NCBI GenBank assembly: GCA_002009975.1
Contig: MTLP01000001.1
Location: forward strand, 1-45,442
DNA length: 45,442 nt
DNA from: Thermococcus sp. JdFR-02
GTDB taxonomy: Archaea; Methanobacteriota_B; Thermococci; Thermococcales; Thermococcaceae
Direction: 5' to 3'
Shown piece after piece: positions 1 through 45,442 of this stretch. The first letter of the stretch is position 1. Each line of letters starts with the position of its first letter. The notes under the pieces were generated by a model. That model saw only the letters and a program-made list of their open reading frames with translations. It made no database searches and was not told the DNA's origin. Both the position numbers and the translations under genes were made by a program.

Positions 1-170
1 CCTAGGCTGTCGACGAGCATCTTATCCATACCCTTAGGACCCAAAGTAGTCCTAACAGTCTCAGCAACAATCCTAGCAGCCAAAATATTCAACCTCTGTG
101 CGTCTCTACCAACATACCTTTGAGTCCCCTCTGGGAGAATTAAAATTGGTTGACCTGCTAATTGAGCCAT
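1..170 (-). CDS. ths: Thermosome (group II chaperonin) subunit, 5' part; runs off window start
   Basis: Manual translation [57 protein letters not shown]; [10 protein letters not shown] chaperonin motif; RBS GGAGGTG upstream. Confidence 0.97.
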
Positions 171-355
171 CTAAGCCCACCTCCTTTAAATTTTTATTTG
201 TACTTACAAAAGTTTGTTAATTTTGGTGGGGCTCTTTATACAAGCTCCATTTTATAGATTCATTTAGACTATTTATAAATTTTACGCAAACAACCTTATT
301 TAACAATCACCATACATTTTTAACTACGAAGTAAAGATTTGGAGTGGTGAGAAAA

Positions 356-1369
356 ATGAGAGAGTTCATCGAAGCCTTAAAGAAAAAAGATTGTGAAAAA
401 GTTCTTGAATTGCTTGACTCTTATCTTGAAGAAATTGAGAGTGAAGAAGAACTTAAAGAGGTTTTAAAAAAGCTTGAAGAACTTGCAGTAGATTGTGAAA
501 GCTATGATCTAGCCCATGAAATAGCCCACATTTATGTTCATTTAGAGGAAGAGGAAAAGGGTTTGAAAATTTATGAGAGGATAGTCGAAAAAGCCAAAGA
601 TGATGAAGCAAAGTACACCGGGGCTTTATACTATTTAGCAGATGCCTATGATCATTTTGGGTTCCCAGATAAGGCTATAGGAGTTTATAAAAAGCTCTTG
701 GAAATAGAGAGACAGAGAAGGGACAAGAAAGAGGAAGCATTAACATTAGCCCACATGGCGATTATTTATGAAGAGCTTGGAGACGTTGAGAAAGCAATTG
801 AGCTTATGGAAAAGGCAAAAGGGCTTTTCTATGAGATGGAAGATAACAGGAATTATTTAACAAGTTTAGTCGACTTAGCTCACTTCTACTATGAAGAGGG
901 AGATGTAAAGAAAGCTAAAGAGTTAATTGATGAAGTTTTAAAGAGTCCTAGAGAAAGTGAAATTGAAATCAATGCAAGATTAGTTTCTGCAGAAATAGAT
1001 GCAAATGAGGAGAACTACAGAAAAGCCTTTAAAGAAATTAATTTGGCAATGCTAAAAGGCTTAGAAATTAACGAAGAGCTGTTTTTATTTGCATTCGAAA
1101 CACTGCTTGATTTTCTAAAGGAAATGTTCAGCGAAAAGCTCTTTAAAGAGATACATAAGAACGTTGATATCTTTGTAAACTCATTTGAGGACTTAAACAA
1201 AGAATACGCACTATTCTTTAAGGCAATAGGGGAACTGGCAAGATTTAAAGAAGGAGAAGAGAAAGCAAAGACAAAATTTGAAGAACTTTATAACTCCATT
1301 GAAAATGAAGAGCTTAGGGAAGTGTTGGACGAGTTTAAGAAAACCGGGGCGACTTTTCTAAGCTTTTGA
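356..1369 (+). CDS. Tetratricopeptide-repeat protein
   Basis: Repeated TPR-like helices (ALYYLADAY...A, TLAHMAIIY..LG...KA, SLVDLAHFY...G); ATG at 356 after GGTGA. Confidence 0.85.
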   Translation: MREFIEALKKKDCEKVLELLDSYLEEIESEEELKEVLKKLEELAVDCESYDLAHEIAHIYVHLEEEEKGLKIYERIVEKAKDDEAKYTGALYYLADAYDHFGFPDKAIGVYKKLLEIERQRRDKKEEALTLAHMAIIYEELGDVEKAIELMEKAKGLFYEMEDNRNYLTSLVDLAHFYYEEGDVKKAKELIDEVLKSPRESEIEINARLVSAEIDANEENYRKAFKEINLAMLKGLEINEELFLFAFETLLDFLKEMFSEKLFKEIHKNVDIFVNSFEDLNKEYALFFKAIGELARFKEGEEKAKTKFEELYNSIENEELREVLDEFKKTGATFLSF

Positions 1370-1418
1370 ACTTTATTTTTTAAGAATTTAAAAGATTGTA
1401 AAAAGAGGATTAAAAGCT

Positions 1419-1694
1419 TTAAATTCTTGAAACTGTTGTAACTTCTGCACTTTCGACGTTTTCAACTTTTCTAAATGCATCAGCAACCTCATCTAAAGAG
1501 TAGCCTTCCTCATCCTTGGCTAAAACATAAACGTTCAAAGCAACTAACCCAAAGGCTATTGGCTCTCTTTCGATTTTAACAAAGCCGTACTTCTCTGGAA
1601 TTGCTTTTTTGACGTTCTCTTCAAGTTCATCCAAATTTACCTCTGGATCTGTTGGCATAACCTTAATAACTCCAACAATGTTGAAATCGCTCAT
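1419..1694 (-). CDS. ef1b: Translation elongation factor aEF-1beta
   Basis: EPIAFGL motif, KVMP..PEVNLDEL, typical position after Zn-ribbon gene. Confidence 0.95.
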   Translation of the reverse strand: MSDFNIVGVIKVMPTDPEVNLDELEENVKKAIPEKYGFVKIEREPIAFGLVALNVYVLAKDEEGYSLDEVADAFRKVENVESAEVTTVSRI

Positions 1695-1704
1695 TTGTAT
1701 CACC

Positions 1705-1881
1705 TCAAGGTCCTTCCCATCCGCACTTGGGGCACTTGTAAGTTACCCCCAAGACTCTACAGCTTTCACATCTCCAAATTATTTCTTCCCCACAGTTGGG
1801 GCATAGGAAATGAGTTGCATTCTCTCTTGGACTTATCTCCTTTCCGCATGATGTGCATATGGGTATCTTAACTTCCTCCAT
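1705..1881 (-). CDS. Small zinc-ribbon protein (DUF1610/HVO_2753-like)
   Basis: Four CxxC pairs, ends CPKCGWEGP; conserved upstream of aEF-1beta in archaea. Confidence 0.9.
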
Positions 1882-2087
1882 CCAAACCACCTCCGAGAAA
1901 TGAAGTTTTTAGCAGTTATCGTGAGGTTCTTAACGCTCTAATGAAAAGGTATTTATAAATCTTTCCCTCAGCTTTTTTCTGGTGAAAAAGCTGGCAAAAA
2001 GTGTTAAACTACCAAGTGAAGGCAAAAATTAATGCATTATTCTTCCAAATGCGCATTTTCTAATGATTTTTCTAGATAAAAGTTTGC

Positions 2088-2143
2088 AGGTCAGACCATG
2101 CGAGTTTCATCACCGCTCGGTCGAAATCTCCGTCATCATCCCA
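2088..2143 (-). ncRNA. Box C/D methylation-guide sRNA
   Basis: Minus strand reads ATGATGA(C)-CGGAGATTTCGA-CCGA(D')-GCG-GTGATGA(C')-AACTCGCATGGT-CTGA(D), with 12-nt guides and an upstream TATA-like element near 2168-2178. Confidence 0.93.
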
Positions 2144-2218
2144 TTCAAAACAAACTACTTTCGCGACTTTATAAGTATTTGCTTTAGAAAATTAAAATTT
2201 GAATAAAGAAGAAGAGGC

Positions 2219-2558
2219 TTACTGCTCCTCAAACGAGAGCAAATTAAAAAACTTTTCTTTATACTTCAGAATTTCCTCTATCTGTTCTTCACTGATTTTG
2301 TTTGAGATGCTTACTTCTTTGTAAAGCCCTTCAAGTTCCTTTAAAAGCCTTTCAACCTCAAGCTGGACATTTCCTTTGCTTCCATTTAGCTTTGCTGCTT
2401 CACTCAAAAGCTTGCCCCTCAGAAACGGCAACACTTCAAAGGGCCTTCCCATAAAAGCCCAATAAATTCCTTCTCTTAAAATTTCACCTAAAATCTCTTT
2501 TTCAGAATAGCTCTTTCTAAATTTTCCGAATTTAGATGGTTTCGCCCTCCCTCCTCAT
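2219..2558 (-). pseudogene. Hypothetical protein with apparent +1 frameshift after start codon (intact 77-aa ORF 2219-2452)
   Basis: RBS GGTGAT + ATG at 2558 is one base out of frame with an open frame running into the 77-aa ORF. Confidence 0.55.
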
Positions 2559-2688
2559 GGAAATCACCACACTTAACCCTGCTTTAGGGTTAATTAAGCT
2601 TTTGGATAATATTTTGGCAAAAATTCAAAAATTTTGGAAATTTTAAAGAGAAATGACAAAGAAATAAGTGAACAAATGGACATAATTG

Positions 2689-3858
2689 TCATACTGCCAT
2701 TTTAACCCTTTTCACAGCCAGCATTATAAAGAGCGAAGCAATCAAAGTGAAACCTCCTGCAAAGAGGTATAGGTTACTCAAACCATAACCATCTGCAATC
2801 GCCCCTACTACAACGTTTGCCATCATTGCAAAGATGCTTGTAATCGTGCTTAAAGCCGAAGTTATTGTAGAGCGTCCCTTTGAGGAAATTATCTCGTTTA
2901 AAAACGTTCTCATTGCAGGTCCTCTTATGCTCATCACAACTTCAATCGCTATAAGGAGAATTATAAGCTGAACTGCACTTTGGGCAAAGGACATTCCCAT
3001 TAAAATGAGTCCAAAAAGAACTGTTGAAACAACTGCAACACCCTTATAGTCGGCTTTTTTAGACAATCTTACCGAAATAAAGCCACCCAATGAAGTTGAG
3101 AGAATTAAAATCGTATAAACATAACCCATGTAGCTCTCTTTTAAGCCGATATTCTTAGCTAAAATCATCCAGAACATGAAGAAAGTCCTAGCAGAGAAAG
3201 AGAGGAAGAAGCTTGCCATAAGGAATAGATGAAGGGTTTTATTTTCCAAGATGTGCTCAATTCCGTGCTTTAATATTTCCCAATAGCCTGCATCTCCATG
3301 ATGTCCGTAATTTTCTTCCAAGAGAAGGAGTGTTGAAATAGCGGTTAAAATTCCTAGTGCTCCTGAAGCTACTAATGGCAAGTTTAGATAGTAGTTTGAC
3401 AAAAGGCTCGCTCCAATTCCAGCCAAAGCCCCCAAAATTCCCCCAATTGCTCTCTGCTTGCTAAAGATACTGTATACTTTCTTTTTATCACCTACTGCAT
3501 CATAAAGCCAAGGACCTAAAGTACCGCTCATGAATGCTCCACCAACTCCACCCAAGAGCATTCCCACGAGAATTGGAGAAAAACTCCTCGAAATCCCTAT
3601 AAGCAAGACCCCTAAACCAAATAGAAACATTCCAAAAGCATAATTTAATCTTCGCCCATAGCGATCAGCCAATCCTCCTGTTGGAAAGTCAATTATTAGA
3701 GTTGCAAATGAGGAAACAGATTGAGCTAATCCTATTTGGGTGAAGGACAATCCTATATGCTTAAGCCATAGCGTTAGGTAGGGTCCCATTAGATGAGTGA
3801 CCCAAGAGCTTAGGGCTTCAATTGTTAGATACCCCTTTTCTGGCGAGAGCTTTTTCAT
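2689..3858 (-). CDS. MFS transporter
   Basis: ~12 TM segments, motif A GGLADRYGRR. Confidence 0.93.
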   Translation of the reverse strand: MKKLSPEKGYLTIEALSSWVTHLMGPYLTLWLKHIGLSFTQIGLAQSVSSFATLIIDFPTGGLADRYGRRLNYAFGMFLFGLGVLLIGISRSFSPILVGMLLGGVGGAFMSGTLGPWLYDAVGDKKKVYSIFSKQRAIGGILGALAGIGASLLSNYYLNLPLVASGALGILTAISTLLLLEENYGHHGDAGYWEILKHGIEHILENKTLHLFLMASFFLSFSARTFFMFWMILAKNIGLKESYMGYVYTILILSTSLGGFISVRLSKKADYKGVAVVSTVLFGLILMGMSFAQSAVQLIILLIAIEVVMSIRGPAMRTFLNEIISSKGRSTITSALSTITSIFAMMANVVVGAIADGYGLSNLYLFAGGFTLIASLFIMLAVKRVKMAV

Positions 3859-4000
3859 TAATCTTCCTCCTTCTGGCTTCCTTGAAATTACTATTGCTGA
3901 TTTTTAAATTTTTTTGGTTTTTAGTATTACTAGTATCCATTTTGAAGAAAGTTGCATAAAGCTTAAAAACCCCTTACCAGGTTTATGTTAAAAAGGGTGA

Positions 4001-5473
<1,473 letters not shown>

Positions 5474-5555
5474 GCTTTCTTTTTACATGTTTTTGTCAAA
5501 AATAGCAAAATTTTTAAGTAAAATTTACAAATTTATGGTGAAGGAGGTAACGATC

Positions 5556-6479
5556 ATGTGGAAAGAATTCATAGAAGAGAAAGTTAATGAGATAAAAGAA
5601 ACTGTTGGAGATGGGAAAGCAATAATTGCCCTTTCGGGGGGAGTTGATAGCTCAACCTGTGCCATATTAGCTCACAAAGCCATTGGGGATAAGCTTTATG
5701 CTGTTTTCGTTAATACAGGATTTCTAAGAAAGGGAGAGCCAGAGTTCGTTATTAAGACCTTTAAAGATGAGTTTGGATTAAATCTAATCTACGTAGATGC
5801 TCAGGAGAGATTCTTTAATGCTCTAAAGGGAGTAACAGATCCAGAGGAAAAGAGAAAGATAATAGGAAAAGTTTTCATAGACGTCTTTGAAGAGGTTGCA
5901 AACGAAATTAAAGCGGATTTCTTGATTCAAGGAACAATTGCTCCAGATTGGATTGAGAGTCAAGGAAAAATTAAAAGCCACCACAACGTTGGTGGTTTGC
6001 CAGAGCGTTTGAATTTGAAGCTAATTGAACCAATAAGGGATTTATACAAGGACGAGGTTAGGGAAGTTGCTAAGGAGCTAAACCTGCCAGAAAAGATCTA
6101 CAAGAGAATGCCTTTCCCAGGACCGGGGTTAGCGGTTAGAGTTTTAGGGGAAGTTACCCCCGAAAAGGTGGCAATCGTTAGGGAAGCAAATGCAATAGTC
6201 GAGGAAGAAATTGAAAAAGCAAACCTAAAACCTTGGCAAGCTTTTGCTGTGCTTTTAAACGTAAAGACAGTTGGAGTTCAAGGAGACATAAGGGCATATA
6301 AAGAGACCATAGCCGTTAGGGTCGTTGAGAGCTTAGATGGAATGACTGCCAATGCTATGAACGTTCCTTGGGAAGTCTTGCAGAGAATAGCATTTAGAAT
6401 AACGAGCGAGATTCCTCAAGTGGGGAGGGTTCTTTACGACATAACAAACAAGCCTCCAGCTACTATTGAGTTTGAGTGA
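5556..6479 (+). CDS. guaAB: GMP synthase subunit B (ATP pyrophosphatase)
   Basis: [10 protein letters not shown]-loop, [25 protein letters not shown]; ATG 5556 after GGAGGT. Confidence 0.97.
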
Positions 6480-6555
6480 CTTCTCATCCTTTCTTTATTA
6501 ATTCCTCTAAGAAAAAGTTTAATGCAACAAACACATTAGTTAAATTGGTGGGAGT

Positions 6556-6879
6556 ATGTCAAGCATTAACATCAATAAACTTTTAAAAGAGCTAAAAAGA
6601 GAGTTAGAAAAAGCGTTAAGAGACAGGTTAGAGGGAATCATCCTTTACGGTTCTTATGCTCGGGGAAATTTCTCAGAACACAGCGATGTTGATATCATTC
6701 TCCTTGTGCAGAGACGGTTGACACTTGATGAATATGAACTGACAAATAAAATAATTGCCGAATTATCATTAAAGTATGGAGTTGTGATTTCGGTTATTGA
6801 CTATCCCATGGAGATATTTGAAAGATGGAATTCACCATTTTTAAGAAACATCAAACGGGAAGGGATTAAAGTTGAATGA
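6556..6879 (+). CDS. Minimal nucleotidyltransferase (MNT) antitoxin
   Basis: LYGSYARG...SDVD motif, 107 aa, upstream of HEPN. Confidence 0.92.
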   Translation: MSSININKLLKELKRELEKALRDRLEGIILYGSYARGNFSEHSDVDIILLVQRRLTLDEYELTNKIIAELSLKYGVVISVIDYPMEIFERWNSPFLRNIKREGIKVE

Positions 6880-7270
6880 ATTTGAGGCACTGATAAAAAA
6901 AGCGGAAAAAAGTTTAGAGGCGAGCAAAGAACTTCTTAAAAGAGGATTTTATGATTTTGCTGCAGCAAGAGCGTATTATACCATGTTTTACTGTACTGAA
7001 GCTCTTCTCTTAACAAAAAACATTCAAGTATCAAAGCATTCCTCACTCATTGCACTTTTTGGAAAGGAGTTCATTAAAACTGGAGAAATTCCCTACAAAC
7101 TTTACACCTCTCTAGTGATGGCATTTAATTTGAGACATGAAGCAGACTATGATGTTATGCTTGAAGTTCCAAAGGAAAGGGCTGAAGAAGTTATAAAGCT
7201 CTCAGAGGAATTTTTGGAATTTACAAAAGAATTTCTCCATAATATAAAAGTTTTGGAGGGGGAAGGATGA
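6872..7270 (+). CDS. HEPN domain protein
   Basis: A...YY.MF, H..LI..FG..F, R-HEADY motif; overlaps MNT gene. Confidence 0.92.
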
Positions 7271-7836
7271 TAATCATAATGGATAACCACGGACAATACG
7301 TCCACAGAATTTGGAGAACATTAAGATATCTTGGAGTTGAAGCAAAGATAATCCCAAATACCACACCTTTAGAAGAAATAAAAGCGATGAATCCAAAGGG
7401 CATAATTTTTAGCGGTGGACCAGATTTAGAAAGAACAGGGAACTGCGAAGCAGTCTTAGATCATTACGAAGAATTCAACGTTCCAATACTTGGAATCTGT
7501 CTTGGACACCAATTAATAGCCAAACACTTTGGAGGAAAAGTTGGAAGGGGAGAAAAAGCAGAGTACAGCCTAGTTGAAGTAGAGATTTTGGAAGAGAATG
7601 ATATTTTCAAAGGAATTCCAAAGAGGCTTAAAGTCTGGGAAAGCCACATGGATGAGGTTAAAGAAATTCCAGATAAATTCGAGCTTTTAGCAAAGAGCGA
7701 ATTCTGTGAAGTTGAAGCAATGAAGCACAAAGAGCTGCCAATTTATGGAGTTCAATTCCACCCCGAGGTAGCTCACACAGAGAAGGGTAGTGAAATTTAC
7801 AGAAATTTCGCTAAACTTTGTGGAGAGCTTGAGTAA
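7267..7836 (+). CDS. guaAA: GMP synthase subunit A (glutamine amidotransferase)
   Basis: SGGP, GICLGHQ, QFHPEV class I GATase motifs. Confidence 0.97.
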
Positions 7837-7936
7837 TTCTTTTCTACTTTAAAATTTTTAACCTTGAATTGTAAAATCGAAAATTTTTTATAGTTTCTTT
7901 TCTTACTAATTTTGAGAGTACTGATGGGGGTCTGTT

Positions 7937-8227
7937 ATGGGATATACTTTTTATTATAAAATTTCCCTGAGAGATGAGAACAAGATGTTAAGAGTCCTAA
8001 AACCTATAATAAATGAACTAGGATTTGAAATTTATGAAAAAGACGGTACTATAGTAATAAAGCCAGATCACGATTATGTGGAACTATTGATAATTAAAAA
8101 TGGAGAATGGATGAGTGTGAAAACCTATAAAAGAGAACCGTACACTGCAATTTATAAGCTAATACTGCTCTCATTTTCCTCTTTTGGCTCTGTTGAAGTA
8201 TTTGATGATGAAGGCTGGTCTAAATAA
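7937..8227 (+). CDS. Hypothetical protein
   Basis: 96-aa ORF with TATA-like element and G-rich RBS upstream, normal composition. Confidence 0.65.
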   Translation: MGYTFYYKISLRDENKMLRVLKPIINELGFEIYEKDGTIVIKPDHDYVELLIIKNGEWMSVKTYKREPYTAIYKLILLSFSSFGSVEVFDDEGWSK

Positions 8228-8916
8228 ACCTCAATTATCTTTCTTGGAATTGCTCCTCTAAACATTCTTTCTTCAACCAGGACTTTTACTAATGAGCCAA
8301 CTTTTAAGTCTGGCACTGCATCAATCCAGTATTCACCGCTCTTCACATTTGCACAGATATCGTAGTGAGTACTTATCTTAACAACCTCTCCTCTTATCTC
8401 CTCAACTACCGCATAGGTCCAATCCCTTCCGTATTTCATTTTAAACCACTTGGCAAGAATTAAAACAGCCACGAAGATTACAATCGAATAAACTAGGAGA
8501 TATTGAAGCGTTGGATTAAACCTTCTGAGCACTGAGTATCCCATAAAGGCTCCAAGGGAGAGTATTGCCAATAAATAGAAAAATACCTGATAGGGCTTGT
8601 ATTCAATGAAGAACTCTTTGTAATTAATTAAAATAGCTCTCATGTACATAAAGAACAAGATAAAGAGCAATACCAAATACAGGGGATTACGTGAAAGCAC
8701 TGTTGAAATTAGAGATGCAATTAGATAGAGAATAAATGAGAGCTGAATTTTTAAAATTAGCATCTCATGTGCAGTAACCTTTCTCCTAACTATTTTCCTT
8801 AAAAATTTAAATGTTGGAGGGGTTTCTTTGGGTCTCGGGAGTATAATGTTCCTTATTGAGCCAAACAGGGACTCTATCATCTCGCCAATTTTATAGAACA
8901 AATTTTCTATCCTCAT
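8152..8916 (-). CDS. Membrane protein, DUF2101-like, last gene of pilin cluster
   Basis: 4 TM segments plus C-terminal small beta domain (YGRDWTYAVVEE); co-oriented with pilin genes. Confidence 0.7.
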   Translation of the reverse strand: MRIENLFYKIGEMIESLFGSIRNIILPRPKETPPTFKFLRKIVRRKVTAHEMLILKIQLSFILYLIASLISTVLSRNPLYLVLLFILFFMYMRAILINYKEFFIEYKPYQVFFYLLAILSLGAFMGYSVLRRFNPTLQYLLVYSIVIFVAVLILAKWFKMKYGRDWTYAVVEEIRGEVVKISTHYDICANVKSGEYWIDAVPDLKVGSLVKVLVEERMFRGAIPRKIIEVYLDQPSSSNTSTEPKEENESSISL

Positions 8917-8920
8917 GATT

Positions 8921-11410
8921 TCACCTCTTTAACAAATCTTGAGCACCTTGAGTTCCAAATATAGCAACAGCCGTTTGATTGTCAAGGAAGAAATACACAT
9001 TACTCAGATCTTCTTGAGAAACTACTCCATAGGAGATACCATAAACCCTGTACCCCTGTACTTGAGCGGTTGCATCATTTGCAAAGTAGTATTTTAGGAA
9101 GTAATAGTCGAAGCTTGTTTGGTTTTCTTCTAAGTTTATGTTTAAGCTATATACAAGGTTAAACAGCTTTTCGTCATACGCAGTATTGGGTATCATGAAA
9201 CTCACTAAGCCTATCGGATAATAGCTGTTTCCAAATTTTAAACCAAATTCATCCTGCATTTGTCTTGCCAGCTGTTCATAAGCATCATGATTTACAGTAC
9301 TTCCCTCTAGGCGTTCAAAGAATGAAACTCCGCTGTAAATACCAAAATATCTGTTGTCTGAAAGGCATTCTATAAATGGTTGAATATCATAGGCTCTTGA
9401 AGCGGCATAGCCGCCACTTGGTGTAGGTGGGGTGTATTGTTCTATATCATTCTCTGTTTTCATAGGAGATGTTATGTATATCCCACTAAAGTTAGTTGAA
9501 TCTTCTAAGGAGATTCCGTTTAAGTCAGGATACTTGCGCACAAATAGAAAATCATAGTAAGTTTTTCTCGCTTTTCTCTCGCTATCTGTTACGAGATAGA
9601 TGTATTTCAAAGGAGGATCAAACAGTCTTGGATAGTAATCATCATTGCTCCAGCTGTCTGTTATGTCCCTAAACTTGGCATCAGAGAATATCAAGCCCTG
9701 AACCACTATACTCTCATATATGTGGAAAGTTTTGACATCTGATCTGCCGATAGTATAGGTAAGGAAACTCCACCAAGGTCTGTGAACGGCTAATCCCTGA
9801 CCATTTGTACCGTAATCATCCGTGAACAAAAGCTTTAAGCCACTGCTGTCCTCTATTCCAATACCACTGTCCCAATCCCTGTTCTTTGCCGCCTTCATTC
9901 TAAACCTTACCGCAAATGAACCATCGTAGTTTATTTGATTCTTAGTTTTAACAACCTCAACTTCGTTCCCACCATTAATGACAAGCTCTCCATTGATTAC
10001 ACTTGGATTTTGGTCAACTTTCACCCATTTATCATTCCACGTTCCATCTTCCCAGTCATCAAAGAATATGAAGACACTATCTCCATCTCCTTTGGTTGTC
10101 ACACCTGAACCAAAGTATATTGAGTAAGTTTTTGACTGTCCAGCATTCAAAGAATCCCTAATCCAAATCAGAGCTTTTTTGTTAGTTGCATCCCAATACT
10201 CTATCCAGAAAGGTATCCTAGTTCCGCTTGTGTCATAAATGTCAATAGCGGCTTTGATCTTATAGATATCGCTTCCTTCTGTTTGGGTATTTGAAAATAG
10301 GAAATTAAGAACCTGAACTGTGAGGTCTTTTGACGTTGAAAGCAATATTGGAATTTGATAGTCAGCTAAATTCTGTCCAACATCGTTCCTAACGGTAATG
10401 TTGAGCCTATACTCAAGAGACGTGTTTGCCCAATTTGCTGTTCCTCCTCCACCGCTGGCATTTCCAAAAACTAAAACCCCTCTATCTCCCTCATCAAAAA
10501 CATCAGCTGGGGAAGTTTCAACCCCATTTAGTGTAGTGTTCACGATAACGTTATCTAATGTCGCACTTGGCTCATTTTCCAAGACATATCCCTTTGCAAG
10601 GGCACTTCCATCGGTAGGATACGTCTTTCCAAAGTATATCTCTGTAGTATCAACATCCCTCGATAACAGCCCGACAACGACTTGAGTGGTACCACTGCCA
10701 TTGCCTTCCAAGACTTTGAAAGGTCTATCCAACAATTCTGGAAAACTGTAATCACAAGCTTTTACCGAGCGATAATATCTACCCCCTGTTAGGGCTGAAA
10801 AAATTGGATCTTCTATGTTTTGCAAACTTACAATGGAATATAAATATCCATCCTCTGGAATTGAGCCAGTATACACAATCTTACCAGAAACGTCTCTAAT
10901 AGTAACATTTGGTATTTTAGCCTTTATGATAACCCTAAAAGAATCCAAAGGAGCTACAATTATCTCTATGTTATTCAAAATATCATTCACACTTGGATAG
11001 ATTGTAAAACCCTGCTTATTCAGCTCTTGAGTTAAATTGATCAGCCACCTCTTAATAGTTTGGTCTCCCATAATCCTTTGTGGATTATATCCAGTTAAGC
11101 TTGAAGAATTCCCAGTTAATATTAAATCTCTGATGGTGTTGTTTACCATATAATTTGGATCCACAAAGTCACCAGTATATGACACGTAATCAACCACAGT
11201 TATGATAGCCCTCTTACCCGAAATTTCTAAAGTATTCTGAAAATCTAAATCAAGATATGAAATTGTTCTATATGTTCTCTCAGCTTGTGTTCTTATACTT
11301 TGAGCGTGGAGAATTTGAGATGAGACGTCTTCATAAGTAGCCAAAAGCAGCACTAAGGGAATCAGGAGGAGCAGGACAAAAGAGTTTAGGAAGAATCCCT
11401 TTCTTCTCAC
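8921..11410 (-). CDS. Large class III signal-peptide adhesin/minor pilin with DUF2341-like domain
   Basis: RRKG|FFLNS + hydrophobic helix; L.DYQI, IPFWIEYWD, IWIR, IYFG, F.FFDD DUF2341-type pattern. Confidence 0.8.
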   Translation of the reverse strand: MRRKGFFLNSFVLLLLIPLVLLLATYEDVSSQILHAQSIRTQAERTYRTISYLDLDFQNTLEISGKRAIITVVDYVSYTGDFVDPNYMVNNTIRDLILTGNSSSLTGYNPQRIMGDQTIKRWLINLTQELNKQGFTIYPSVNDILNNIEIIVAPLDSFRVIIKAKIPNVTIRDVSGKIVYTGSIPEDGYLYSIVSLQNIEDPIFSALTGGRYYRSVKACDYSFPELLDRPFKVLEGNGSGTTQVVVGLLSRDVDTTEIYFGKTYPTDGSALAKGYVLENEPSATLDNVIVNTTLNGVETSPADVFDEGDRGVLVFGNASGGGGTANWANTSLEYRLNITVRNDVGQNLADYQIPILLSTSKDLTVQVLNFLFSNTQTEGSDIYKIKAAIDIYDTSGTRIPFWIEYWDATNKKALIWIRDSLNAGQSKTYSIYFGSGVTTKGDGDSVFIFFDDWEDGTWNDKWVKVDQNPSVINGELVINGGNEVEVVKTKNQINYDGSFAVRFRMKAAKNRDWDSGIGIEDSSGLKLLFTDDYGTNGQGLAVHRPWWSFLTYTIGRSDVKTFHIYESIVVQGLIFSDAKFRDITDSWSNDDYYPRLFDPPLKYIYLVTDSERKARKTYYDFLFVRKYPDLNGISLEDSTNFSGIYITSPMKTENDIEQYTPPTPSGGYAASRAYDIQPFIECLSDNRYFGIYSGVSFFERLEGSTVNHDAYEQLARQMQDEFGLKFGNSYYPIGLVSFMIPNTAYDEKLFNLVYSLNINLEENQTSFDYYFLKYYFANDATAQVQGYRVYGISYGVVSQEDLSNVYFFLDNQTAVAIFGTQGAQDLLKR

Positions 11411-13506
11411 TATTCTTCCCTCCACACTCTGAGAGTTATTGTTATAGGTTCAAAAAGCTTGGGTATATTTCCCATGTTGGCAAAGCTCATTTGTATTCCA
11501 GAAGTTAGATTAACGTCAATTGGATTTGTTAAAGAACCATCGTAAGGTATTGATGTCCATTCATTTGGATTGACATCATTTTCATAGTTCAATCTGTTAA
11601 ACAGCCTTAGAATTGCATCATCAACAGCATAAGTTGTCGGAGCTAATGAATCAACTGTTATGTTGCTATAGGGAGACTCTCCAACTAATATCTGTCTCTC
11701 ATAAGTATTTTCTCCATCACTGTACCAATAAGTTAGGTTATATCCTTTATAGATTGGATAACCCTGAAGAAGCTTTGGAAAAACATCCCCGTAACCTACA
11801 TATCCCTGAATGAAGTATTTAATGATTCCCCTTGTGTCGCCATTTCTAACATATGAACCTCCACCCACCATCTTTATTTCAAAGTTGTTTGTCTGTCCTG
11901 GAACCATCATCCAATCGTAAAGCTTAGTATATGCTACTCTAATAGCGTACCTTCCAAGGGGACCGCTGTAAAACTTTTGGTTGTTCTCCCAAAGCTCTTG
12001 GGTTGTAGAACCACTAAATGTGTAACCTACCCAGAAGTCAGCATACCAAGGAGTGCTGTTTTGTGGAAGATCATATGTTACCTGCAAGCCTCTCCCATTA
12101 TATGTTACTCTGCTATCTCCATAGGGGAAATAGATTGAAAGGGGAATGCTGTACTGGGTTGTAACGGTTTTTGAAACATAGTTGATTCTAAGATATGAAT
12201 CGGGGTAGCCATATAACATTCTCTGCCTGTTAGCAGCATCATTATAGGTGTCACCTTCATAATACCAATAACCGCCAGAATAATATGCATCAAAGCCTAC
12301 AACAAAATCAAAAACCATCTTACTCAAATCATCATAAGAAACACCCAGATTATTCAGTGCTGTCCTTATTTCACTATCCGTGAATTCAACAATAGCATCT
12401 CCATTGGTGTTTCCATTCTTTGTGTACAATAACGTTAAGTCTCCTCCAAATCCATAATAGAGTCTCACTTTACCAACATTCCTAACCTTAAATCTCATGC
12501 TTATGGATGTTATATTCCCAGGCACAAAATTTTCAAATAAATACATAAAACCTGTTCTTTTTGATATGACGTCATAAACCTTAATAATGTCAAGATCTTC
12601 CACGCTCAAAGAACTTGTTTCATACTTTATGTATAATGTTGTACCACTTGCCGAGCCTATTTCGCTTCCCCAAAGAATTCCTCCATATGAAAATACCAGC
12701 TTTATATTGTTCTCTCCACCTGAGAGATACGATGCCAAGTCGTCTCTATTTATTTCACCATATTCCCAGTCAACAAATTTGCCGTTTATGTATAAAGTAA
12801 TCCTTTCCCCTTGTCTGCTAACAAATTTCCCATCTGCACTTAATATGTTAGCATCGCTTGGCAAGGTTATATTCCTGCTAATCGTAAGTTCATTTATTCC
12901 ATTATCAGACCCTGCTGAAACCCTCATCCATCCATAGAGCTCTTTTCTGATAGTTTCAACTTTTGTTAAGTAAGCTCTCGCCATATACCCCCTTGGTGTT
13001 TGATTGTACGCATAGCCGCTCAAAACTAAAGTTGCTGGAGAAACATCTTTAGCTTTCGAATAATCACTTCCGACTTTCCTCAAATATGGACTCGTATAAT
13101 TATTTATCAAAAGCTCATAGTTGTAATCCTTTAACGTTCTGTTCAATACATATCCCAAAATTACCTCTGCTTTATGGGTTAAATTCTTAGAAGGATATAG
13201 AGGATCGGTAGCCCAATAGGTCGCAACAATCTCTAATGGGGACATGTCCTCATTTACCAGCTCAGAAAGTAATAATGGGTCACTTCCACTCTTCCATTCC
13301 TCAATTCTCTCCTGAGGAACTAAATCTCTTAAGCTAACAGTTCTTAATGTAGTTAATGTATCCTCGGCTACATATTTATCTTGCTCTCTAAGATAAGTTG
13401 AATAAACCTCTGTGTTGCTCTCTATTATAACGATGCTCGTAACAAATATGCTTACCAAAAGCAGGGAAAGTAATGCGTCTAATGTGAAAACATATCCCCT
13501 TCTCAT
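11410..13506 (-). CDS. Large class III signal-peptide protein (minor pilin/adhesin)
   Basis: MRRG|YVFTLD + hydrophobic helix; C-terminal ITLRVW strand. Confidence 0.8.
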   Translation of the reverse strand: MRRGYVFTLDALLSLLLVSIFVTSIVIIESNTEVYSTYLREQDKYVAEDTLTTLRTVSLRDLVPQERIEEWKSGSDPLLLSELVNEDMSPLEIVATYWATDPLYPSKNLTHKAEVILGYVLNRTLKDYNYELLINNYTSPYLRKVGSDYSKAKDVSPATLVLSGYAYNQTPRGYMARAYLTKVETIRKELYGWMRVSAGSDNGINELTISRNITLPSDANILSADGKFVSRQGERITLYINGKFVDWEYGEINRDDLASYLSGGENNIKLVFSYGGILWGSEIGSASGTTLYIKYETSSLSVEDLDIIKVYDVISKRTGFMYLFENFVPGNITSISMRFKVRNVGKVRLYYGFGGDLTLLYTKNGNTNGDAIVEFTDSEIRTALNNLGVSYDDLSKMVFDFVVGFDAYYSGGYWYYEGDTYNDAANRQRMLYGYPDSYLRINYVSKTVTTQYSIPLSIYFPYGDSRVTYNGRGLQVTYDLPQNSTPWYADFWVGYTFSGSTTQELWENNQKFYSGPLGRYAIRVAYTKLYDWMMVPGQTNNFEIKMVGGGSYVRNGDTRGIIKYFIQGYVGYGDVFPKLLQGYPIYKGYNLTYWYSDGENTYERQILVGESPYSNITVDSLAPTTYAVDDAILRLFNRLNYENDVNPNEWTSIPYDGSLTNPIDVNLTSGIQMSFANMGNIPKLFEPITITLRVWREE

Positions 13507-14903
13507 CTGTCATCCCATACCCAAAGCTTTACTTTAATCGGCTCAAACTTTGGTTCTAAGAGCAATCCAATGTTGTTTAAGTCTGTTAAAGTAACGCTGC
13601 TAAAGAATGTTTCATAAAGCCAGATTTCTACAATCTTTGCACCGTTTTCTGAATCGAATTGTCCAAAGATGTCACTCCATGGAATTCTTACAGTTGTTGT
13701 ATTTCCCCTATAAACTTTCGTGATGTTTTGATTCCCCGTTTTCCAGTGTAAAATACCCACAACATTTGAAGATGCATTGCTCTTGTATACTAAAAGCCCT
13801 TTTACCAAGCTTCCATCCAAAATCACAAATGTTACGTTTCCACTCTCATCACTTGGCACGTCTATTTTTAAGTATGAGTAACTCGGGACATTTTGCTTTA
13901 ATTTCCCAGCCATTAATTCTTTAGTCGAGCTTTGATTAATGTGTACAGTTTGGTTATAAATTAGTTTAGCAACAACAAAGCTCCTTTCTTGGTATTCGAT
14001 CCAAGGAGAACGATCTTTTGAAGCCTCTATTATTGCACTATTTTCCACAAGCGTTCCATTTATCATCACAATGCTGAAAGTTGCATTTGTAAGGTCGATT
14101 GGATATGTGAAGTTTTGGGAGAGTGTGAGGGTTCCCTGGGTGTAGCCGCTGGCTATTATGGCAACTTGTCCCTTTCCACTAACGTGGAGTTCTCCATTAT
14201 CATATGTAGCCTGCAAATTTGAAGTCCTTCCAGTAACGTAAACTTCTATATAGGAATATGCATCAATTTGATATTTCTCTTCGATCGTTCCTTTTTTTGC
14301 ATATATCCATATGTCCTGCAGTGCTTTAAAGGCCAATACACTGCCCACCTCTAAATCATAGGGTTGAGGTCTCTCAAGCAGAGGTTCTCCATTTAAAGTT
14401 ACATTAGTTGCGCTGAATGCTTCATTTCCAACCTGGTCCCCAGCTATGAAAATATTAACTTGATTTTCCCCATCTCCAAGGGTAATGTAGATATCCGTGG
14501 GAAAACTTCCGCTGATATTGATATCTTTCTTTAGCAGATAGAACTCCAATTGAAAGTCTTTCCAATAACTTAGGTTGAAGAGACTGTTTTTAATCCTGGG
14601 AGAATCTTTGGAGGAGTTTAGGGTTAAGAGCTTATCATAATCCAGAGCATTTGAATACTCAGAACTTCTTAGTCCCAAAACCTTCAACCCTTCGATATCA
14701 TCTTCCCAGTTTTCAGGATAACCTGGGCTTTTGGTCAATACATCAAGCATATTATTCGCAATGTTTGCCCTATCATACCATTCAATTAGATTTAGAATGT
14801 CAGCTTTGATAATGTCTCCCGTATTTAATATTATCCCAATAATCATGATGATTAGGATCAACGAAAGTAGGGCATCTACGGATAAGATTTGAGCCCTCCT
14901 CAT
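13503..14903 (-). CDS. Class III signal-peptide protein (minor pilin-like)
   Basis: MRRA|QILSVD + hydrophobic helix; SPGYPENW motif; C-terminal VKLWVW. Confidence 0.8.
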   Translation of the reverse strand: MRRAQILSVDALLSLILIIMIIGIILNTGDIIKADILNLIEWYDRANIANNMLDVLTKSPGYPENWEDDIEGLKVLGLRSSEYSNALDYDKLLTLNSSKDSPRIKNSLFNLSYWKDFQLEFYLLKKDINISGSFPTDIYITLGDGENQVNIFIAGDQVGNEAFSATNVTLNGEPLLERPQPYDLEVGSVLAFKALQDIWIYAKKGTIEEKYQIDAYSYIEVYVTGRTSNLQATYDNGELHVSGKGQVAIIASGYTQGTLTLSQNFTYPIDLTNATFSIVMINGTLVENSAIIEASKDRSPWIEYQERSFVVAKLIYNQTVHINQSSTKELMAGKLKQNVPSYSYLKIDVPSDESGNVTFVILDGSLVKGLLVYKSNASSNVVGILHWKTGNQNITKVYRGNTTTVRIPWSDIFGQFDSENGAKIVEIWLYETFFSSVTLTDLNNIGLLLEPKFEPIKVKLWVWDDR

Positions 14904-15373
14904 CTCTCAACCCTCACGTTTATTCTCACTATTGTATCGTCATAGAAGAGGGTTCCATTAATTTTAACAAAGTTCATTTTTGTTATAAGCTCTTCTTCAA
15001 TAAAAGTTTCTATGCTCTCTGCAAGCGTTTCATTGTTTATACTTGAATAGGGTGTTGATATCAAGATAGAGATGTTTAATTCATTATCATTTTGCACAAG
15101 ATTAAGCCTAACAACTCTTAAACGCGGATTTTGGCCATCTAAAGACATCAATATGCTGTTCAAAGTTGAATAGGGATATTTGTCTGAAAAGACACCAGTA
15201 TTTAAATAATCGCAGGCATGAGAAGCGGAAGCTCTAACATAGCTAACTACCGAAATAATCTTATTTTCTTCAAAATAGCTTGGGGTAAGTAATGCCACTA
15301 CCATTAGTATCAGGATAAATATGAATAGCATTTCTATAGCGCTCTGGGCTTTTTTACCCTTCAACTTTAACAT
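14900..15373 (-). CDS. Type IV pilin-like protein
   Basis: KKA|QSAIE + hydrophobic helix. Confidence 0.82.
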   Translation of the reverse strand: MLKLKGKKAQSAIEMLFIFILILMVVALLTPSYFEENKIISVVSYVRASASHACDYLNTGVFSDKYPYSTLNSILMSLDGQNPRLRVVRLNLVQNDNELNISILISTPYSSINNETLAESIETFIEEELITKMNFVKINGTLFYDDTIVRINVRVER

Positions 15374-15782
15374 AAAGCATCCCTTCATTCTCATCATAAT
15401 AAGCTACGAGCCAAAACTCCTCTTCACTGCTTAAGGTTACATTGGAAGTATATAATGGGACGGTTGAATTCCTTACAATCCAAAAGCTCCTGCCATTTAC
15501 ACTCGCATTTACGGTGATTGTATTTTCTGTTCCATTGAATATTACCCTAATACTACCCCCATCCAAATTTGGAGCAATCTCTTTTATCTTATACCCTCTA
15601 CCAGTCGCATAAACCTTGCTCACATGATCAGAAAGCGATATTGAAAATATCTTAACATTAGTTAATACATCAAGTTCTTCAGAATGGGAAATTTCAGTAG
15701 TAGCTAAGTAGGTGAGGTTTGTAATAGTCACGATTATCATCAACACAGCAAACATCAAATCTATGCTAAGCTGTCCCCTCAT
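15354..15782 (-). CDS. Type IV pilin-like protein
   Basis: MRG|QLSID + hydrophobic helix. Confidence 0.82.
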   Translation of the reverse strand: MRGQLSIDLMFAVLMIIVTITNLTYLATTEISHSEELDVLTNVKIFSISLSDHVSKVYATGRGYKIKEIAPNLDGGSIRVIFNGTENTITVNASVNGRSFWIVRNSTVPLYTSNVTLSSEEEFWLVAYYDENEGMLYVKVEG

Positions 15783-15784
15783 AT

Positions 15785-16405
15785 CTACCCACCAGGGTTA
15801 ATGTTTATCCTTAACTCGCTAGAAGTTATATTAAACGTCCACATTTCATTCCTATCTGGATTCCATTCAACTACTATCTTTACTTTGTTAGGAAGTTGAG
15901 TTGCATTCAAAACTATTCCATAATAGGTATTGCTTCCTGAAGTTACACTTCCGCTTGGATCATAAGCTGTTGGATCATTCAAGGTTTTTGCATATAATGA
16001 GAGTGCCCTAAAGACATTTTTCTTAATGGTACCATTATCCGCGAAATACAACTTACGGGTTGTGCTGTCCACTATTGCTACGTAAGTGTAATTTGACTGG
16101 TAACTTATGAAAATTTGAGGAGTTCCTGTCATGTTGAAAGCTTTTTTTAGTGAATCACTATTTCTTAAGTATCTCAATGTGACATAGGTTGTTGCTTTAG
16201 AACCTGAGCCTTGAGCATAAACTTGAGAGATTGTGTTGGAAATAGAGTTTGCAAAGCTTCTAGCCTCTAAACTAGCATCCACCCTCAAAAGTTCAACAGC
16301 TTGAGATTCTTGGGTGAATGTTACGTTGCTGAGAGAATAAGCTAACATCATGAGTATTATGCTGAATATGAACATAAATTCCAGGGAAATTTGACCTTTT
16401 TTCAT
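15785..16405 (-). CDS. Type IV pilin (DUF361-type class III signal)
   Basis: MKKG|QISLEF canonical QxSxE motif. Confidence 0.88.
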   Translation of the reverse strand: MKKGQISLEFMFIFSIILMMLAYSLSNVTFTQESQAVELLRVDASLEARSFANSISNTISQVYAQGSGSKATTYVTLRYLRNSDSLKKAFNMTGTPQIFISYQSNYTYVAIVDSTTRKLYFADNGTIKKNVFRALSLYAKTLNDPTAYDPSGSVTSGSNTYYGIVLNATQLPNKVKIVVEWNPDRNEMWTFNITSSELRININPGG

Positions 16406-16455
16406 AATCCTCACTTCTCAGAATACTATACGGTCAAAAAAGTATTTAATAATTG

Positions 16456-17076
16456 TTATTCACTATTGCTGGTATCTTTCTCATTTTTGACTATTGCAAA
16501 AGTCGTCATGCCAACTCTTCTTATCAAGACTCCAAAATATCCATGGGTGAAGATTTTAAATTTGTACTTATTGCTATCGAGAGAGTGCGTTTTTATCAAT
16601 TGCCTCAGCTCATCTATGAAAAACTGGGTCAATTGGTAGTATCCAAAATCTAGAACTTCCCTCTTGTACCTCTGCAAAAACAAGATCAAAGGTAAAATAC
16701 TAATGCCTAAAATAAACAGAGGTTCATTTAGTAGAACTGAAGCTCCAATGCTTGAAATAAACAGAATTAGTATAAGCAAAATCCCAACATTGACGTAATT
16801 CTTGGTTTTCTTTATGTAACGAACTTTTTTCTCCCATATGTTCAGCAGCGCTGGATTATAGAAATCAAATGCCGTATGCCTCTTTCCTTTTTGAATCCTC
16901 TTTTTAATCAAATCATCCCAATCATCTTCATAATAAATAATCTCTCCCCTGTTTTTTGCTCTCTCAGCATCAAGAGATGAAATTATCCTTATTATATCTT
17001 CAGCACTTTCGTGGGCTATATGCGAATACACCTCTTTTTCATCAAGGTCTAAAGCAACATCTATTGAGTCCTTCAT
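16456..17076 (-). CDS. Hypothetical membrane protein
   Basis: Two adjacent TM segments; ATGA-type overlap with upstream tubulin-family gene. Confidence 0.75.
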   Translation of the reverse strand: MKDSIDVALDLDEKEVYSHIAHESAEDIIRIISSLDAERAKNRGEIIYYEDDWDDLIKKRIQKGKRHTAFDFYNPALLNIWEKKVRYIKKTKNYVNVGILLILILFISSIGASVLLNEPLFILGISILPLILFLQRYKREVLDFGYYQLTQFFIDELRQLIKTHSLDSNKYKFKIFTHGYFGVLIRRVGMTTFAIVKNEKDTSNSE

Positions 17077-18164
17077 TTAACCCCACCTGCATAAATATCA
17101 TCAAAATCTGGCAATCCGGACAAAAGCTCTGTCTTTTTCGTTTTAGCCTCTTTTTTGGCTTCAATAAAAGATTGGGCATATTTCTTAGCAGTTATCACTA
17201 TATCCTCAATGCTTTTGCTCTCATATATTCCGCTTAATAAAGTCACAACCTCTATTTCCTTCTCCCTCGGATCTGGATAAAAGCCTCTAAAGATCTGTCT
17301 TCCCTTAATTTTGTTTGTTAAGTAGCTTAAAGCATCAAATATCTCATCAGCCCTTAACACATATGGAGGACCGTGTACAGCAACTAAAGCATATAACGCT
17401 GACTCTATGCTCGCATCTAAGTAAAGCCCTTCGTTTTCAAAGGATTTTAGAATCAATCTTGAGAGGTTTTTAACACGAGAAGGTTCTTCCTTTGCATAAC
17501 CAATTGTTGCAAAGCTTCCAAATGCCTTTAGAACAAACTTCAAATCACTCGCATCTAAAGTCTGCTCCCCAGGGACATCGACTAAGCTCAAAAGAGAAGC
17601 TATCCTCTCCACTATCGTGTAGTTTATCTTCTCATAAGCTTTGCTTATATCGTAAGCACTTTCTTTAAGCTTGTTGTTGTCAATTGCTATAATAGAGTCT
17701 GCAATTTTTGAAAGCTTATCTATTGTAATTGCAGCGTTTATCGTAGGTCTTATACCCTCCTCTCTTAGTGGCAGCGCTCCAATAGCAACCACTAAAGAGT
17801 CTGGATATTCACTTTTTAGGGCTTTGGCTAACACAGGGGTTCCTCCAGCACCAGTACCTCCACCAAATCCGAAGGTTAGGAAAAATATATCCACGTCTTC
17901 ATAACCAACTATGGAATCTATTTCCATCATAACTACGTTTAAGTCTCTCCTCATAGCATCTCTTCCTAACACAGGATTTCCATTTACTCCCTTTCCTCCA
18001 ACTATGCTCTCACCAATCAAGATTCTACGCTCATGAGGGATGTGCTTTAAATACTCTAAATCACTCTTTGAAGTGTTTATAGCAATAGCTTCAAAGTCCA
18101 CGAGGGAGAATATGTCTGCAATTTTAGTTCCGCATTGACCGATTCCTATTATTAAAGCCCTCAT
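17073..18164 (-). CDS. Tubulin/FtsZ-superfamily GTPase, CetZ-like
   Basis: GIGQCG, AINT, GGGTGAG signature, DN, T7-like EQTLDASD; lacks FtsZ N-terminal extension. Confidence 0.9.
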   Translation of the reverse strand: MRALIIGIGQCGTKIADIFSLVDFEAIAINTSKSDLEYLKHIPHERRILIGESIVGGKGVNGNPVLGRDAMRRDLNVVMMEIDSIVGYEDVDIFFLTFGFGGGTGAGGTPVLAKALKSEYPDSLVVAIGALPLREEGIRPTINAAITIDKLSKIADSIIAIDNNKLKESAYDISKAYEKINYTIVERIASLLSLVDVPGEQTLDASDLKFVLKAFGSFATIGYAKEEPSRVKNLSRLILKSFENEGLYLDASIESALYALVAVHGPPYVLRADEIFDALSYLTNKIKGRQIFRGFYPDPREKEIEVVTLLSGIYESKSIEDIVITAKKYAQSFIEAKKEAKTKKTELLSGLPDFDDIYAGGVK

Positions 18165-18168
18165 TTCA

Positions 18169-20421
18169 TCACCTCACAAACTCCACACTCAAATCGCTCA
18201 GATCAACAACACCATTCGAGTTCTTATCCTCGTAAGATACTACCAAAGCTCTTCCTTTGAGATACTTGATTAGACCAGACTCAAAGATCTCAACTACAAC
18301 ATTATCCAACCCTTTTTCATAGAACACAAACAGCACATATCCCATCTCGGTCTTTCCTGGAGCCAAGATCACAGTGTTTGAAACATCGTAGGTTTTGTTC
18401 TCCAGGTTTATAGTTCCATTTTTAACCTCTAACTTTACATATGGGTTATATTCCTCCAAGTTCAGGCTAAAGTCCGTCAATATTATATAATTCAAGTCCC
18501 CAATTTCCTCGAACTTCTCAACGCTGACGTTTGCCTCAAAGAACTTCTCTATTGAATCTTTCACCTTTATTGCGGTATCTTCTCTATCATCGATATAGAG
18601 CACGGCAAATTTTTCATCCCTTATTCTTCTCACAACATCGTAAAGGTTCGTCTTTGGTATGAACTTGAATTGAGAGAGATACATGGTAGCTAAGGCTAAG
18701 TCGATTACCGTTTTACCCCACACGCCATCATGCTCTTTTTCCATAACCCATTCCAAGGTTTCTTGTTTGTAATCATAGCCAAATTTAGCCAAAACCTCTG
18801 TAGCCCTGATAGTCAGCTCAACAGTAGGCTCTTCCTTGTATTGGAAAACTCCAAATAGATAATGCTCTTTCATGTTAGCCCATCCACCATCGGTTCTTTG
18901 CTCGATAAGCCACTCTAAATGTGATTGAAGTTCTTCCTTTGTTGAAATGTTTTGAAGGGCTTCAAGAACCTCCAAAGTTACTGAAACTTCTGAAGGTAGC
19001 ATGTAGGAATAGCTTTTTGTTTCAATATACGTTCCCCATCCCTCACTGGAAATTGAGAGTAGCCATGATTTTGCTTCTTCAATATCTGGATCATCTGATG
19101 AAACTCCCAATGCCATCAAAGCTTTCACAGCAAGTGCAGTATCAAAGGGCTGAGGACCTAAAAAGTTGCCCCATTTACCATTGCTAAGCTTTATGCTCTT
19201 TATTAATTCTATATGCTCCTTCTTTTCCTCTTCACTCAACATATCAAACTCTGAGAGCGTCAATAAAGCGTATATGTATGGCGAATAAATTTCTCTCTCT
19301 TCTTTAACCATCAATGTTAATGTGGGAAGTCTTTCTTTCATCCAGTTAAGCCCATTCTCTATGCTCACATCTCTAAAGTAGCACAGCCTTAAAGCTTTTA
19401 GTGCATAATAGGTTGTTTTTTCGTTTGAGGGGAATCCCCTAATATAGCTCCATCCACCATCAGGATTTTGGGCTTCTTTTAAAGCACCGCAGGATTCCTT
19501 GAAGGGATTTTCTAAGCCAGAGCTTAATTTATCACTAACCAGTGAAAAGCTCAAAGTTGCATAGGCAGAGGCTTTGACGATTTCACTTGATTTGAACAAT
19601 CCGCTCTCATCCTTCCAGTAAAACATCTCTTCTCCTTCTTTTAAATCCTCAAGCAAAATCAATGCCTTTGCAACATCAAAGTTTACATCCTCATAACTCA
19701 CAAGAACAAAGGTCAAAAATGCTCTCTCAGATGTTGGGATACCCTTTTCAGAGAAGAGATACTCCTTTACGAGACCTACCATAAAATCATAATCATAGGG
19801 ATAACCAACGCTTTTGTACGCCAAGATTCTTAATCCAAGGGCAGTGTAGTTGCTAATTCCACCGATGTCTGCATTTTTCAAGTAAATTATGGCATTTTTG
19901 ATAATCGGATTCCTCCATATATAACCATTCTCTCCTAAAGCCCACACCGCAAGTACAGTTGGATAAAACTCAGTGCTGGTATCTTTTACGTAGCCCCAAG
20001 CTTCTCCATTATAGGCTTCCAAAAGGAAATCAATCCCATGATCAAGAGAATGCGAAACTTTAGAATACATCAGAGAGCCTTTTTCATAGACGTTTAATGC
20101 TCTTTTAAGGGCAATGAGAGCGTAGGAAGTGTCAACGACATTACTCGCACTTCCATTTGTATAACCCCATCCACCATCATCGTTTTGATATTCCAATAAA
20201 GTGTTCATGAAATAGTCAATATCTCCTGAGATATTGCCCTCAACTTTTTCCTTTGCATCTATTAAAGCCAACAGAGATAGGCTTAAATCCTGAGTGCGGA
20301 CTATAAGCGTTTCAGCCTCGGATAAAAACTCAACTGATCCATCTAACAAAGGCTTAGCACTCACAGGTACGTAAGAAATAACCATGATTACAACCAGTAT
20401 TAATGAAAGCACGCGCTTCAT
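18169..20421 (-). CDS. Secreted prenyltransferase/squalene-cyclase-like repeat (alpha-alpha toroid) protein
   Basis: Signal peptide; repeated QNxDGGW / T..A..AL motifs; C-terminal DKNSNGVVD Ca-binding-like loop. Confidence 0.82.
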   Translation of the reverse strand: MKRVLSLILVVIMVISYVPVSAKPLLDGSVEFLSEAETLIVRTQDLSLSLLALIDAKEKVEGNISGDIDYFMNTLLEYQNDDGGWGYTNGSASNVVDTSYALIALKRALNVYEKGSLMYSKVSHSLDHGIDFLLEAYNGEAWGYVKDTSTEFYPTVLAVWALGENGYIWRNPIIKNAIIYLKNADIGGISNYTALGLRILAYKSVGYPYDYDFMVGLVKEYLFSEKGIPTSERAFLTFVLVSYEDVNFDVAKALILLEDLKEGEEMFYWKDESGLFKSSEIVKASAYATLSFSLVSDKLSSGLENPFKESCGALKEAQNPDGGWSYIRGFPSNEKTTYYALKALRLCYFRDVSIENGLNWMKERLPTLTLMVKEEREIYSPYIYALLTLSEFDMLSEEEKKEHIELIKSIKLSNGKWGNFLGPQPFDTALAVKALMALGVSSDDPDIEEAKSWLLSISSEGWGTYIETKSYSYMLPSEVSVTLEVLEALQNISTKEELQSHLEWLIEQRTDGGWANMKEHYLFGVFQYKEEPTVELTIRATEVLAKFGYDYKQETLEWVMEKEHDGVWGKTVIDLALATMYLSQFKFIPKTNLYDVVRRIRDEKFAVLYIDDREDTAIKVKDSIEKFFEANVSVEKFEEIGDLNYIILTDFSLNLEEYNPYVKLEVKNGTINLENKTYDVSNTVILAPGKTEMGYVLFVFYEKGLDNVVVEIFESGLIKYLKGRALVVSYEDKNSNGVVDLSDLSVEFVR

Positions 20422-20500
20422 TTTGATACCCTCTTACATAAAATGCTTTCCAAAAATAAATAAGCTTTTCCAATAGCTTAGGCATGAGAAAAATAAAAGC

Positions 20501-21478
20501 TTAGTGTTTAATGAATCTGTCCCTTTTATCTAAGTCATTCCTCATTAGCATAACGACTCTGCTTGGAGCGTATTCATCCTCTATATGATACTCTGGGAGA
20601 TATTTTGCCAACTGCTCAGCAAATTCTCTAATATCCTCATGACTTGGCATGTTATTTATCGTTAGTCTATTCCTTGAAAAGCCCACGAACATGTAAGCCT
20701 TTGCCTCAACAAACATCGGCATCGCTTTTTTAATCAATTCGGCATATTTTTCTGGACTGTGCATGTTTTCACCCTTAACGAGGGTTAACCTAATAACAGT
20801 CCTCGTTGGCAAATCCCTCATTAATTCCAATGTTCTCATTATTCTCTCCCATCCATCGGGTATCATCGGAATGTTGACTTTGTTATAGGTTTCAATATCT
20901 GGTGCTGTAAGTGAAACGTAGAATTGAGTAGGGAGCTTATCTTCTCTTATCATCTCTTCTAAGCGCTCTGGAGCTGTTCCATTCGTAACTATGAAAGTTG
21001 TAAATCCTCTCTTGTGAAACTCTTCTACCAAGTCGCCTATTTTTGGATATATCATGGGCTCTCCAGATAAGCTTATGGCAGCATGCTTAGGTTCTTGAGC
21101 TTCTTCAAGCTTTTTAACATTTATTTGGTCTTTTATCCCCCAGTAGCCGCTTAGAAGCTTTCTTTGAGCTTTAATGCTCTCTTCCACTATTAATGCTGGG
21201 TCATCTAAAGGTTCGGGGACTTCAGTCCCTAAGAAACCTTCCATTGGGCGCCAGCAGAAGATACAATTGTGAGTGCACCAAGCTACAACTGGAGTCATTT
21301 GCAAGCAGCGATGAGAGTGAATTCCATAAAATATCTGCTTGTAGCAAACCCTATCATGCTTTATACTCTCCTTTAACCAATGACAAAGCTTTACACCACT
21401 ATGATTTCCCACAAGAGCGTAATGTTGCTTTTTAAATAGAGCTTCAATTTCAGGGGGCATCGGTCTCACATTAACCAT
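20501..21478 (-). CDS. taw1: 4-demethylwyosine synthase (radical SAM)
   Basis: HSGVKLCHW, CYK..FYGI.SHRC, CTHNCIFCWR, SLSGEP. Confidence 0.96.
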   Translation of the reverse strand: MVNVRPMPPEIEALFKKQHYALVGNHSGVKLCHWLKESIKHDRVCYKQIFYGIHSHRCLQMTPVVAWCTHNCIFCWRPMEGFLGTEVPEPLDDPALIVEESIKAQRKLLSGYWGIKDQINVKKLEEAQEPKHAAISLSGEPMIYPKIGDLVEEFHKRGFTTFIVTNGTAPERLEEMIREDKLPTQFYVSLTAPDIETYNKVNIPMIPDGWERIMRTLELMRDLPTRTVIRLTLVKGENMHSPEKYAELIKKAMPMFVEAKAYMFVGFSRNRLTINNMPSHEDIREFAEQLAKYLPEYHIEDEYAPSRVVMLMRNDLDKRDRFIKH

Positions 21479-21613
21479 TTAGGCTCACCTAAAGCAAAGT
21501 ATTTCAATTGACTTAAAAATCTTTGGAAACCATTTTTGTTTACCTTATGTTATTTCATCGTCGTAAAATAATTCGACAAAAAACTTAAATACCTAAAGGG
21601 ATTATGCACTTTC

Positions 21614-21757
21614 ATGTTCAGCGAGATAAAGCCTGTGTTAATAATCAAAACTAAAGAAAGGGAATTTGAGGTAGACTTTTTTGAAGAGGGAGAAGAGGTT
21701 GAAAAGAGACCTAAGGTTAAGTTTGTCCAAGAGATTAGACGCTTTTATTTAGCTTAG
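21614..21757 (+). CDS. Putative leaderless 47-aa small protein
   Basis: MFSEIKPVLIIKTKEREFEVDFFEEGEEVEKRPKVKFVQEIRRFYLA; BRE/TATA-like AAAAACTTAAATA about 25 nt upstream of ATG. Confidence 0.55.
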   Translation: MFSEIKPVLIIKTKEREFEVDFFEEGEEVEKRPKVKFVQEIRRFYLA

Positions 21758-22331
21758 CACTTATAACAACAATCTCCTCAAAGAAATATCTTTCCCTAGC
21801 TGTTATTTCTACGTTGAAGCCTTTAGCGTTGAGCTTTTCTAAGGTTTCTTCTATGCCAGTTAAAGAAGATTGCACGATTTGGACAACACCATTTGGAGTT
21901 AAATAATTTGAAACTTCTTCGATAAACCTGTCCAAAACTTCCCTTCCACTTTCTCCTCCACTCCATGCCCTTTCTATCATTTCTTTTGGCTCTTCATCTG
22001 GTAAGTAAGGGGCATTGAAGGTTATGATATCAAACTTTCCATCAATGTTTTCAAATAAATCACTTAGACGAAATTCAACGTTCTTTATGTTGTTGATTTT
22101 TGCATTTTCCTTTGCTAATTCTACAGCATAAGGATTTACATCAACACCTAAAACAAATTTAGCTTTTTTGCTCATTAAAAGAGCAATTATTCCAGTTCCT
22201 GTTCCAACATCTAAAGCTAAATCACCTCGCTTAATTTTCAGATTTTCTGCTAAAAGAAAGCTATCCTCTGCTGGAGAATAGACTTGAGGATGAAGCTTGA
22301 TTTTTAACCCCTTATAATATAAGAAATCCAT
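21735..22331 (-). CDS. HemK2/Mtq2-family methyltransferase
   Basis: VYSPAEDSFLL, LDVGTGTG, FNAPY. Confidence 0.93.
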   Translation of the reverse strand: MDFLYYKGLKIKLHPQVYSPAEDSFLLAENLKIKRGDLALDVGTGTGIIALLMSKKAKFVLGVDVNPYAVELAKENAKINNIKNVEFRLSDLFENIDGKFDIITFNAPYLPDEEPKEMIERAWSGGESGREVLDRFIEEVSNYLTPNGVVQIVQSSLTGIEETLEKLNAKGFNVEITARERYFFEEIVVISAKLNKSV

Positions 22332-22367
22332 AATTCTGACCTCAAGTGTTAAAGAGAGAAAAGAAGG

Positions 22368-22520
22368 TCACTTCTTCCACTCAGTGTAGCCGCATCTTCC
22401 GCATGCCCATCTATCCTTGTGGTTTGCCATAAATATCCCTGGTCCGCATCTTGGGCAGTATTTGTTCTTCCTCGTTGCTTTTCCACCTTTAACTTCATAG
22501 AGCTTCCACTTTTGTCCCAT
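22368..22520 (-). CDS. rps27ae: 30S ribosomal protein S27ae
   Basis: Manual translation [50 protein letters not shown]. Confidence 0.96.
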
Positions 22521-22530
22521 TTAAATCACC

Positions 22531-22827
22531 TCATTGGCTTTCCTCTTGGATTAACCCATCTCTTTTTAAAATATATTCGGGCTCTATATAGAGCATTCTC
22601 TCCTTGCTTTCATAGGATTTTGCAAATCCCCTTGAAACCCTGCTACCAAAGTATGAGCGAATGTATTGAACGATGGTTGTCTCTGGGTTTAAATCCAACA
22701 TAGCGACAAGCTTTCCTTTAACGTCCTTTCTTGAAGGTGTTGGCTCTCCTTCGTGAACGACTTCAAAGTAAATCTCCTTCCTTCCAACTAATGGATTTTC
22801 TTTAACTTCAATAATCCTAATCTCCAT
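22531..22827 (-). CDS. rps24e: 30S ribosomal protein S24e
   Basis: [18 protein letters not shown]. Confidence 0.96.
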
Positions 22828-23368
22828 CGGTAACCACCTCCATTTCTCTAAGCAGTTTTGCAAATCTAAGCTTAGTTTCAGGAGTCACATTTATAAGCAC
22901 TATGCCCTCTTTGGGCTGTCCATAGATAACCAAACTTCCAACAGGAGCATAAATCACAGCAGGTATAGCCGCTAAATCTTCCTCGCCACAGATTTTGATA
23001 TGAACTTCTTTCCCTCTTTTGGCAAGCTCAATTGATTTTTTAATTGCATTTAATAAAGCTTTCGTTATTGTTGCCGGAGGATTATTAGCGGTTAGTATCA
23101 CAGCATTGGAATTTACCTCTGGATTGTAAACTTTGCGTTCAGTCTTATGGTCATAAATAGCCACGTTTGGCTTTATTCCAAGCCTAATAACGTTCTCAGT
23201 TACAACATCACCAACGGTTATTAAATAAGGAGCTGATTTAAACTTCTTTAGCGAATCAAAGTAAGGCTTAGGCAGTGGACCTTTAACTAATTGACCTAAT
23301 GGGATTTTCAACTTACTCCTGAGCTTTTCTGGCAGTTTATAGTAGATATCCCTTGTCATCTCGCCCAT
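22817..23368 (-). CDS. GTP-dependent dephospho-CoA kinase (DUF359)
   Basis: VGDVVT, D.KT.R, NPP, GEEDL, YGQP motifs; conserved position. Confidence 0.92.
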
Positions 23369-23381
23369 CAACTCTCTTACT

Positions 23382-23567
23382 TCATCTTACCCTGATAGCA
23401 TACTTGCCAGGAACTTTCACATCTAATGCTTGAGCAATTTTAGAGGTTTCGGGGTGTAGTATTATCACCAAATCAAACCATTCATCACTTAAATCCCTAC
23501 TACCGCAAACGGGACATCTGTCTTCTGTGGTTATATAGTGGCAGTGTCTACAGGCTTTTCCACTCAT
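23382..23567 (-). CDS. spt4: Transcription elongation factor Spt4 (RpoE'')
   Basis: ACRHC...CPVCGS, PGKYAIRVR. Confidence 0.96.
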   Translation of the reverse strand: MSGKACRHCHYITTEDRCPVCGSRDLSDEWFDLVIILHPETSKIAQALDVKVPGKYAIRVR

Positions 23568-24127
23568 CAAGCTTCACCTTCTTTACGCTTTTCCTTCTCG
23601 ATCCAATCGAACTTTCCTAGACCCGGTTGCCTCATCGTTAAACCTATCTTATTCTCCCTAATTATTTTGCTCTTGACACTTATAGCAATAATCCTCGCCC
23701 TAACTTTATCTCCCACTTTAAGAATACGCTTGCTTTCTTTTCCCACAAACTGCTTGTTCTTCTCATCAAACACAACATAATCATCCATTAACTGTGAAAC
23801 GTGAACTAAGCCATCCATCGGGCCAATTCTTATGAAAGTTCCGTATTGAACAGCATCTATAACTTCTCCCTCAACAACCTCATGAAGCTCAGGCTTCCAA
23901 ACTAAAACGTCAAAGACAGCTTCATGGTAAGTTGCCCCATCTCCAGGGACAATGATACCCTCACTAATCTCCTTGACGTCAAGAACAGCTAAGATGACAC
24001 CTTCATCCTTATCATAAATTCCCTCATAAGTTTCCCTCAACTCTTCCTTAGCGGCTTCTTTTGGATCCTTCATGAACTTTTGTGGTGGAATCCTAACAAC
24101 GTCTTTAACTGTAAGCAGTTTATACAT
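23567..24127 (-). CDS. rpoE: RNA polymerase subunit E' (Rpo7)
   Basis: DVVRIPP, GDGATYH, GPMDGLVHVSQ, LTMRQPGLG. Confidence 0.97.
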   Translation of the reverse strand: MYKLLTVKDVVRIPPQKFMKDPKEAAKEELRETYEGIYDKDEGVILAVLDVKEISEGIIVPGDGATYHEAVFDVLVWKPELHEVVEGEVIDAVQYGTFIRIGPMDGLVHVSQLMDDYVVFDEKNKQFVGKESKRILKVGDKVRARIIAISVKSKIIRENKIGLTMRQPGLGKFDWIEKEKRKEGEA

Positions 24128-24163
24128 AGCTTTAACCTCCCAAAATTTTAAAAATAGAAAGGA

Positions 24164-24697
24164 TCACTCCTTCCCAAACTTCTCTTTGTATAGCTCAATT
24201 GCCTTAAGGATTTCTTTCTTTGCAGTCTCGGCGTCCTCCCAACCTTCAACAATTATCTCTTTTCCTTGCAATTCCTTGTATCTTCTAAAGAAGTGGGCAA
24301 TCTCATCTAGGAATGCTTTTGGAACATCGCTTATGTCCTTCCAATCATTGAAGTAGGGATCCTCAACTGGAACTGCTAAAATCTTATAGTCTTTATCTCC
24401 GCTGTCTATCATTTTGAACAAGCCAATTGGTCTTGCCTCTATTAAAACTCCAGGATAAGTTGGTTCCCTCATAATTACCATGATATCAAAGGGATCGTCA
24501 TCGTCATACCATGTTCTTGGTATTATACCATAGTCAACTGGGTAGTGGAATGGGCTGTAAAGCACTCTATCAAGCTTTATTAATCCACTCTTTTTGTCAA
24601 GCTCATACTTGTTTCTGCTTCCCTTTGGAATTTCAATAAATGCATAGACGACTTCAGGAACCTCTGGTCCTGGCTCTAAGTCATGGAACGGATTCAT
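24164..24697 (-). CDS. ppa: Inorganic pyrophosphatase
   Basis: [23 protein letters not shown]. Confidence 0.97.
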
Positions 24698-24992
24698 CTC
24701 AACCACCTCATAGCGTTTTTAAAAGACAAGGTTATAAATTTACCTACGCTATCTGCATTTAGCTTTTAAGGTTAGCTTTTAAAGTTGTCGCCTCCTTGTT
24801 TATTTGAAATTATTATTGTCACTTAAATACTGACGTTTTCTGAATTCTTTTAATGTCAGCTGATTGTATTAGATACAAAGAGGATTAAATGAAAGCGTTT
24901 TGGAAAAATACATCTAAAAATAACTCATGTTGAATACTAGACTGAGAGTATTTTTAACTTGTTCCCTTACTGGACCAATACTTTTTCTGTAT

Positions 24993-25244
24993 TCACGATT
25001 CAGTATCTTTTCCATGTGCAAGCCTCTCTTTCAGCTCTCCCTCCGTAAGATACTCAATTTTGTTTGAATCACCAATAATGTACGGTTCTCTATGTTTGTG
25101 TTGTATTTTCTGATCAATGTAAAATGCTGTTAGAAGTATTATAACACCAATAATTTCAAATGACCCAACTTTCTCGTTTTCGGATAAAGGAATGCATAAA
25201 AGAACATAAAAAATAAAGATTGCAATCCAATATTTTATTTTCAC
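24993..25244 (-). CDS. Small 2-TM protein, YIIGDS family (copy 3)
   Basis: Two TM helices then PYIIGDSNKIEYLTEGELKERLAHGKDTES. Confidence 0.75.
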   Translation of the reverse strand: MKIKYWIAIFIFYVLLCIPLSENEKVGSFEIIGVIILLTAFYIDQKIQHKHREPYIIGDSNKIEYLTEGELKERLAHGKDTES

Positions 25245-25250
25245 AATTCC

Positions 25251-25512
25251 TCACCTTATCTTTTTGTTTAGGATTTCTTCAAGCTCATCTTGAGTCAAAT
25301 AAACCACCTCATTCGAATCCCCAATAACATATGGAGTTTTTATGTCAAAACCACCCAAAATTATATACGCTATGATAAGTGGAGTGCATAGGAATACTGC
25401 AATTAAGGCAAAACCAACAATCAAAGACTCCATTATATAACCCGCTCCTAATGAAGTCATAAAATACAGAAAAAAACAAGAAAAAGAGAGCATTCTTAAC
25501 TCGTCTCTTCAT
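25251..25512 (-). CDS. Small 2-TM protein, YIIGDS family (copy 2), probably frameshifted in T7 tract
   Basis: PYVIGDSNEVVYLTQDEL tail; RBS-associated ATG at 25512 is out of frame by one T. Confidence 0.6.
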
Positions 25513-25539
25513 CAGTCATCCCCCATACTCTCCCTGTAC

Positions 25540-25776
25540 TCACGACTCAATATCTTTTCCATGTCCAAGCCTCTCTTTCAGCTCTTCCTCCGTAAGATAC
25601 TCAACCTTACTTGAATCGCCGATGATGTATGGATTTCTCTCTTTTCTTTTGTCTTTTTGCAATAGACCAACTACAATCATGCTGGCAACTAATATATAAA
25701 GTACAATTTCCCTGGTTTCGACTAAATATAATAAAATTAAAAAGGAAATTGCAAGTAGTATCTTAATTCTCCTCAT
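25540..25776 (-). CDS. Small 2-TM protein, YIIGDS family (copy 1)
   Basis: TM region then PYIIGDSSKVEYLTEEELKERLGHGKDIES; RBS GGTGA. Confidence 0.78.
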   Translation of the reverse strand: MRRIKILLAISFLILLYLVETREIVLYILVASMIVVGLLQKDKRKERNPYIIGDSSKVEYLTEEELKERLGHGKDIES

Positions 25777-25781
25777 TTAAA

Positions 25782-25900
25782 TCACCCAAATAGCTGTTGT
25801 AATATTTCCTTGACAATCTTACTTCCATATTTGGCAATTAACGGCAAACTTTTTTGTCCTACCGATTTAACAAAAGGTATTATAGCTCCAGTGCTGAGCT
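25782..25900 (-). pseudogene. Orphan C-terminal stub, cationic amphipathic peptide
   Basis: ...GAIIPFVKSVGQKSLPLIAKYGSKIVKEILQQLFG*; stop overlaps RBS of next gene. Confidence 0.5.
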
Positions 25901-26422
25901 CATATGAATTTGTTGATTTGTTGTTTTCAAAAGTTTTAATGCACCGAGGATGTGAATTGTGCCAAAGGCTAAAATTGCCAATGTTTGGAAAGGTGACTCT
26001 GTAAATGTCAGTAGCATCCCACTCCAGAACAAGAGGAGGTAAGTCATTATACTGCCTTTCCACTTACCTGTAAGCTGTACAATCAGATAAAACGCAACAC
26101 TCACCAAGACAATTCTTGATGAAAATGCTAAGTATATTAATGCTCCAAGGGTCAATCCATCCACCAGATGAAGAGGTCTTAATGCCTTGGCGAGTATTAG
26201 GAATCCAAAGATTACAAGCCAGCCCAATATGCTACTTTTTGTTCCTGCCATTATTGTACTCCAGAATAAGAGAACATGTGGCAAGCCCAAATAAAGATTC
26301 AGCAGATACTCAAGCCGCTTCTGCTCAAGGGCACTAAATGTAGCAAAGTATACTAACATAAAAACAAGCAACAACACAGGAATAAAAACTAAAAGAAAGG
26401 CAGGAATTTCCCCAAAATTCAT
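25880..26422 (-). CDS. Multi-pass membrane protein (putative immunity)
   Basis: ~6 TM segments; start overlaps stop of GDNNLIVGDES stub. Confidence 0.75.
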   Translation of the reverse strand: MNFGEIPAFLLVFIPVLLLVFMLVYFATFSALEQKRLEYLLNLYLGLPHVLLFWSTIMAGTKSSILGWLVIFGFLILAKALRPLHLVDGLTLGALIYLAFSSRIVLVSVAFYLIVQLTGKWKGSIMTYLLLFWSGMLLTFTESPFQTLAILAFGTIHILGALKLLKTTNQQIHMSSALEL

Positions 26423-26454
26423 GACTCATCCCCCACTATAAGGTTGTTGTCTCC
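26419..26454 (-). repeat. Conserved tail repeat GDNNLIVGDES*
   Basis: GGAGACAACAACCTTATAGTGGGGGATGAGTCATGA. Confidence 0.85.
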
Positions 26455-26488
26455 CTAGTTCTGTTATTTCCTTTTAGATTCATCTCAA

Positions 26489-26698
26489 TCACGTAAGTAA
26501 ATCTTCTGTTGGTGTTAGGAGATATGCTATGAATATTAAGCCTGCGAACACAATGAAAACAAAGTGAACTACGAATAAGATTTCTGAAAGAGTCATGTTT
26601 TCAAACAAATCCGTAGCTAGTGCTGCAACAAACCAAATAAAAATGTAAAGAATAAGGAGCCATCTAGAAAGGACTTTAGGTATCTTGACCTTCATCAA
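26489..26698 (-). CDS. Small 2-TM protein, PTEDL family
   Basis: Two TM helices; ends LLTPTEDLLT; paralog of 26780-26986. Confidence 0.72.
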   Translation of the reverse strand: MMKVKIPKVLSRWLLILYIFIWFVAALATDLFENMTLSEILFVVHFVFIVFAGLIFIAYLLTPTEDLLT

Positions 26699-26724
26699 TT
26701 ATCCCCCACTATTAAGTTGTTACC
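26695..26724 (-). repeat. Conserved tail repeat GNNLIVGDN*
   Basis: GGTAACAACTTAATAGTGGGGGATAATTGA. Confidence 0.85.
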
Positions 26725-26779
26725 TCATCTAATATTCCCTTTGGATTCATTTCACTCACGTAAGTTAGTTGATCAGGTT

Positions 26780-26986
26780 CTAACGTAAATCTTCTGTTGG
26801 TGCTAAAAGATTCCAAATATACAAGAACACTAGTATTACTAGGAATGTTATAGTAGCTAATCCTAAAATCTCTTTAATACTGGCTTTCTCTGGCCATGCA
26901 AAAACAGAGAGAAAAAGAGAAATTATGTATATCTTGAGGAGATTTTTTGCATCTTTCAAGTCCGTACTCAAACTTAGAGGCATCAC
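26780..26986 (-). CDS. Small 2-TM protein, PTEDL family
   Basis: Two TM helices; ends LLAPTEDLR. Confidence 0.72.
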   Translation of the reverse strand: MMPLSLSTDLKDAKNLLKIYIISLFLSVFAWPEKASIKEILGLATITFLVILVFLYIWNLLAPTEDLR

Positions 26987-27015
26987 TCATCACCCACTAT
27001 TAAGTTGTTATTCAC
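26983..27015 (-). repeat. Conserved tail repeat VNNNLIVGDE*
   Basis: GTGAATAACAACTTAATAGTGGGTGATGAGTGA. Confidence 0.85.
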
Positions 27016-27470
27016 ATTTGTGACGGCTTCTGTCCCACCTCTTTCCGTATTATGTGAGAGTAAAGTGCTAGGACTGAGTAGGCGAAGTACACCACACCTA
27101 ACGCAATCCCTACTTTCACTGAACCAAGCTTCCAGTAAGTCATGACAAACGACAGTGCACACAGGCCGATCAAATACATCACACACAGTGCTGGACTCTC
27201 TGAGATTTTTCCAAGCACTCTCCCATTTATTTTGTTCTTCGCTATTAACAGCATGGACGCAAACGCCCCAACATATCCAGCGAGTTCATAAACTAGACCA
27301 AGGACTAACAGGATAGTCATAACCGTTGCTAGAGAGAGCACAGGTATAGTTTCATTTTTCCAATTCTTGGAGACTCCTTCTGCTACAATCATATAACTTA
27401 CTGAAACAATGAAAATAAAGTTAAGGACAAAGTAAACTAGGAATATGTCCACTAGACCCACTAATATCAC
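27012..27470 (-). CDS. Multi-pass membrane protein (putative immunity)
   Basis: ~5 TM; similar layout to 27538-27945. Confidence 0.75.
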   Translation of the reverse strand: MILVGLVDIFLVYFVLNFIFIVSVSYMIVAEGVSKNWKNETIPVLSLATVMTILLVLGLVYELAGYVGAFASMLLIAKNKINGRVLGKISESPALCVMYLIGLCALSFVMTYWKLGSVKVGIALGVVYFAYSVLALYSHIIRKEVGQKPSQM

Positions 27471-27473
27471 CCC

Positions 27474-27530
27474 TTAATCCTCAATTATTAAGTTATTATC
27501 TCCTGAATCATTGGGAAGTTCCACGTCAAA
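27474..27530 (-). repeat. Orphan stub FDVELPNDSGDNNLIIED*
   Basis: Matches tail of 27960-28451 cassette (PPDDPGDNNLIIGDN). Confidence 0.8.
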
Positions 27531-27537
27531 TCTTAAA

Positions 27538-27945
27538 TTATTTAGTCCTTAGGAGCAGTGCCATATAAGCTCCGTGAATCAATGCTGAAGTCAATATGGC
27601 GAATTTCACTGGGAGTTCGAAGGTTGTTAGTATGTATGCACAGATCAATAACATGGTCAATATGTATAGAATGCTGTAGTTGAATTTTCTGGCTAGGATT
27701 CCTAAGGTCTTGTCTTCTAGGCTGGTCTTAGTCATTGCTATTCCATATGCTAGGAAGGCAAGGGCCCCAGCTCCTTCGTGAAGTTTGCCAAAGATTAAAG
27801 TTATTGTCAGCATTGTGGGGGCGGAGAGGATGGGAGTCCTGGTATCAACCTTGGACTTCGGAGTTCCAATCACCTGAAGGATAAAAATTAGGAGAATAAA
27901 GAAAGCATTTGCAGAGATATAGAATCCAACAATTCCAACTCCCAT
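27538..27945 (-). CDS. Multi-pass membrane protein (putative immunity)
   Basis: ~5 TM; RBS GGTGAT directly after cassette stop. Confidence 0.78.
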   Translation of the reverse strand: MGVGIVGFYISANAFFILLIFILQVIGTPKSKVDTRTPILSAPTMLTITLIFGKLHEGAGALAFLAYGIAMTKTSLEDKTLGILARKFNYSILYILTMLLICAYILTTFELPVKFAILTSALIHGAYMALLLRTK

Positions 27946-27959
27946 CGAATATCACCTTG

Positions 27960-28451
27960 TTAGTTATCTCCGATAATGAGGTTGTTATCTCCTGGGTCGT
28001 CTGGAGGTATTGGTTCATTCATTACATGCCATACGAATTCTATATATAATACAAATATCCCTGCAATACCCCCAGCTGTTTTTGATGATACCTCAAGACC
28101 ATACCTCTCTGCAGATTTTTGAATTGCTTTGGTAAGACCTACCCATCCAGCTACTGTCTTGTAGTCACTAACTTTTCCCACTACCTCATTCTTAATTTTA
28201 ACAACTACACCGTATGCTCCCTTTACAACATCCCAAACCCCAGTTGGCTCTGGATTCATTTGTATTACGAACATTGTTGGGTTTTCTAGTTGATTTAGAT
28301 AAGCTTTGATTGCTATTGGTGTTCCTGGGTTCATGTCACTTAAATCCACTGGAATCCTCTCCTGTAATTCATCATTAATCGGAATCGTGAAAGTGAACGT
28401 TCCAGTGGAGTATGAGCTTAAACTCAAACTGCTCGGATTCGGAATTACCAA
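27960..28451 (-). pseudogene. Orphan alternative C-terminal cassette 3
   Basis: No signal peptide, starts mid beta-domain; Gly/Ala-rich hydrophobic helices, ends DNNLIIGDN. Confidence 0.65.
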
Positions 28452-28951
28452 GTTATCACTTCTTGGATATTGCCTGTTTTATAATTATGTAAGTATCTGA
28501 TTGATAGGAGAGCATAAACTACCAGAGGAGGTATTATTCCGATTATGTGGCTGGTTCTTAGTTTTCTGCAGAGCAACTTTAGCATTCCCACTGACATTAG
28601 TCCAAGTATGAGAGTGTTCACGAGTATTATACGTTCCTTCAAGTTCATTGAGAACCTTATAAACCTCTCACGCTGGTATTTTAGTCTAGCTGCTAAAATC
28701 GATGCCAAAGCAGTTGTCATAAGGATTCCCATTATTGCCGGGATTGAGTTGTTTAATCTTATTGAGAGTAGCATTCCAAAAATTCCCATCAGTACCAGGT
28801 ACGGAAAAACAACAATATCCACACCAAACTCTGGCAACTTACTTTCCACTTCGCCAACCAAGGGACGCATCCCCTCGTACTTAAAAACCAACACTAAAAT
28901 GAGAAAAACAAAAACAAAAAGAACCATGCCAAAATATACCTCACACATCAT
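28445..28951 (-). CDS. Multi-pass membrane protein (putative immunity)
   Basis: ~5 TM; likely ATG at 28951/28948 just after TDGNSICGDGG* stub. Confidence 0.75.
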   Translation of the reverse strand: MMCEVYFGMVLFVFVFLILVLVFKYEGMRPLVGEVESKLPEFGVDIVVFPYLVLMGIFGMLLSIRLNNSIPAIMGILMTTALASILAARLKYQRERFIRFSMNLKERIILVNTLILGLMSVGMLKLLCRKLRTSHIIGIIPPLVVYALLSIRYLHNYKTGNIQEVITW

Positions 28952-29023
28952 TTCAACCACCATCCCCACAGATCGAGTTTCCGTCAGTTTTAGTGTAGTT
29001 GTGTAGAGAATCATAAGATACAG

Positions 29024-29515
29024 CTAAGTTGTCAGTCTCGTTGATCTTTCTTGGAGTGTTAGTATTTTTAGTGTAATAATGTACTGTGATATATAAATTA
29101 GTGTGAATAATAGCAATGTTCTTGTCAAATTGCATTGTTCTCTTAGCTCCCAGTATACTTGAAGAGGAACTAGGTAAATAAAGAAGTACAAAACTGTGAC
29201 AATGACTTTTATTAGATTGTCTGAAATATGGAAGTGTCTTAGTAACAGGTATATCCCAAACCATATCATGAAAGATAGTAACAAATTCCAGACTACCGAG
29301 GCATCTGGAGTTAAGTAGTATGTAACATATGTAGAATTAATGTACACGAGAATTGGAAGAGATATCCCAAATGCTTTAAGCAACTTTGTATTTCCCTTTT
29401 CCCGCTTCCATTTTTCCGAATAGTACCAGATTGTTAAGATAAAACCAAAAATAAGTGAGAAATATAAGAAAGCAGACACAAATTGATACTCATGAAATAC
29501 TTCAAAGCACGACAC
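29024..29515 (-). CDS. Multi-pass membrane protein (putative immunity)
   Basis: ~5 TM; RBS GGAGGTGA formed by last codons of upstream cassette. Confidence 0.75.
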   Translation of the reverse strand: MSCFEVFHEYQFVSAFLYFSLIFGFILTIWYYSEKWKREKGNTKLLKAFGISLPILVYINSTYVTYYLTPDASVVWNLLLSFMIWFGIYLLLRHFHISDNLIKVIVTVLYFFIYLVPLQVYWELREQCNLTRTLLLFTLIYISQYIITLKILTLQERSTRLTT

Positions 29516-29519
29516 ATCA

Positions 29520-30461
29520 TCACCTCCTAACGGTGTCCCCTATAATTTCATTGTTATCCTGTTCTTGACCTCCGGGTATTGGTGGTCCAATGATACCCTT
29601 GTACATAAAATAAAAGAAGTCAATAGTTAAATGTTTCAAGGTAGAGAGGATAAATCCCACACCCTCTGGAATATCTGCAAGTATATGTATCTTTTCTCTT
29701 GTGTTTTCAGTCTCATAATAAGGAACTAAGGTTACATCATCCCCAATATAATTAGGTAGTACAGTTAAGTTTACATAGATCCTATAAGACATCCCATCCG
29801 GTTGTGTTAGGTACATGGTGTAAAATTCATCGCTAAATATATCTGTTGCCAAAGAACTATCAGCACTTATAACAAAAGAGAGAGTGTCTTCAACATTGCT
29901 CTGAGTTAAATTTGTTGCTCCAGTATCTATTCTTACACTTTTAGGTGGTCGATTAAACCTTGTTTGGGGATACAATGGATATTCTCCAAAAAATATCTCT
30001 CTGATGCTCACTTCCACTGAATTACTAGGTTCAAATATTGTACTCACATAGATCTTACATGAAATTATAGATTCAGTTCCAGGAGCACTCACTTGTACAA
30101 TTTTTGGAGTACATATCATCCAGGCTTCTATCTCTTCCTGTGAATTCACCGTTATCACTTTTTCATCCTCCTCCTGACCGTTAACTACGAGGTAAAACTT
30201 GTAAGTGCCCGGATTTGCGAAAGTGAAGTCAAACCAGTCCTGGTATTCCTCAAGAGGATCAAAGTCAACCTCAGCCTCCTTGACCTTAATAACACTGTGC
30301 CACACATCATCTGGCGAAGTGTAAACATAATACACCCTAACTGGAATAGAGTACCTTGGGGCGTTTTCATCATTCCTAACAGTAAGAGTGAACCTCACCT
30401 TAGCACCCACTGAGACATCACCACTAACTATACTGTTTTTGCTTTCTCTCCAACGCTTCAA
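29520..30461 (-). pseudogene. Orphan alternative C-terminal cassette 2 (CARDB-like domain + variable tip)
   Basis: VSVGAKVRFTLTVRN...FTFANPGTYKFYLVVNG resembles Ig repeats of the 1002-aa protein; no credible start; ends DNNEIIGDTVRR. Confidence 0.68.
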
Positions 30462-30888
30462 TTTCCTTAATAGCCTGCTGAAGCATCCTCAAGGACTTCC
30501 AATAAAGAATGAATGTAAGCACTGCCACTATCCAGACAAGAATTTCTTTTATTCCTGCTAGGAAAATCATCACTAAAACCATGAGTGCTGGAATGTGAAT
30601 ATGTTTCCATTTCTGTCTTAGATAATCGACGTCTAAAATGCCCCTTACAACTCTATAAATCAAGTAAATTGCGAGAATAGAAGCAAGCACTGGTGCAGCT
30701 CCTTTTCCTTGGGCTGCTGAAACATTACTGAATGCATATAGTAAAGAGAACCACGGGGCTAGTGTCATTAAAGTAACACTACCTTCATAATTCCCCCTCA
30801 TGCTCTGAAGTACCCATGTAATTATTAGAATAACAACATAAAATAGTGAGATTGCAAAAAATACAAAAAAAGGAAACTCTCCGTACAT
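30424..30888 (-). CDS. Multi-pass membrane protein (putative immunity)
   Basis: ~5 TM; follows TDGNKVIGG* stub. Confidence 0.78.
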   Translation of the reverse strand: MYGEFPFFVFFAISLFYVVILIITWVLQSMRGNYEGSVTLMTLAPWFSLLYAFSNVSAAQGKGAAPVLASILAIYLIYRVVRGILDVDYLRQKWKHIHIPALMVLVMIFLAGIKEILVWIVAVLTFILYWKSLRMLQQAIKEIEALERKQKQYS

Positions 30889-30893
30889 GCCCG

Positions 30894-31030
30894 CTACCCT
30901 CCTATGACTTTGTTTCCATCAGTTTCTACAAAATCTTCTGAATACTTCCACAACCACCACACCTCTTTTGCAATTCTAACTAACTTTTCAATTGCAATCC
31001 AGATAGCATTTTTAGGGGTTTCTATGACAG
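30894..31030 (-). pseudogene. Orphan C-terminal stub
   Basis: Open frame without start: VIETPKNAIWIAIEKLVRIAKEVWWLWKYSEDFVETDGNKVIGG*. Confidence 0.65.
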
Positions 31031-31032
31031 AT

Positions 31033-31413
31033 TTATATTCCTCCTTTTTGCTCTTGTTGAGTTAGATACCTTAAACTATTTCTAATGTGGATAAGTTCTT
31101 GTCTGATTTGCCATCTCTCAATTAAAGAGTACAACAACACGAGAGCGACAAAGTCTCTTAGACTTCCACTCATAGCAAAAGATATTGCAATAATCCCTAA
31201 CAAAATATACCTAACTACTAATTCTCCGGGATCCTGGTCAATATTTCCAAGATTAAGCTCCTTTTTAAGACTTTGAATTTCATTTTTAACCGGATAAAAA
31301 GCTGAGAGGAATGCAAATAGAATAAAGGATAAAAAATGAATCTCCTGTTTACTAAAAGCATATGTCAGTAGTGATAACACTGAAATCCCTATTGAGATAA
31401 TATCAAACTTCAT
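31033..31413 (-). CDS. 4-TM membrane protein (putative immunity)
   Basis: Two TM hairpins; follows cassette 1. Confidence 0.75.
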   Translation of the reverse strand: MKFDIISIGISVLSLLTYAFSKQEIHFLSFILFAFLSAFYPVKNEIQSLKKELNLGNIDQDPGELVVRYILLGIIAISFAMSGSLRDFVALVLLYSLIERWQIRQELIHIRNSLRYLTQQEQKGGI

Positions 31414-31434
31414 ATGTACCACCCTCCAAAATTG

Positions 31435-31998
31435 TCACTTTCCAGATATATCTTTCCAAATACCTTGACCAATATTTCTAACAAACAGAAATACTTGGAT
31501 AGCTGTTTTTACTGGTTCTGGTATTGGGGTCATTTCGACCATCACAGTTCCAATGTATTCTACTGGAGCATATGCCAATCCAAGGGGTGCAACTATCATT
31601 AATCCACCTTTTTTAATACCTCCTTCGGCATCCTCTCTCCAGTACTCACTTCCTTCATACCTTGCTATTATAACGTTGTCTAGGATTTTATCCCCGAGAT
31701 TTTCTATCCACAAGGTTATGCTTAAGTAGTGTGGTGTGTCTGGTCTGTCCCTGGTATAGTAACAATTCCCGCCAGAACAACTCCAGTGAGTCGTATAAGG
31801 TGTCAAGTCTCTGACGTCATCTAATCCTAAGGCACTTGCCAATCTTTCATCCAAAGGAACCAATGATGGATTACAATTCATGCTTGCAATAACGTTCCCC
31901 ACGGGTATCACTTCCACCCTAACCTCGCTCCAGTGCTCTTTCCCTTTTTCATTTGGCTTTCCGTTATAGTTGTTAAGTGTAAATAAAAGCCAATCCAA
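31435..31998 (-). pseudogene. Orphan alternative C-terminal cassette 1
   Basis: Begins LFTLNNYNGKPNEKGKEHWSEVRV, homologous to internal LFLDNYDGEPNGIGEEHWDEVRV of the 1002-aa protein, then diverges. Confidence 0.75.
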
Positions 31999-32011
31999 AG
32001 GGCACCTACTA

Positions 32012-32356
32012 TCACTTGGTTATATTCGATTTATCCTCGGGCCTTCTTGTTAGTATTGCAAGAATTCCTAAGCCTGTTGAGATGCCCCACAACGTTCCAA
32101 GGGAGAGAGCCAGAATTAGATTATCGGTTACTGCCCATGCTGGAAGGACATAGAGTGGAAAGCTAACTACAATGCCTATAATGGCTTTCTCCTTTAGGGG
32201 CAACGCTTTCTTCCAGTAAAATGTAATGAACCCGATAAGATATGCAGTAATCAGGAACTGTGGGAGTAAATATTTCGCAAGATAAAACGCGCTCGCTACC
32301 GCGATAAGAAACATAAAAAAGGCAGGAAGTACAAATTTGTTCTTGGTTATCGGCAT
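32012..32356 (-). CDS. 4-TM membrane protein (putative cognate immunity)
   Basis: Four hydrophobic segments; RBS GGAGGTGA is the TGG AGG TGA end of the large gene. Confidence 0.78.
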   Translation of the reverse strand: MPITKNKFVLPAFFMFLIAVASAFYLAKYLLPQFLITAYLIGFITFYWKKALPLKEKAIIGIVVSFPLYVLPAWAVTDNLILALSLGTLWGISTGLGILAILTRRPEDKSNITK

Positions 32357-32361
32357 TGTAC

Positions 32362-35300
32362 TCACCTCCAGCTCCATGCTCGTCTGATAAAGTCAGCGAT
32401 TACTGGTGCCAACTCTCCAAGTCCCTTTAGAACCTTTCCTGCACGTATGAGCTTTGCTGAAACAATAATTGCTTTAACTTCACCACCAATTAATACAGCA
32501 TTCGTTCCAACGTCCACTATTACGTCACTGTTGTCCTGCTTTATATTCACCACATCGAAGCCTGTGAAAGTAATGTCTTCTGCGTTCTGTGGAGAGATTA
32601 TGTATTCTATTGATACTCCAACGTAAGTTCCAAACAAGTCTTTCTCAAGTGTTATTAATCCCGTATGGGCAGTGTTTTTGAAAACTATTTCTGCAGTTTG
32701 GGAAGGTTCCACCTTAGCTGGATATTCAATCATCCATGCAGATTCTAATGATTCCATGAACTCTTGATTCTCAATTGACCAGTTTTCAACACTTACAGAG
32801 TTTATACTAACATCATTTTGAGTAGGATTGTAAATAATAGCCCTACAAACCAATTTAGCCTTGTATTCTATGCCGTTCCAGTTAAATTCGGGATCATTGC
32901 ATTCGAATGCTACTTGTTGTAGTTCTGTTTCGTTGCTTGGGTGTACTATCACTCTTACTTCGTCCCAGTGCTCTTCGCCTATTCCGTTAGGCTCACCATC
33001 GTAGTTGTCGAGGAAGAGGGTGTAAGTGTGGGTTCCAACGCCAGAAACTTGCAGGCTGAATGAAGTTAAAGTGTAATCCTGAGCACTCGCTGGTAATGTT
33101 GTACTAACCCTCTTGATCACTGCACCATCCTCATCCACAACATAACCAAACAATGAATAAGCATTGCCCAAGTAATTCGAAGCTTTAACCGTAAAAACCA
33201 CAGTACCACCACCCACAATCTCCGTTGGCATTGCCTCCAAACTAACACCAAACTGAGCATTCGCCGGCACTACATTTACAGTGCCCTCCCTGTAAGACGC
33301 AGTCCCCCAAGGCACCGAAACCATAACCCCCCACACATATCTTCCCACTTTTTCCGGAGTCCAGTAAAGCTTAAACGTTGCACTCTTTCCACCATTCAAT
33401 GAAACAGACTCACTATAAACTTCAGAACCATTAACTTTTAACTTTAGTGTGAAACTCTTAGACGAGCTGTAAGTATTCTTAACTTTGACCCTAAATTCTG
33501 CAGTGTCACCAACTCTCGGTGGATTTGGATAAAGTTCAACGCTTTCGATTGTTAAGTTGCCGGAGTCTGTACTACTGTCATCGTCTTCCACCTTTATTGT
33601 TCCCACTGCATATGTTGTCCCATCAACCTTTGCGTAGTAGGTTCTTTCGCCTGGTGTATTGAAAGTTAACTGCAGAGTCTTGGTTTTAGTTTCGCCAGCT
33701 GGAACTGTGAGTGTATCCTCTTTAGATTTCCCGCCAGCAGTGACCAGCAAATTGAACGTTTTATCACTCGTCATGTAATTGGTTATCGTGAAGGTAAACT
33801 CTACTGGTTCATTAACTTTCACAATAGCCTTTGAAACGGAAACTTGAGAATCGAACAGCTGAATTGTTTTTGAGACTGTTTTTATAACCATTGCCTCCTC
33901 ACCACAGCCTGCTGGAGCGCTTAAAACTTCCTCTCCACCGGGAACACTGTTTATATTGTTGCACCATTTTGTGTAGGTGACTTTTATGGTTTTGCTGAGC
34001 GTTATCTCCTGAGCATTGCTTGGAATGTCCTCAGTGAAGTAACTTCCCACGGGCAAAGTTATTGCTCTACTTTCCCCAGCTCCCAAGTCAAATGGTCCGT
34101 ATTCTTTATTCCCATCAATGTAAATGTTGATGTTTGTTGCCTGAGCATTCTCTGCCCTAACAGTGATCTGAACCTTATAGGAAGCTTTATCTGGAGTTAT
34201 TGAATTAGCAATAATTTCACCATTGATGTACAGAACAGTCTCTCCAGTGTTTGGATCTAAGGCTTCTTGGGTAAGTGGATCTTCTAGGTTTTCACCAGTG
34301 GTGAAAGTGCTTGGAGGCTTAATTGGTGGGAATGGCTTGATAGGACTGTCACATGAATAGCTTATCATCGAAGAAACTTTAACTGCGATTAATGCTTCCT
34401 TCAACTCTGCAATCTTTCCGTTTAAAATTAATTTTAACTCCTCATTATCATTCCCAAAGTCTTTTGCTAACAGTAGCGTTTTTATTTGTGAAGCCTTTTC
34501 GTAAGATTCTAAAGCCTTCCAGTAATATTGTACTTTGTATGTCTCATAGCATATAACTCCATTCTTAATCTTACTTCTTTTTTCTGTGCCACCATCTAAG
34601 ATCAAAATACCGTTAGAACTGTAAGTACTCCCAGAACTACTAATCACTCCATAAATTTTATCCTTAAGCCTTTGAATTGTCGTCAATTGCTCATCAAGCG
34701 TTCCATTATAGTAAGCTTTGTAAAAATTAGTCCACTCCCCCTGAAGTTGGGGCAAAATTATATTCTCTCCTTCGGGAATGCTAGCATTCTCCGCATTACT
34801 CCACTTCCATTTCTCCAGTGCCCATGTTTCGTAGTAGTTGTATTTGAAGCCAACCTCAATGAAAGCTAAGCTGAAATCTTCCAAAAACTTGGTTAAATTA
34901 AAATCTTCATTAATTTGATCAGAATTCTCAATAATGTACTGTTCTAAGGCTTTAATCTCATCATCACTCCAGCCCTGTTCCTTCAAAGCCTGGATTGTCT
35001 CCTCAGGCAAACCATTTTGAGAAATATTTTGAGCCAGCTCCCTAAGCTCCTCTGCAGTATAGTAAGTCTTAACTCCCGAATTTTTAATCTCCTCCAGACT
35101 CTGCCATATTAATGCTGAAATTTGAGCAGCATTTTGTGAACCATTTTGAGAATTCTTGATTAGCTCCTGAGCTAAATTTTCAATTTGATTTGGGTCATTA
35201 GTATTGTTCAGCTGAACTATTAATTCTGCTTCTCTGTTTAAGATTTTCCAGAATTCTTCATAGGCTTGGTTATCTAATGCTGAGACATAAATACTCTGAT

Positions 35301-35370
35301 TTTCTGCTACAATAAAACTTAAACTAATCATTAGATATATTATGACTAAGCTTACTATTTTTCTCATCAT
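32362..35370 (-). CDS. Large secreted protein: helical N-domain, Pro linker, CARDB/Ig-like repeats, amphipathic C-terminal tip (putative polymorphic toxin)
   Basis: Signal peptide; Q/E/N-rich helices; PIKPFPPIKPP; repeats such as PNPPRVGDTAEFRVKVKN; cationic hydrophobic C-terminus. Confidence 0.85.
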   Translation of the reverse strand: MMRKIVSLVIIYLMISLSFIVAENQSIYVSALDNQAYEEFWKILNREAELIVQLNNTNDPNQIENLAQELIKNSQNGSQNAAQISALIWQSLEEIKNSGVKTYYTAEELRELAQNISQNGLPEETIQALKEQGWSDDEIKALEQYIIENSDQINEDFNLTKFLEDFSLAFIEVGFKYNYYETWALEKWKWSNAENASIPEGENIILPQLQGEWTNFYKAYYNGTLDEQLTTIQRLKDKIYGVISSSGSTYSSNGILILDGGTEKRSKIKNGVICYETYKVQYYWKALESYEKASQIKTLLLAKDFGNDNEELKLILNGKIAELKEALIAVKVSSMISYSCDSPIKPFPPIKPPSTFTTGENLEDPLTQEALDPNTGETVLYINGEIIANSITPDKASYKVQITVRAENAQATNINIYIDGNKEYGPFDLGAGESRAITLPVGSYFTEDIPSNAQEITLSKTIKVTYTKWCNNINSVPGGEEVLSAPAGCGEEAMVIKTVSKTIQLFDSQVSVSKAIVKVNEPVEFTFTITNYMTSDKTFNLLVTAGGKSKEDTLTVPAGETKTKTLQLTFNTPGERTYYAKVDGTTYAVGTIKVEDDDSSTDSGNLTIESVELYPNPPRVGDTAEFRVKVKNTYSSSKSFTLKLKVNGSEVYSESVSLNGGKSATFKLYWTPEKVGRYVWGVMVSVPWGTASYREGTVNVVPANAQFGVSLEAMPTEIVGGGTVVFTVKASNYLGNAYSLFGYVVDEDGAVIKRVSTTLPASAQDYTLTSFSLQVSGVGTHTYTLFLDNYDGEPNGIGEEHWDEVRVIVHPSNETELQQVAFECNDPEFNWNGIEYKAKLVCRAIIYNPTQNDVSINSVSVENWSIENQEFMESLESAWMIEYPAKVEPSQTAEIVFKNTAHTGLITLEKDLFGTYVGVSIEYIISPQNAEDITFTGFDVVNIKQDNSDVIVDVGTNAVLIGGEVKAIIVSAKLIRAGKVLKGLGELAPVIADFIRRAWSWR

Positions 35371-35410
35371 CCATCACCCTATCAGTAATCATGAAAGAAA
35401 TAACTACGAG

Positions 35411-35476
35411 CAAATATAAATACTTTTTCTATGCAAATTTTGCTTATCACTTTAGATAGTATGCAAAATATGCATA
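35411..35476 (-). promoter_or_regulatory. BRE/TATA promoter with two upstream palindromic operator-like boxes
   Basis: Minus strand AGAAAAAG-TATTTATAT; TATGCA-N5-TGCTTA (35430-35446) and TATGCA-N5-TGCATA (35460-35476). Confidence 0.6.
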
Positions 35477-35513
35477 AATCCCTCTTGGTGATAAAAGATA
35501 ACAAAAGTAGAAT

Positions 35514-35927
35514 TCACTTCAGGATACCTTCCAAAACCAAAATCTTTTTCTGTCTCAAATACACAACGGGAATCCCCCTTTCTCTAAGCTTTTTCTTTAA
35601 CCCCTTATCATTAGTGCACACTATGACATTTGATCTTTTTAGTGCAAACTCATAAATCTGCTCATCAGTAGGCTTTTCTCCAAATTTTCCGATATCTATT
35701 ATTTCAAACCTCTCAATTAACTGTCTCGCCATTCTAATGGCAACTAAATCTTTCCCTCGTGATTTCTTTTCTATAAGGTCTAACTCTTTAATCACAACAT
35801 TAGGAATTACAACTTTGAAATTAACGTCAAGAACTCTCTTTAGTTCGCCAATTATATCAACACCAAACTGACCGGGAATCAGGAGAAAATTCGTGTCCGG
35901 AACAACAAGATAGCCTTTCTTTTCCAT
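35514..35927 (-). CDS. PIN-domain protein (Fcf1/Utp24-like)
   Basis: VPDTNFL, EL, TDE, CTND; conserved after eIF2gamma. Confidence 0.92.
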   Translation of the reverse strand: MEKKGYLVVPDTNFLLIPGQFGVDIIGELKRVLDVNFKVVIPNVVIKELDLIEKKSRGKDLVAIRMARQLIERFEIIDIGKFGEKPTDEQIYEFALKRSNVIVCTNDKGLKKKLRERGIPVVYLRQKKILVLEGILK

Positions 35928-35956
35928 ATAACTCACCAAAAAAGAAGTAAGAAATG

Positions 35957-37189
35957 TCACTCCTTAATTAAGCCATATCCAATTAAGCGCCATCTTGATC
36001 CTACTTGCCTGCTTATTGCCACCCTTTCTCCAACTTCTGCACATATGGGTATTTGGAGCTTTAGCTCAATCTCGTCTTTTCCTAAGCCTGTGACAAGTCC
36101 CATTGTTCTTGCAGTTCCAACGTTCAAAAGCAAAACTTCTCTTTTCTTTATTGGTTCAACTTTAAGCTCTTCCTCAGTTCCAACAACCCTATCCAGAAGA
36201 TGAACTTCTATTCTAAGTGTATCCCACACTGGTGGCAATTTTCCAGGCTTTCCTACTACATTTCCAGCCATTAAATCGTTCTTAGTCAAGAAGGGATCTA
36301 ATTTAGTTCCAATTCCAACCAATCCACCGGGATAAGCTTCATCTACGAAACGACCTCCAGCTTGAAGGGAAACTATCTCAGTAACTATTGGCTCATATCT
36401 AATCCTTCCATGCTCCTCATATGGAACACCTGGTCTTATTTCAATTTCGTCCCCTACTCTTAACTTCCCTTGGATTATTGAACCACCTATTACTCCCCCA
36501 ACAAGTTTTTCTGGTGGAGTTCCAGGCTTATTCACATCAAAACTCCTTAAGACAAGCATTTTAGGTGGCTTATTTGGATCCCTCTCTGGAGTTGGGATAA
36601 AATCTTCAATTGCTTTAATTAAAATGTCAATGTTCGCTCCATGCAAAGCTGAGATTGGAATTATTGGAGCATTTTCTGCAACAGTTCCTTTAACAAACTC
36701 CTTAATTTGCTTGTAGTTTTCTAAAACTTGTTCTTTTGTAACTAATTCAATCTTATTTTGAACTATGATGATGTTCCTATTTCCAATGATTTGAAGAGCC
36801 ATTAAGTGTTCTTTAGTTTGAGGCTTTGGGCACGGTTCATTTGCCGCGATAACCAAAATTGCACCATCCATTAATGAAGCACCAGCCAACATTGTTGTCA
36901 TCAAAGCCTCGTGTCCCGGAGAATCTATGAAAGAAACTCTTCTTTCAAACTCAGTTTCATGCCCACAATAGGGACAAACTGGAGAAGTAGAATATTTCCC
37001 ACAATTTGGACATTTCCTTATCTCGGCATCGGCAAACCCTATTTTTATTGTAATTCCTCTCCTCAGCTCTTCACTATGAGTGTCTGTCCAGATACCAGTT
37101 AATGCCCTTGTAAGCGTCGTTTTACCGTGATCAACGTGACCAACCATACCAATATTAACTTCAGCTTGCTTAAACTTCTTTTTTGACAT
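35957..37189 (-). CDS. eif2g: Translation initiation factor 2 gamma subunit
   Basis: [31 protein letters not shown]. Confidence 0.98.
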
Positions 37190-37331
37190 GAGAATCACCT
37201 CACCTACACTATACCATGAAAGCTGACTTTATTAATGTTACCACATCTTGAATAAATCCATCCCAAAACTCGCAAATTTTAGAATTAAATGACACGATAT
37301 AATATGGGAGAAAGATAGAGAGGAGCCATTA

Positions 37332-37715
37332 TCACTCCTCATACACAATAACCGTATTTATTTGAGCAATTTCTGGGCTGATAGTATTTCCTCTTACTGT
37401 TTTCTTCCTTCTTTCACCTTTCTTTTCTGGTCTAAATCCTGGTCCTCTTGAAACTAAGATCCTAACTCTCCTTGGACCATGGACATCTGGTCTCATTGGA
37501 AATCCATCTTTATCAGTTCCGCCCGTGATCTTTATCTTTACTTTTCCTTTGATCTCTATGTCAAATATCTTACCTAGATCAAGACCCAGTGCGCTTGGCT
37601 CAATTGTGTCCCCAATCCTTAATCCAATTAAGTTCTCAGCTTGAGCACCACTAATTTCAACTTGCTTTGCAACTCCACTTTTAGGGTCTGAAATCACAAC
37701 CTTAAAAGTTGCCAT
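37332..37715 (-). CDS. rps6e: 30S ribosomal protein S6e
   Basis: [22 protein letters not shown]. Confidence 0.97.
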
Positions 37716-37863
37716 TTCCTCCCACCTCCAGATCTTCATAAGCGGGATTCACTCGAACCCCTTCCAAGATGGCTAAAGTCCATGCATTTAAAAATTTTCC
37801 TATCGAATAGGCAAAACTTTTTATAGAGATAGTATTTAAATCGCAAACAAGAGGTGGAATATC

Positions 37864-38034
37864 ATGGCTAAGGAAAAAGCAACATTACCCCCCACTGGTG
37901 CGGGATTGATGAGGTTTTTTGATGAAGATACGAGAGCAATAAAGATAAGCCCAAGAGGAGCAATAGCAATAGTTTTGATTTTTGTAGCCATAGAGATACT
38001 CCTACACGTCTTTGGGGTTCAGCTACTCGGCTAA
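37864..38034 (+). CDS. secG: Preprotein translocase subunit Sec61beta
   Basis: Manual translation MAKEKATLPPTGAGLMRFFDEDTRAIKISPRG + TM helix; RBS GAGGTG. Confidence 0.95.
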   Translation: MAKEKATLPPTGAGLMRFFDEDTRAIKISPRGAIAIVLIFVAIEILLHVFGVQLLG

Positions 38035-38693
38035 ATTAACGTCCTCTTTAATCCTCTCGCATTTAACTCTTCGTTTACTATTCTCCTCACTGAGTCCTCT
38101 ATATATCCCTTTACCAACTTCTCAACATCTGCTTTTATTTGATCTATATCATGCCTTAAGCCTTCTAAAAGCCTTATATATTCCTTAGCCATCTCCAGCT
38201 GTCCTTCTTGCTTTATTAACTGCTCTTTTAAGTGTTCAAAGTCTTCTTTAATAACCTGCAGTTTTTTAAGTTCCCTCCTTAGCTCCTCAACTTGCTTTGA
38301 GAGTTGGTAGTTTTCTTCCTTGTACTTATTAATGACCTTTTCCTTTTCTTCCAGCTCTCTAACTAAGGAGTTGTATTCCATAGCAATTTGGTTTAATCTT
38401 TCTATCTCTCTAAGTGGAGGAACCATCCCATTTCCTATGATTATTGCATCCCTTCCAACGTTCACAATGTCGTTTGGCTTTATCTTAATCTTTTTCTCTG
38501 TGGTAAACATCCCTGGATGGAATTCGCCTGTTTTTCCAATATTTTCAAGTACTTTCATCTTTAATATGAAATAGAATTGATCCCCTTCCACTTCAACGTT
38601 AATCCCTGTAACATAGCCCAATATCTTTCCATCAGTAAGAGAGATAACAAACCTATTCACCAATTGATTCCCCTGACCCTGTTGTTCAGACAT
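38031..38693 (-). CDS. PRC-barrel-like + coiled-coil protein
   Basis: VISLTDGKILGYV...DIVNVGRDAIII PRC-like pattern; long heptad-rich C-terminal half. Confidence 0.75.
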   Translation of the reverse strand: MSEQQGQGNQLVNRFVISLTDGKILGYVTGINVEVEGDQFYFILKMKVLENIGKTGEFHPGMFTTEKKIKIKPNDIVNVGRDAIIIGNGMVPPLREIERLNQIAMEYNSLVRELEEKEKVINKYKEENYQLSKQVEELRRELKKLQVIKEDFEHLKEQLIKQEGQLEMAKEYIRLLEGLRHDIDQIKADVEKLVKGYIEDSVRRIVNEELNARGLKRTLI

Positions 38694-38804
38694 AATGCTC
38701 ACCCGAAATATTTTTGAAATTTACATACTTAAGTCTTTTCAAATACTATTTCTGCAAATCCCAAACACTTTAAAAGGAGCAAGCAAAAACTAACTAACCT
38801 TCAG

Positions 38805-39386
38805 GTGAGACAAATGATAATATTCGTAGGTCGCTCAAACGTTGGAAAAAGCACTTTGATATATCAGTTAACTGGAAAAGACGTTAGAAGGGGTAAGAGA
38901 CCCGGAGTTACAAGAAAACCTGTCGAAATCAAGTGGAGAAATAGAACTATAATAGACATGCCAGGCTTTGGATTTATGCATGGAGTTCCAAAAAAAGTTC
39001 AAGAGAAAATTAAAACAGAGATAATTCACTTTATCGAAAATAACTCAGATAAGATTGAGCTTGCGGTTTTAGTAATTGATGGTAAAAGCGTTTTAGAAAT
39101 AATTGAGAGATGGGAAAAAAGGGGAGAGATACCTATTGATGTCGAGTTTTTTCAATTCCTTCAGGAGTTGAATATACCCACAATAGTCGCAGTGAACAAA
39201 ATGGATAAAATCAAGAATTTAGAGAGGGTTATGAACAGAATAATGGAAAAATTTGGACTAAATGGGAGTTGGAGCGACTATAGAGAAATTTTTATTCCGA
39301 TATCTGCAAAATTTGGAACTAATTTGGACGAATTAAGAAAAATAATGGAAAAGAAGATCAGAGAGTTTCAAGAACGACATGGGTAA
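38805..39386 (+). CDS. engB: GTP-binding protein EngB
   Basis: GRSNVGKS, PGVT, DMPG, NKMD, SAK. Confidence 0.95.
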   Translation: MRQMIIFVGRSNVGKSTLIYQLTGKDVRRGKRPGVTRKPVEIKWRNRTIIDMPGFGFMHGVPKKVQEKIKTEIIHFIENNSDKIELAVLVIDGKSVLEIIERWEKRGEIPIDVEFFQFLQELNIPTIVAVNKMDKIKNLERVMNRIMEKFGLNGSWSDYREIFIPISAKFGTNLDELRKIMEKKIREFQERHG

Positions 39387-39825
39387 TTGTTTCTCTAACA
39401 CCTTCAAGAGAAGCGACTTCTTCAAGAATTTCGTCAAGCTTTGTTTTGTCAGCTTCAACAATTAAATCAATATCTCCTGTAACCCTATAGATGCGCTTAA
39501 CCTTTAATTTTCTAATAGACTCGTAAACATCTTTCCTTTTTGTGGGTTCAATTTTCACAAATATAAACACATCTCCCTTCTTTTCTCCAAGAAGTTCCAA
39601 TGCTTTTTCCGTTAAGTCAATGAATCCCCTTCCAGTCCTGATATAGTTCAACTCCTTTAGAACTTTTAGATGATTGCTTAAAGCCTGTCTTGTTATTCCA
39701 AGTTCTTCTGCAAGTTCATCTTGAGTTTTCTCTACTGTATGTACTTCGATAGTTTTACCTTCTTTGTAAAGCTTCCTTAAAAGCTCAATTTGTCTAGTTG
39801 TGAGTGAAATTTTTTCATCTACCAT
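39358..39825 (-). CDS. Lrp/AsnC-family transcriptional regulator
   Basis: HTH TQDELAEELGITRQALSNHLK; RAM domain YRVTGDIDL. Confidence 0.9.
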   Translation of the reverse strand: MVDEKISLTTRQIELLRKLYKEGKTIEVHTVEKTQDELAEELGITRQALSNHLKVLKELNYIRTGRGFIDLTEKALELLGEKKGDVFIFVKIEPTKRKDVYESIRKLKVKRIYRVTGDIDLIVEADKTKLDEILEEVASLEGVRETITHVVLETL

Positions 39826-40006
39826 TCATGTTCCCTCCCAGTGATATCTTTGCCAATTATAAGTTTAAACTTTCAAAGTTTAATAAACTTTTTGGTTTTT
39901 GTAAAATTAAAATTTGTCAAGGAATAATAACCTAACCTTTCAATTATAAATTTTTCCATATCCTAATGGAGTTAAGTTTTTATTAGTTTTACTAAGATTT
40001 TAAAAC

Positions 40007-41077
40007 ATGAACAAGACCGTTTATACAAAAGATGTTCCAAGCGACAGATTAGAAGTGCTTGGGGTTATAAAAGCTCATAAAAAACCAGTAAAGGTAATGA
40101 TCATAGGAGGAACAGATAGCGGAAAAACTACTGCAATGGTATTTTTTGCAAATGAACTTCTCTCATTGGGCTTTAGAATTGCAGTGATTGATAGCGACAT
40201 TGGCCAAAAGGGCATTTTACCCCCAGCAACCATAACTCTAGGATTTCCAGACAGATTGTTCAACTCACTGGATGAGATAACTCCTTACAAACACTATTTC
40301 ATCGGAAGCATAACCCCAAATCAATTCTTCGGAGAAATGATAACAGGAGTTAAGGTTTTAATTGATGAAGCCTTGAAAAAAGCGGATGTTATTTTAATAG
40401 ACACTACTGGATTTGTTCATGGTAGTGGAGTAGACCTGAAAAGGATGAAAATTGAAACAATAAAACCCGATATAATACTCGCATTAGGAAGAGAAAATGA
40501 GCTGGAACCAATATTAAAGCCATTTGAGAATAAAATAAGAATCTTTAAGCTCAAAGTCAGTGAGAAGATAAGGAAACACAGCAGAGAAGAAAGGAGAGAG
40601 ATAAGGAGAGAAAAATGGAGAACATATTTCAAAAATTCAAAGAGCTACTTGTTGAATTTGAATGAATATTACATCAGCGGGACATCACTATTCCATGGAG
40701 AAGAAATAAGAGAAGAAGAGAAAAAGCTCTTAGAGTCTCTTTTTAAATGGCTCATCATTTATGGAGTAAAAATAGATGGAAGGTACTTTGTTGTGAAAGT
40801 TGATCTAGTAAACTTTCCAAGACAGGTAGATAGGAGTACTCTTCATTACATTGATTTTGAGAGATTGAGTAATCTGATAGTGGGACTCATAGACGATAAA
40901 GGATTTTGCGTGGGTTTGGGGATTTTAAAGGTCATCAACTTTAAAGAAAAAACAATTGAAATCTTAACTCCTTTAACTGAGGATGAAATGAAGAAAGTTA
41001 GAGAGATAAGATTTGGAAGAATTAGGGTAAGGGAAGATGGAGAGGAATTGGGTTTACTTGACAGAAATCTGCTTTAA
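40007..41077 (+). CDS. Clp1/Nol9-family polynucleotide 5'-kinase
   Basis: GGTDSGKTT, DSDIGQ, IDTTG, R...R lid. Confidence 0.92.
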   Translation: MNKTVYTKDVPSDRLEVLGVIKAHKKPVKVMIIGGTDSGKTTAMVFFANELLSLGFRIAVIDSDIGQKGILPPATITLGFPDRLFNSLDEITPYKHYFIGSITPNQFFGEMITGVKVLIDEALKKADVILIDTTGFVHGSGVDLKRMKIETIKPDIILALGRENELEPILKPFENKIRIFKLKVSEKIRKHSREERREIRREKWRTYFKNSKSYLLNLNEYYISGTSLFHGEEIREEEKKLLESLFKWLIIYGVKIDGRYFVVKVDLVNFPRQVDRSTLHYIDFERLSNLIVGLIDDKGFCVGLGILKVINFKEKTIEILTPLTEDEMKKVREIRFGRIRVREDGEELGLLDRNLL

Positions 41078-41454
41078 TATTGCTCTCTCATAGTTCTAAT
41101 CGTGCTATCATGAATTAATGTGGCTGATATGCTGTCAACCATCTTAAAAAACTCTTCTTTCCCCTCTTCAAACTCAAGATTGTCAATCCTTATGAGCTTA
41201 CATTCATTGCTGAGTATCCATCTTCCCAGAACTATCTTTTCCCTTTCCCCCTGCGAAATATCAATTCTGATTAGACCATAGGGAATTTCAGAAGTCCACC
41301 AGTTTGCTTTAAATCCCACTTTCCATCCAAGTTTTTGTATTTCTTCTGCTAATCTATCCATAGTTTCCCTTGGACCATAAGGGGTTTTGAATGTGATAAC
41401 CGTCCAAAACTCCTCACCTTCTAAGTGCTTTCTTAATTCATCTTTAAACTTCAT
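41074..41454 (-). CDS. Conserved hypothetical protein
   Basis: 126-aa ORF coupled to upstream gene by ATGA overlap. Confidence 0.75.
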   Translation of the reverse strand: MKFKDELRKHLEGEEFWTVITFKTPYGPRETMDRLAEEIQKLGWKVGFKANWWTSEIPYGLIRIDISQGEREKIVLGRWILSNECKLIRIDNLEFEEGKEEFFKMVDSISATLIHDSTIRTMREQY

Positions 41455-42296
41455 AATCTCACCCCCTGAGTGATTGAACCAAACAAAAAGCTGAACACGG
41501 CTAAATAAATAGCCAATTTAAGCTTTCTCTGAGACCTTCCAGCAACTTTTGGAGAGGGATTTTTCAAAATATCAAAGATAGCAGACAAGATCAAAAAATC
41601 AACAAGCAATATTGTGAAGTATCCAACTCCAATACCCAACTTTACAGGGAGTATAGAAGCTATTATTGTTGCTATTCCAAAAATCGAAGCCAAATATGCG
41701 GATTTTTTAACTCCCCAAACAATTGGCAGAGTTTTTGCCCCTTCAGCTTTATCCCCTTCCATATCCTCTATATCCTTGATAATTTCTCTTGCGACATTAA
41801 CCAAGAAGGCACAGATTGCCAAATATCCAGCAAACCCTATTTTTCCTACAGACACTGCTCCATAAATTGGGGTTATACCTGCTAAAAATGCCACAGCTAA
41901 ATTTCCAATAAAAGGCAAGGGTTTAAGCTTCCATGCATAAACTATCATGGTCACATAAGCAACTAAGGCTAATAAGAAAGCATTGGTGTTAATTCTTGAG
42001 GCAAGCACTAATCCAACGGCAAAAAGCACAATAGCATACCAAAATGCAGTTTTTCTCGAAATTGCACCTCTCGGCAAAGGTCTTTTTGGTCTGTTTATTC
42101 TATCGATCTCATAATCAAAATAGTCATTTATTGTATCTCCGCCGCCACATCCAAGAAAGACAACCGAAAATATCAATAGAGCAAGTTTAAGCTCAGGGAA
42201 CTTCCCTATAGCTACAACAGAGCCAAGAATACCAACTAATCCAGCAATAAAGCAATTGTGAGGTCTTAATATCTCTATGAAGGCTTTTAACTCCAT
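41451..42296 (-). CDS. Digeranylgeranylglyceryl phosphate synthase (UbiA family)
   Basis: NDYFDYEIDRINRPKRPLPRG, REIIKDIEDMEGD. Confidence 0.93.
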   Translation of the reverse strand: MELKAFIEILRPHNCFIAGLVGILGSVVAIGKFPELKLALLIFSVVFLGCGGGDTINDYFDYEIDRINRPKRPLPRGAISRKTAFWYAIVLFAVGLVLASRINTNAFLLALVAYVTMIVYAWKLKPLPFIGNLAVAFLAGITPIYGAVSVGKIGFAGYLAICAFLVNVAREIIKDIEDMEGDKAEGAKTLPIVWGVKKSAYLASIFGIATIIASILPVKLGIGVGYFTILLVDFLILSAIFDILKNPSPKVAGRSQRKLKLAIYLAVFSFLFGSITQGVRL

Positions 42297-42347
42297 TAGG
42301 CGCACCTAATATAAAGAGAAAGAAAGGGATTAAAAAAGTTTGGGTCG

Positions 42348-43163
42348 CTATTCGATGATCTTGTAGTAGCCAATCTCTGGTTCGTAAATTTCCCCTTCAC
42401 TCAGCAATTCCCGTATAGCGTCATCTATTGTATCAATATCAAATTTATCTTGAAGTTTGCGCTCTATGTATTTCCTCGATACAGGAGTCCCTGTTTTAGC
42501 CCTCAATATCTCAAGTACAGCTTTCTTAGCCTCTTCCAGCTTTTCATCAACTTCTTTTTCTTTTACTTCAAGCTCCTCTTCAAACATTTCAGCTTCTAAC
42601 GTTTCCTCCGCCTTTTGCTCCATCAAAATAGCATAAAGCTCGTCAATTGTCTCTAAAAGATCCTCAGTAACTCCTTTATTTTTTGCAATCACCTTTGCCT
42701 TTGCTGTAATACCATAGGTGTTGTAGATTTCAAAAGCGATTTTTGCTTTCTTTACATGCTCTATCTTATCCTTTAAAGTTTCATAACGGTGCAATATCCA
42801 CATGTTGGGACTTACCTTTGAAACTCCCTCAATTAGAATTTGCTTATCCCCTCTCCATTCTGCTATTTTTCCGATTATCTGTACCAAATCACCCTTATTT
42901 ACAAGCTTTATGAATTTTGTATCATCCCTAAATCCAAGAACCCATATCACTCCAGTTCCATCATCAATTTGAAACTTCCCATAGGTTTCATCCTCAGCTA
43001 TGGCTGGTTCTCTCACAACAGTTCCAACTACTTTTGCCCTGTAAACCTTCTTTGCATCTTTTGTTATTAGGTAATTAGGCTCAAAATCACCCTCACTTTT
43101 AACAAAGAATCCATCCAAGATGTCCTTAATATAAACTCTTGTTGCAGGCAATCTCTTCTTCAT
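42348..43163 (-). CDS. Replication protein A, RPA32 subunit
   Basis: OB fold (IDDGTG) + C-terminal winged helix (GEIYEP). Confidence 0.92.
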   Translation of the reverse strand: MKKRLPATRVYIKDILDGFFVKSEGDFEPNYLITKDAKKVYRAKVVGTVVREPAIAEDETYGKFQIDDGTGVIWVLGFRDDTKFIKLVNKGDLVQIIGKIAEWRGDKQILIEGVSKVSPNMWILHRYETLKDKIEHVKKAKIAFEIYNTYGITAKAKVIAKNKGVTEDLLETIDELYAILMEQKAEETLEAEMFEEELEVKEKEVDEKLEEAKKAVLEILRAKTGTPVSRKYIERKLQDKFDIDTIDDAIRELLSEGEIYEPEIGYYKIIE

Positions 43164-43528
43164 TCTGACCACCATATAAGAGCATTTTCAATTTTAGGCA
43201 AAATTCTTCTTTCCAAATCTTGAATCTCTTCCAAAGCATCTAAATCAGCATCACTGAAGTCTTGAACAACCTCTGCATATATGTGCATCTCCTCATTTCT
43301 TATTATTCTCCCGATAACCCTAACAACTTGCCCTATTTTTGGAAGAATATTTTCTTCACTCTCTATTATTGCAACACCTGTGCCATCGTCGAGCCAAAAG
43401 AGGTAATCAAGCTTATCAACTTTGACGACTTTGCCAATTAAAGCAACCCTTGTATCTTCCTCCCTTATCTCGCTAATTTTTCTCTCTACGGCAGGTTTTC
43501 TACGTCTAATTTGCACTATTTCCTCCAT
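43160..43528 (-). CDS. Replication protein A, RPA14 subunit
   Basis: Single OB fold, LDDGTG, between RPA41 and RPA32. Confidence 0.9.
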   Translation of the reverse strand: MEEIVQIRRRKPAVERKISEIREEDTRVALIGKVVKVDKLDYLFWLDDGTGVAIIESEENILPKIGQVVRVIGRIIRNEEMHIYAEVVQDFSDADLDALEEIQDLERRILPKIENALIWWSE

Positions 43529-43529
43529 T

Positions 43530-44585
43530 TTAAGCGACCTCCCTTAGCTCTCTCCTAATCCTCTCAATCTCACTCTTGTAATCAACTTCTTCCCATGAAG
43601 AAGCCCTTAATATTAAGCCCAAAAACCTGTCCTCCAAGACATTTCCTCTAATTATTATCTCCTTTCCAAGCAAAGAGTAAAACTCATCTTCAGCTAATTT
43701 CCTTCCAGCCTCTTTTATTGTCATTCCCATATTGATTAGCTCCTTAAGCTTCTCACTTATCTCCTCTGGATCTTTACCCAACAGCTCTGCTGCATCGTCA
43801 CCGAAGAGTGTAGCCCTAATATATCCTGTACAATCATCCAATCCAAAGTCCACTATAACCATTTTAATCGCTTCAACCTCTCCATGCTCTGGACAGATCC
43901 ATACCCCCATTCCAGGGTCGTAATCAACTTTCCTCTTACACTCTGGGCATGCATCGTAAACCACAACTCTATACAACCTAGCAACAGTTCCTCTAACTTC
44001 AACAAACTTTTCTCCACCAATTAACTCCCCAATGTTCCTCCTAACATAATTATAGGCTCTAACCTCTGAAATCTCTGGAATTTCTTGAACTCTTGGATCT
44101 TCGGGGTTAACTATTATCCTACTTCTAAAGCTAACATGCAATTCTGGTAGACCAGTAAGACTTTCTTTAACATTTGCATCAATTATCTTTACAACATCCC
44201 CTACGCGAATATCATTGTAGTATTTATCAACTTGAGTATCCCAGAGAACAACCCTCGCCCTTCCAGTGCTGTCATAAATTAGCAAACTTGCAACTTTTCC
44301 AGTGGTTTTGTCCTTCTTAGTGTATGTCCTAATTGGGTACTTCCTTAAAACCCTGCCAACTATGTTAATTTCCCTCATACCTGGAACCAAATCTTCTATA
44401 TGCATTAAACTTGGGGCTTCTTCTAAGCTAATTCCAAGTTGTTCTGCAAGGAGTAAAGCAGCAGCATGTTCGGAAATTTCATGCCTTTTAGCAATTTCCC
44501 TTATTTTACTATCTATTTCACGAATGCTAAGGCCTTTTTGTTTCTTAATAAGCCCTATAATCTGTTCCTTAGTTAACACCACCAT
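43530..44585 (-). CDS. Replication protein A, RPA41 subunit
   Basis: OB folds, CPEC...CPEH zinc finger. Confidence 0.93.
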   Translation of the reverse strand: MVVLTKEQIIGLIKKQKGLSIREIDSKIREIAKRHEISEHAAALLLAEQLGISLEEAPSLMHIEDLVPGMREINIVGRVLRKYPIRTYTKKDKTTGKVASLLIYDSTGRARVVLWDTQVDKYYNDIRVGDVVKIIDANVKESLTGLPELHVSFRSRIIVNPEDPRVQEIPEISEVRAYNYVRRNIGELIGGEKFVEVRGTVARLYRVVVYDACPECKRKVDYDPGMGVWICPEHGEVEAIKMVIVDFGLDDCTGYIRATLFGDDAAELLGKDPEEISEKLKELINMGMTIKEAGRKLAEDEFYSLLGKEIIIRGNVLEDRFLGLILRASSWEEVDYKSEIERIRRELREVA

Positions 44586-44708
44586 ATACACTCACCTAAA
44601 TAGTAATTTATAATTTAGGTATTTAAACTTTTTGAGAGCTTGATATTAGGTAAAGAGTTATTTAATTTCTCATTTATTGAGAAATAGTAAAAGTAAGTCT
44701 CTAAAGGA

Positions 44709-45284
44709 TTACTTATCCTTAGTTTGACTTTTTTCACTCTTTTCAATCTTTTCCATTAAATCAGCGTATTCAGCGTGAATAACCTTTTTAAATGCTTCTT
44801 TTATTAAAAGTGGATCATTTTCTGGAAATCCATAAAGTTCGGCAAATTTTTGAGTTGTTCCCAACAACTTTGTCTTTTCATAGGGTTCAGCATATATCAA
44901 GCCCATACTAAGCAAATGCTTTACATGTTCATAGGCTTGACTCCCTCTTAGCTTTACTAATTTACTTTGTTCAATAGGTTGCAAATACGCAATCAAGGCC
45001 AATGTCTTTAGTTCTCCAGTTCTTAGATCTGGCTTTGGCATTAAATGAAAAACTCTTTGAGAGTATTCTTGCTTAAGCTGCATTACATATTTATCCCCCA
45101 AGACCCTAACAACCTCTATTGCACTCTTTCTCTCAGCGTATTCAGCAGCAATTAGCTCAATGAGCTTTTCAAGATAGTCTGAGGATCTTATACCAAGCGC
45201 TCTTGATAGTTCCTTTATACTTAAAGGTCTCCCAGCAACAAAAAGAGCGGCTTCAACTAATGCTTTATCCTCCATCAATCCCAT
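44709..45284 (-). CDS. scpB: SMC-associated segregation/condensation protein ScpB
   Basis: VEAALF, TLALIAYLQP, RG, TT.KF..YG. Confidence 0.95.
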   Translation of the reverse strand: MGLMEDKALVEAALFVAGRPLSIKELSRALGIRSSDYLEKLIELIAAEYAERKSAIEVVRVLGDKYVMQLKQEYSQRVFHLMPKPDLRTGELKTLALIAYLQPIEQSKLVKLRGSQAYEHVKHLLSMGLIYAEPYEKTKLLGTTQKFAELYGFPENDPLLIKEAFKKVIHAEYADLMEKIEKSEKSQTKDK

Positions 45285-45343
45285 ATTCACCACACCTAAA
45301 AAATTTTAGAGGTTTTTTGTTATTAATGTTGTCCTAGAGCACA

Positions 45344-45360
45344 CCGTAAAGTTTATAAAT
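45344..45360 (+). promoter_or_regulatory. BRE/TATA promoter of 5S rRNA
   Basis: CCGTAAAG-TTTATAAA about 24 nt upstream of 5S start. Confidence 0.7.
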
Positions 45361-45382
45361 TGGCTTGGTATGAGTAGTTATC

Positions 45383-45442
45383 GGCACGGCGGTCACAGCG
45401 GCGGGGCCACACCCGGACTCGTTTCGACCCCGGAAGTTAAGC
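45383..45442 (+). rRNA. rrf: 5S rRNA, 5' part; runs off window end
   Basis: GGCACGGCGGTCACAGCGGCGGGG..ACACCCGGACTCGTTTCGACCCCGGAAGTTAAGC; abrupt GC rise. Confidence 0.96.

Follow-up and report, generated by a model that had tools for sequence, protein, structure and literature searches.

Between a PIN-domain gene and the gene for inorganic pyrophosphatase, the window analyzed here (the whole 45,442-nucleotide stretch of Thermococcus sp. JdFR-02 DNA) carries a 10.8-kb island, its contents all on the minus strand, that is by its sequence features a VARTIG module of the Thermococcales. The variable C-terminal ends of its Ig-type proteins, here called tips, co-vary strictly with the membrane genes directly downstream. 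Comparison of related loci points to an organization of one expression site plus cognate pairs, and we propose that it arose by import of tip/partner pairs bounded by short motifs, the tips attacking membranes and the partners neutralizing them. That VARTIG identity, motif-bounded import and this function all hold jointly is, in our judgement, an evenly balanced proposition. The kind is not new and the island is a further example of it; what is added here, as far as the accessible part of the VARTIG paper goes, is the strict co-variation, the small Ig ORFs without signal peptide, the homology blocks bounded by junction motifs, and a joint between the main gene and cassette B.

Contents of the island

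The island comprises a 1002-aa CARDB/Ig protein with a predicted signal peptide, three long cassettes, six clear stubs and 13 membrane-protein ORFs. ORFs were taken from an ORF listing and from stop-to-stop translation; transmembrane segments are Kyte-Doolittle window counts, and signal peptides were called from a basic stretch plus a Kyte-Doolittle peak, in both cases without a dedicated predictor. The features are as follows.

35412..35429, minus strand: BRE/TATA-like element, rich in A/T, ~47 nt before the main-gene ATG, read by eye
35371-35380, minus strand: GGTGAT Shine-Dalgarno-like stretch before the main gene
32362..35370, minus strand: main gene, large protein of VARTIG (arCOG07710) type, 1002 aa, putative expression site (ORF, Pfam)
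32950..32970, minus strand: main-gene copy of the junction motif H-W-x-E-V-x-V, where the exchangeable distal module has its left border
32012..32377, minus strand: putative cognate membrane-protein gene of the main gene, with which it is coupled; 121 aa (114 aa if translated from the second Met)
31438-32019, minus strand: cassette A, distal module beginning about 28 codons before the HWxEV junction; TTG start only, no signal peptide
31915-31935, minus strand: junction motif H-W-x-E-V-x-V in cassette A
31033..31422, minus strand: 129-aa membrane gene, paired with cassette A; same tip/partner pair in three further genomes, L013, L014 and L025
30897-30920, minus strand: stub D-G-N-K-V-I-G-G with its stop, the next membrane gene following directly
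30424..30888, minus strand: membrane gene, 154 aa, with a stub alone in front
29523-30488, minus strand: cassette B, 322 open codons that cover part of a CARDB-like domain and a tip with D-N-N-E-I-I-G-D at its end
29024..29515, minus strand: membrane gene, 163 aa, partner of cassette B
28962-28985, minus strand: stub with degenerate motif, D-G-N-S-I-C-G-D
28445..29014, minus strand: membrane gene, 189 aa as listed
27963-28478, minus strand: cassette C, conserved first half to V-I-x-M-N-P (28251-28268), then a variable half
27538..27945, minus strand: membrane gene, 135 aa, partner of the variable half of cassette C
27477-27500, minus strand: stub D-N-N-L-I-I-E-D
27012..27500, minus strand: unit of the preceding stub and a membrane gene, 152 aa
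26989-27012, 26701-26724 and 26428-26451, minus strand: stubs
26489..27012, minus strand: two tandem paralogous units of stub and small membrane gene (68 and 69 aa; repeats)
25880..26451, minus strand: stub (26428-26451) and membrane gene, 180 aa, its ATG overlapping the stub TGA
25782..26063, minus strand: soluble 93-aa ORF overlapping the end of the 180-aa gene
25508-25543, minus strand: seventh stub candidate, degenerate
24993..25776, minus strand: three paralogous small membrane genes (78, 80 and 83 aa)

The promoter-like element was judged by eye against the archaeal promoter consensus. An initial annotation, made from the sequence alone, had proposed a secreted Ig/CARDB-like protein of 1002 residues, and this is borne out by the ORF, by a single N-terminal hydrophobic segment after a basic stretch (Kyte-Doolittle peak 2.75) and by two CARDB stretches (Pfam E 1.4e-11). 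The predicted signal peptide is followed by a conserved helical N-domain (~33-345), a Pro-rich linker and Ig/CARDB domains, and distally by a variable β-sandwich (~818-944); the protein closes with a helical tail of 48 aa, cationic and amphipathic. G306 and N307 (the GN motif), S74, S85 and S167 are invariant among ten N-domain sequences, as are C824 and C842 of the distal domain in 8/8. The model of residues 750-1002 is all-β to ~944, the β-sandwich being its confidently modelled part and the tail helices its low-confidence part (pLDDT 38-62); the hydrophobic moment of the tail reaches 0.67, and its net charge is positive. The terminal motif found elsewhere in the island is absent from the end of this protein, which has an internal related stretch, Q-D-N-x-D-V-I-V-D, in front of the helical tail.

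The initial annotation also had a coupled gene with four transmembrane segments behind the main gene. The coupling stands. The 121-aa ORF overlaps the main-gene stop, and its shorter database form, lacking the first seven residues, would start 5 nt after it; the segment count by Kyte-Doolittle is three. Only six homologues of this protein were found among 5.8 billion proteins. The named ones belong to Thermococcus, and the records of some homologues carry the same tip class as well.

None of the three long cassettes, which are read as silent, opens with ATG or GTG, TTG being the only early start codon; the initial annotation had likewise called them start-less. The beginning of cassette A resembles main residues 787-811 (64% identity), the translation of cassette B has two cysteines in the distal-domain region, and the variable half of cassette C encodes a hydrophobic helix, Gly-rich in tips of this class, and a D-N-N-L-I-I-G-D end. 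With related loci included, a signal-like N-terminus is present in 10/13 large proteins vs 3/53 small ones; these three are N-terminal pieces of split main genes, and among C-terminal-type small Ig ORFs a signal peptide was found in 0/50. The omega values of the orphan cassettes (0.23-0.44) do not tell silent stock and working genes apart. Frameshifted pieces occur in several relatives, and in L014 a tip and a partner gene are each split.

Stubs encode only the end motif, D/G-N-N-x-h-h-G/E-[GD]. There are six clear examples, so that the 'at least seven' first reported become six and a doubtful seventh, which is degenerate. A strict form of the end-motif pattern has seven matches in six frames of the 45-kb window, all on the minus strand at 26.4-30.9 kb, with none elsewhere in those frames; because the pattern is confined to this strand of the island, the layout is not due to chance.

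The 13 membrane genes on one strand were all recovered as minus-strand ORFs. They encode 121, 129, 154, 163, 189, 135, 152, 68, 69, 180, 78, 80 and 83 aa, with one to five hydrophobic segments each, and all are uninterrupted; omega, taken as a sign of selection on these genes, is 0.12-0.56 for those with relatives and 0.12-0.23 for the 129-aa partner gene. The 189-aa gene probably starts at a Met pair at 28948-28951, just after its stub. Two other genomes have units 90-93% identical to the stub plus 152-aa unit, there with a full tip in front, and members of the 78/80/83-aa family, which share a P-Y-I-I-G-D-S...E-Y-L-T tail, likewise come after a tip in other genomes. The soluble 93-aa ORF, for which no relative was found, may be a tip remnant or spurious.

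Assignment to VARTIG

The VARTIG module was described by Makarova, Wolf, Karamycheva and Koonin (2021; PMC8416519). The accessible part of that paper reports a restriction to Thermococcales, a large protein with a signal peptide in 19/30 cases, whose N-terminal region is conserved and holds a GN motif plus a strictly conserved serine, an end motif D[ND]NxxxG[GD] in 31 proteins but not in all, 44 homology groups over all island proteins, mostly predicted membrane proteins, and exchange between species rather than within a genome, with recombination sites that could not be placed. It also notes a likeness to thioester proteins, draws the analogy with polymorphic toxins and, among its three readings, favors recognition or adhesion. 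The novelty implied by the initial annotation is therefore withdrawn: module class, end motif and toxin analogy were in print in 2021 (PMC8416519).

The assignment of our island rests on the CARDB domain, the N-domain invariants, the distal cysteines, the end motif and the restriction of named relatives to Thermococcus and Pyrococcus, all of which match the published description. A protein of arCOG07710 type and more than 500 aa stands first in a co-directional array and is homologous over its full length to the large proteins of 12 related genomes; it has the predicted signal peptide, the GN motif, three invariant serines as candidates for the published one, Ig/CARDB domains and two distal cysteines. 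The end motif closes cassettes B and C and makes up the six stubs, the three cassettes and 13 membrane ORFs correspond to the smaller C-terminal paralogues and many membrane genes of VARTIG, and the C-terminus is hypervariable with exchange between species. As the initial annotation had anticipated, homologues keep the N-terminal part and have unrelated C-termini. Strong matches occur in 11/24 genomes, all within the window's own family, and the 16 genomes of four other families gave one weak match (3e-4). Distribution is patchy: the N-domain is found in 53/97 species genomes of the family, and a VARTIG array lies between the same PIN and pyrophosphatase genes in three genomes, whereas in a fourth, of the same genus as two of these three, the two genes are 78 nt apart.

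Measured against the accessible description, the island shows no difference in kind. Its run of stub plus membrane-gene units is unusually long, the terminal motif is missing from the class to which its main protein belongs, and its recombination sites appear to lie at three short motifs, vs unplaced in the paper (PMC8416519).

Pairing of tips and membrane partners

When 46 Ig-to-membrane gene pairs were compared with one another, both members were homologous in 24 comparisons, tips only in 47, membrane genes only in 0 and neither in 964, counts that overstate independence because the genomes compared are kin. Homologous membrane genes thus have homologous tips in 24/24 cases, the co-variation that the initial annotation predicted, and the same pairs recur in distant genomes. 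The next ORF starts between 8 nt before and 17 nt after the stop in 17/20 motif ends, and GGAGGTGA is matched at at least six of eight positions in 13/20 motif ends vs 61/387 other ORF ends, the anti-Shine-Dalgarno sequence being taken from the 16S 3' end of a relative. The 163-aa gene starts 4-7 nt after the cassette B stop, behind an exact GGAGGTGA.

Junction motifs and exchange between strains

Three junctions recur. H-W-x-E-V precedes the distal β-sandwich, V-I-x-M-N-P lies within one tip class, and D-N-N-x-h-h-G-[GD] is the terminal motif. Ends of homology blocks fall within 10 nt of a junction motif in 12/32 cases, against a random expectation of 1.4 (0/10,000 random placements reach 12), for motifs picked after inspection of the data and genomes that are again kin. 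Four comparisons break at 28246-28252 in cassette C, an independent metagenome contig breaks at 28251, and a homology block with L013 ends at stub 30897-30920. Flanking genes are 72-77% identical in DNA to those of L013 and L015, and two of them have a dS of ~2-2.5 vs L013; island segments are 86-92% identical, with dS of 0.14-0.47 (129-aa and 152-aa partner genes, cassette A), far below that of the flanks. Within the main gene, codons 451-675 differ at 19/675 bases from a genome of another genus. Against L015, identity per 30-residue window is 66-100% over main residues 451-810 and 10-26% after 811, and against L013 the pattern is mosaic.

In metagenome run X9, one contig with ~97% identical flanks joins main-gene position 33571 to cassette B position 30420, cassette B codon 23 aligning in frame with main codon 622; this is a single contig aligned at 90% likeness, with 95 letters on the shorter side and the letters between the sides not covered. 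The same contig shows that cassette order differs between close strains.

The explanation preferred here is that the 5' gene, with its promoter-like element, signal peptide and conserved N-domain, serves as expression site, and that its last module forms a cognate pair with the next membrane gene. New pairs would be acquired from the DNA of other strains and species through recombination, with crossovers at the three junction motifs. Displaced pairs would accumulate downstream as cassettes without ATG or GTG start and without signal peptide, some later being trimmed to a motif stub, and the membrane genes would remain intact with their translation-initiation context. The claim of swappable ends, matched partners and an orphan array made in the initial annotation holds as a reading of structure.

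Possible functions

Polymorphic toxin systems such as CdiA/CdiI, Rhs and MafB consist of a long exported protein with a variable end, a cognate gene and orphan start-less modules with 5' homology to the main gene, and with short swap motifs (VENN, PxxxxDPxGL and the like) at the point of demarcation. The island shares with them the conserved body with a variable C-terminal end, the small cognate gene directly downstream, the piling up of displaced start-less ends with their partners, and short motifs at the swap point, its own three being analogous to the demarcation motifs and not the same. Toxin and immunity are the leading reading, held tentatively at a little under an even chance. The exported Ig protein would present or release its C-terminal module, a β-sandwich with a hydrophobic or amphipathic helix, which would act on the membrane of neighboring Thermococcales; the matched multi-pass membrane protein would neutralize its own tip type, and the orphan membrane genes would be a library of protection against the tips of neighbors. 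Its mode of action would resemble that of pore-forming colicin/immunity pairs or of CdiA orphan arrays, to neither of which it is homologous. In favor of this reading, the tail of the main protein and the hydrophobic helix in tips of the cassette C class look membrane-active; the low model confidence of the tail helices and the absence of toxin families from the Pfam and NCBIfam results speak against it. Layout and co-variation are observed here; the protective role of the partners is putative. There are differences as well: the locus has no sequence or fold relation to CdiA, Rhs or MafB, no recognized toxin domain and no two-partner, type VI or type VII secretion context, their demarcation, secretion and delivery domains are absent from the Pfam results, the host is an archaeon without outer membrane, and all partners are predicted multi-pass membrane proteins. 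Pore-forming colicins and class II bacteriocins have membrane immunity proteins, and the likeness lies in a hydrophobic or amphipathic helical end next to a small immunity-like protein with two to five membrane helices; here, in contrast, the helices are short and follow a β-sandwich, and Pfam and NCBIfam gave no homology.

Self/non-self recognition or adhesion is possible, on the unlikely side. The distal Ig module would serve as ligand for the matched membrane protein, which would be its receptor or docking partner on the same or a neighboring cell; kin would be known by matching pairs, in aggregation or DNA exchange for instance, and orphan partners would widen the kin accepted. The variable part is an Ig-like β-sandwich whose best PDB matches (Foldseek, E 5e-4 and weaker) are complement C4 MG domains, Als/ACE adhesins and pilins, with no toxin among the matches listed; these are folds of binding and not of killing, which also counts against the toxin reading. 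Strict pairing fits recognition too, as does the absence of a toxin family from the main protein and every cassette (Pfam, NCBIfam). Against it, a pure ligand would not need the hydrophobic or amphipathic helices of the tips, and to our knowledge Ids in Proteus and TraA in Myxococcus build no long arrays of orphan receptor genes. The accessible part of the VARTIG paper favors recognition among its three readings and gives 44 homology groups over all island proteins, mostly predicted membrane proteins (PMC8416519). The diversity of non-homologous partners is more typical of immunity proteins. Allorecognition is a serious rival, if an unlikely one in its specific form, in which the distal module docks with a matched membrane protein on the neighboring cell. 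Were it true, the expressed pair and the orphan partners would decide mutual acceptance for aggregation, fusion or DNA exchange, and the same DNA exchange would bring in new specificities as motif-bounded modules.

In pilE/pilS antigenic variation, promoter-less and start-less partial copies replace the end of one expression site. A similar variation of the surface against viruses or other attackers, in which a complement-like or decoy surface protein would draw new ends from a silent stock and membrane genes would be anchors or assembly factors for each end, is rather improbable here. The putative single expression site, the silent stock without signal peptides, the different cassette order in close strains and the resemblance of the tip to complement MG domains agree with it, as does the likeness to thioester proteins noted in the paper (PMC8416519), but no thioester domain was found with Pfam or NCBIfam. 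Each cassette here brings its own membrane-gene partner, unlike pilS copies, and an anchoring role leaves the retention of partners behind stubs unexplained. Exchange in VARTIG is, per the accessible text, between species (PMC8416519), in contrast to the within-cell exchange of pilE/pilS, and no conversion tract within the locus was seen at this island.

That the downstream array is functionless recombination debris behind an ordinary adhesin gene is hardly credible: start-less cassettes, scar-like stubs and tandem duplicates, and frameshifted pieces in relatives (such as the split tip and partner of L014) would suit it, but the 13 membrane ORFs are uninterrupted, omega is 0.12-0.56 where relatives exist, start contexts are kept, and the same tip/partner pairs recur in distant genomes.

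Identity and organisation of the locus

The minus-strand island at 24993-35370 is as good as certain to be a VARTIG module, and the locus is a further example of that system, not a new kind of system. According to the original description (Makarova et al., 2021; PMC8416519), VARTIG is confined to the Thermococcales, where its distribution is patchy, and begins with a large arCOG07710 protein that carries a signal peptide, a conserved N-terminal region (GN motif, conserved serine) and about five Ig-like domains, CARDB among them, the distal one with two cysteines. The C-terminus is hypervariable, is swapped between species and ends in a hydrophobic stretch followed by a D[ND]NxxxG[GD] motif; its last ~200 residues recur in smaller paralogues, and the downstream genes mostly encode membrane proteins. 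The same paper already contains the polymorphic-toxin analogy, the remark that certain membrane families come after certain tip branches, and three hypotheses of function, namely conflict, complement-like immunity and self/non-self recognition. A feature-by-feature comparison found all of the defining features at the island, and the architecture that the initial annotation had inferred from raw sequence agrees with them. The one reservation is that the main protein here lacks the terminal motif, the class to which this protein belongs having a related internal stretch and then a 48-aa tail. What is added here to the published picture is the module borders, the counts of tip/partner pairing, the silent status of the cassettes and a possible strain-level switch. 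A literature search on VARTIG and its arCOGs found nothing on the module besides an editorial and the paper of Makarova et al., and thus no experimental study. In a family-wide search the VARTIG N-domain was present in 53 of 97 species genomes and in none of the 14 genomes of one genus (g6).

The ORF listing and stop-to-stop translation give an unbroken run of ORFs on the minus strand from 24993 to 35370, and the re-derived ORFs, cassettes and membrane genes bear out the earlier description of the locus. The principal features, in order of reading, are these:

32362-35370, minus strand: main ORF, first in the series; 1002 aa, N-terminal signal-like segment, CARDB match (E 1.4e-11)
Next after the main gene, minus strand: 121-aa membrane-protein ORF, overlapping the main stop
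31438-32019, minus strand: cassette A, a long alternative end; sole early start codon TTG, no signal peptide
29523-30488, minus strand: cassette B, likewise; sole early start codon TTG, no signal peptide
27963-28478, minus strand: cassette C, likewise; sole early start codon TTG, no signal peptide

If the database form of the 121-aa ORF, without its first 7 residues, is correct, its start lies 5 nt past the main stop. One or two membrane-protein ORFs stand behind each cassette, and six short stubs, which encode little beyond the peptide D/G-N-N-x-h-h-G/E-[GD] and a stop, each immediately precede another membrane ORF, the island holding 13 membrane ORFs in total. The earlier count of at least seven stubs was slightly generous, in that six are clear and the seventh is degenerate. 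A strict form of the motif has seven matches, all on this strand and within the island, and none in the rest of the window's six-frame translation. On one side the island is flanked by S6e, eIF2-gamma and a PIN_9 protein and on the other by inorganic pyrophosphatase, an RpoE-like protein, DUF359 and S24e, all part of one conserved row of core genes. The equivalent site holds a different array in two genomes of another genus (G004 and G014) and is empty in a third member of the latter (G009), where the PIN and pyrophosphatase genes lie 78 nt apart.

Two smaller repeats were observed within the island. At 26428-27012 a stub and a ~68-aa membrane gene form a unit that occurs twice in tandem. The paralogous repeats are 87-89% identical, and a V-I-x-M-N-P-like remnant precedes each unit, which gives the impression that the variable half was excised between the two junction motifs. 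At 24993-25776 lie three paralogous membrane proteins of 78-83 aa with a common P-Y-I-I-G-D-S...E-Y-L-T tail, the I-I-G-D of which is reminiscent of the motif that ends the Ig cassettes.

Pairing of tips with membrane proteins

The window and 13 loci from 11 related genomes supplied 46 adjacent pairs of an Ig gene and a membrane gene, and every pair was compared with every other, the tip being taken as the last 110 residues. Among these pairs of pairs, tips and membrane genes were both homologous in 24 cases, tips only in 47, membrane genes only in 0 and neither in 964, counts that are not independent trials since the compared genomes are kin. No membrane family was thus seen behind an unrelated tip, and the expectation that tip and membrane gene co-vary held among the related genomes, where 24 of 24 homologous membrane-gene pairs have homologous tips. 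The main tip class is followed by a different membrane family at two loci (L017 and L025); at L017 a homologue of the 121-aa gene comes next after this family, an order that explains the apparent exception. The 121-aa protein has only six relatives among 5.8 billion proteins, and some of these share records with main proteins of the same tip class. A co-fold of the main tip (residues 800-1002, 8-row alignment) with the 114-aa partner (6-row alignment) scored 0.00 in both runs and bears neither way on binding.

Silent cassettes and translational coupling

A signal-like N-terminus was found in 10 of 13 large proteins vs 3 of 53 small Ig ORFs. Of the three large proteins without one, the first had its start set too far upstream and the other two are the C-terminal halves of genes that are split; the three small ORFs with a signal each represent the N-terminal part of a split main gene. 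All 50 C-terminal-type ORFs therefore lack a signal peptide and could not be exported on their own, and these sequence features are evidence that the small Ig ORFs make up a silent stock and are not secreted.

Of 20 frames that end in the motif, 17 are followed by an ORF whose start lies between -8 nt and +17 nt of the stop, and a Shine-Dalgarno-like string is often formed by the last codons together with the stop. The string GGAGGTGA, with the anti-Shine-Dalgarno sequence taken from the 16S rRNA of a relative (G004), was matched at at least six of eight positions at 13 of 20 motif ends vs 61 of 387 other ORF ends, which suggests that a stub largely retains the translation-start context of its membrane gene. 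The window's own assembly (44 contigs, completeness 99.99%) contains no 16S or archaeal SSU rRNA, which fits a metagenome-assembled genome. That the terminal GG/GD serves only as a ribosome-binding site is partly supported, but the D-N-N part varies synonymously and in one class the Shine-Dalgarno string sits past the stop. Flanking translations of several relatives place the partner start codon in the frame of the tip shortly past its stop; read-through of the stop codon, fusing tip and membrane protein, was nonetheless rejected as a general rule because the partner genes of the window are out of frame with their tips and in some cases overlap the tip's stop.

Exchange between lineages and module borders

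The flanking core genes share 72-77% DNA identity with G004 and G014, and for two of them dS vs G004 is ~2-2.5, whereas island segments are 86-92% identical and dS is 0.14-0.47 for the 129- and 152-aa partner genes and cassette A. Codons 451-675 of the main gene (33346-34020) differ from those of G004, a member of another genus, at 19 of 675 bases; set against flanks at 72-77%, this indicates that the conserved body has been exchanged too, and not the tip alone. Over this stretch of Ig domains there are two amino-acid changes in 225 codons, most changed codons being synonymous.

The homology blocks shared with G004 and G014 have 32 ends, and 12 of these fall within 10 nt of a junction motif. 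Random placement would put 1.4 ends near a motif and none of 10,000 placements reached 12, an enrichment that is descriptive since the motifs were chosen after the data had been seen. The motifs concerned are H-W-x-E-V, ahead of the distal domain, V-I-x-M-N-P, within the tips of cassette C's class, and the terminal motif. An independent metagenome contig (L052) keeps 95.4% identity from 30248 as far as 28251, and its divergence begins exactly at V-I-x-M-N-P; past this point it has a variable half in a third version, then the terminal motif and a different membrane gene. The window shares the unit of a stub and the 152-aa gene with both G004 and G014 from motif to motif (27503 to 26981/26996). 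A metagenome scan with cassette B found one short contig only.

The modular organisation of the island is well supported by these comparisons of sequence: a single expression site, cognate tip/partner pairs, import across lineages with the motifs as borders, and an accumulation of displaced pairs, later cut back to a stub and a partner gene. The mechanism of the recombination itself is inferred.

A close strain that may have a cassette in the expression site

Contigs from one metagenome run (X9) have flanks ~97% identical to those of the window, e.g. 56 differences in 2063 bases. One of them joins 33571 to 30420, skipping 3150 bases; it is a single metagenome-assembly contig placed at 90% likeness, with a shorter side of 95 letters and an unread stretch between its two sides. 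At this joint codon 23 of cassette B is aligned in frame with codon 622 of the main gene, so that the main gene of the X9 strain appears to run on into cassette B, which is silent in the window, and the two close strains seem, from their sequences, to differ in the expressed cassette. X9 is recorded as an RNA library, and the joint is no proof of transcription. Another X9 contig and contigs from a second run (X4) have an order that differs from that of the window, one break lying 10 nt from a stub (26691). Left out of the evidence were uncovered stretches of the locus in runs X3, X4, X5 and X9, joints whose shorter side is under 30 letters long (25443|32899 and 28457|30139), and, as too short, a 36-letter joint in X9 (25088|27981) from the 78-83-aa paralogues to the motif of cassette C, which the repeated I-I-G-D coding stretch alone may explain.

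Predicted structures and possible function

The model of main-protein residues 750-1002 has a mean pLDDT of 68.5 and places residues ~818-944 in a confident β-sandwich (pLDDT 63-94 per ten-residue block), followed by a poorly defined linker with Q-D-N-x-D-V-I-V-D and then two helices, the last of which is strongly amphipathic, its hydrophobic moment reaching 0.67; the tail is cationic with a Trp/Arg-rich end. Tips of the cassette C class have a variable half without an Ig part, consisting of a Gly-rich hydrophobic helix, an acidic Pro-rich stretch and the motif. Under the positive-inside rule, the acidic tail without Lys or Arg after this helix argues against a simple stop-transfer anchor. The best ESM Atlas match of cassette C, to LURP-one/scramblase-like clusters at 0.86, was dropped, being below the 0.9 taken as meaningful. 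The N-domain (residues ~33-345; 34171-35270) is modelled as a confident helical bundle with a β-hairpin (pLDDT 78.1); a Foldseek search against the PDB gave no matches at E <= 0.001 and no protease-like fold, the nearest match being periplasmic YfdX (E 0.033, TM-score 0.5 on target). The serine protease idea for this domain, proposed in the description of the module (PMC8416519), is neither supported nor refuted by this search.

By analogy with membrane-targeting toxin/immunity pairs, the locus may act as a conflict system, and this is the reading that we tentatively favour. It is favoured because partner genes stay intact and translatable after loss of the tip, like orphan immunity genes, because the partners span many unrelated membrane families, each bound to one tip type, and because tips end in hydrophobic or amphipathic helices. 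It is weakened by the lack of a toxin domain and by the binding-type fold of the variable domain; the PDB matches of the tip are weak and generic (best E 5e-4), namely complement C4 MG domains, Als/ACE adhesins and pilins, with no toxin among the matches listed. A recognition or adhesion system ranks second as a possible but rather doubtful account, and surface variation or complement-like defence comes third and is improbable. Last, and very improbable, is the view that the array is functionless debris: all 13 membrane ORFs are intact, and omega is 0.12-0.56 for those with relatives. For the cassettes omega is 0.23-0.44.

VARTIG is one of few candidate conflict or self-recognition systems in hyperthermophilic archaea. 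The module borders, the strict tip/partner table, the evidence for a silent stock and the natural pair of close strains are experimental handles that make tests of competition, immunity and recognition easier to design in a tractable relative, e.g. Thermococcus kodakarensis.

Elsewhere in the window, a separate minus-strand operon of secreted or membrane proteins occupies 8152-20421. It includes a 750-aa secreted alpha/alpha-toroid repeat protein without the CxEQ thioester motif, a protein with a class III (pilin-type) signal peptide, a DUF2341 protein, DUF2101 and a CetZ-type tubulin.

Follow-up and report, generated by a model that had tools for sequence, protein, structure and literature searches.

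The repeated C-terminal tail of this locus is the published C-terminal motif of the VARTIG proteins, D-N-N-x-[IV]-[IV]-G-[GD] followed by 0-4 residues. We conclude that the stretch is probably the downstream part of a VARTIG island, in which the family's C-terminal motif is repeated, mostly as untranslated relics at gene junctions. VARTIG stands for VARiable Thermococcales IG (arCOG07710 / arCOG14200; Makarova, Wolf, Karamycheva and Koonin 2021, PMC8416519). The main text of that paper describes a C-terminal DNNxxxGG or D[ND]NxxxG[GD] in 31 VARTIG proteins and suggests a possible sortase-type signal, so that neither the motif nor the signal hypothesis is new. The island would be headed by the secreted Ig-domain protein of 1002 aa; behind it, in the same orientation, would come cassettes that each pair an Ig C-terminal fragment with a small membrane protein. 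Beyond what is known of VARTIG, we add untranslated motif relics before membrane genes, a Shine-Dalgarno overlap and junctions mapped to the motif. These three additions were not found in most of the Results or in the Discussion of PMC8416519, whose supplements (alignment figure, locus tables) may show some of them.

The genes and tails are given below in the coordinates of the window, i.e. the whole stretch of 45,442 nucleotides of Thermococcus sp. JdFR-02 that was analysed. Tails are labelled by their stop coordinates (t1, 26419; t2, 26695; t3, 26983; t4, 27474; t5, 27960; t6, 28953; t7, 29520; t8, 30894). G000 is the JdFR-02 assembly, G095, G096, G097 and G098 are sister genomes and L-numbers denote compared loci.

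32362..35370, minus strand: main VARTIG protein, 1002 aa (ORF), with a hydrophobic N-terminal segment, a conserved N-terminal region and Ig/CARDB domains
32012..32377, minus strand: 121-aa membrane protein with 3 predicted helices; its gene overlaps the main gene at the latter's end
31435..31998, minus strand: 187-aa orphan Ig C-terminal fragment, beginning at the conserved ...GEEHW(D/S)EVRV... block (main protein 783-811), DNN tail absent
31033..31422, minus strand: 129-aa membrane protein (ORF)
30894..31032, minus strand: relic t8, the decayed 3′ end (~47 codons) of a main-protein gene of the G098 type; motif 30897-30920
30424..30888, minus strand: 154-aa membrane protein, 91% identity to the gene after the main protein in G098
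29520..30461, minus strand: 313-aa orphan Ig protein ending in ...PPIPGGQEQDNNEIIGDTVRR and the stop (t7, translated); motif 29535-29558
29024..29515, minus strand: 163-aa membrane protein (ORF), 4 predicted helices
28953..29023, minus strand: relic t6, ...TDGNSICGDGG-stop, in the gap 3′ of the 163-aa membrane gene; motif 28962-28985
28445..29014, minus strand: membrane protein (ORF), 5 predicted helices; the ATG at about 28951, just past the t6 stop, is the likely start rather than 29014
27960..28451, minus strand: 163-aa orphan Ig C-terminal cassette ending in ...EPIPPDDPGDNNLIIGDN and the stop (t5, translated); motif 27966-27989
27538..27945, minus strand: 135-aa membrane protein, distant paralog of the 152-aa membrane protein (26% identity, E 3.5e-7)
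27474..27537, minus strand: relic t4, ...VELPNDSGDNNLIIED-stop, with G changed to E; motif 27477-27500
27012..27470, minus strand: 152-aa membrane protein, 86% identity to the gene after an intact Ig gene in G095
26983..27011, minus strand: relic t3, NNNLIVGDE-stop, occupying the entire gap between two membrane genes
26780..26986, minus strand: 68-aa membrane protein (ORF)
26695..26779, minus strand: relic t2, stop-GNNLIVGDN-stop, with a conserved 3′ flank common to the t1 unit; motif 26701-26724
26489..26698, minus strand: 69-aa membrane protein, paralog of the 68-aa membrane protein
26419..26488, minus strand: relic t1, stop-GDNNLIVGDES-stop, with flank; motif 26428-26451
25880..26422, minus strand: 180-aa membrane protein, whose start ATG overlaps the t1 stop (ATGA)

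The array is headed by a large Ig (CARDB-like) protein that is of arCOG07710 type by domain and homology. Pfam places CARDB at residues 605-682 of the 1002-aa ORF (E 1.4e-11), and 56 of the 99 Thermococcales genomes have homologs at 30-75% identity; neither of two genomes of a second family has one. The named database matches belong to Thermococcus and Pyrococcus. By eye, the N-terminal segment of this protein is signal-peptide-like, with no signal peptide prediction. Shorter C-terminal Ig homologs lie downstream: the 187-aa fragment matches the main protein at residues 783-811, and for the ORFs of 163 and 313 aa matches were obtained among the Ig genes of G095, G097 and G098. In an AlphaFold model of a homolog, the C-terminal region adopts an Ig sandwich fold (pLDDT 80-94). 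In the interval from 25880 to 32377, hydropathy counts predict 1-5 helices for eleven ORFs (68-189 aa), which are thus putative small membrane proteins. Compared with orthologous loci that have the same pyrophosphatase flank, the content is hypervariable and breaks up into mosaic blocks. A C-terminal D[ND]NxxxG[GD] is present here and absent from the other proteins of the genome. The locus thus shares with VARTIG, as described in the main text of PMC8416519, the secreted Ig/CARDB head protein, the shorter C-terminal homologs, the small membrane proteins, the hypervariability and the motif after a hydrophobic stretch; it differs in nothing essential and is a further one of this kind.

The eight tails of the preliminary description were confirmed, all on the minus strand and with the stops listed above; the next start lies between a 4-nt overlap and 14 nt beyond the tail stop. 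A six-frame search of the window with N-x-[IVL]-[IVLC]-G-[DG] gave eight matches, of which seven lie inside the tail locus and are followed by a stop after 0-4 codons. One tail, GDNNLIIED at 27474, escapes this pattern because it carries E instead of G. With [DGN]N.[IVL][IVLC][GE][DG], 20 matches were obtained in the 2.36-Mb assembly (4.72 M six-frame residues). Eight of them are the tails of the 4.5-kb locus, each at most 4 codons from a stop, and each of the remaining 12 is at least 7 codons from a stop. The tails are locus-specific: the G000 copies within 4 codons of a stop all lie in the tail locus (8/8). At the DNA level, a repeat search returned a 26-nt direct-repeat family of five copies (t1-t5) with 73-100% identity.

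The preliminary description needs correction in that real ORFs end in only two of the eight tails, 27960 (163-aa ORF) and 29520 (313-aa ORF). The other six (t1-t4, t6 and t8) have no real ORF; judged from their sequence, they are relics of Ig gene ends that are not translated and that lie in the gaps of 26-140 nt separating membrane genes. Tails 26419 and 26695 have an in-frame stop 0-2 codons ahead of the motif, tail 26983 lies inside the 26-nt gap past the stop of the 152-aa membrane gene and tail 28953 inside a gap of ~68 nt. Upstream of tail 27474 there are 16-17 open codons and upstream of tail 30894 there are 47-48, the latter without an ORF of at least 30 aa. The ‘103-aa ORF’ of tail 28953 is the 163-aa membrane gene read in the wrong frame. 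The relics inherit the motif from the translated state and decay. Tail t8 reads TDGNKVIGG here (...ETDGNKVIGG-stop) and TNKNNIIGK in G097, compared to the intact TDKNNVIGG in G098 (...ETDKNNVIGG-stop). The t3 copies in G095 and G097 carry a 1-nt deletion. The 30 nt of t1 recur at the end of an intact Ig frame in both G098 (318 codons) and G096 (190 codons).

Where the tail is translated, conservation operates on the peptide. In 33 loci we collected 70 distinct tails, 34 on frames of at least 140 codons, 23 on frames of 30-139 codons and 13 on frames of fewer than 30; in every one of them, 0-4 residues separate the motif from the stop. Among the 34 long frames, most first and second codon positions have a base entropy of ~0-0.5 bit; for third positions and for the x codon it is 1.0-1.9 bits. 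This three-base periodicity across 33 loci, with third positions free and first and second positions constrained, indicates a constraint on the peptide and not on the DNA, as had been proposed. Full-length homologs also end in the motif, as seen for frames of 874-1098 codons in L032, L038, L040, L043, L046 and L056, and in the 163-aa family GDNNLI[IV]G[DG] closes 13 of the 14 members whose C-terminus is complete. The motif pattern is found in six of the 28 examined frames of at least 700 codons, plus three variants. Since most long frames end otherwise, including the main 1002-aa protein of the window (C-terminal class ending in ...FIRRAWSWR in the alignment), the tail is not obligatory for the system. 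In intact proteins, the Ig sandwich is followed by a low-confidence helical stretch (often with Trp), a Pro/acid-rich linker and the motif, and in both AlphaFold models the tail has a pLDDT below 50.

The peptide may be a tail by which the protein is recognised for sorting, processing or docking, the partner being encoded elsewhere than in the variable cassettes; with 0-4 residues past G[GD], however, it is unlikely that a fixed C-terminus is recognised. The authors of PMC8416519 proposed sorting in its main text: a sortase-like transpeptidase would cleave the tail and fix the Ig protein to the surface, and the relics and junctions would be incidental, pseudogene ends in decay. We consider a pure sorting signal possible, if rather doubtful. 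The tail is indeed family-specific, peptide-constrained and at the extreme C-terminus, with a hydrophobic or amphipathic helix ahead of it. However, many main proteins lack it, and the main text of PMC8416519 gives no candidate enzyme in the loci. In the 99.99% complete G000, no match was found to the known families PF04203 (sortase), PF09721 or TIGR04178 (exosortase/archaeosortase); in the controls, known genomes were detected and TIGR04178 found three archaeal genomes. Sortase, exosortase and archaeosortase signals are composed of the motif, then a membrane helix, then a basic tail. The tails resemble such signals (LPXTG, PGF-CTERM, PEP-CTERM) in being short family-specific motifs that adjoin a hydrophobic segment near the C-terminus of secreted surface proteins. 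In the 70 tails, however, the elements run the other way round, from hydrophobic stretch to motif to stop, and a basic tail is absent.

The tail is tightly connected to the membrane gene downstream. The 16S rRNA 3′ end of the relative G097 gives AGGAGGTGATC as the Shine-Dalgarno complement, and this is matched by the G-[GD] codons of the tail together with its stop, mostly TGA. In 14 of 45 tails an exact match of at least 5 nt overlaps the G-[GD] codons, which supports the earlier suggestion that these codons double as a ribosome-binding site. In 21 loci, 42 of 45 tails have the start of the next ORF no more than 10 nt from their stop, and 40 of the 45 next ORFs have at least one predicted membrane helix. 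From the sequence, the GGAGGG codons of t8 would be the Shine-Dalgarno element of the next gene; t7 has a separate element, AGGAGGTGAT, within the last codons of the 313-aa ORF, and t5 has AGGTGAT past the stop. The G-[GD] codons and mostly TGA stop also form the Shine-Dalgarno/start region of the coupled membrane gene. The stop is TGA in 36 of 45 tails versus 550 of 1215 long ORFs (45%) in G000. In E. coli, small C-terminal residues are linked to poor UGA termination. In view of this link, the terminal Gly-Gly, the TGA excess and the overlap or near-overlap of stop and start in 42/45 tails could suggest that the last eight residues slow termination at a weak UGA stop and promote re-initiation on the membrane gene. 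Such a nascent-peptide effect is highly improbable: the motif-stop distance varies from 0 to 4 codons, which arrest peptides rarely tolerate, and the TGA excess is also explained by the Shine-Dalgarno sequence (GGTGA) and the ATGA and TGATG overlaps.

The preliminary description had also labelled the genes as toxin and immunity genes. These labels are assumptions: among 19 locus proteins, Pfam detected no family beyond CARDB and weak matches, so that no recognisable toxin domain was found at the variable C-terminus, and the main text of PMC8416519 describes no toxin domain in VARTIG proteins.

Polymorphic toxins carry pre-toxin anchors, VENN of CdiA and PxxxxDPxGL of Rhs, located before the variable tip. 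The VARTIG locus is similar in that a variable tip is bordered by a short coding motif that is conserved. Downstream there is likewise a stack of orphan fragments with their partner genes, and it is at the motif that one block gives way to another. In contrast, the VARTIG motif follows the tip, at the stop codon, and a toxin domain is not recognisable. A first, upstream anchor-like block, ...GEEHWxEV..., is also present in the VARTIG locus.

Homology blocks do break at the motif, which is the part of the claimed ‘recombination anchor’ that stood. At t4, t1 and t6, identity with sister genomes begins at the GD or D codon and the upstream sequence is unrelated; at t4, GGAGAT AAT AAC is the exact point from which G095 and G097 are identical, and at t6, identity to G097 starts at the D codon. 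G096 carries the t1 and t3 cassettes in reversed order (bounds 26455 and 27011), and its copy of the 180-aa membrane gene is 98.7% identical in DNA; the 180-aa protein of the window has 92% identity to the G098 protein. A metatranscriptome contig piece covers exactly 26701-27011, and there are loose ends at 27011 and 28961. Tail t3 is a chimera joined inside the motif, its upstream side matching G095/G097 and its downstream side G096. In 22 of 61 pairwise rows a block ends between -15 and +30 nt of the motif, and in none between -16 and -55. BLAST blocks run through any conserved motif, so that a motif edge cannot place the crossover inside it, t3 excepted. Locus-wide, breakpoints are enriched only modestly, 3.8-fold in motif windows versus 1.8-fold at other ORF stops, a result made optimistic by the non-independence of related genomes; only 28 of 591 breakpoint clusters fall inside motif windows. 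Because other ORF stops are enriched as well, much of the motif effect may be selection for whole genes.

The other part of the claim was a DNA element of ~27 nt, itself selected as a recombination site and as the carrier of the ribosome-binding site for stacking membrane (‘immunity’) genes. Six Ig-less relics in one locus, similar cases elsewhere (13/70 tails with fewer than 30 open codons upstream), the sharp block edges and the motif-Shine-Dalgarno overlap would fit such an element. We nevertheless regard it as quite unlikely. No fixed DNA site is conserved, since bases are free to change at third codon positions and in the x codon, and the relics gather non-synonymous changes and one indel. 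DNA that is not conserved beyond the coding state, together with decaying relics, does not support a selected recombination site. Moreover, the last ~10 nt would suffice for translation initiation, the main text of PMC8416519 reports no integrase in the neighbourhoods, and Pfam gives only weak matches besides CARDB for the scanned locus proteins. Crossover at the motif looks more like a side effect of conserving the peptide where two genes meet than like a selected purpose.

The ~24-30-nt motif is the only sequence in common at the junction between otherwise unalignable Ig tips and membrane genes, and homology blocks between genomes switch at this stretch. Switching there places membrane genes with different Ig tips, in other orders or without an Ig gene. 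That the tail is a true second, 3′ recombination anchor, a short coding stretch, identical by function, that selection maintains at the gene junction so that Ig tips and membrane-partner genes reassort independently among Thermococcales, seems unlikely to us. If it were, the relic-flanked units of motif and membrane gene would behave as exchangeable cassettes, VARTIG anchors would flank the variable tip on both sides, and the tail would name the recombination-promoting sequence feature that the main text of PMC8416519 leaves open.

The preliminary description listed eight C-terminal tails with their stop positions. All eight were confirmed on the minus strand of the window with exact coordinates; they follow the motif D-N-N-x-[IV]-[IV]-G-[GD], some of them divergently, and their occurrence is far from chance. 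A six-frame scan of the window with a loose peptide pattern gave eight matches, seven of them in the locus, each with 0-4 codons between it and a stop. Over the full 2.36-Mb assembly GCA_002009975.1 (4.72 million six-frame residues), [DGN]N.[IVL][IVLC][GE][DG] matched 20 times. Eight of these matches lie within one 4.5-kb stretch, every one at most 4 codons from a stop; the closest of the remaining 12 is 7 codons away from one. The tail DNA forms a 26-nt direct-repeat family of five copies that are 73-100% identical. We use the term relic for an untranslated leftover tail before a membrane gene.

Tails of the window, by position of the stop or by ORF coordinates
Stop 26419, minus strand: relic, in-frame stop 0-2 codons before the motif
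Stop 26695, minus strand: relic, in-frame stop 0-2 codons before the motif
Stop 26983, minus strand: relic, fills the 26-nt gap 3′ of the stop of a 152-aa membrane gene
Stop 27474, minus strand: relic, 16-17 open codons upstream
27960-28451, minus strand: end of a plausible 163-aa ORF, ...EPIPPDDPGDNNLIIGDN before the stop
Stop 28953, minus strand: relic in a gap of ~68 nt
29520-30461, minus strand: end of a plausible 313-aa ORF, ...PPIPGGQEQDNNEIIGDTVRR before the stop
Stop 30894, minus strand: relic, 47-48 open codons, without an ORF of at least 30 aa

Thus, two tails (27960 and 29520) end plausible ORFs and the other six are non-coding leftovers. The long 'open frame' at 26983 is the 152-aa membrane gene read out of frame, and the 103-aa ORF listed at 28953 overlaps a 163-aa four-helix membrane ORF that is preceded by a perfect AGGAGGTGAT. 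Annotation of such loci calls for caution, since the majority of the 'tails' do not code, the ribosome-binding site of the next gene takes in the last two motif codons, and two of the apparent ORFs arise from reading out of frame.

The window shows every feature that could be tested of VARTIG, the variable Thermococcales Ig-domain module described by Makarova, Wolf, Karamycheva and Koonin (2021, PMC8416519). According to the parts of that paper dealing with the module, a large Ig-domain head protein (arCOG07710) opens an operon that also holds shorter homologs of the C-terminal ~200 aa of the head and many small membrane proteins, and the module is hypervariable between Thermococcales. The same parts give DNNxxxGG or D[ND]NxxxG[GD] at the C-terminal end of 31 VARTIG proteins, often 3′ of a hydrophobic region, and say that the remaining Thermococcales proteins are free of it. 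The authors suggest a signal of sortase type, for which they found no candidate enzyme, and their Discussion states that the recombination mechanism and sites are unknown for want of close genomes. The motif and its 'signal' hypothesis are therefore already published, and the core observation is not new. A literature search for 'VARTIG' returned nothing relevant beyond this paper and a 2023 editorial.

The head gene of the window (1002 aa, 32362-35370, minus strand, CARDB domain) ends ...FIRRAWSWR, and its C-terminal class lacks the motif. 'TNAVLIGGE' in this protein was considered as an internal motif copy and rejected, as the alignment of its C-terminal class has no DNN-type conservation there. 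Directly upstream of the head gene, at 35514-35960 (minus strand), a PIN_9 domain protein is encoded (E 7.9e-30), whose position is kept in the relatives G097 and G095 at 72-77% identity.

In 20 fetched loci and the window, 49 of 71 loose-pattern matches lie at most 6 codons from a stop. With 12 further loci, 70 distinct tails were collected, 34 on frames of at least 140 codons, 23 on frames of 30-139 and 13 on frames of fewer than 30. Full-length homologs do end in the motif, a point that the preliminary description had set as a check: it closes frames of about 875-1100 codons in the loci L032, L038, L040, L043 and L046. In the database family to which the 163-aa ORF belongs, GDNNLI[IV]G[DG] ends 13 of the 14 C-terminally complete members. 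Not every long frame has the tail. Among 28 candidate VARTIG frames of at least 700 codons from 33 loci, six fit the pattern; TDKNNVIGG ends a seventh and DNDxFVG another two, and other recurrent endings exist. Across 99 genomes, the stop-linked DNA pattern gave 99 matches compared with 33 for its reversed control, and the bare pattern was no commoner than its own reversed control, so that only the in-frame, stop-linked form is specific. A count by hand put 68 stop-linked sites in frame with a genuine stop (59 TGA, 7 TAA and 2 TAG). In single-contig genomes, inspection by eye showed 25 of 29 of these sites to be no more than about 10 kb away from a listed head-protein homolog. Head-protein homologs were found in 56 of the 99 genomes of the order and in neither of two genomes of a second family, several of the counts by genome and of stop-linked sites having been made by hand. 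An isolated relic-like tail, ...DENVERNNVVIGGGK before a stop, lies at locus L008 (G014:C1:533371), in a genome without a head-protein match at E up to 1e-5, and perhaps represents what is left of a VARTIG locus that has been lost.

Most first and second codon positions of the 34 long-frame tails have a per-base entropy close to zero, and third positions, like all positions in the codon of the variable residue x, have 1.0-1.9 bits. This three-base pattern indicates selection on the peptide rather than on a DNA site, and the constraint proposed from synonymous variation between the copies is borne out. Rfam gave no RNA family within 24900-32400 at E up to 0.1. The relics are unprotected from decay: TDGNKVIGG in the window and TNKNNIIGK in G097 are decayed copies of TDKNNVIGG, the end of an intact 1070-aa protein in the relative G098, and the 26983 relic carries a 1-nt deletion in its G095 and G097 copies.

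AlphaFold2 gave the 163-aa ORF (16 sequences) a mean pLDDT of 52.9 with a disordered tail. For the C-terminal 240 aa of the main protein from G095 (9 sequences), it gave a confident Ig sandwich with pLDDT below 50 for residues 159-240 including the tail, and Foldseek with this model returned generic Ig-like folds only. Complex prediction of residues 60-163 of the 163-aa ORF (helical tip and tail) with the 135-aa membrane protein scored 0.00, which weighs neither way on binding. For that membrane protein, a word-indexed search found only itself and a profile search six representatives. Since variable cassettes cannot encode a partner of a conserved tail, any such partner would itself be conserved and encoded elsewhere. 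As for the published proposal of a sortase-type signal, the tail departs from the usual motif-helix-basic order, and no member of the known enzyme families (PF04203, PF09721 and TIGR04178) was found in this genome.

The end of the motif is also linked to the next gene. An archaeal SSU rRNA search had no match in the assembly (99.99% complete, 44 contigs), whose rRNA operon is probably unassembled, and the anti-Shine-Dalgarno sequence was therefore taken from G097. Its 16S rRNA ends ...GATCACCTCCT, making AGGAGGTGATC the ideal Shine-Dalgarno sequence, which GGNGGN-TGA and GGTGAT-GAGTC-ATGA match. For 45 tails with a next ORF in 21 loci, with start codons chosen by a heuristic, the next start falls between stop overlap and 10 nt past the stop in 42; a simple hydropathy rule predicts at least one membrane helix in 40 of these ORFs. 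TGA is the stop of 36 of the 45 tails versus 550 of 1215 long ORFs in the assembly. An exact Shine-Dalgarno match of at least 5 nt occurs in 24 of the 45 tails and overlaps the G[GD] codons in 14, consistent with the last motif codons doubling as the ribosome-binding region of the coupled membrane gene. This supports the proposal of the preliminary description. In the window, each of the two tails that are translated keeps G-D even though a second Shine-Dalgarno sequence lies 3′ of the motif, so that ribosome binding alone does not explain these residues. TTAATA within AACAACTTAATAGTG was considered as an archaeal TATA box and dropped by eye. It ends about 13 nt before the start codon at the tails 26419, 26695 and 26983, which leaves too little room for transcription to begin ahead of the ORF, and its absence at 27960, 28953 and 30894 argues against a promoter.

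Four sister genomes (G095-G098) with the orthologous locus allow base-level junctions to be read from this window. In G097, G095 and G098, the locus lies at the same place, adjoining the pyrophosphatase gene. The 152-aa membrane gene has a homolog in G095 that sits behind an intact Ig gene ending ...NTPVSEDTGDNNLIIGD; of this Ig gene, the window keeps only ...VELPNDSGDNNLIIED. Identity (92.6% downstream) begins exactly at GGAGAT AAT AAC, and the upstream sequences are unrelated. GDNNLIVGDES ends frames of 318 (G098) and 190 codons (G096) that are followed by a homolog of the 180-aa membrane gene. These 30 nt sit behind an unrelated spacer in the window, where 3.7 kb of extra cassettes separate the equivalents of about codon 110 and the final ten codons of the G098 Ig gene. 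The 180-aa and 68-aa membrane cassettes stand in reversed order in G096, with blocks bounded at 26455 and 27011. The 26983 relic is a chimera whose upstream side matches G095 and G097 and whose downstream side matches G096. One metatranscriptome run contains related pieces as contigs in mosaic arrangements, one piece being exactly 26701-27011 and loose ends lying at 27011 and 28961; these contigs are silent on transcription, starts and strand, and uncovered parts are uninformative.

In an all-against-all comparison, whose rows are reciprocal and whose related genomes are redundant, the upstream block end lies at -15 to +30 nt of the first motif codon in 22 of 61 rows, at -16 to -55 in none, and 56-724 nt upstream in the other 39. 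Motif windows hold 28 of 591 breakpoint clusters on 1.2% of the span (3.8-fold), compared with 106 at other ORF stops on 9.9% (1.8-fold). The motif is thus a preferred, not an exclusive, boundary. The edge of a BLAST block does not locate a crossover within conserved sequence unless both flanks switch, as at 26983. Breakpoints between related genomes do fall at the motif, and at 26983 inside it; other ORF stops are enriched for them as well.

Several further features were noted around these junctions. At 32940-33030 (main protein residues 783-811), a conserved ...LFLDNYDGEPNGxGEEHW(D/S)EVxVEV... marks the start of orphan Ig fragments, namely the 187-aa ORF and fragments in other genomes; it is a candidate upstream anchor, as homology blocks also switch there. 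A 93-aa frame (25782-26063) and the 180-aa membrane gene (25880-26422) overlap at the 3′ end of the latter. In G098 and G096 the frame ends in another relic tail, ...NDAGDDNLIVGDEG, and the window diverges about 12 nt before this motif, which is absent there. Over their final ~11 codons and 3′ flank (26468-26523 and 26735-26811, repeat families D7 and D8), the 69- and 68-aa membrane genes share 87-89% of their DNA sequence, with only 35% identity between the proteins; together with the motif these stretches form a conserved junction module of ~105-120 nt, and gene conversion is a possible origin of the identity. At 24993-25776 (minus strand), three tandem paralogs of 83, 80 and 78 aa with 1-2 predicted helices have a common ...PY(I/V)IGDSx(K/E)(V/I)xYLTxxELxxxL near the C-terminus and homologs within VARTIG loci of G095, G097 and two other genomes (G047 and G040). 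In one metatranscriptome contig, position 27981 of the tail region is joined to position 25088, which falls within this C-terminal motif and hints at an IIGD common to it and the tail motif.

Because stop and start overlap, the motif is the sole shared sequence where otherwise unalignable genes join. Exchanges that leave both genes whole would end at the motif; Ig tips, the variable C-terminal parts, would thereby be uncoupled from membrane genes, and relic-flanked membrane cassettes would remain. It seems unlikely that the motif was selected as a recombination anchor, one of the roles first suggested for it. We infer instead that switching at the motif is a consequence of peptide conservation and not its purpose. 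One and the same membrane gene can follow different Ig tips or a bare relic, or stand in another order, with the switch at, and in one case inside, the 24-30-nt motif, which gives a concrete lead to how VARTIG shuffles.

Follow-up and report, generated by a model that had tools for sequence, protein, structure and literature searches.

A conserved 35-residue junction marks the boundary between the constant body and the variable C-terminus of a large immunoglobulin (Ig)-domain protein in the 45,442-nt stretch of Thermococcus sp. JdFR-02 DNA analysed here (contig MTLP01000001.1, positions 1–45,442; ‘the window’), and open reading frames downstream of its gene are displaced alternative ends of the same protein family. 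The island that holds them (24.9–35.4 kb, on the minus strand, as are all features given below) is a VARTIG module, of the kind published in 2021 by Makarova, Wolf, Karamycheva and Koonin (PMC8416519). Exchange at the conserved junction, with units displaced downstream, probably accounts for the arrangement. As far as the available text of the 2021 paper goes, the VARTIG system, including its comparison with polymorphic toxins, has already been published; the exact exchange point is the new detail.

The 1002-aa ORF at 32362–35370 is the full-length VARTIG protein of the arCOG07710 family. It aligns with the arCOG07710 reference protein PAP_07455 (P0011) of Palaeococcus pacificus at E = 7.3e-149, and of its 32 homologues found, every source-named one comes from Thermococcales. 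The protein has a hydrophobic signal-like segment at residues 1–24, a Pfam CARDB domain at residues 605–682 (1.4e-11) and several CARDB-like Ig domains in its C-terminal half, where neighbours align with the Pfam-recognised one (residues 596–700) at hhalign probabilities of 95.4% (domain 701–812) and 83.6%. In the conserved N-terminal region, which in VARTIG has a GN motif and a single strictly conserved serine, all 26 full-length homologues compared share S166 and G305 and nearly all have N306; the window protein has S166 and G305-N306. Two cysteines of the distal Ig domain (about C823/C841), a conserved pair reported for VARTIG (PMC8416519), are each present in at least 90% of these homologues and both present here (AFECNDP, KLVCRA). 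The first-pass annotation had read a recurrent ‘CxP’ motif at this place; its cysteine is indeed nearly invariant, but its proline is not conserved.

The organization of the locus also resembles that in PMC8416519, as far as its available text describes it: a large arCOG07710 Ig protein with a hypervariable end of ~200 aa and two distal Ig cysteines comes first in a co-directed array, followed by small membrane-protein genes and shorter Ig proteins aligning with its C-terminus, with exchange between species and with tip branches linked to membrane-protein clusters. In the window, the large gene stands at the 5′-end of such an array, in which most of the small genes code for membrane proteins and which also includes shorter Ig ORFs. 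The D[ND]NxxxG[GD] ending, reported after a hydrophobic stretch in 31 VARTIG proteins but not in all (PMC8416519), is carried here by cassette 2 (DNNEIIGD), cassette 3 (DNNLIIGD) and further relics; the full-length protein lacks it and has ..FIRRAWSWR as its end. A tblastn search of the whole 2.36-Mb genome with the junction peptides revealed no other copy that would indicate a second locus; the window has no tRNA genes, and the G+C content of the island is not distinct. Contigs of sequencing runs X1–X4 over window positions 24500–36000, in which rare variants cannot be seen, are all identical to the window and contain no joints. Eight sequencing runs are listed, and none is recorded as RNA.

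The junction is duplicated within the window. The first-pass annotation had claimed that a peptide at the start of cassette 1 recurs inside the full-length gene, with an exact 11-bp core and divergence just after, and translations, BLASTP, tblastn, shuffles and DNA identity all confirm this. LFTLNNYNGKPNEKGKEHWSEVRVEV (residues 5–30 of the 187-aa ORF 31435–31998, nt 31909–31986) and LFLDNYDGEPNGIGEEHWDEVRVIV (residues 785–809 of the 1002-aa ORF, nt 32944–33018) share 16/25 identities (BLASTP E = 2e-6 in a small database); genome-wide tblastn of the two peptides gave E-values of 1.9e-4 and 4e-3. The 11-mer CCAGTGCTCTT, coding for (E/K)EHW, has exactly two copies in the window, at 31930 and 32965, with 0.04 expected and two or more copies in 0 of 100 shuffles. 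At the DNA level, 47/70 positions agree between the main gene and cassette 1 across the junction, but only 26/68 in the stretch that follows; thus, the divergence after the junction is real. A repeat finder independently listed the same pair as D4 (64 nt, 72% identical, spacing 1035).

In the main gene, the junction GVGTHTYTLFLDNYDGEPNGIGEEHWDEVRVIVHP covers aa 778–812 (32935–33039), as judged from HMM matches, hhalign and the end of a DNA match to genome G097. Its pattern is G-V-G-x-H-T-x-K-L-F-L-D-N-Y-D-G-x-P-N-G-x-G-E-E-H-W-x-E-V-x-V-E-V-K-P. The partial copy in cassette 1 (31906–31977) matches HMM positions 11–34 of 35 (iE = 3e-11). The motif HMM search listed 55 matches at E ≤ 1 and 49 at 1e-3. 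A census of the window and 40 related loci counted 69 motif copies in 34 loci: full-length frames (at least 700 aa) hold 19 and the shorter frames of cassettes 50. In 25 of these 50, the motif is itself cut, 22 of the 25 lying right where the open frame begins, and 180–230 aa follow the motif in 48 of the 69 copies. Order-wide, the motif was matched in 36 of 99 genomes (76 rows); 24 rows consist of the motif only, all in frames of at most 316 aa. The 99 genomes searched include no congeneric second species for the source lineage.

Not every member of the family carries this sequence. The motif type is present in 11 of the 26 full-length homologues gathered regardless of motif and a degenerate form in two more, while cassette 2 and others have different junction types at the same position, so that the particular motif sequence is not required. 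The fall in conservation expected after the motif is sharp in 10 genes, all of them found through the motif, but gradual and without a cliff in the 26 unbiased homologues. Weak homology in fact continues past the motif, since the tips retain a homologous two-cysteine Ig domain.

Between-genome DNA matches have mosaic boundaries at the motif. With cut-offs of 75% identity and 150 nt, blastn returned 150 collinear matches between genomes, of which 76 stop at the end of the motif, 39 begin inside it and 14 span it. All these boundary counts, including the 115/150 matches that begin or end at the motif, are anchored on motif-bearing copies and, as these copies are related to each other, overstate the number of independent events. 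The 39 tip-side matches extend for as much as 1.8 kb across the tip and the membrane genes. A first set of 71 matches had a similar composition (38 ending at the motif end, 19 starting inside, 3 spanning). Protein identities follow the same division: in 153 pairs from 18 motif-bearing full-length proteins, mean identity is 0.36 for the upstream 250 aa, 0.69 for the junction and 0.27 for the tip, and upstream and tip identities are uncorrelated (Spearman −0.04, P = 0.63). Thus the last ~200 aa are hypervariable, with tip similarity independent of the remainder of the gene; P0007 and P0020, for example, have identities of 1.00 upstream, 0.94 in the junction and 0.20 in the tip.

By sequence and profile alignment, the motif appears to close the penultimate CARDB-like Ig domain of the large, presumably secreted protein, comprising its final two strands and the linker. 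It could therefore be merely a conserved structural end of that domain, whole-domain recombinants surviving and the DNA sequence having no role, an explanation that we regard as possible but doubtful. Besides this structural position, it would account for the other junction sequences that other subfamilies have at the same place, and for a second group of 5′-boundaries near −300 nt, where the same domain begins; much of the clustering could thus result from selection for intact domains, without a DNA signal. It fits less well with the starts of the 39 tip-side matches, which fall within the motif (−38 to −98 nt in the first set) instead of precisely on the domain edge, or with the extra conservation of synonymous sites. 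At columns with conserved amino acids, codon identity is 0.57 in the junction compared to 0.39 upstream, 0 of 10,000 permutations reach 0.57, and several junction codons are near fixation against a background usage of 0.2–0.3. Moreover, truncated cassettes without the rest of the Ig domain keep the EEHW..VK part, the 3′-half of the motif, as well as full-length genes do (nucleotide identity 0.87 vs 0.85, third positions 0.76 vs 0.75).

The fixed synonymous sites and the persistence of the motif in cassettes that lost the parent domain lead us to raise, tentatively and as a rather unlikely reading, that the ~105-nt junction is a DNA recombination patch guiding the in-frame exchange of units of tip and membrane gene between Thermococcales cells, and that junction and DNNxxxG[GD]-stop element jointly bracket a defined cassette. 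This element, located at tip 3′-ends, overlaps the ribosome-binding site of the next gene. If true, this would amount to sequence-guided cassette shuffling for archaeal Ig-domain surface proteins and would supply the sequence features promoting recombination that, together with the recombination sites, are stated to be unknown in PMC8416519.

Displacement can be followed for cassette 1 (31435–31998, frame open from 32019), which has TTG as its sole start and no signal peptide. It consists of the partial junction, a 14-aa head of a tip type that we call class C, and a C-terminal module (VPLDE...GIWKDISGK, 31438–31860) homologous to sequences in G097 (90% identity), G004 (65%) and G003 (60%). 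The class C head runs straight into the module at a VPLD microhomology, without the distal Ig core: homologues have ~76 aa of Ig between junction and VPLDE, cassette 1 only 14 aa. Cassette 1 thus looks like a damaged chimera, apparently hit by an internal deletion after its displacement. A profile of the module had 11 matches among 1.84 billion representatives. Two of these (P0038 and P0042) are long repetitive Ig/cadherin-type proteins and were set aside as probably spurious.

Elsewhere, full-length frames end in the same module (G003, 930 aa, 60% identical; G050, 1000 aa, 51%), and a cassette of G097 appears from the alignments to be the unsplit form of the window main gene plus cassette 1. 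An 89.4% DNA match between the G097 cassette and the main gene ends at V809. Three-way alignment gave 53/59 matching positions upstream between the G097 cassette and the main gene and 49/64 downstream between the G097 cassette and cassette 1, compared to 24/62 and 31/68 in the cross-comparisons. With its left half similar to the main gene and its right half to cassette 1, the G097 form identifies cassette 1 as the displaced end, though the displaced block is only ~77% similar to G097 compared to ~90% upstream, so that the history may involve more than one event. Together with the 115 matches bounded at the motif, these terminal and unsplit forms bear out the earlier proposal that the downstream ORFs are displaced ends and the motif a constant/variable boundary, in the window as well as in other genomes.

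Further ends in various states of decay lie downstream. At 30897–31034, just upstream of the membrane-protein gene tm154 (30424–30888), a tip has been reduced to its final 46 aa, which end ...GNKVIGG and are 82.6% identical to P0005 residues 1025–1070. Cassette 2 (29520–30461) has one whole Ig domain, its own junction (..YLVVNGQEEDEKVITVNS) and a tip with the DNNEIIGD ending; it is 45% identical to P0013 residues 724–915, most strongly in the Ig domain, and a 91.8% DNA block in common with G097 ends at its aa 115 (..EAWM|ICTP). It is followed by membrane-protein genes tm163 and tm189 (28445–29515). Cassette 3 (27960–28451) is a tip reduced to its C-terminal ~145 aa, which end DNNLIIGDN and are 50% identical to P0013 residues 878–1020; junction and cysteine strands are absent. 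It precedes membrane-protein genes tm135 and tm152 (27012–27945). Further tip 3′-end relics between 25508 and 27014 belong to repeat family D2, a 36-nt element coding for ..[DG]NNLIVGD[EN] and a stop, which has 5 copies including the cassette 3 end; a weak copy lies at 25508. Such relics stand directly before the starts of membrane-protein genes tm68, tm69 and tm180.

Tips and the genes next to them are co-inherited. The tip of the main gene (‘class A’, 32362–32934) contains the distal Ig domain with its cysteine pair and an amphipathic/hydrophobic tail without the DNNxxxG[GD] ending; it aligns at 47–60% identity with six tips of other loci, some of them in cassettes. Directly after it comes tm121 (32012–32377), a membrane protein with three hydrophobic segments, whose true start, judged by alignment of homologues, is probably the ATG at 32356; GGAGGTGA lies within the last codons of the main gene. 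Homologues of tm121 are found near class A tips in L039 (60.6%), L022 (72%) and L023 (45%). Likewise, the membrane protein tm129 (31033–31422) travels with the cassette 1 module, which it directly follows in 3/3 loci (G097, 93%; G004, 85%; G003, 75%), and a single 91% DNA block spans 30901–31860. Over all loci, the next gene is linked to the tip in 17/27 pairs at tip identity of at least 70% and in 8/24 at 55–70%, compared to 1/148 at 20–40% and 9/609 without tip similarity. Between-locus tip pairs at least 55% identical join a full-length protein with a cassette (24) or two cassettes (24); only three join two full-length proteins.

The membrane proteins may thus be cognate partners of the tips, with an immunity-like or anchoring role. 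A true polymorphic toxin system, the tips being membrane-active secreted toxins and the next membrane proteins their immunity, goes further and seems to us unlikely. Apart from co-inheritance, which physical linkage alone would also yield, it agrees with the hydrophobic or amphipathic tip ends, with partners that are small polytopic membrane proteins and with the 2–20 nt between tip stop and partner start, SD-like GGTGAT/GGAGG lying in the last codons of the tip; the available text of PMC8416519 draws the same parallel. Yet no toxin domain was found in any tip, a caveat also made there, and the region just past the junction is a homologous Ig domain instead of unrelated toxin folds. Searches of Pfam, NCBIfam, PDB sequences and, by profile, 1.84 billion representatives returned no family indicating tip function; for the class A tip, the best Atlas score was 0.78, below the useful level.

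We propose that exchange at the junction proceeds as follows. The unit 3′ of the motif would comprise the two-cysteine distal Ig domain and the C-terminal module with its hydrophobic tail (about 190–215 aa together) as well as the next one or two membrane-protein genes, and would move between Thermococcales lineages with its left crossover inside or at the end of the motif, which may act as a homology patch for recombination after DNA uptake. The resident tip would be pushed downstream, becoming a 5′-truncated cassette that starts within the duplicated motif. Here, a former gene of the order ‘Ig – junction – class C tip’ would have received tip A and tm121 (the 1035-nt spacing) at its junction, leaving cassette 1 as the displaced remainder, which would have lost its Ig core later by deletion at the VPLD microhomology; this order of events is the one we infer. 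A tblastn search with junction and tip for plasmid or phage carriers gave no match.

Active switching within one genome, the silent cassettes serving as donors of new tips for the main gene by recombination at the junction, as in pilin antigenic variation or Rhs orphan recombination, is suggested by the layout of one expressed gene followed by promoter-less, signal-less, 5′-truncated copies sharing the junction, but is very improbable. Between the main gene and cassette 1, only 47/70 nt agree and the longest exact run is 11 nt, too little for efficient homologous recombination inside the present genome; cassette 1 has no Ig core and cassette 3 no junction; the closest partners of every block of the locus sit in other genomes; and PMC8416519, in its available text, reports between-species exchange and no sign of within-locus recombination. 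Targeted hypermutation by a diversity-generating retroelement, or a chance match, can practically be dismissed: only the C-terminus of an Ig-type protein varies, but the tips form discrete classes recurring in other genomes at 55–99% identity, the island has no template/variable repeat pair, no reverse transcriptase-like product is found among the listed ORFs or the ten scanned with Pfam, and chance is rejected by the genome-wide E of 2e-4 and the 0.04 expected copies of the 11-mer.

To our knowledge, no archaeal system other than VARTIG has been described that is based on hypervariable Ig domains. The authors of the 2021 paper suggest for it a role in self/non-self recognition or inter-microbial conflict (PMC8416519). 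The literature using the name comprises the 2021 paper and an editorial, other uses of the word being unrelated, and a 2026 Thermococcales pangenome preprint mentions, in its available text, neither immunoglobulin, hypervariable, polymorphic or CARDB proteins nor Makarova. The main text of PMC8416519, as available, makes no mention of the EHW motif, a junction, a boundary or a breakpoint, although its supplementary alignment or Figure 2B may show the motif. The locus differs from the published description in that boundaries gather in a ~105-nt junction with synonymous-site conservation and in that the full-length protein lacks DNNxxxGG.

The analogy to VENN and PxxxxDPxG boundaries drawn in the first-pass annotation stands for the boundary motif and the orphan ends but not for the tips, which keep a homologous Ig domain. 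As with VENN in CdiA, a short conserved peptide parts a constant body from a variable C-terminus, and orphan cdiA-CT/cdiI modules keep a piece of the conserved region, each with its own small partner gene. However, the post-VENN ends are unrelated toxin folds with cytoplasmic immunity, whereas here, in an archaeon, the ends begin with a homologous Ig domain, contain no recognisable toxin and have membrane partners, and the peptide is a structural pair of Ig strands. Rhs/YD-repeat proteins (PxxxxDPxGL) similarly have a boundary motif, displaced orphan tips and partner genes; their motif belongs to an autoproteolytic site that frees the toxin, whereas here there are no YD repeats and there is no known or predicted cleavage. 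Archaeal polymorphic toxin systems were reportedly described by Makarova and colleagues in 2019. The locus shares with polymorphic toxins, as far as the available text of Zhang et al. 2012 (PMC3482391) describes them, a long first gene, C-terminal cassettes and adjacent partner genes, and also has the conserved boundary motif and the orphan cassettes keeping part of it that are typical of such systems, but its tips have no identifiable toxin domain. Finally, one expressed gene and silent 5′-truncated copies with common conserved flanks recall pilE/pilS, where within-genome gene conversion is frequent, in contrast to the between-lineage exchange and decaying cassettes seen here.

By itself the window adds a further VARTIG locus with decaying cassettes, a more modest result. 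With the exchange point assigned to a single conserved junction, the mechanism can be tested in Thermococcus strains with natural competence; the block movement of tip and partner gene and the pair of split and unsplit loci likewise open it to such tests. At the distal end of the island (24993–25776), three paralogues of 83, 80 and 78 aa are arranged in tandem. They are two-segment membrane proteins whose C-terminus carries the motif P-Y-[IV]-I-G-D-S..EYLT..EL; their family recurs in other VARTIG loci (L021, L022, L024, L025, L034, L036 and L040).

The minus strand between 24.9 and 35.4 kb carries a 1002-aa ORF (32362–35370) followed by a row of small ORFs in the same direction. The first-pass annotation had reported a junction peptide shared between this ORF and a 187-aa ORF downstream (31435–31998; cassette 1), and both copies were found where it had placed them, at residues 785–809 and 5–30, respectively, with 16 of 25 residues in common. 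The match reached an E-value of 1.9e-4 in a search of the whole 2.36-Mb genome (44 contigs, with the window as contig C17), in which no third copy was present. The shared 11-nt core, which codes for (E/K)-E-H-W, occurs twice in the window versus 0.04 expected occurrences, and the proposed divergence directly past the junction is evident at the DNA level, identity falling from 47/70 over the junction to 26/68 just after it. A repeat finder independently returned the same pair (D4, 64 nt, 72%, spacing 1035). The original observation is confirmed.

The large protein has a signal-like N-terminus and a Pfam CARDB domain (1.4e-11), and Pfam and NCBIfam searches found no other family in it. Its 32 homologues, all from Thermococcales where a source is named, include PAP_07455 of Palaeococcus pacificus (E 7e-149), which serves as the arCOG07710 reference protein in the paper that defined the VARTIG module (Makarova et al. 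2021, PMC8416519). The main text of that paper describes a large Ig-domain protein followed by small membrane proteins and shorter Ig proteins aligning with its C-terminus; the large protein has a distal Ig domain with two conserved cysteines and terminates in D[ND]NxxxG[GD], and its final ~200 aa are hypervariable through between-species exchange. All these features are present in the window apart from the DNN ending, which is missing from the full-length protein and carried by two further short downstream ORFs, cassettes 2 (29520–30461) and 3 (27960–28451). The system is therefore already known, and its likeness to polymorphic toxin systems has also been drawn there; the words EHW, junction, boundary and breakpoint are absent from the main text, and a literature search found no later papers treating VARTIG. 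The present analysis adds the precise position of the junction, its conservation at the DNA level, and a pair of loci in split and unsplit form. The junction provides a testable lead on the open question of VARTIG exchange.

In a profile comparison, domain 701–812 of the large protein aligned with the Pfam-recognised CARDB domain at 596–700 with a probability of 95.4%, GVGTHTYTLFLD lying opposite VGRYVWGVMVSV. By this alignment, the 35-residue junction motif (aa 778–812) is predicted to comprise the two final strands of the penultimate Ig domain and a short linker. We then aligned 26 full-length homologues collected independently of the motif, which is present in 11 of them. Past the motif there are discrete classes of tips (the variable C-terminal ends), freely combined with differing upstream types. 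Smoothed conservation in this set declines gradually.

A motif HMM, applied to ORFs in all six frames from the window and from 40 loci of genomes with sequence matches, detected 69 copies. These are spread over 34 loci, with 19 lying in frames of 700 aa or longer and 50 in shorter ones; 180–230 aa follow the motif in 48 of the 69. Half of the short frames (25/50) contain the whole motif, usually with one Ig domain ahead, and in the other 25 it is cut internally, 22 of these at the very start of the open frame. A census of the order gave the same picture: 36 of 99 genomes match with 76 rows, 26 of them in frames of at least 700 aa and 24 covering the motif only, all in frames of at most 316 aa.

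The limits of DNA similarity are concentrated at the motif. Comparison of different genomes by blastn gave 150 collinear matches with an identity of 75% or more and a length of 150 nt or more; in this set, counted on motif-bearing copies that are related to each other, 76 stop within –60 to +90 nt of the motif's last base, and 39 begin inside the motif and extend through the tip and subsequent membrane genes for up to 1.8 kb. Another 14 span the junction, 11 are confined to the upstream side and 3 to the downstream side, and 7 are of other types. In an earlier, smaller set of 71 matches, 38 end at the motif, 19 start inside it and 3 cross it. Pairwise comparison of 18 full-length proteins with the motif (153 pairs) gave average identities of 0.36 for the upstream part, 0.69 for the motif and 0.27 for the tip, with no correlation between the upstream and tip values (Spearman –0.04, P 0.63). 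Two proteins, P0007 of Thermococcus sp. MV11 and P0020 of T. cleftensis (CL1_0960), are identical over 250 aa upstream of the motif, with identities of 0.94 in the motif and 0.20 in the tip, and diverge immediately past ..EVRVEVK; no other pair in the data is as clean a natural recombinant.

We consider it highly probable that the motif separates the constant from the variable part and is where the left crossover usually falls when a tip and its membrane gene are exchanged as a unit between lineages; displaced ends would persist as cassettes and then decay. The first-pass reading of the downstream ORFs as displaced ends at a boundary is supported. Selection for whole domains is a possible alternative account of the boundary clustering, and one compatible with a homology-patch role of the motif. 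The 5′-ends of DNA similarity also cluster at a second place, near –300 nt relative to the end of the motif, where the penultimate Ig domain begins, and such selection therefore contributes to the clustering. Many cassettes of 260–340 aa are exactly the penultimate Ig domain plus a tip.

That the motif DNA itself serves as a homology patch is a more tentative proposal, which may or may not hold. At conserved-amino-acid columns of ten full-length genes, pairwise codon identity is 0.57 in the motif versus 0.39 upstream (25 and 149 columns; 0 of 10000 permutations reach the motif value), and several motif codons are near fixation across 47 copies against a background usage of 0.2–0.3. In truncated cassettes, which lack the rest of the Ig domain, the EEHW..VK part is as conserved as in full-length genes (nucleotide identity 0.87 vs 0.85; third positions 0.76 vs 0.75). 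This conservation is compatible with a homology-patch role or with recent displacement and proves neither.

Tips and the genes that follow them are inherited together, a trend also noted in PMC8416519. The next ORF is also shared in 17/27 locus pairs with tips at least 70% identical, in 8/24 pairs at 55–70%, 3/24 at 40–55% and 1/148 at 20–40%, and in 9/609 pairs without tip similarity. The membrane-protein gene tm129 directly follows the cassette 1 module in all three loci compared (93, 85 and 75% identity). Of 51 pairs with tips that are 55% or more identical, 24 have the tip class in the expressed position in one genome and as a cassette in another. A toxin/immunity function of tips and their membrane partners would agree with this linkage, with the layout of the locus and with the tight coupling, but searches found no toxin domain in any tip.

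The last codons of tips overlap a Shine-Dalgarno-like GGAGGTGA, GGTGAT or GGAGGG 5–8 nt ahead of the next gene start (32354–32372, 30885–30905, 29516–29535 and 26979–27000). The ribosome-binding site of the coupled membrane-protein gene may thus account in part for the terminal G-G/G-D of DNNxxxG[GD], for which the main text of PMC8416519 proposes a sorting-signal role. A 36-nt element present in five minus-strand copies (25508–25543, 26418–26453, 26691–26726, 26979–27014 and 27956–27991; 64–100% identity to the reference copy) codes for ..[DG]NNLI[IV]GD[EN] plus a stop and immediately precedes the starts of membrane genes (55-aa ORF/s80, tm180, tm69, tm68 and tm135). At 26418 and 26691 an in-frame stop is followed by just 9–11 remaining codons; the final ~30 nt of a tip thus stayed with the partner gene after tip loss. 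The element could be the right-hand cassette boundary.

The locus was compared with a syntenic one in genome G097, whose adjoining pyrophosphatase is 94% identical. The window's penultimate Ig domain and junction are 89.4% identical in DNA to the last G097 cassette, up to V809 (EVRVIV|HP), and what follows in this G097 cassette is matched by cassette 1, in its junction and 14-aa head. When the three sequences were aligned together, the G097 cassette agreed with the main gene upstream (53/59) and with cassette 1 downstream (49/64), with cross-comparisons of 24/62 and 31/68; it is therefore the unsplit form. Tip A, the tip of the window's main gene, and the membrane gene tm121 sit between the full and the partial junction copy. 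Together with the unsplit form, these copies directly support the proposal that the downstream ORF is a displaced alternative end.

Cassette 1 is itself damaged. In G097, G004, G003, G075 and G050, the C-terminal module it carries (from VPLDE) comes after an entire distal Ig domain, and in two of these genomes, G003 (930-aa frame) and G050 (1000-aa frame), that module closes a full-length protein; the window has just 14 residues between motif and VPLDE, the join falling at a VPLD common to both partners. Cassette 2 contains one entire Ig domain with another type of junction, and the 91.8% DNA block that it shares with G097 ends eight residues past that junction. Cassette 3 retains only the last ~145 aa of a tip. 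An unannotated remnant between tm129 and the membrane gene tm154 (30897–31034, minus strand) retains only the last 46 aa of a tip, with 82.6% identity to the C-terminus of the homologue P0005. With junction copies that have diverged too far and cassettes that are damaged, switching between main gene and cassettes within the genome is unlikely at this locus.

A third junction type (..AGTYRITLKVNG....I.V) was observed in four other VARTIG loci (L023 4587–7376, L025 7776–10775, L024 7398–9758 and L021 5887–7170). It precedes the same distal Ig and VPLDE module as the EHW-type junction in G004 (L022 9533–10273), and the same tip is therefore possible behind different junctions. The longest ORF of tm121 begins at 32377, overlapping the main-gene stop; in its homologues, the first residue is the methionine encoded at 32356 (MP..KN.F), probably the genuine start. 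Three tandem paralogues of 83, 80 and 78 aa (24993–25776, minus strand; 32–45% identical) have two hydrophobic segments and end in a P-Y-[IV]-I-G-D-S..EYLT..EL motif, whose I-I-G-D resembles the ..NNxIIGD ending of tips; their relatives occur in at least 7 other VARTIG loci.
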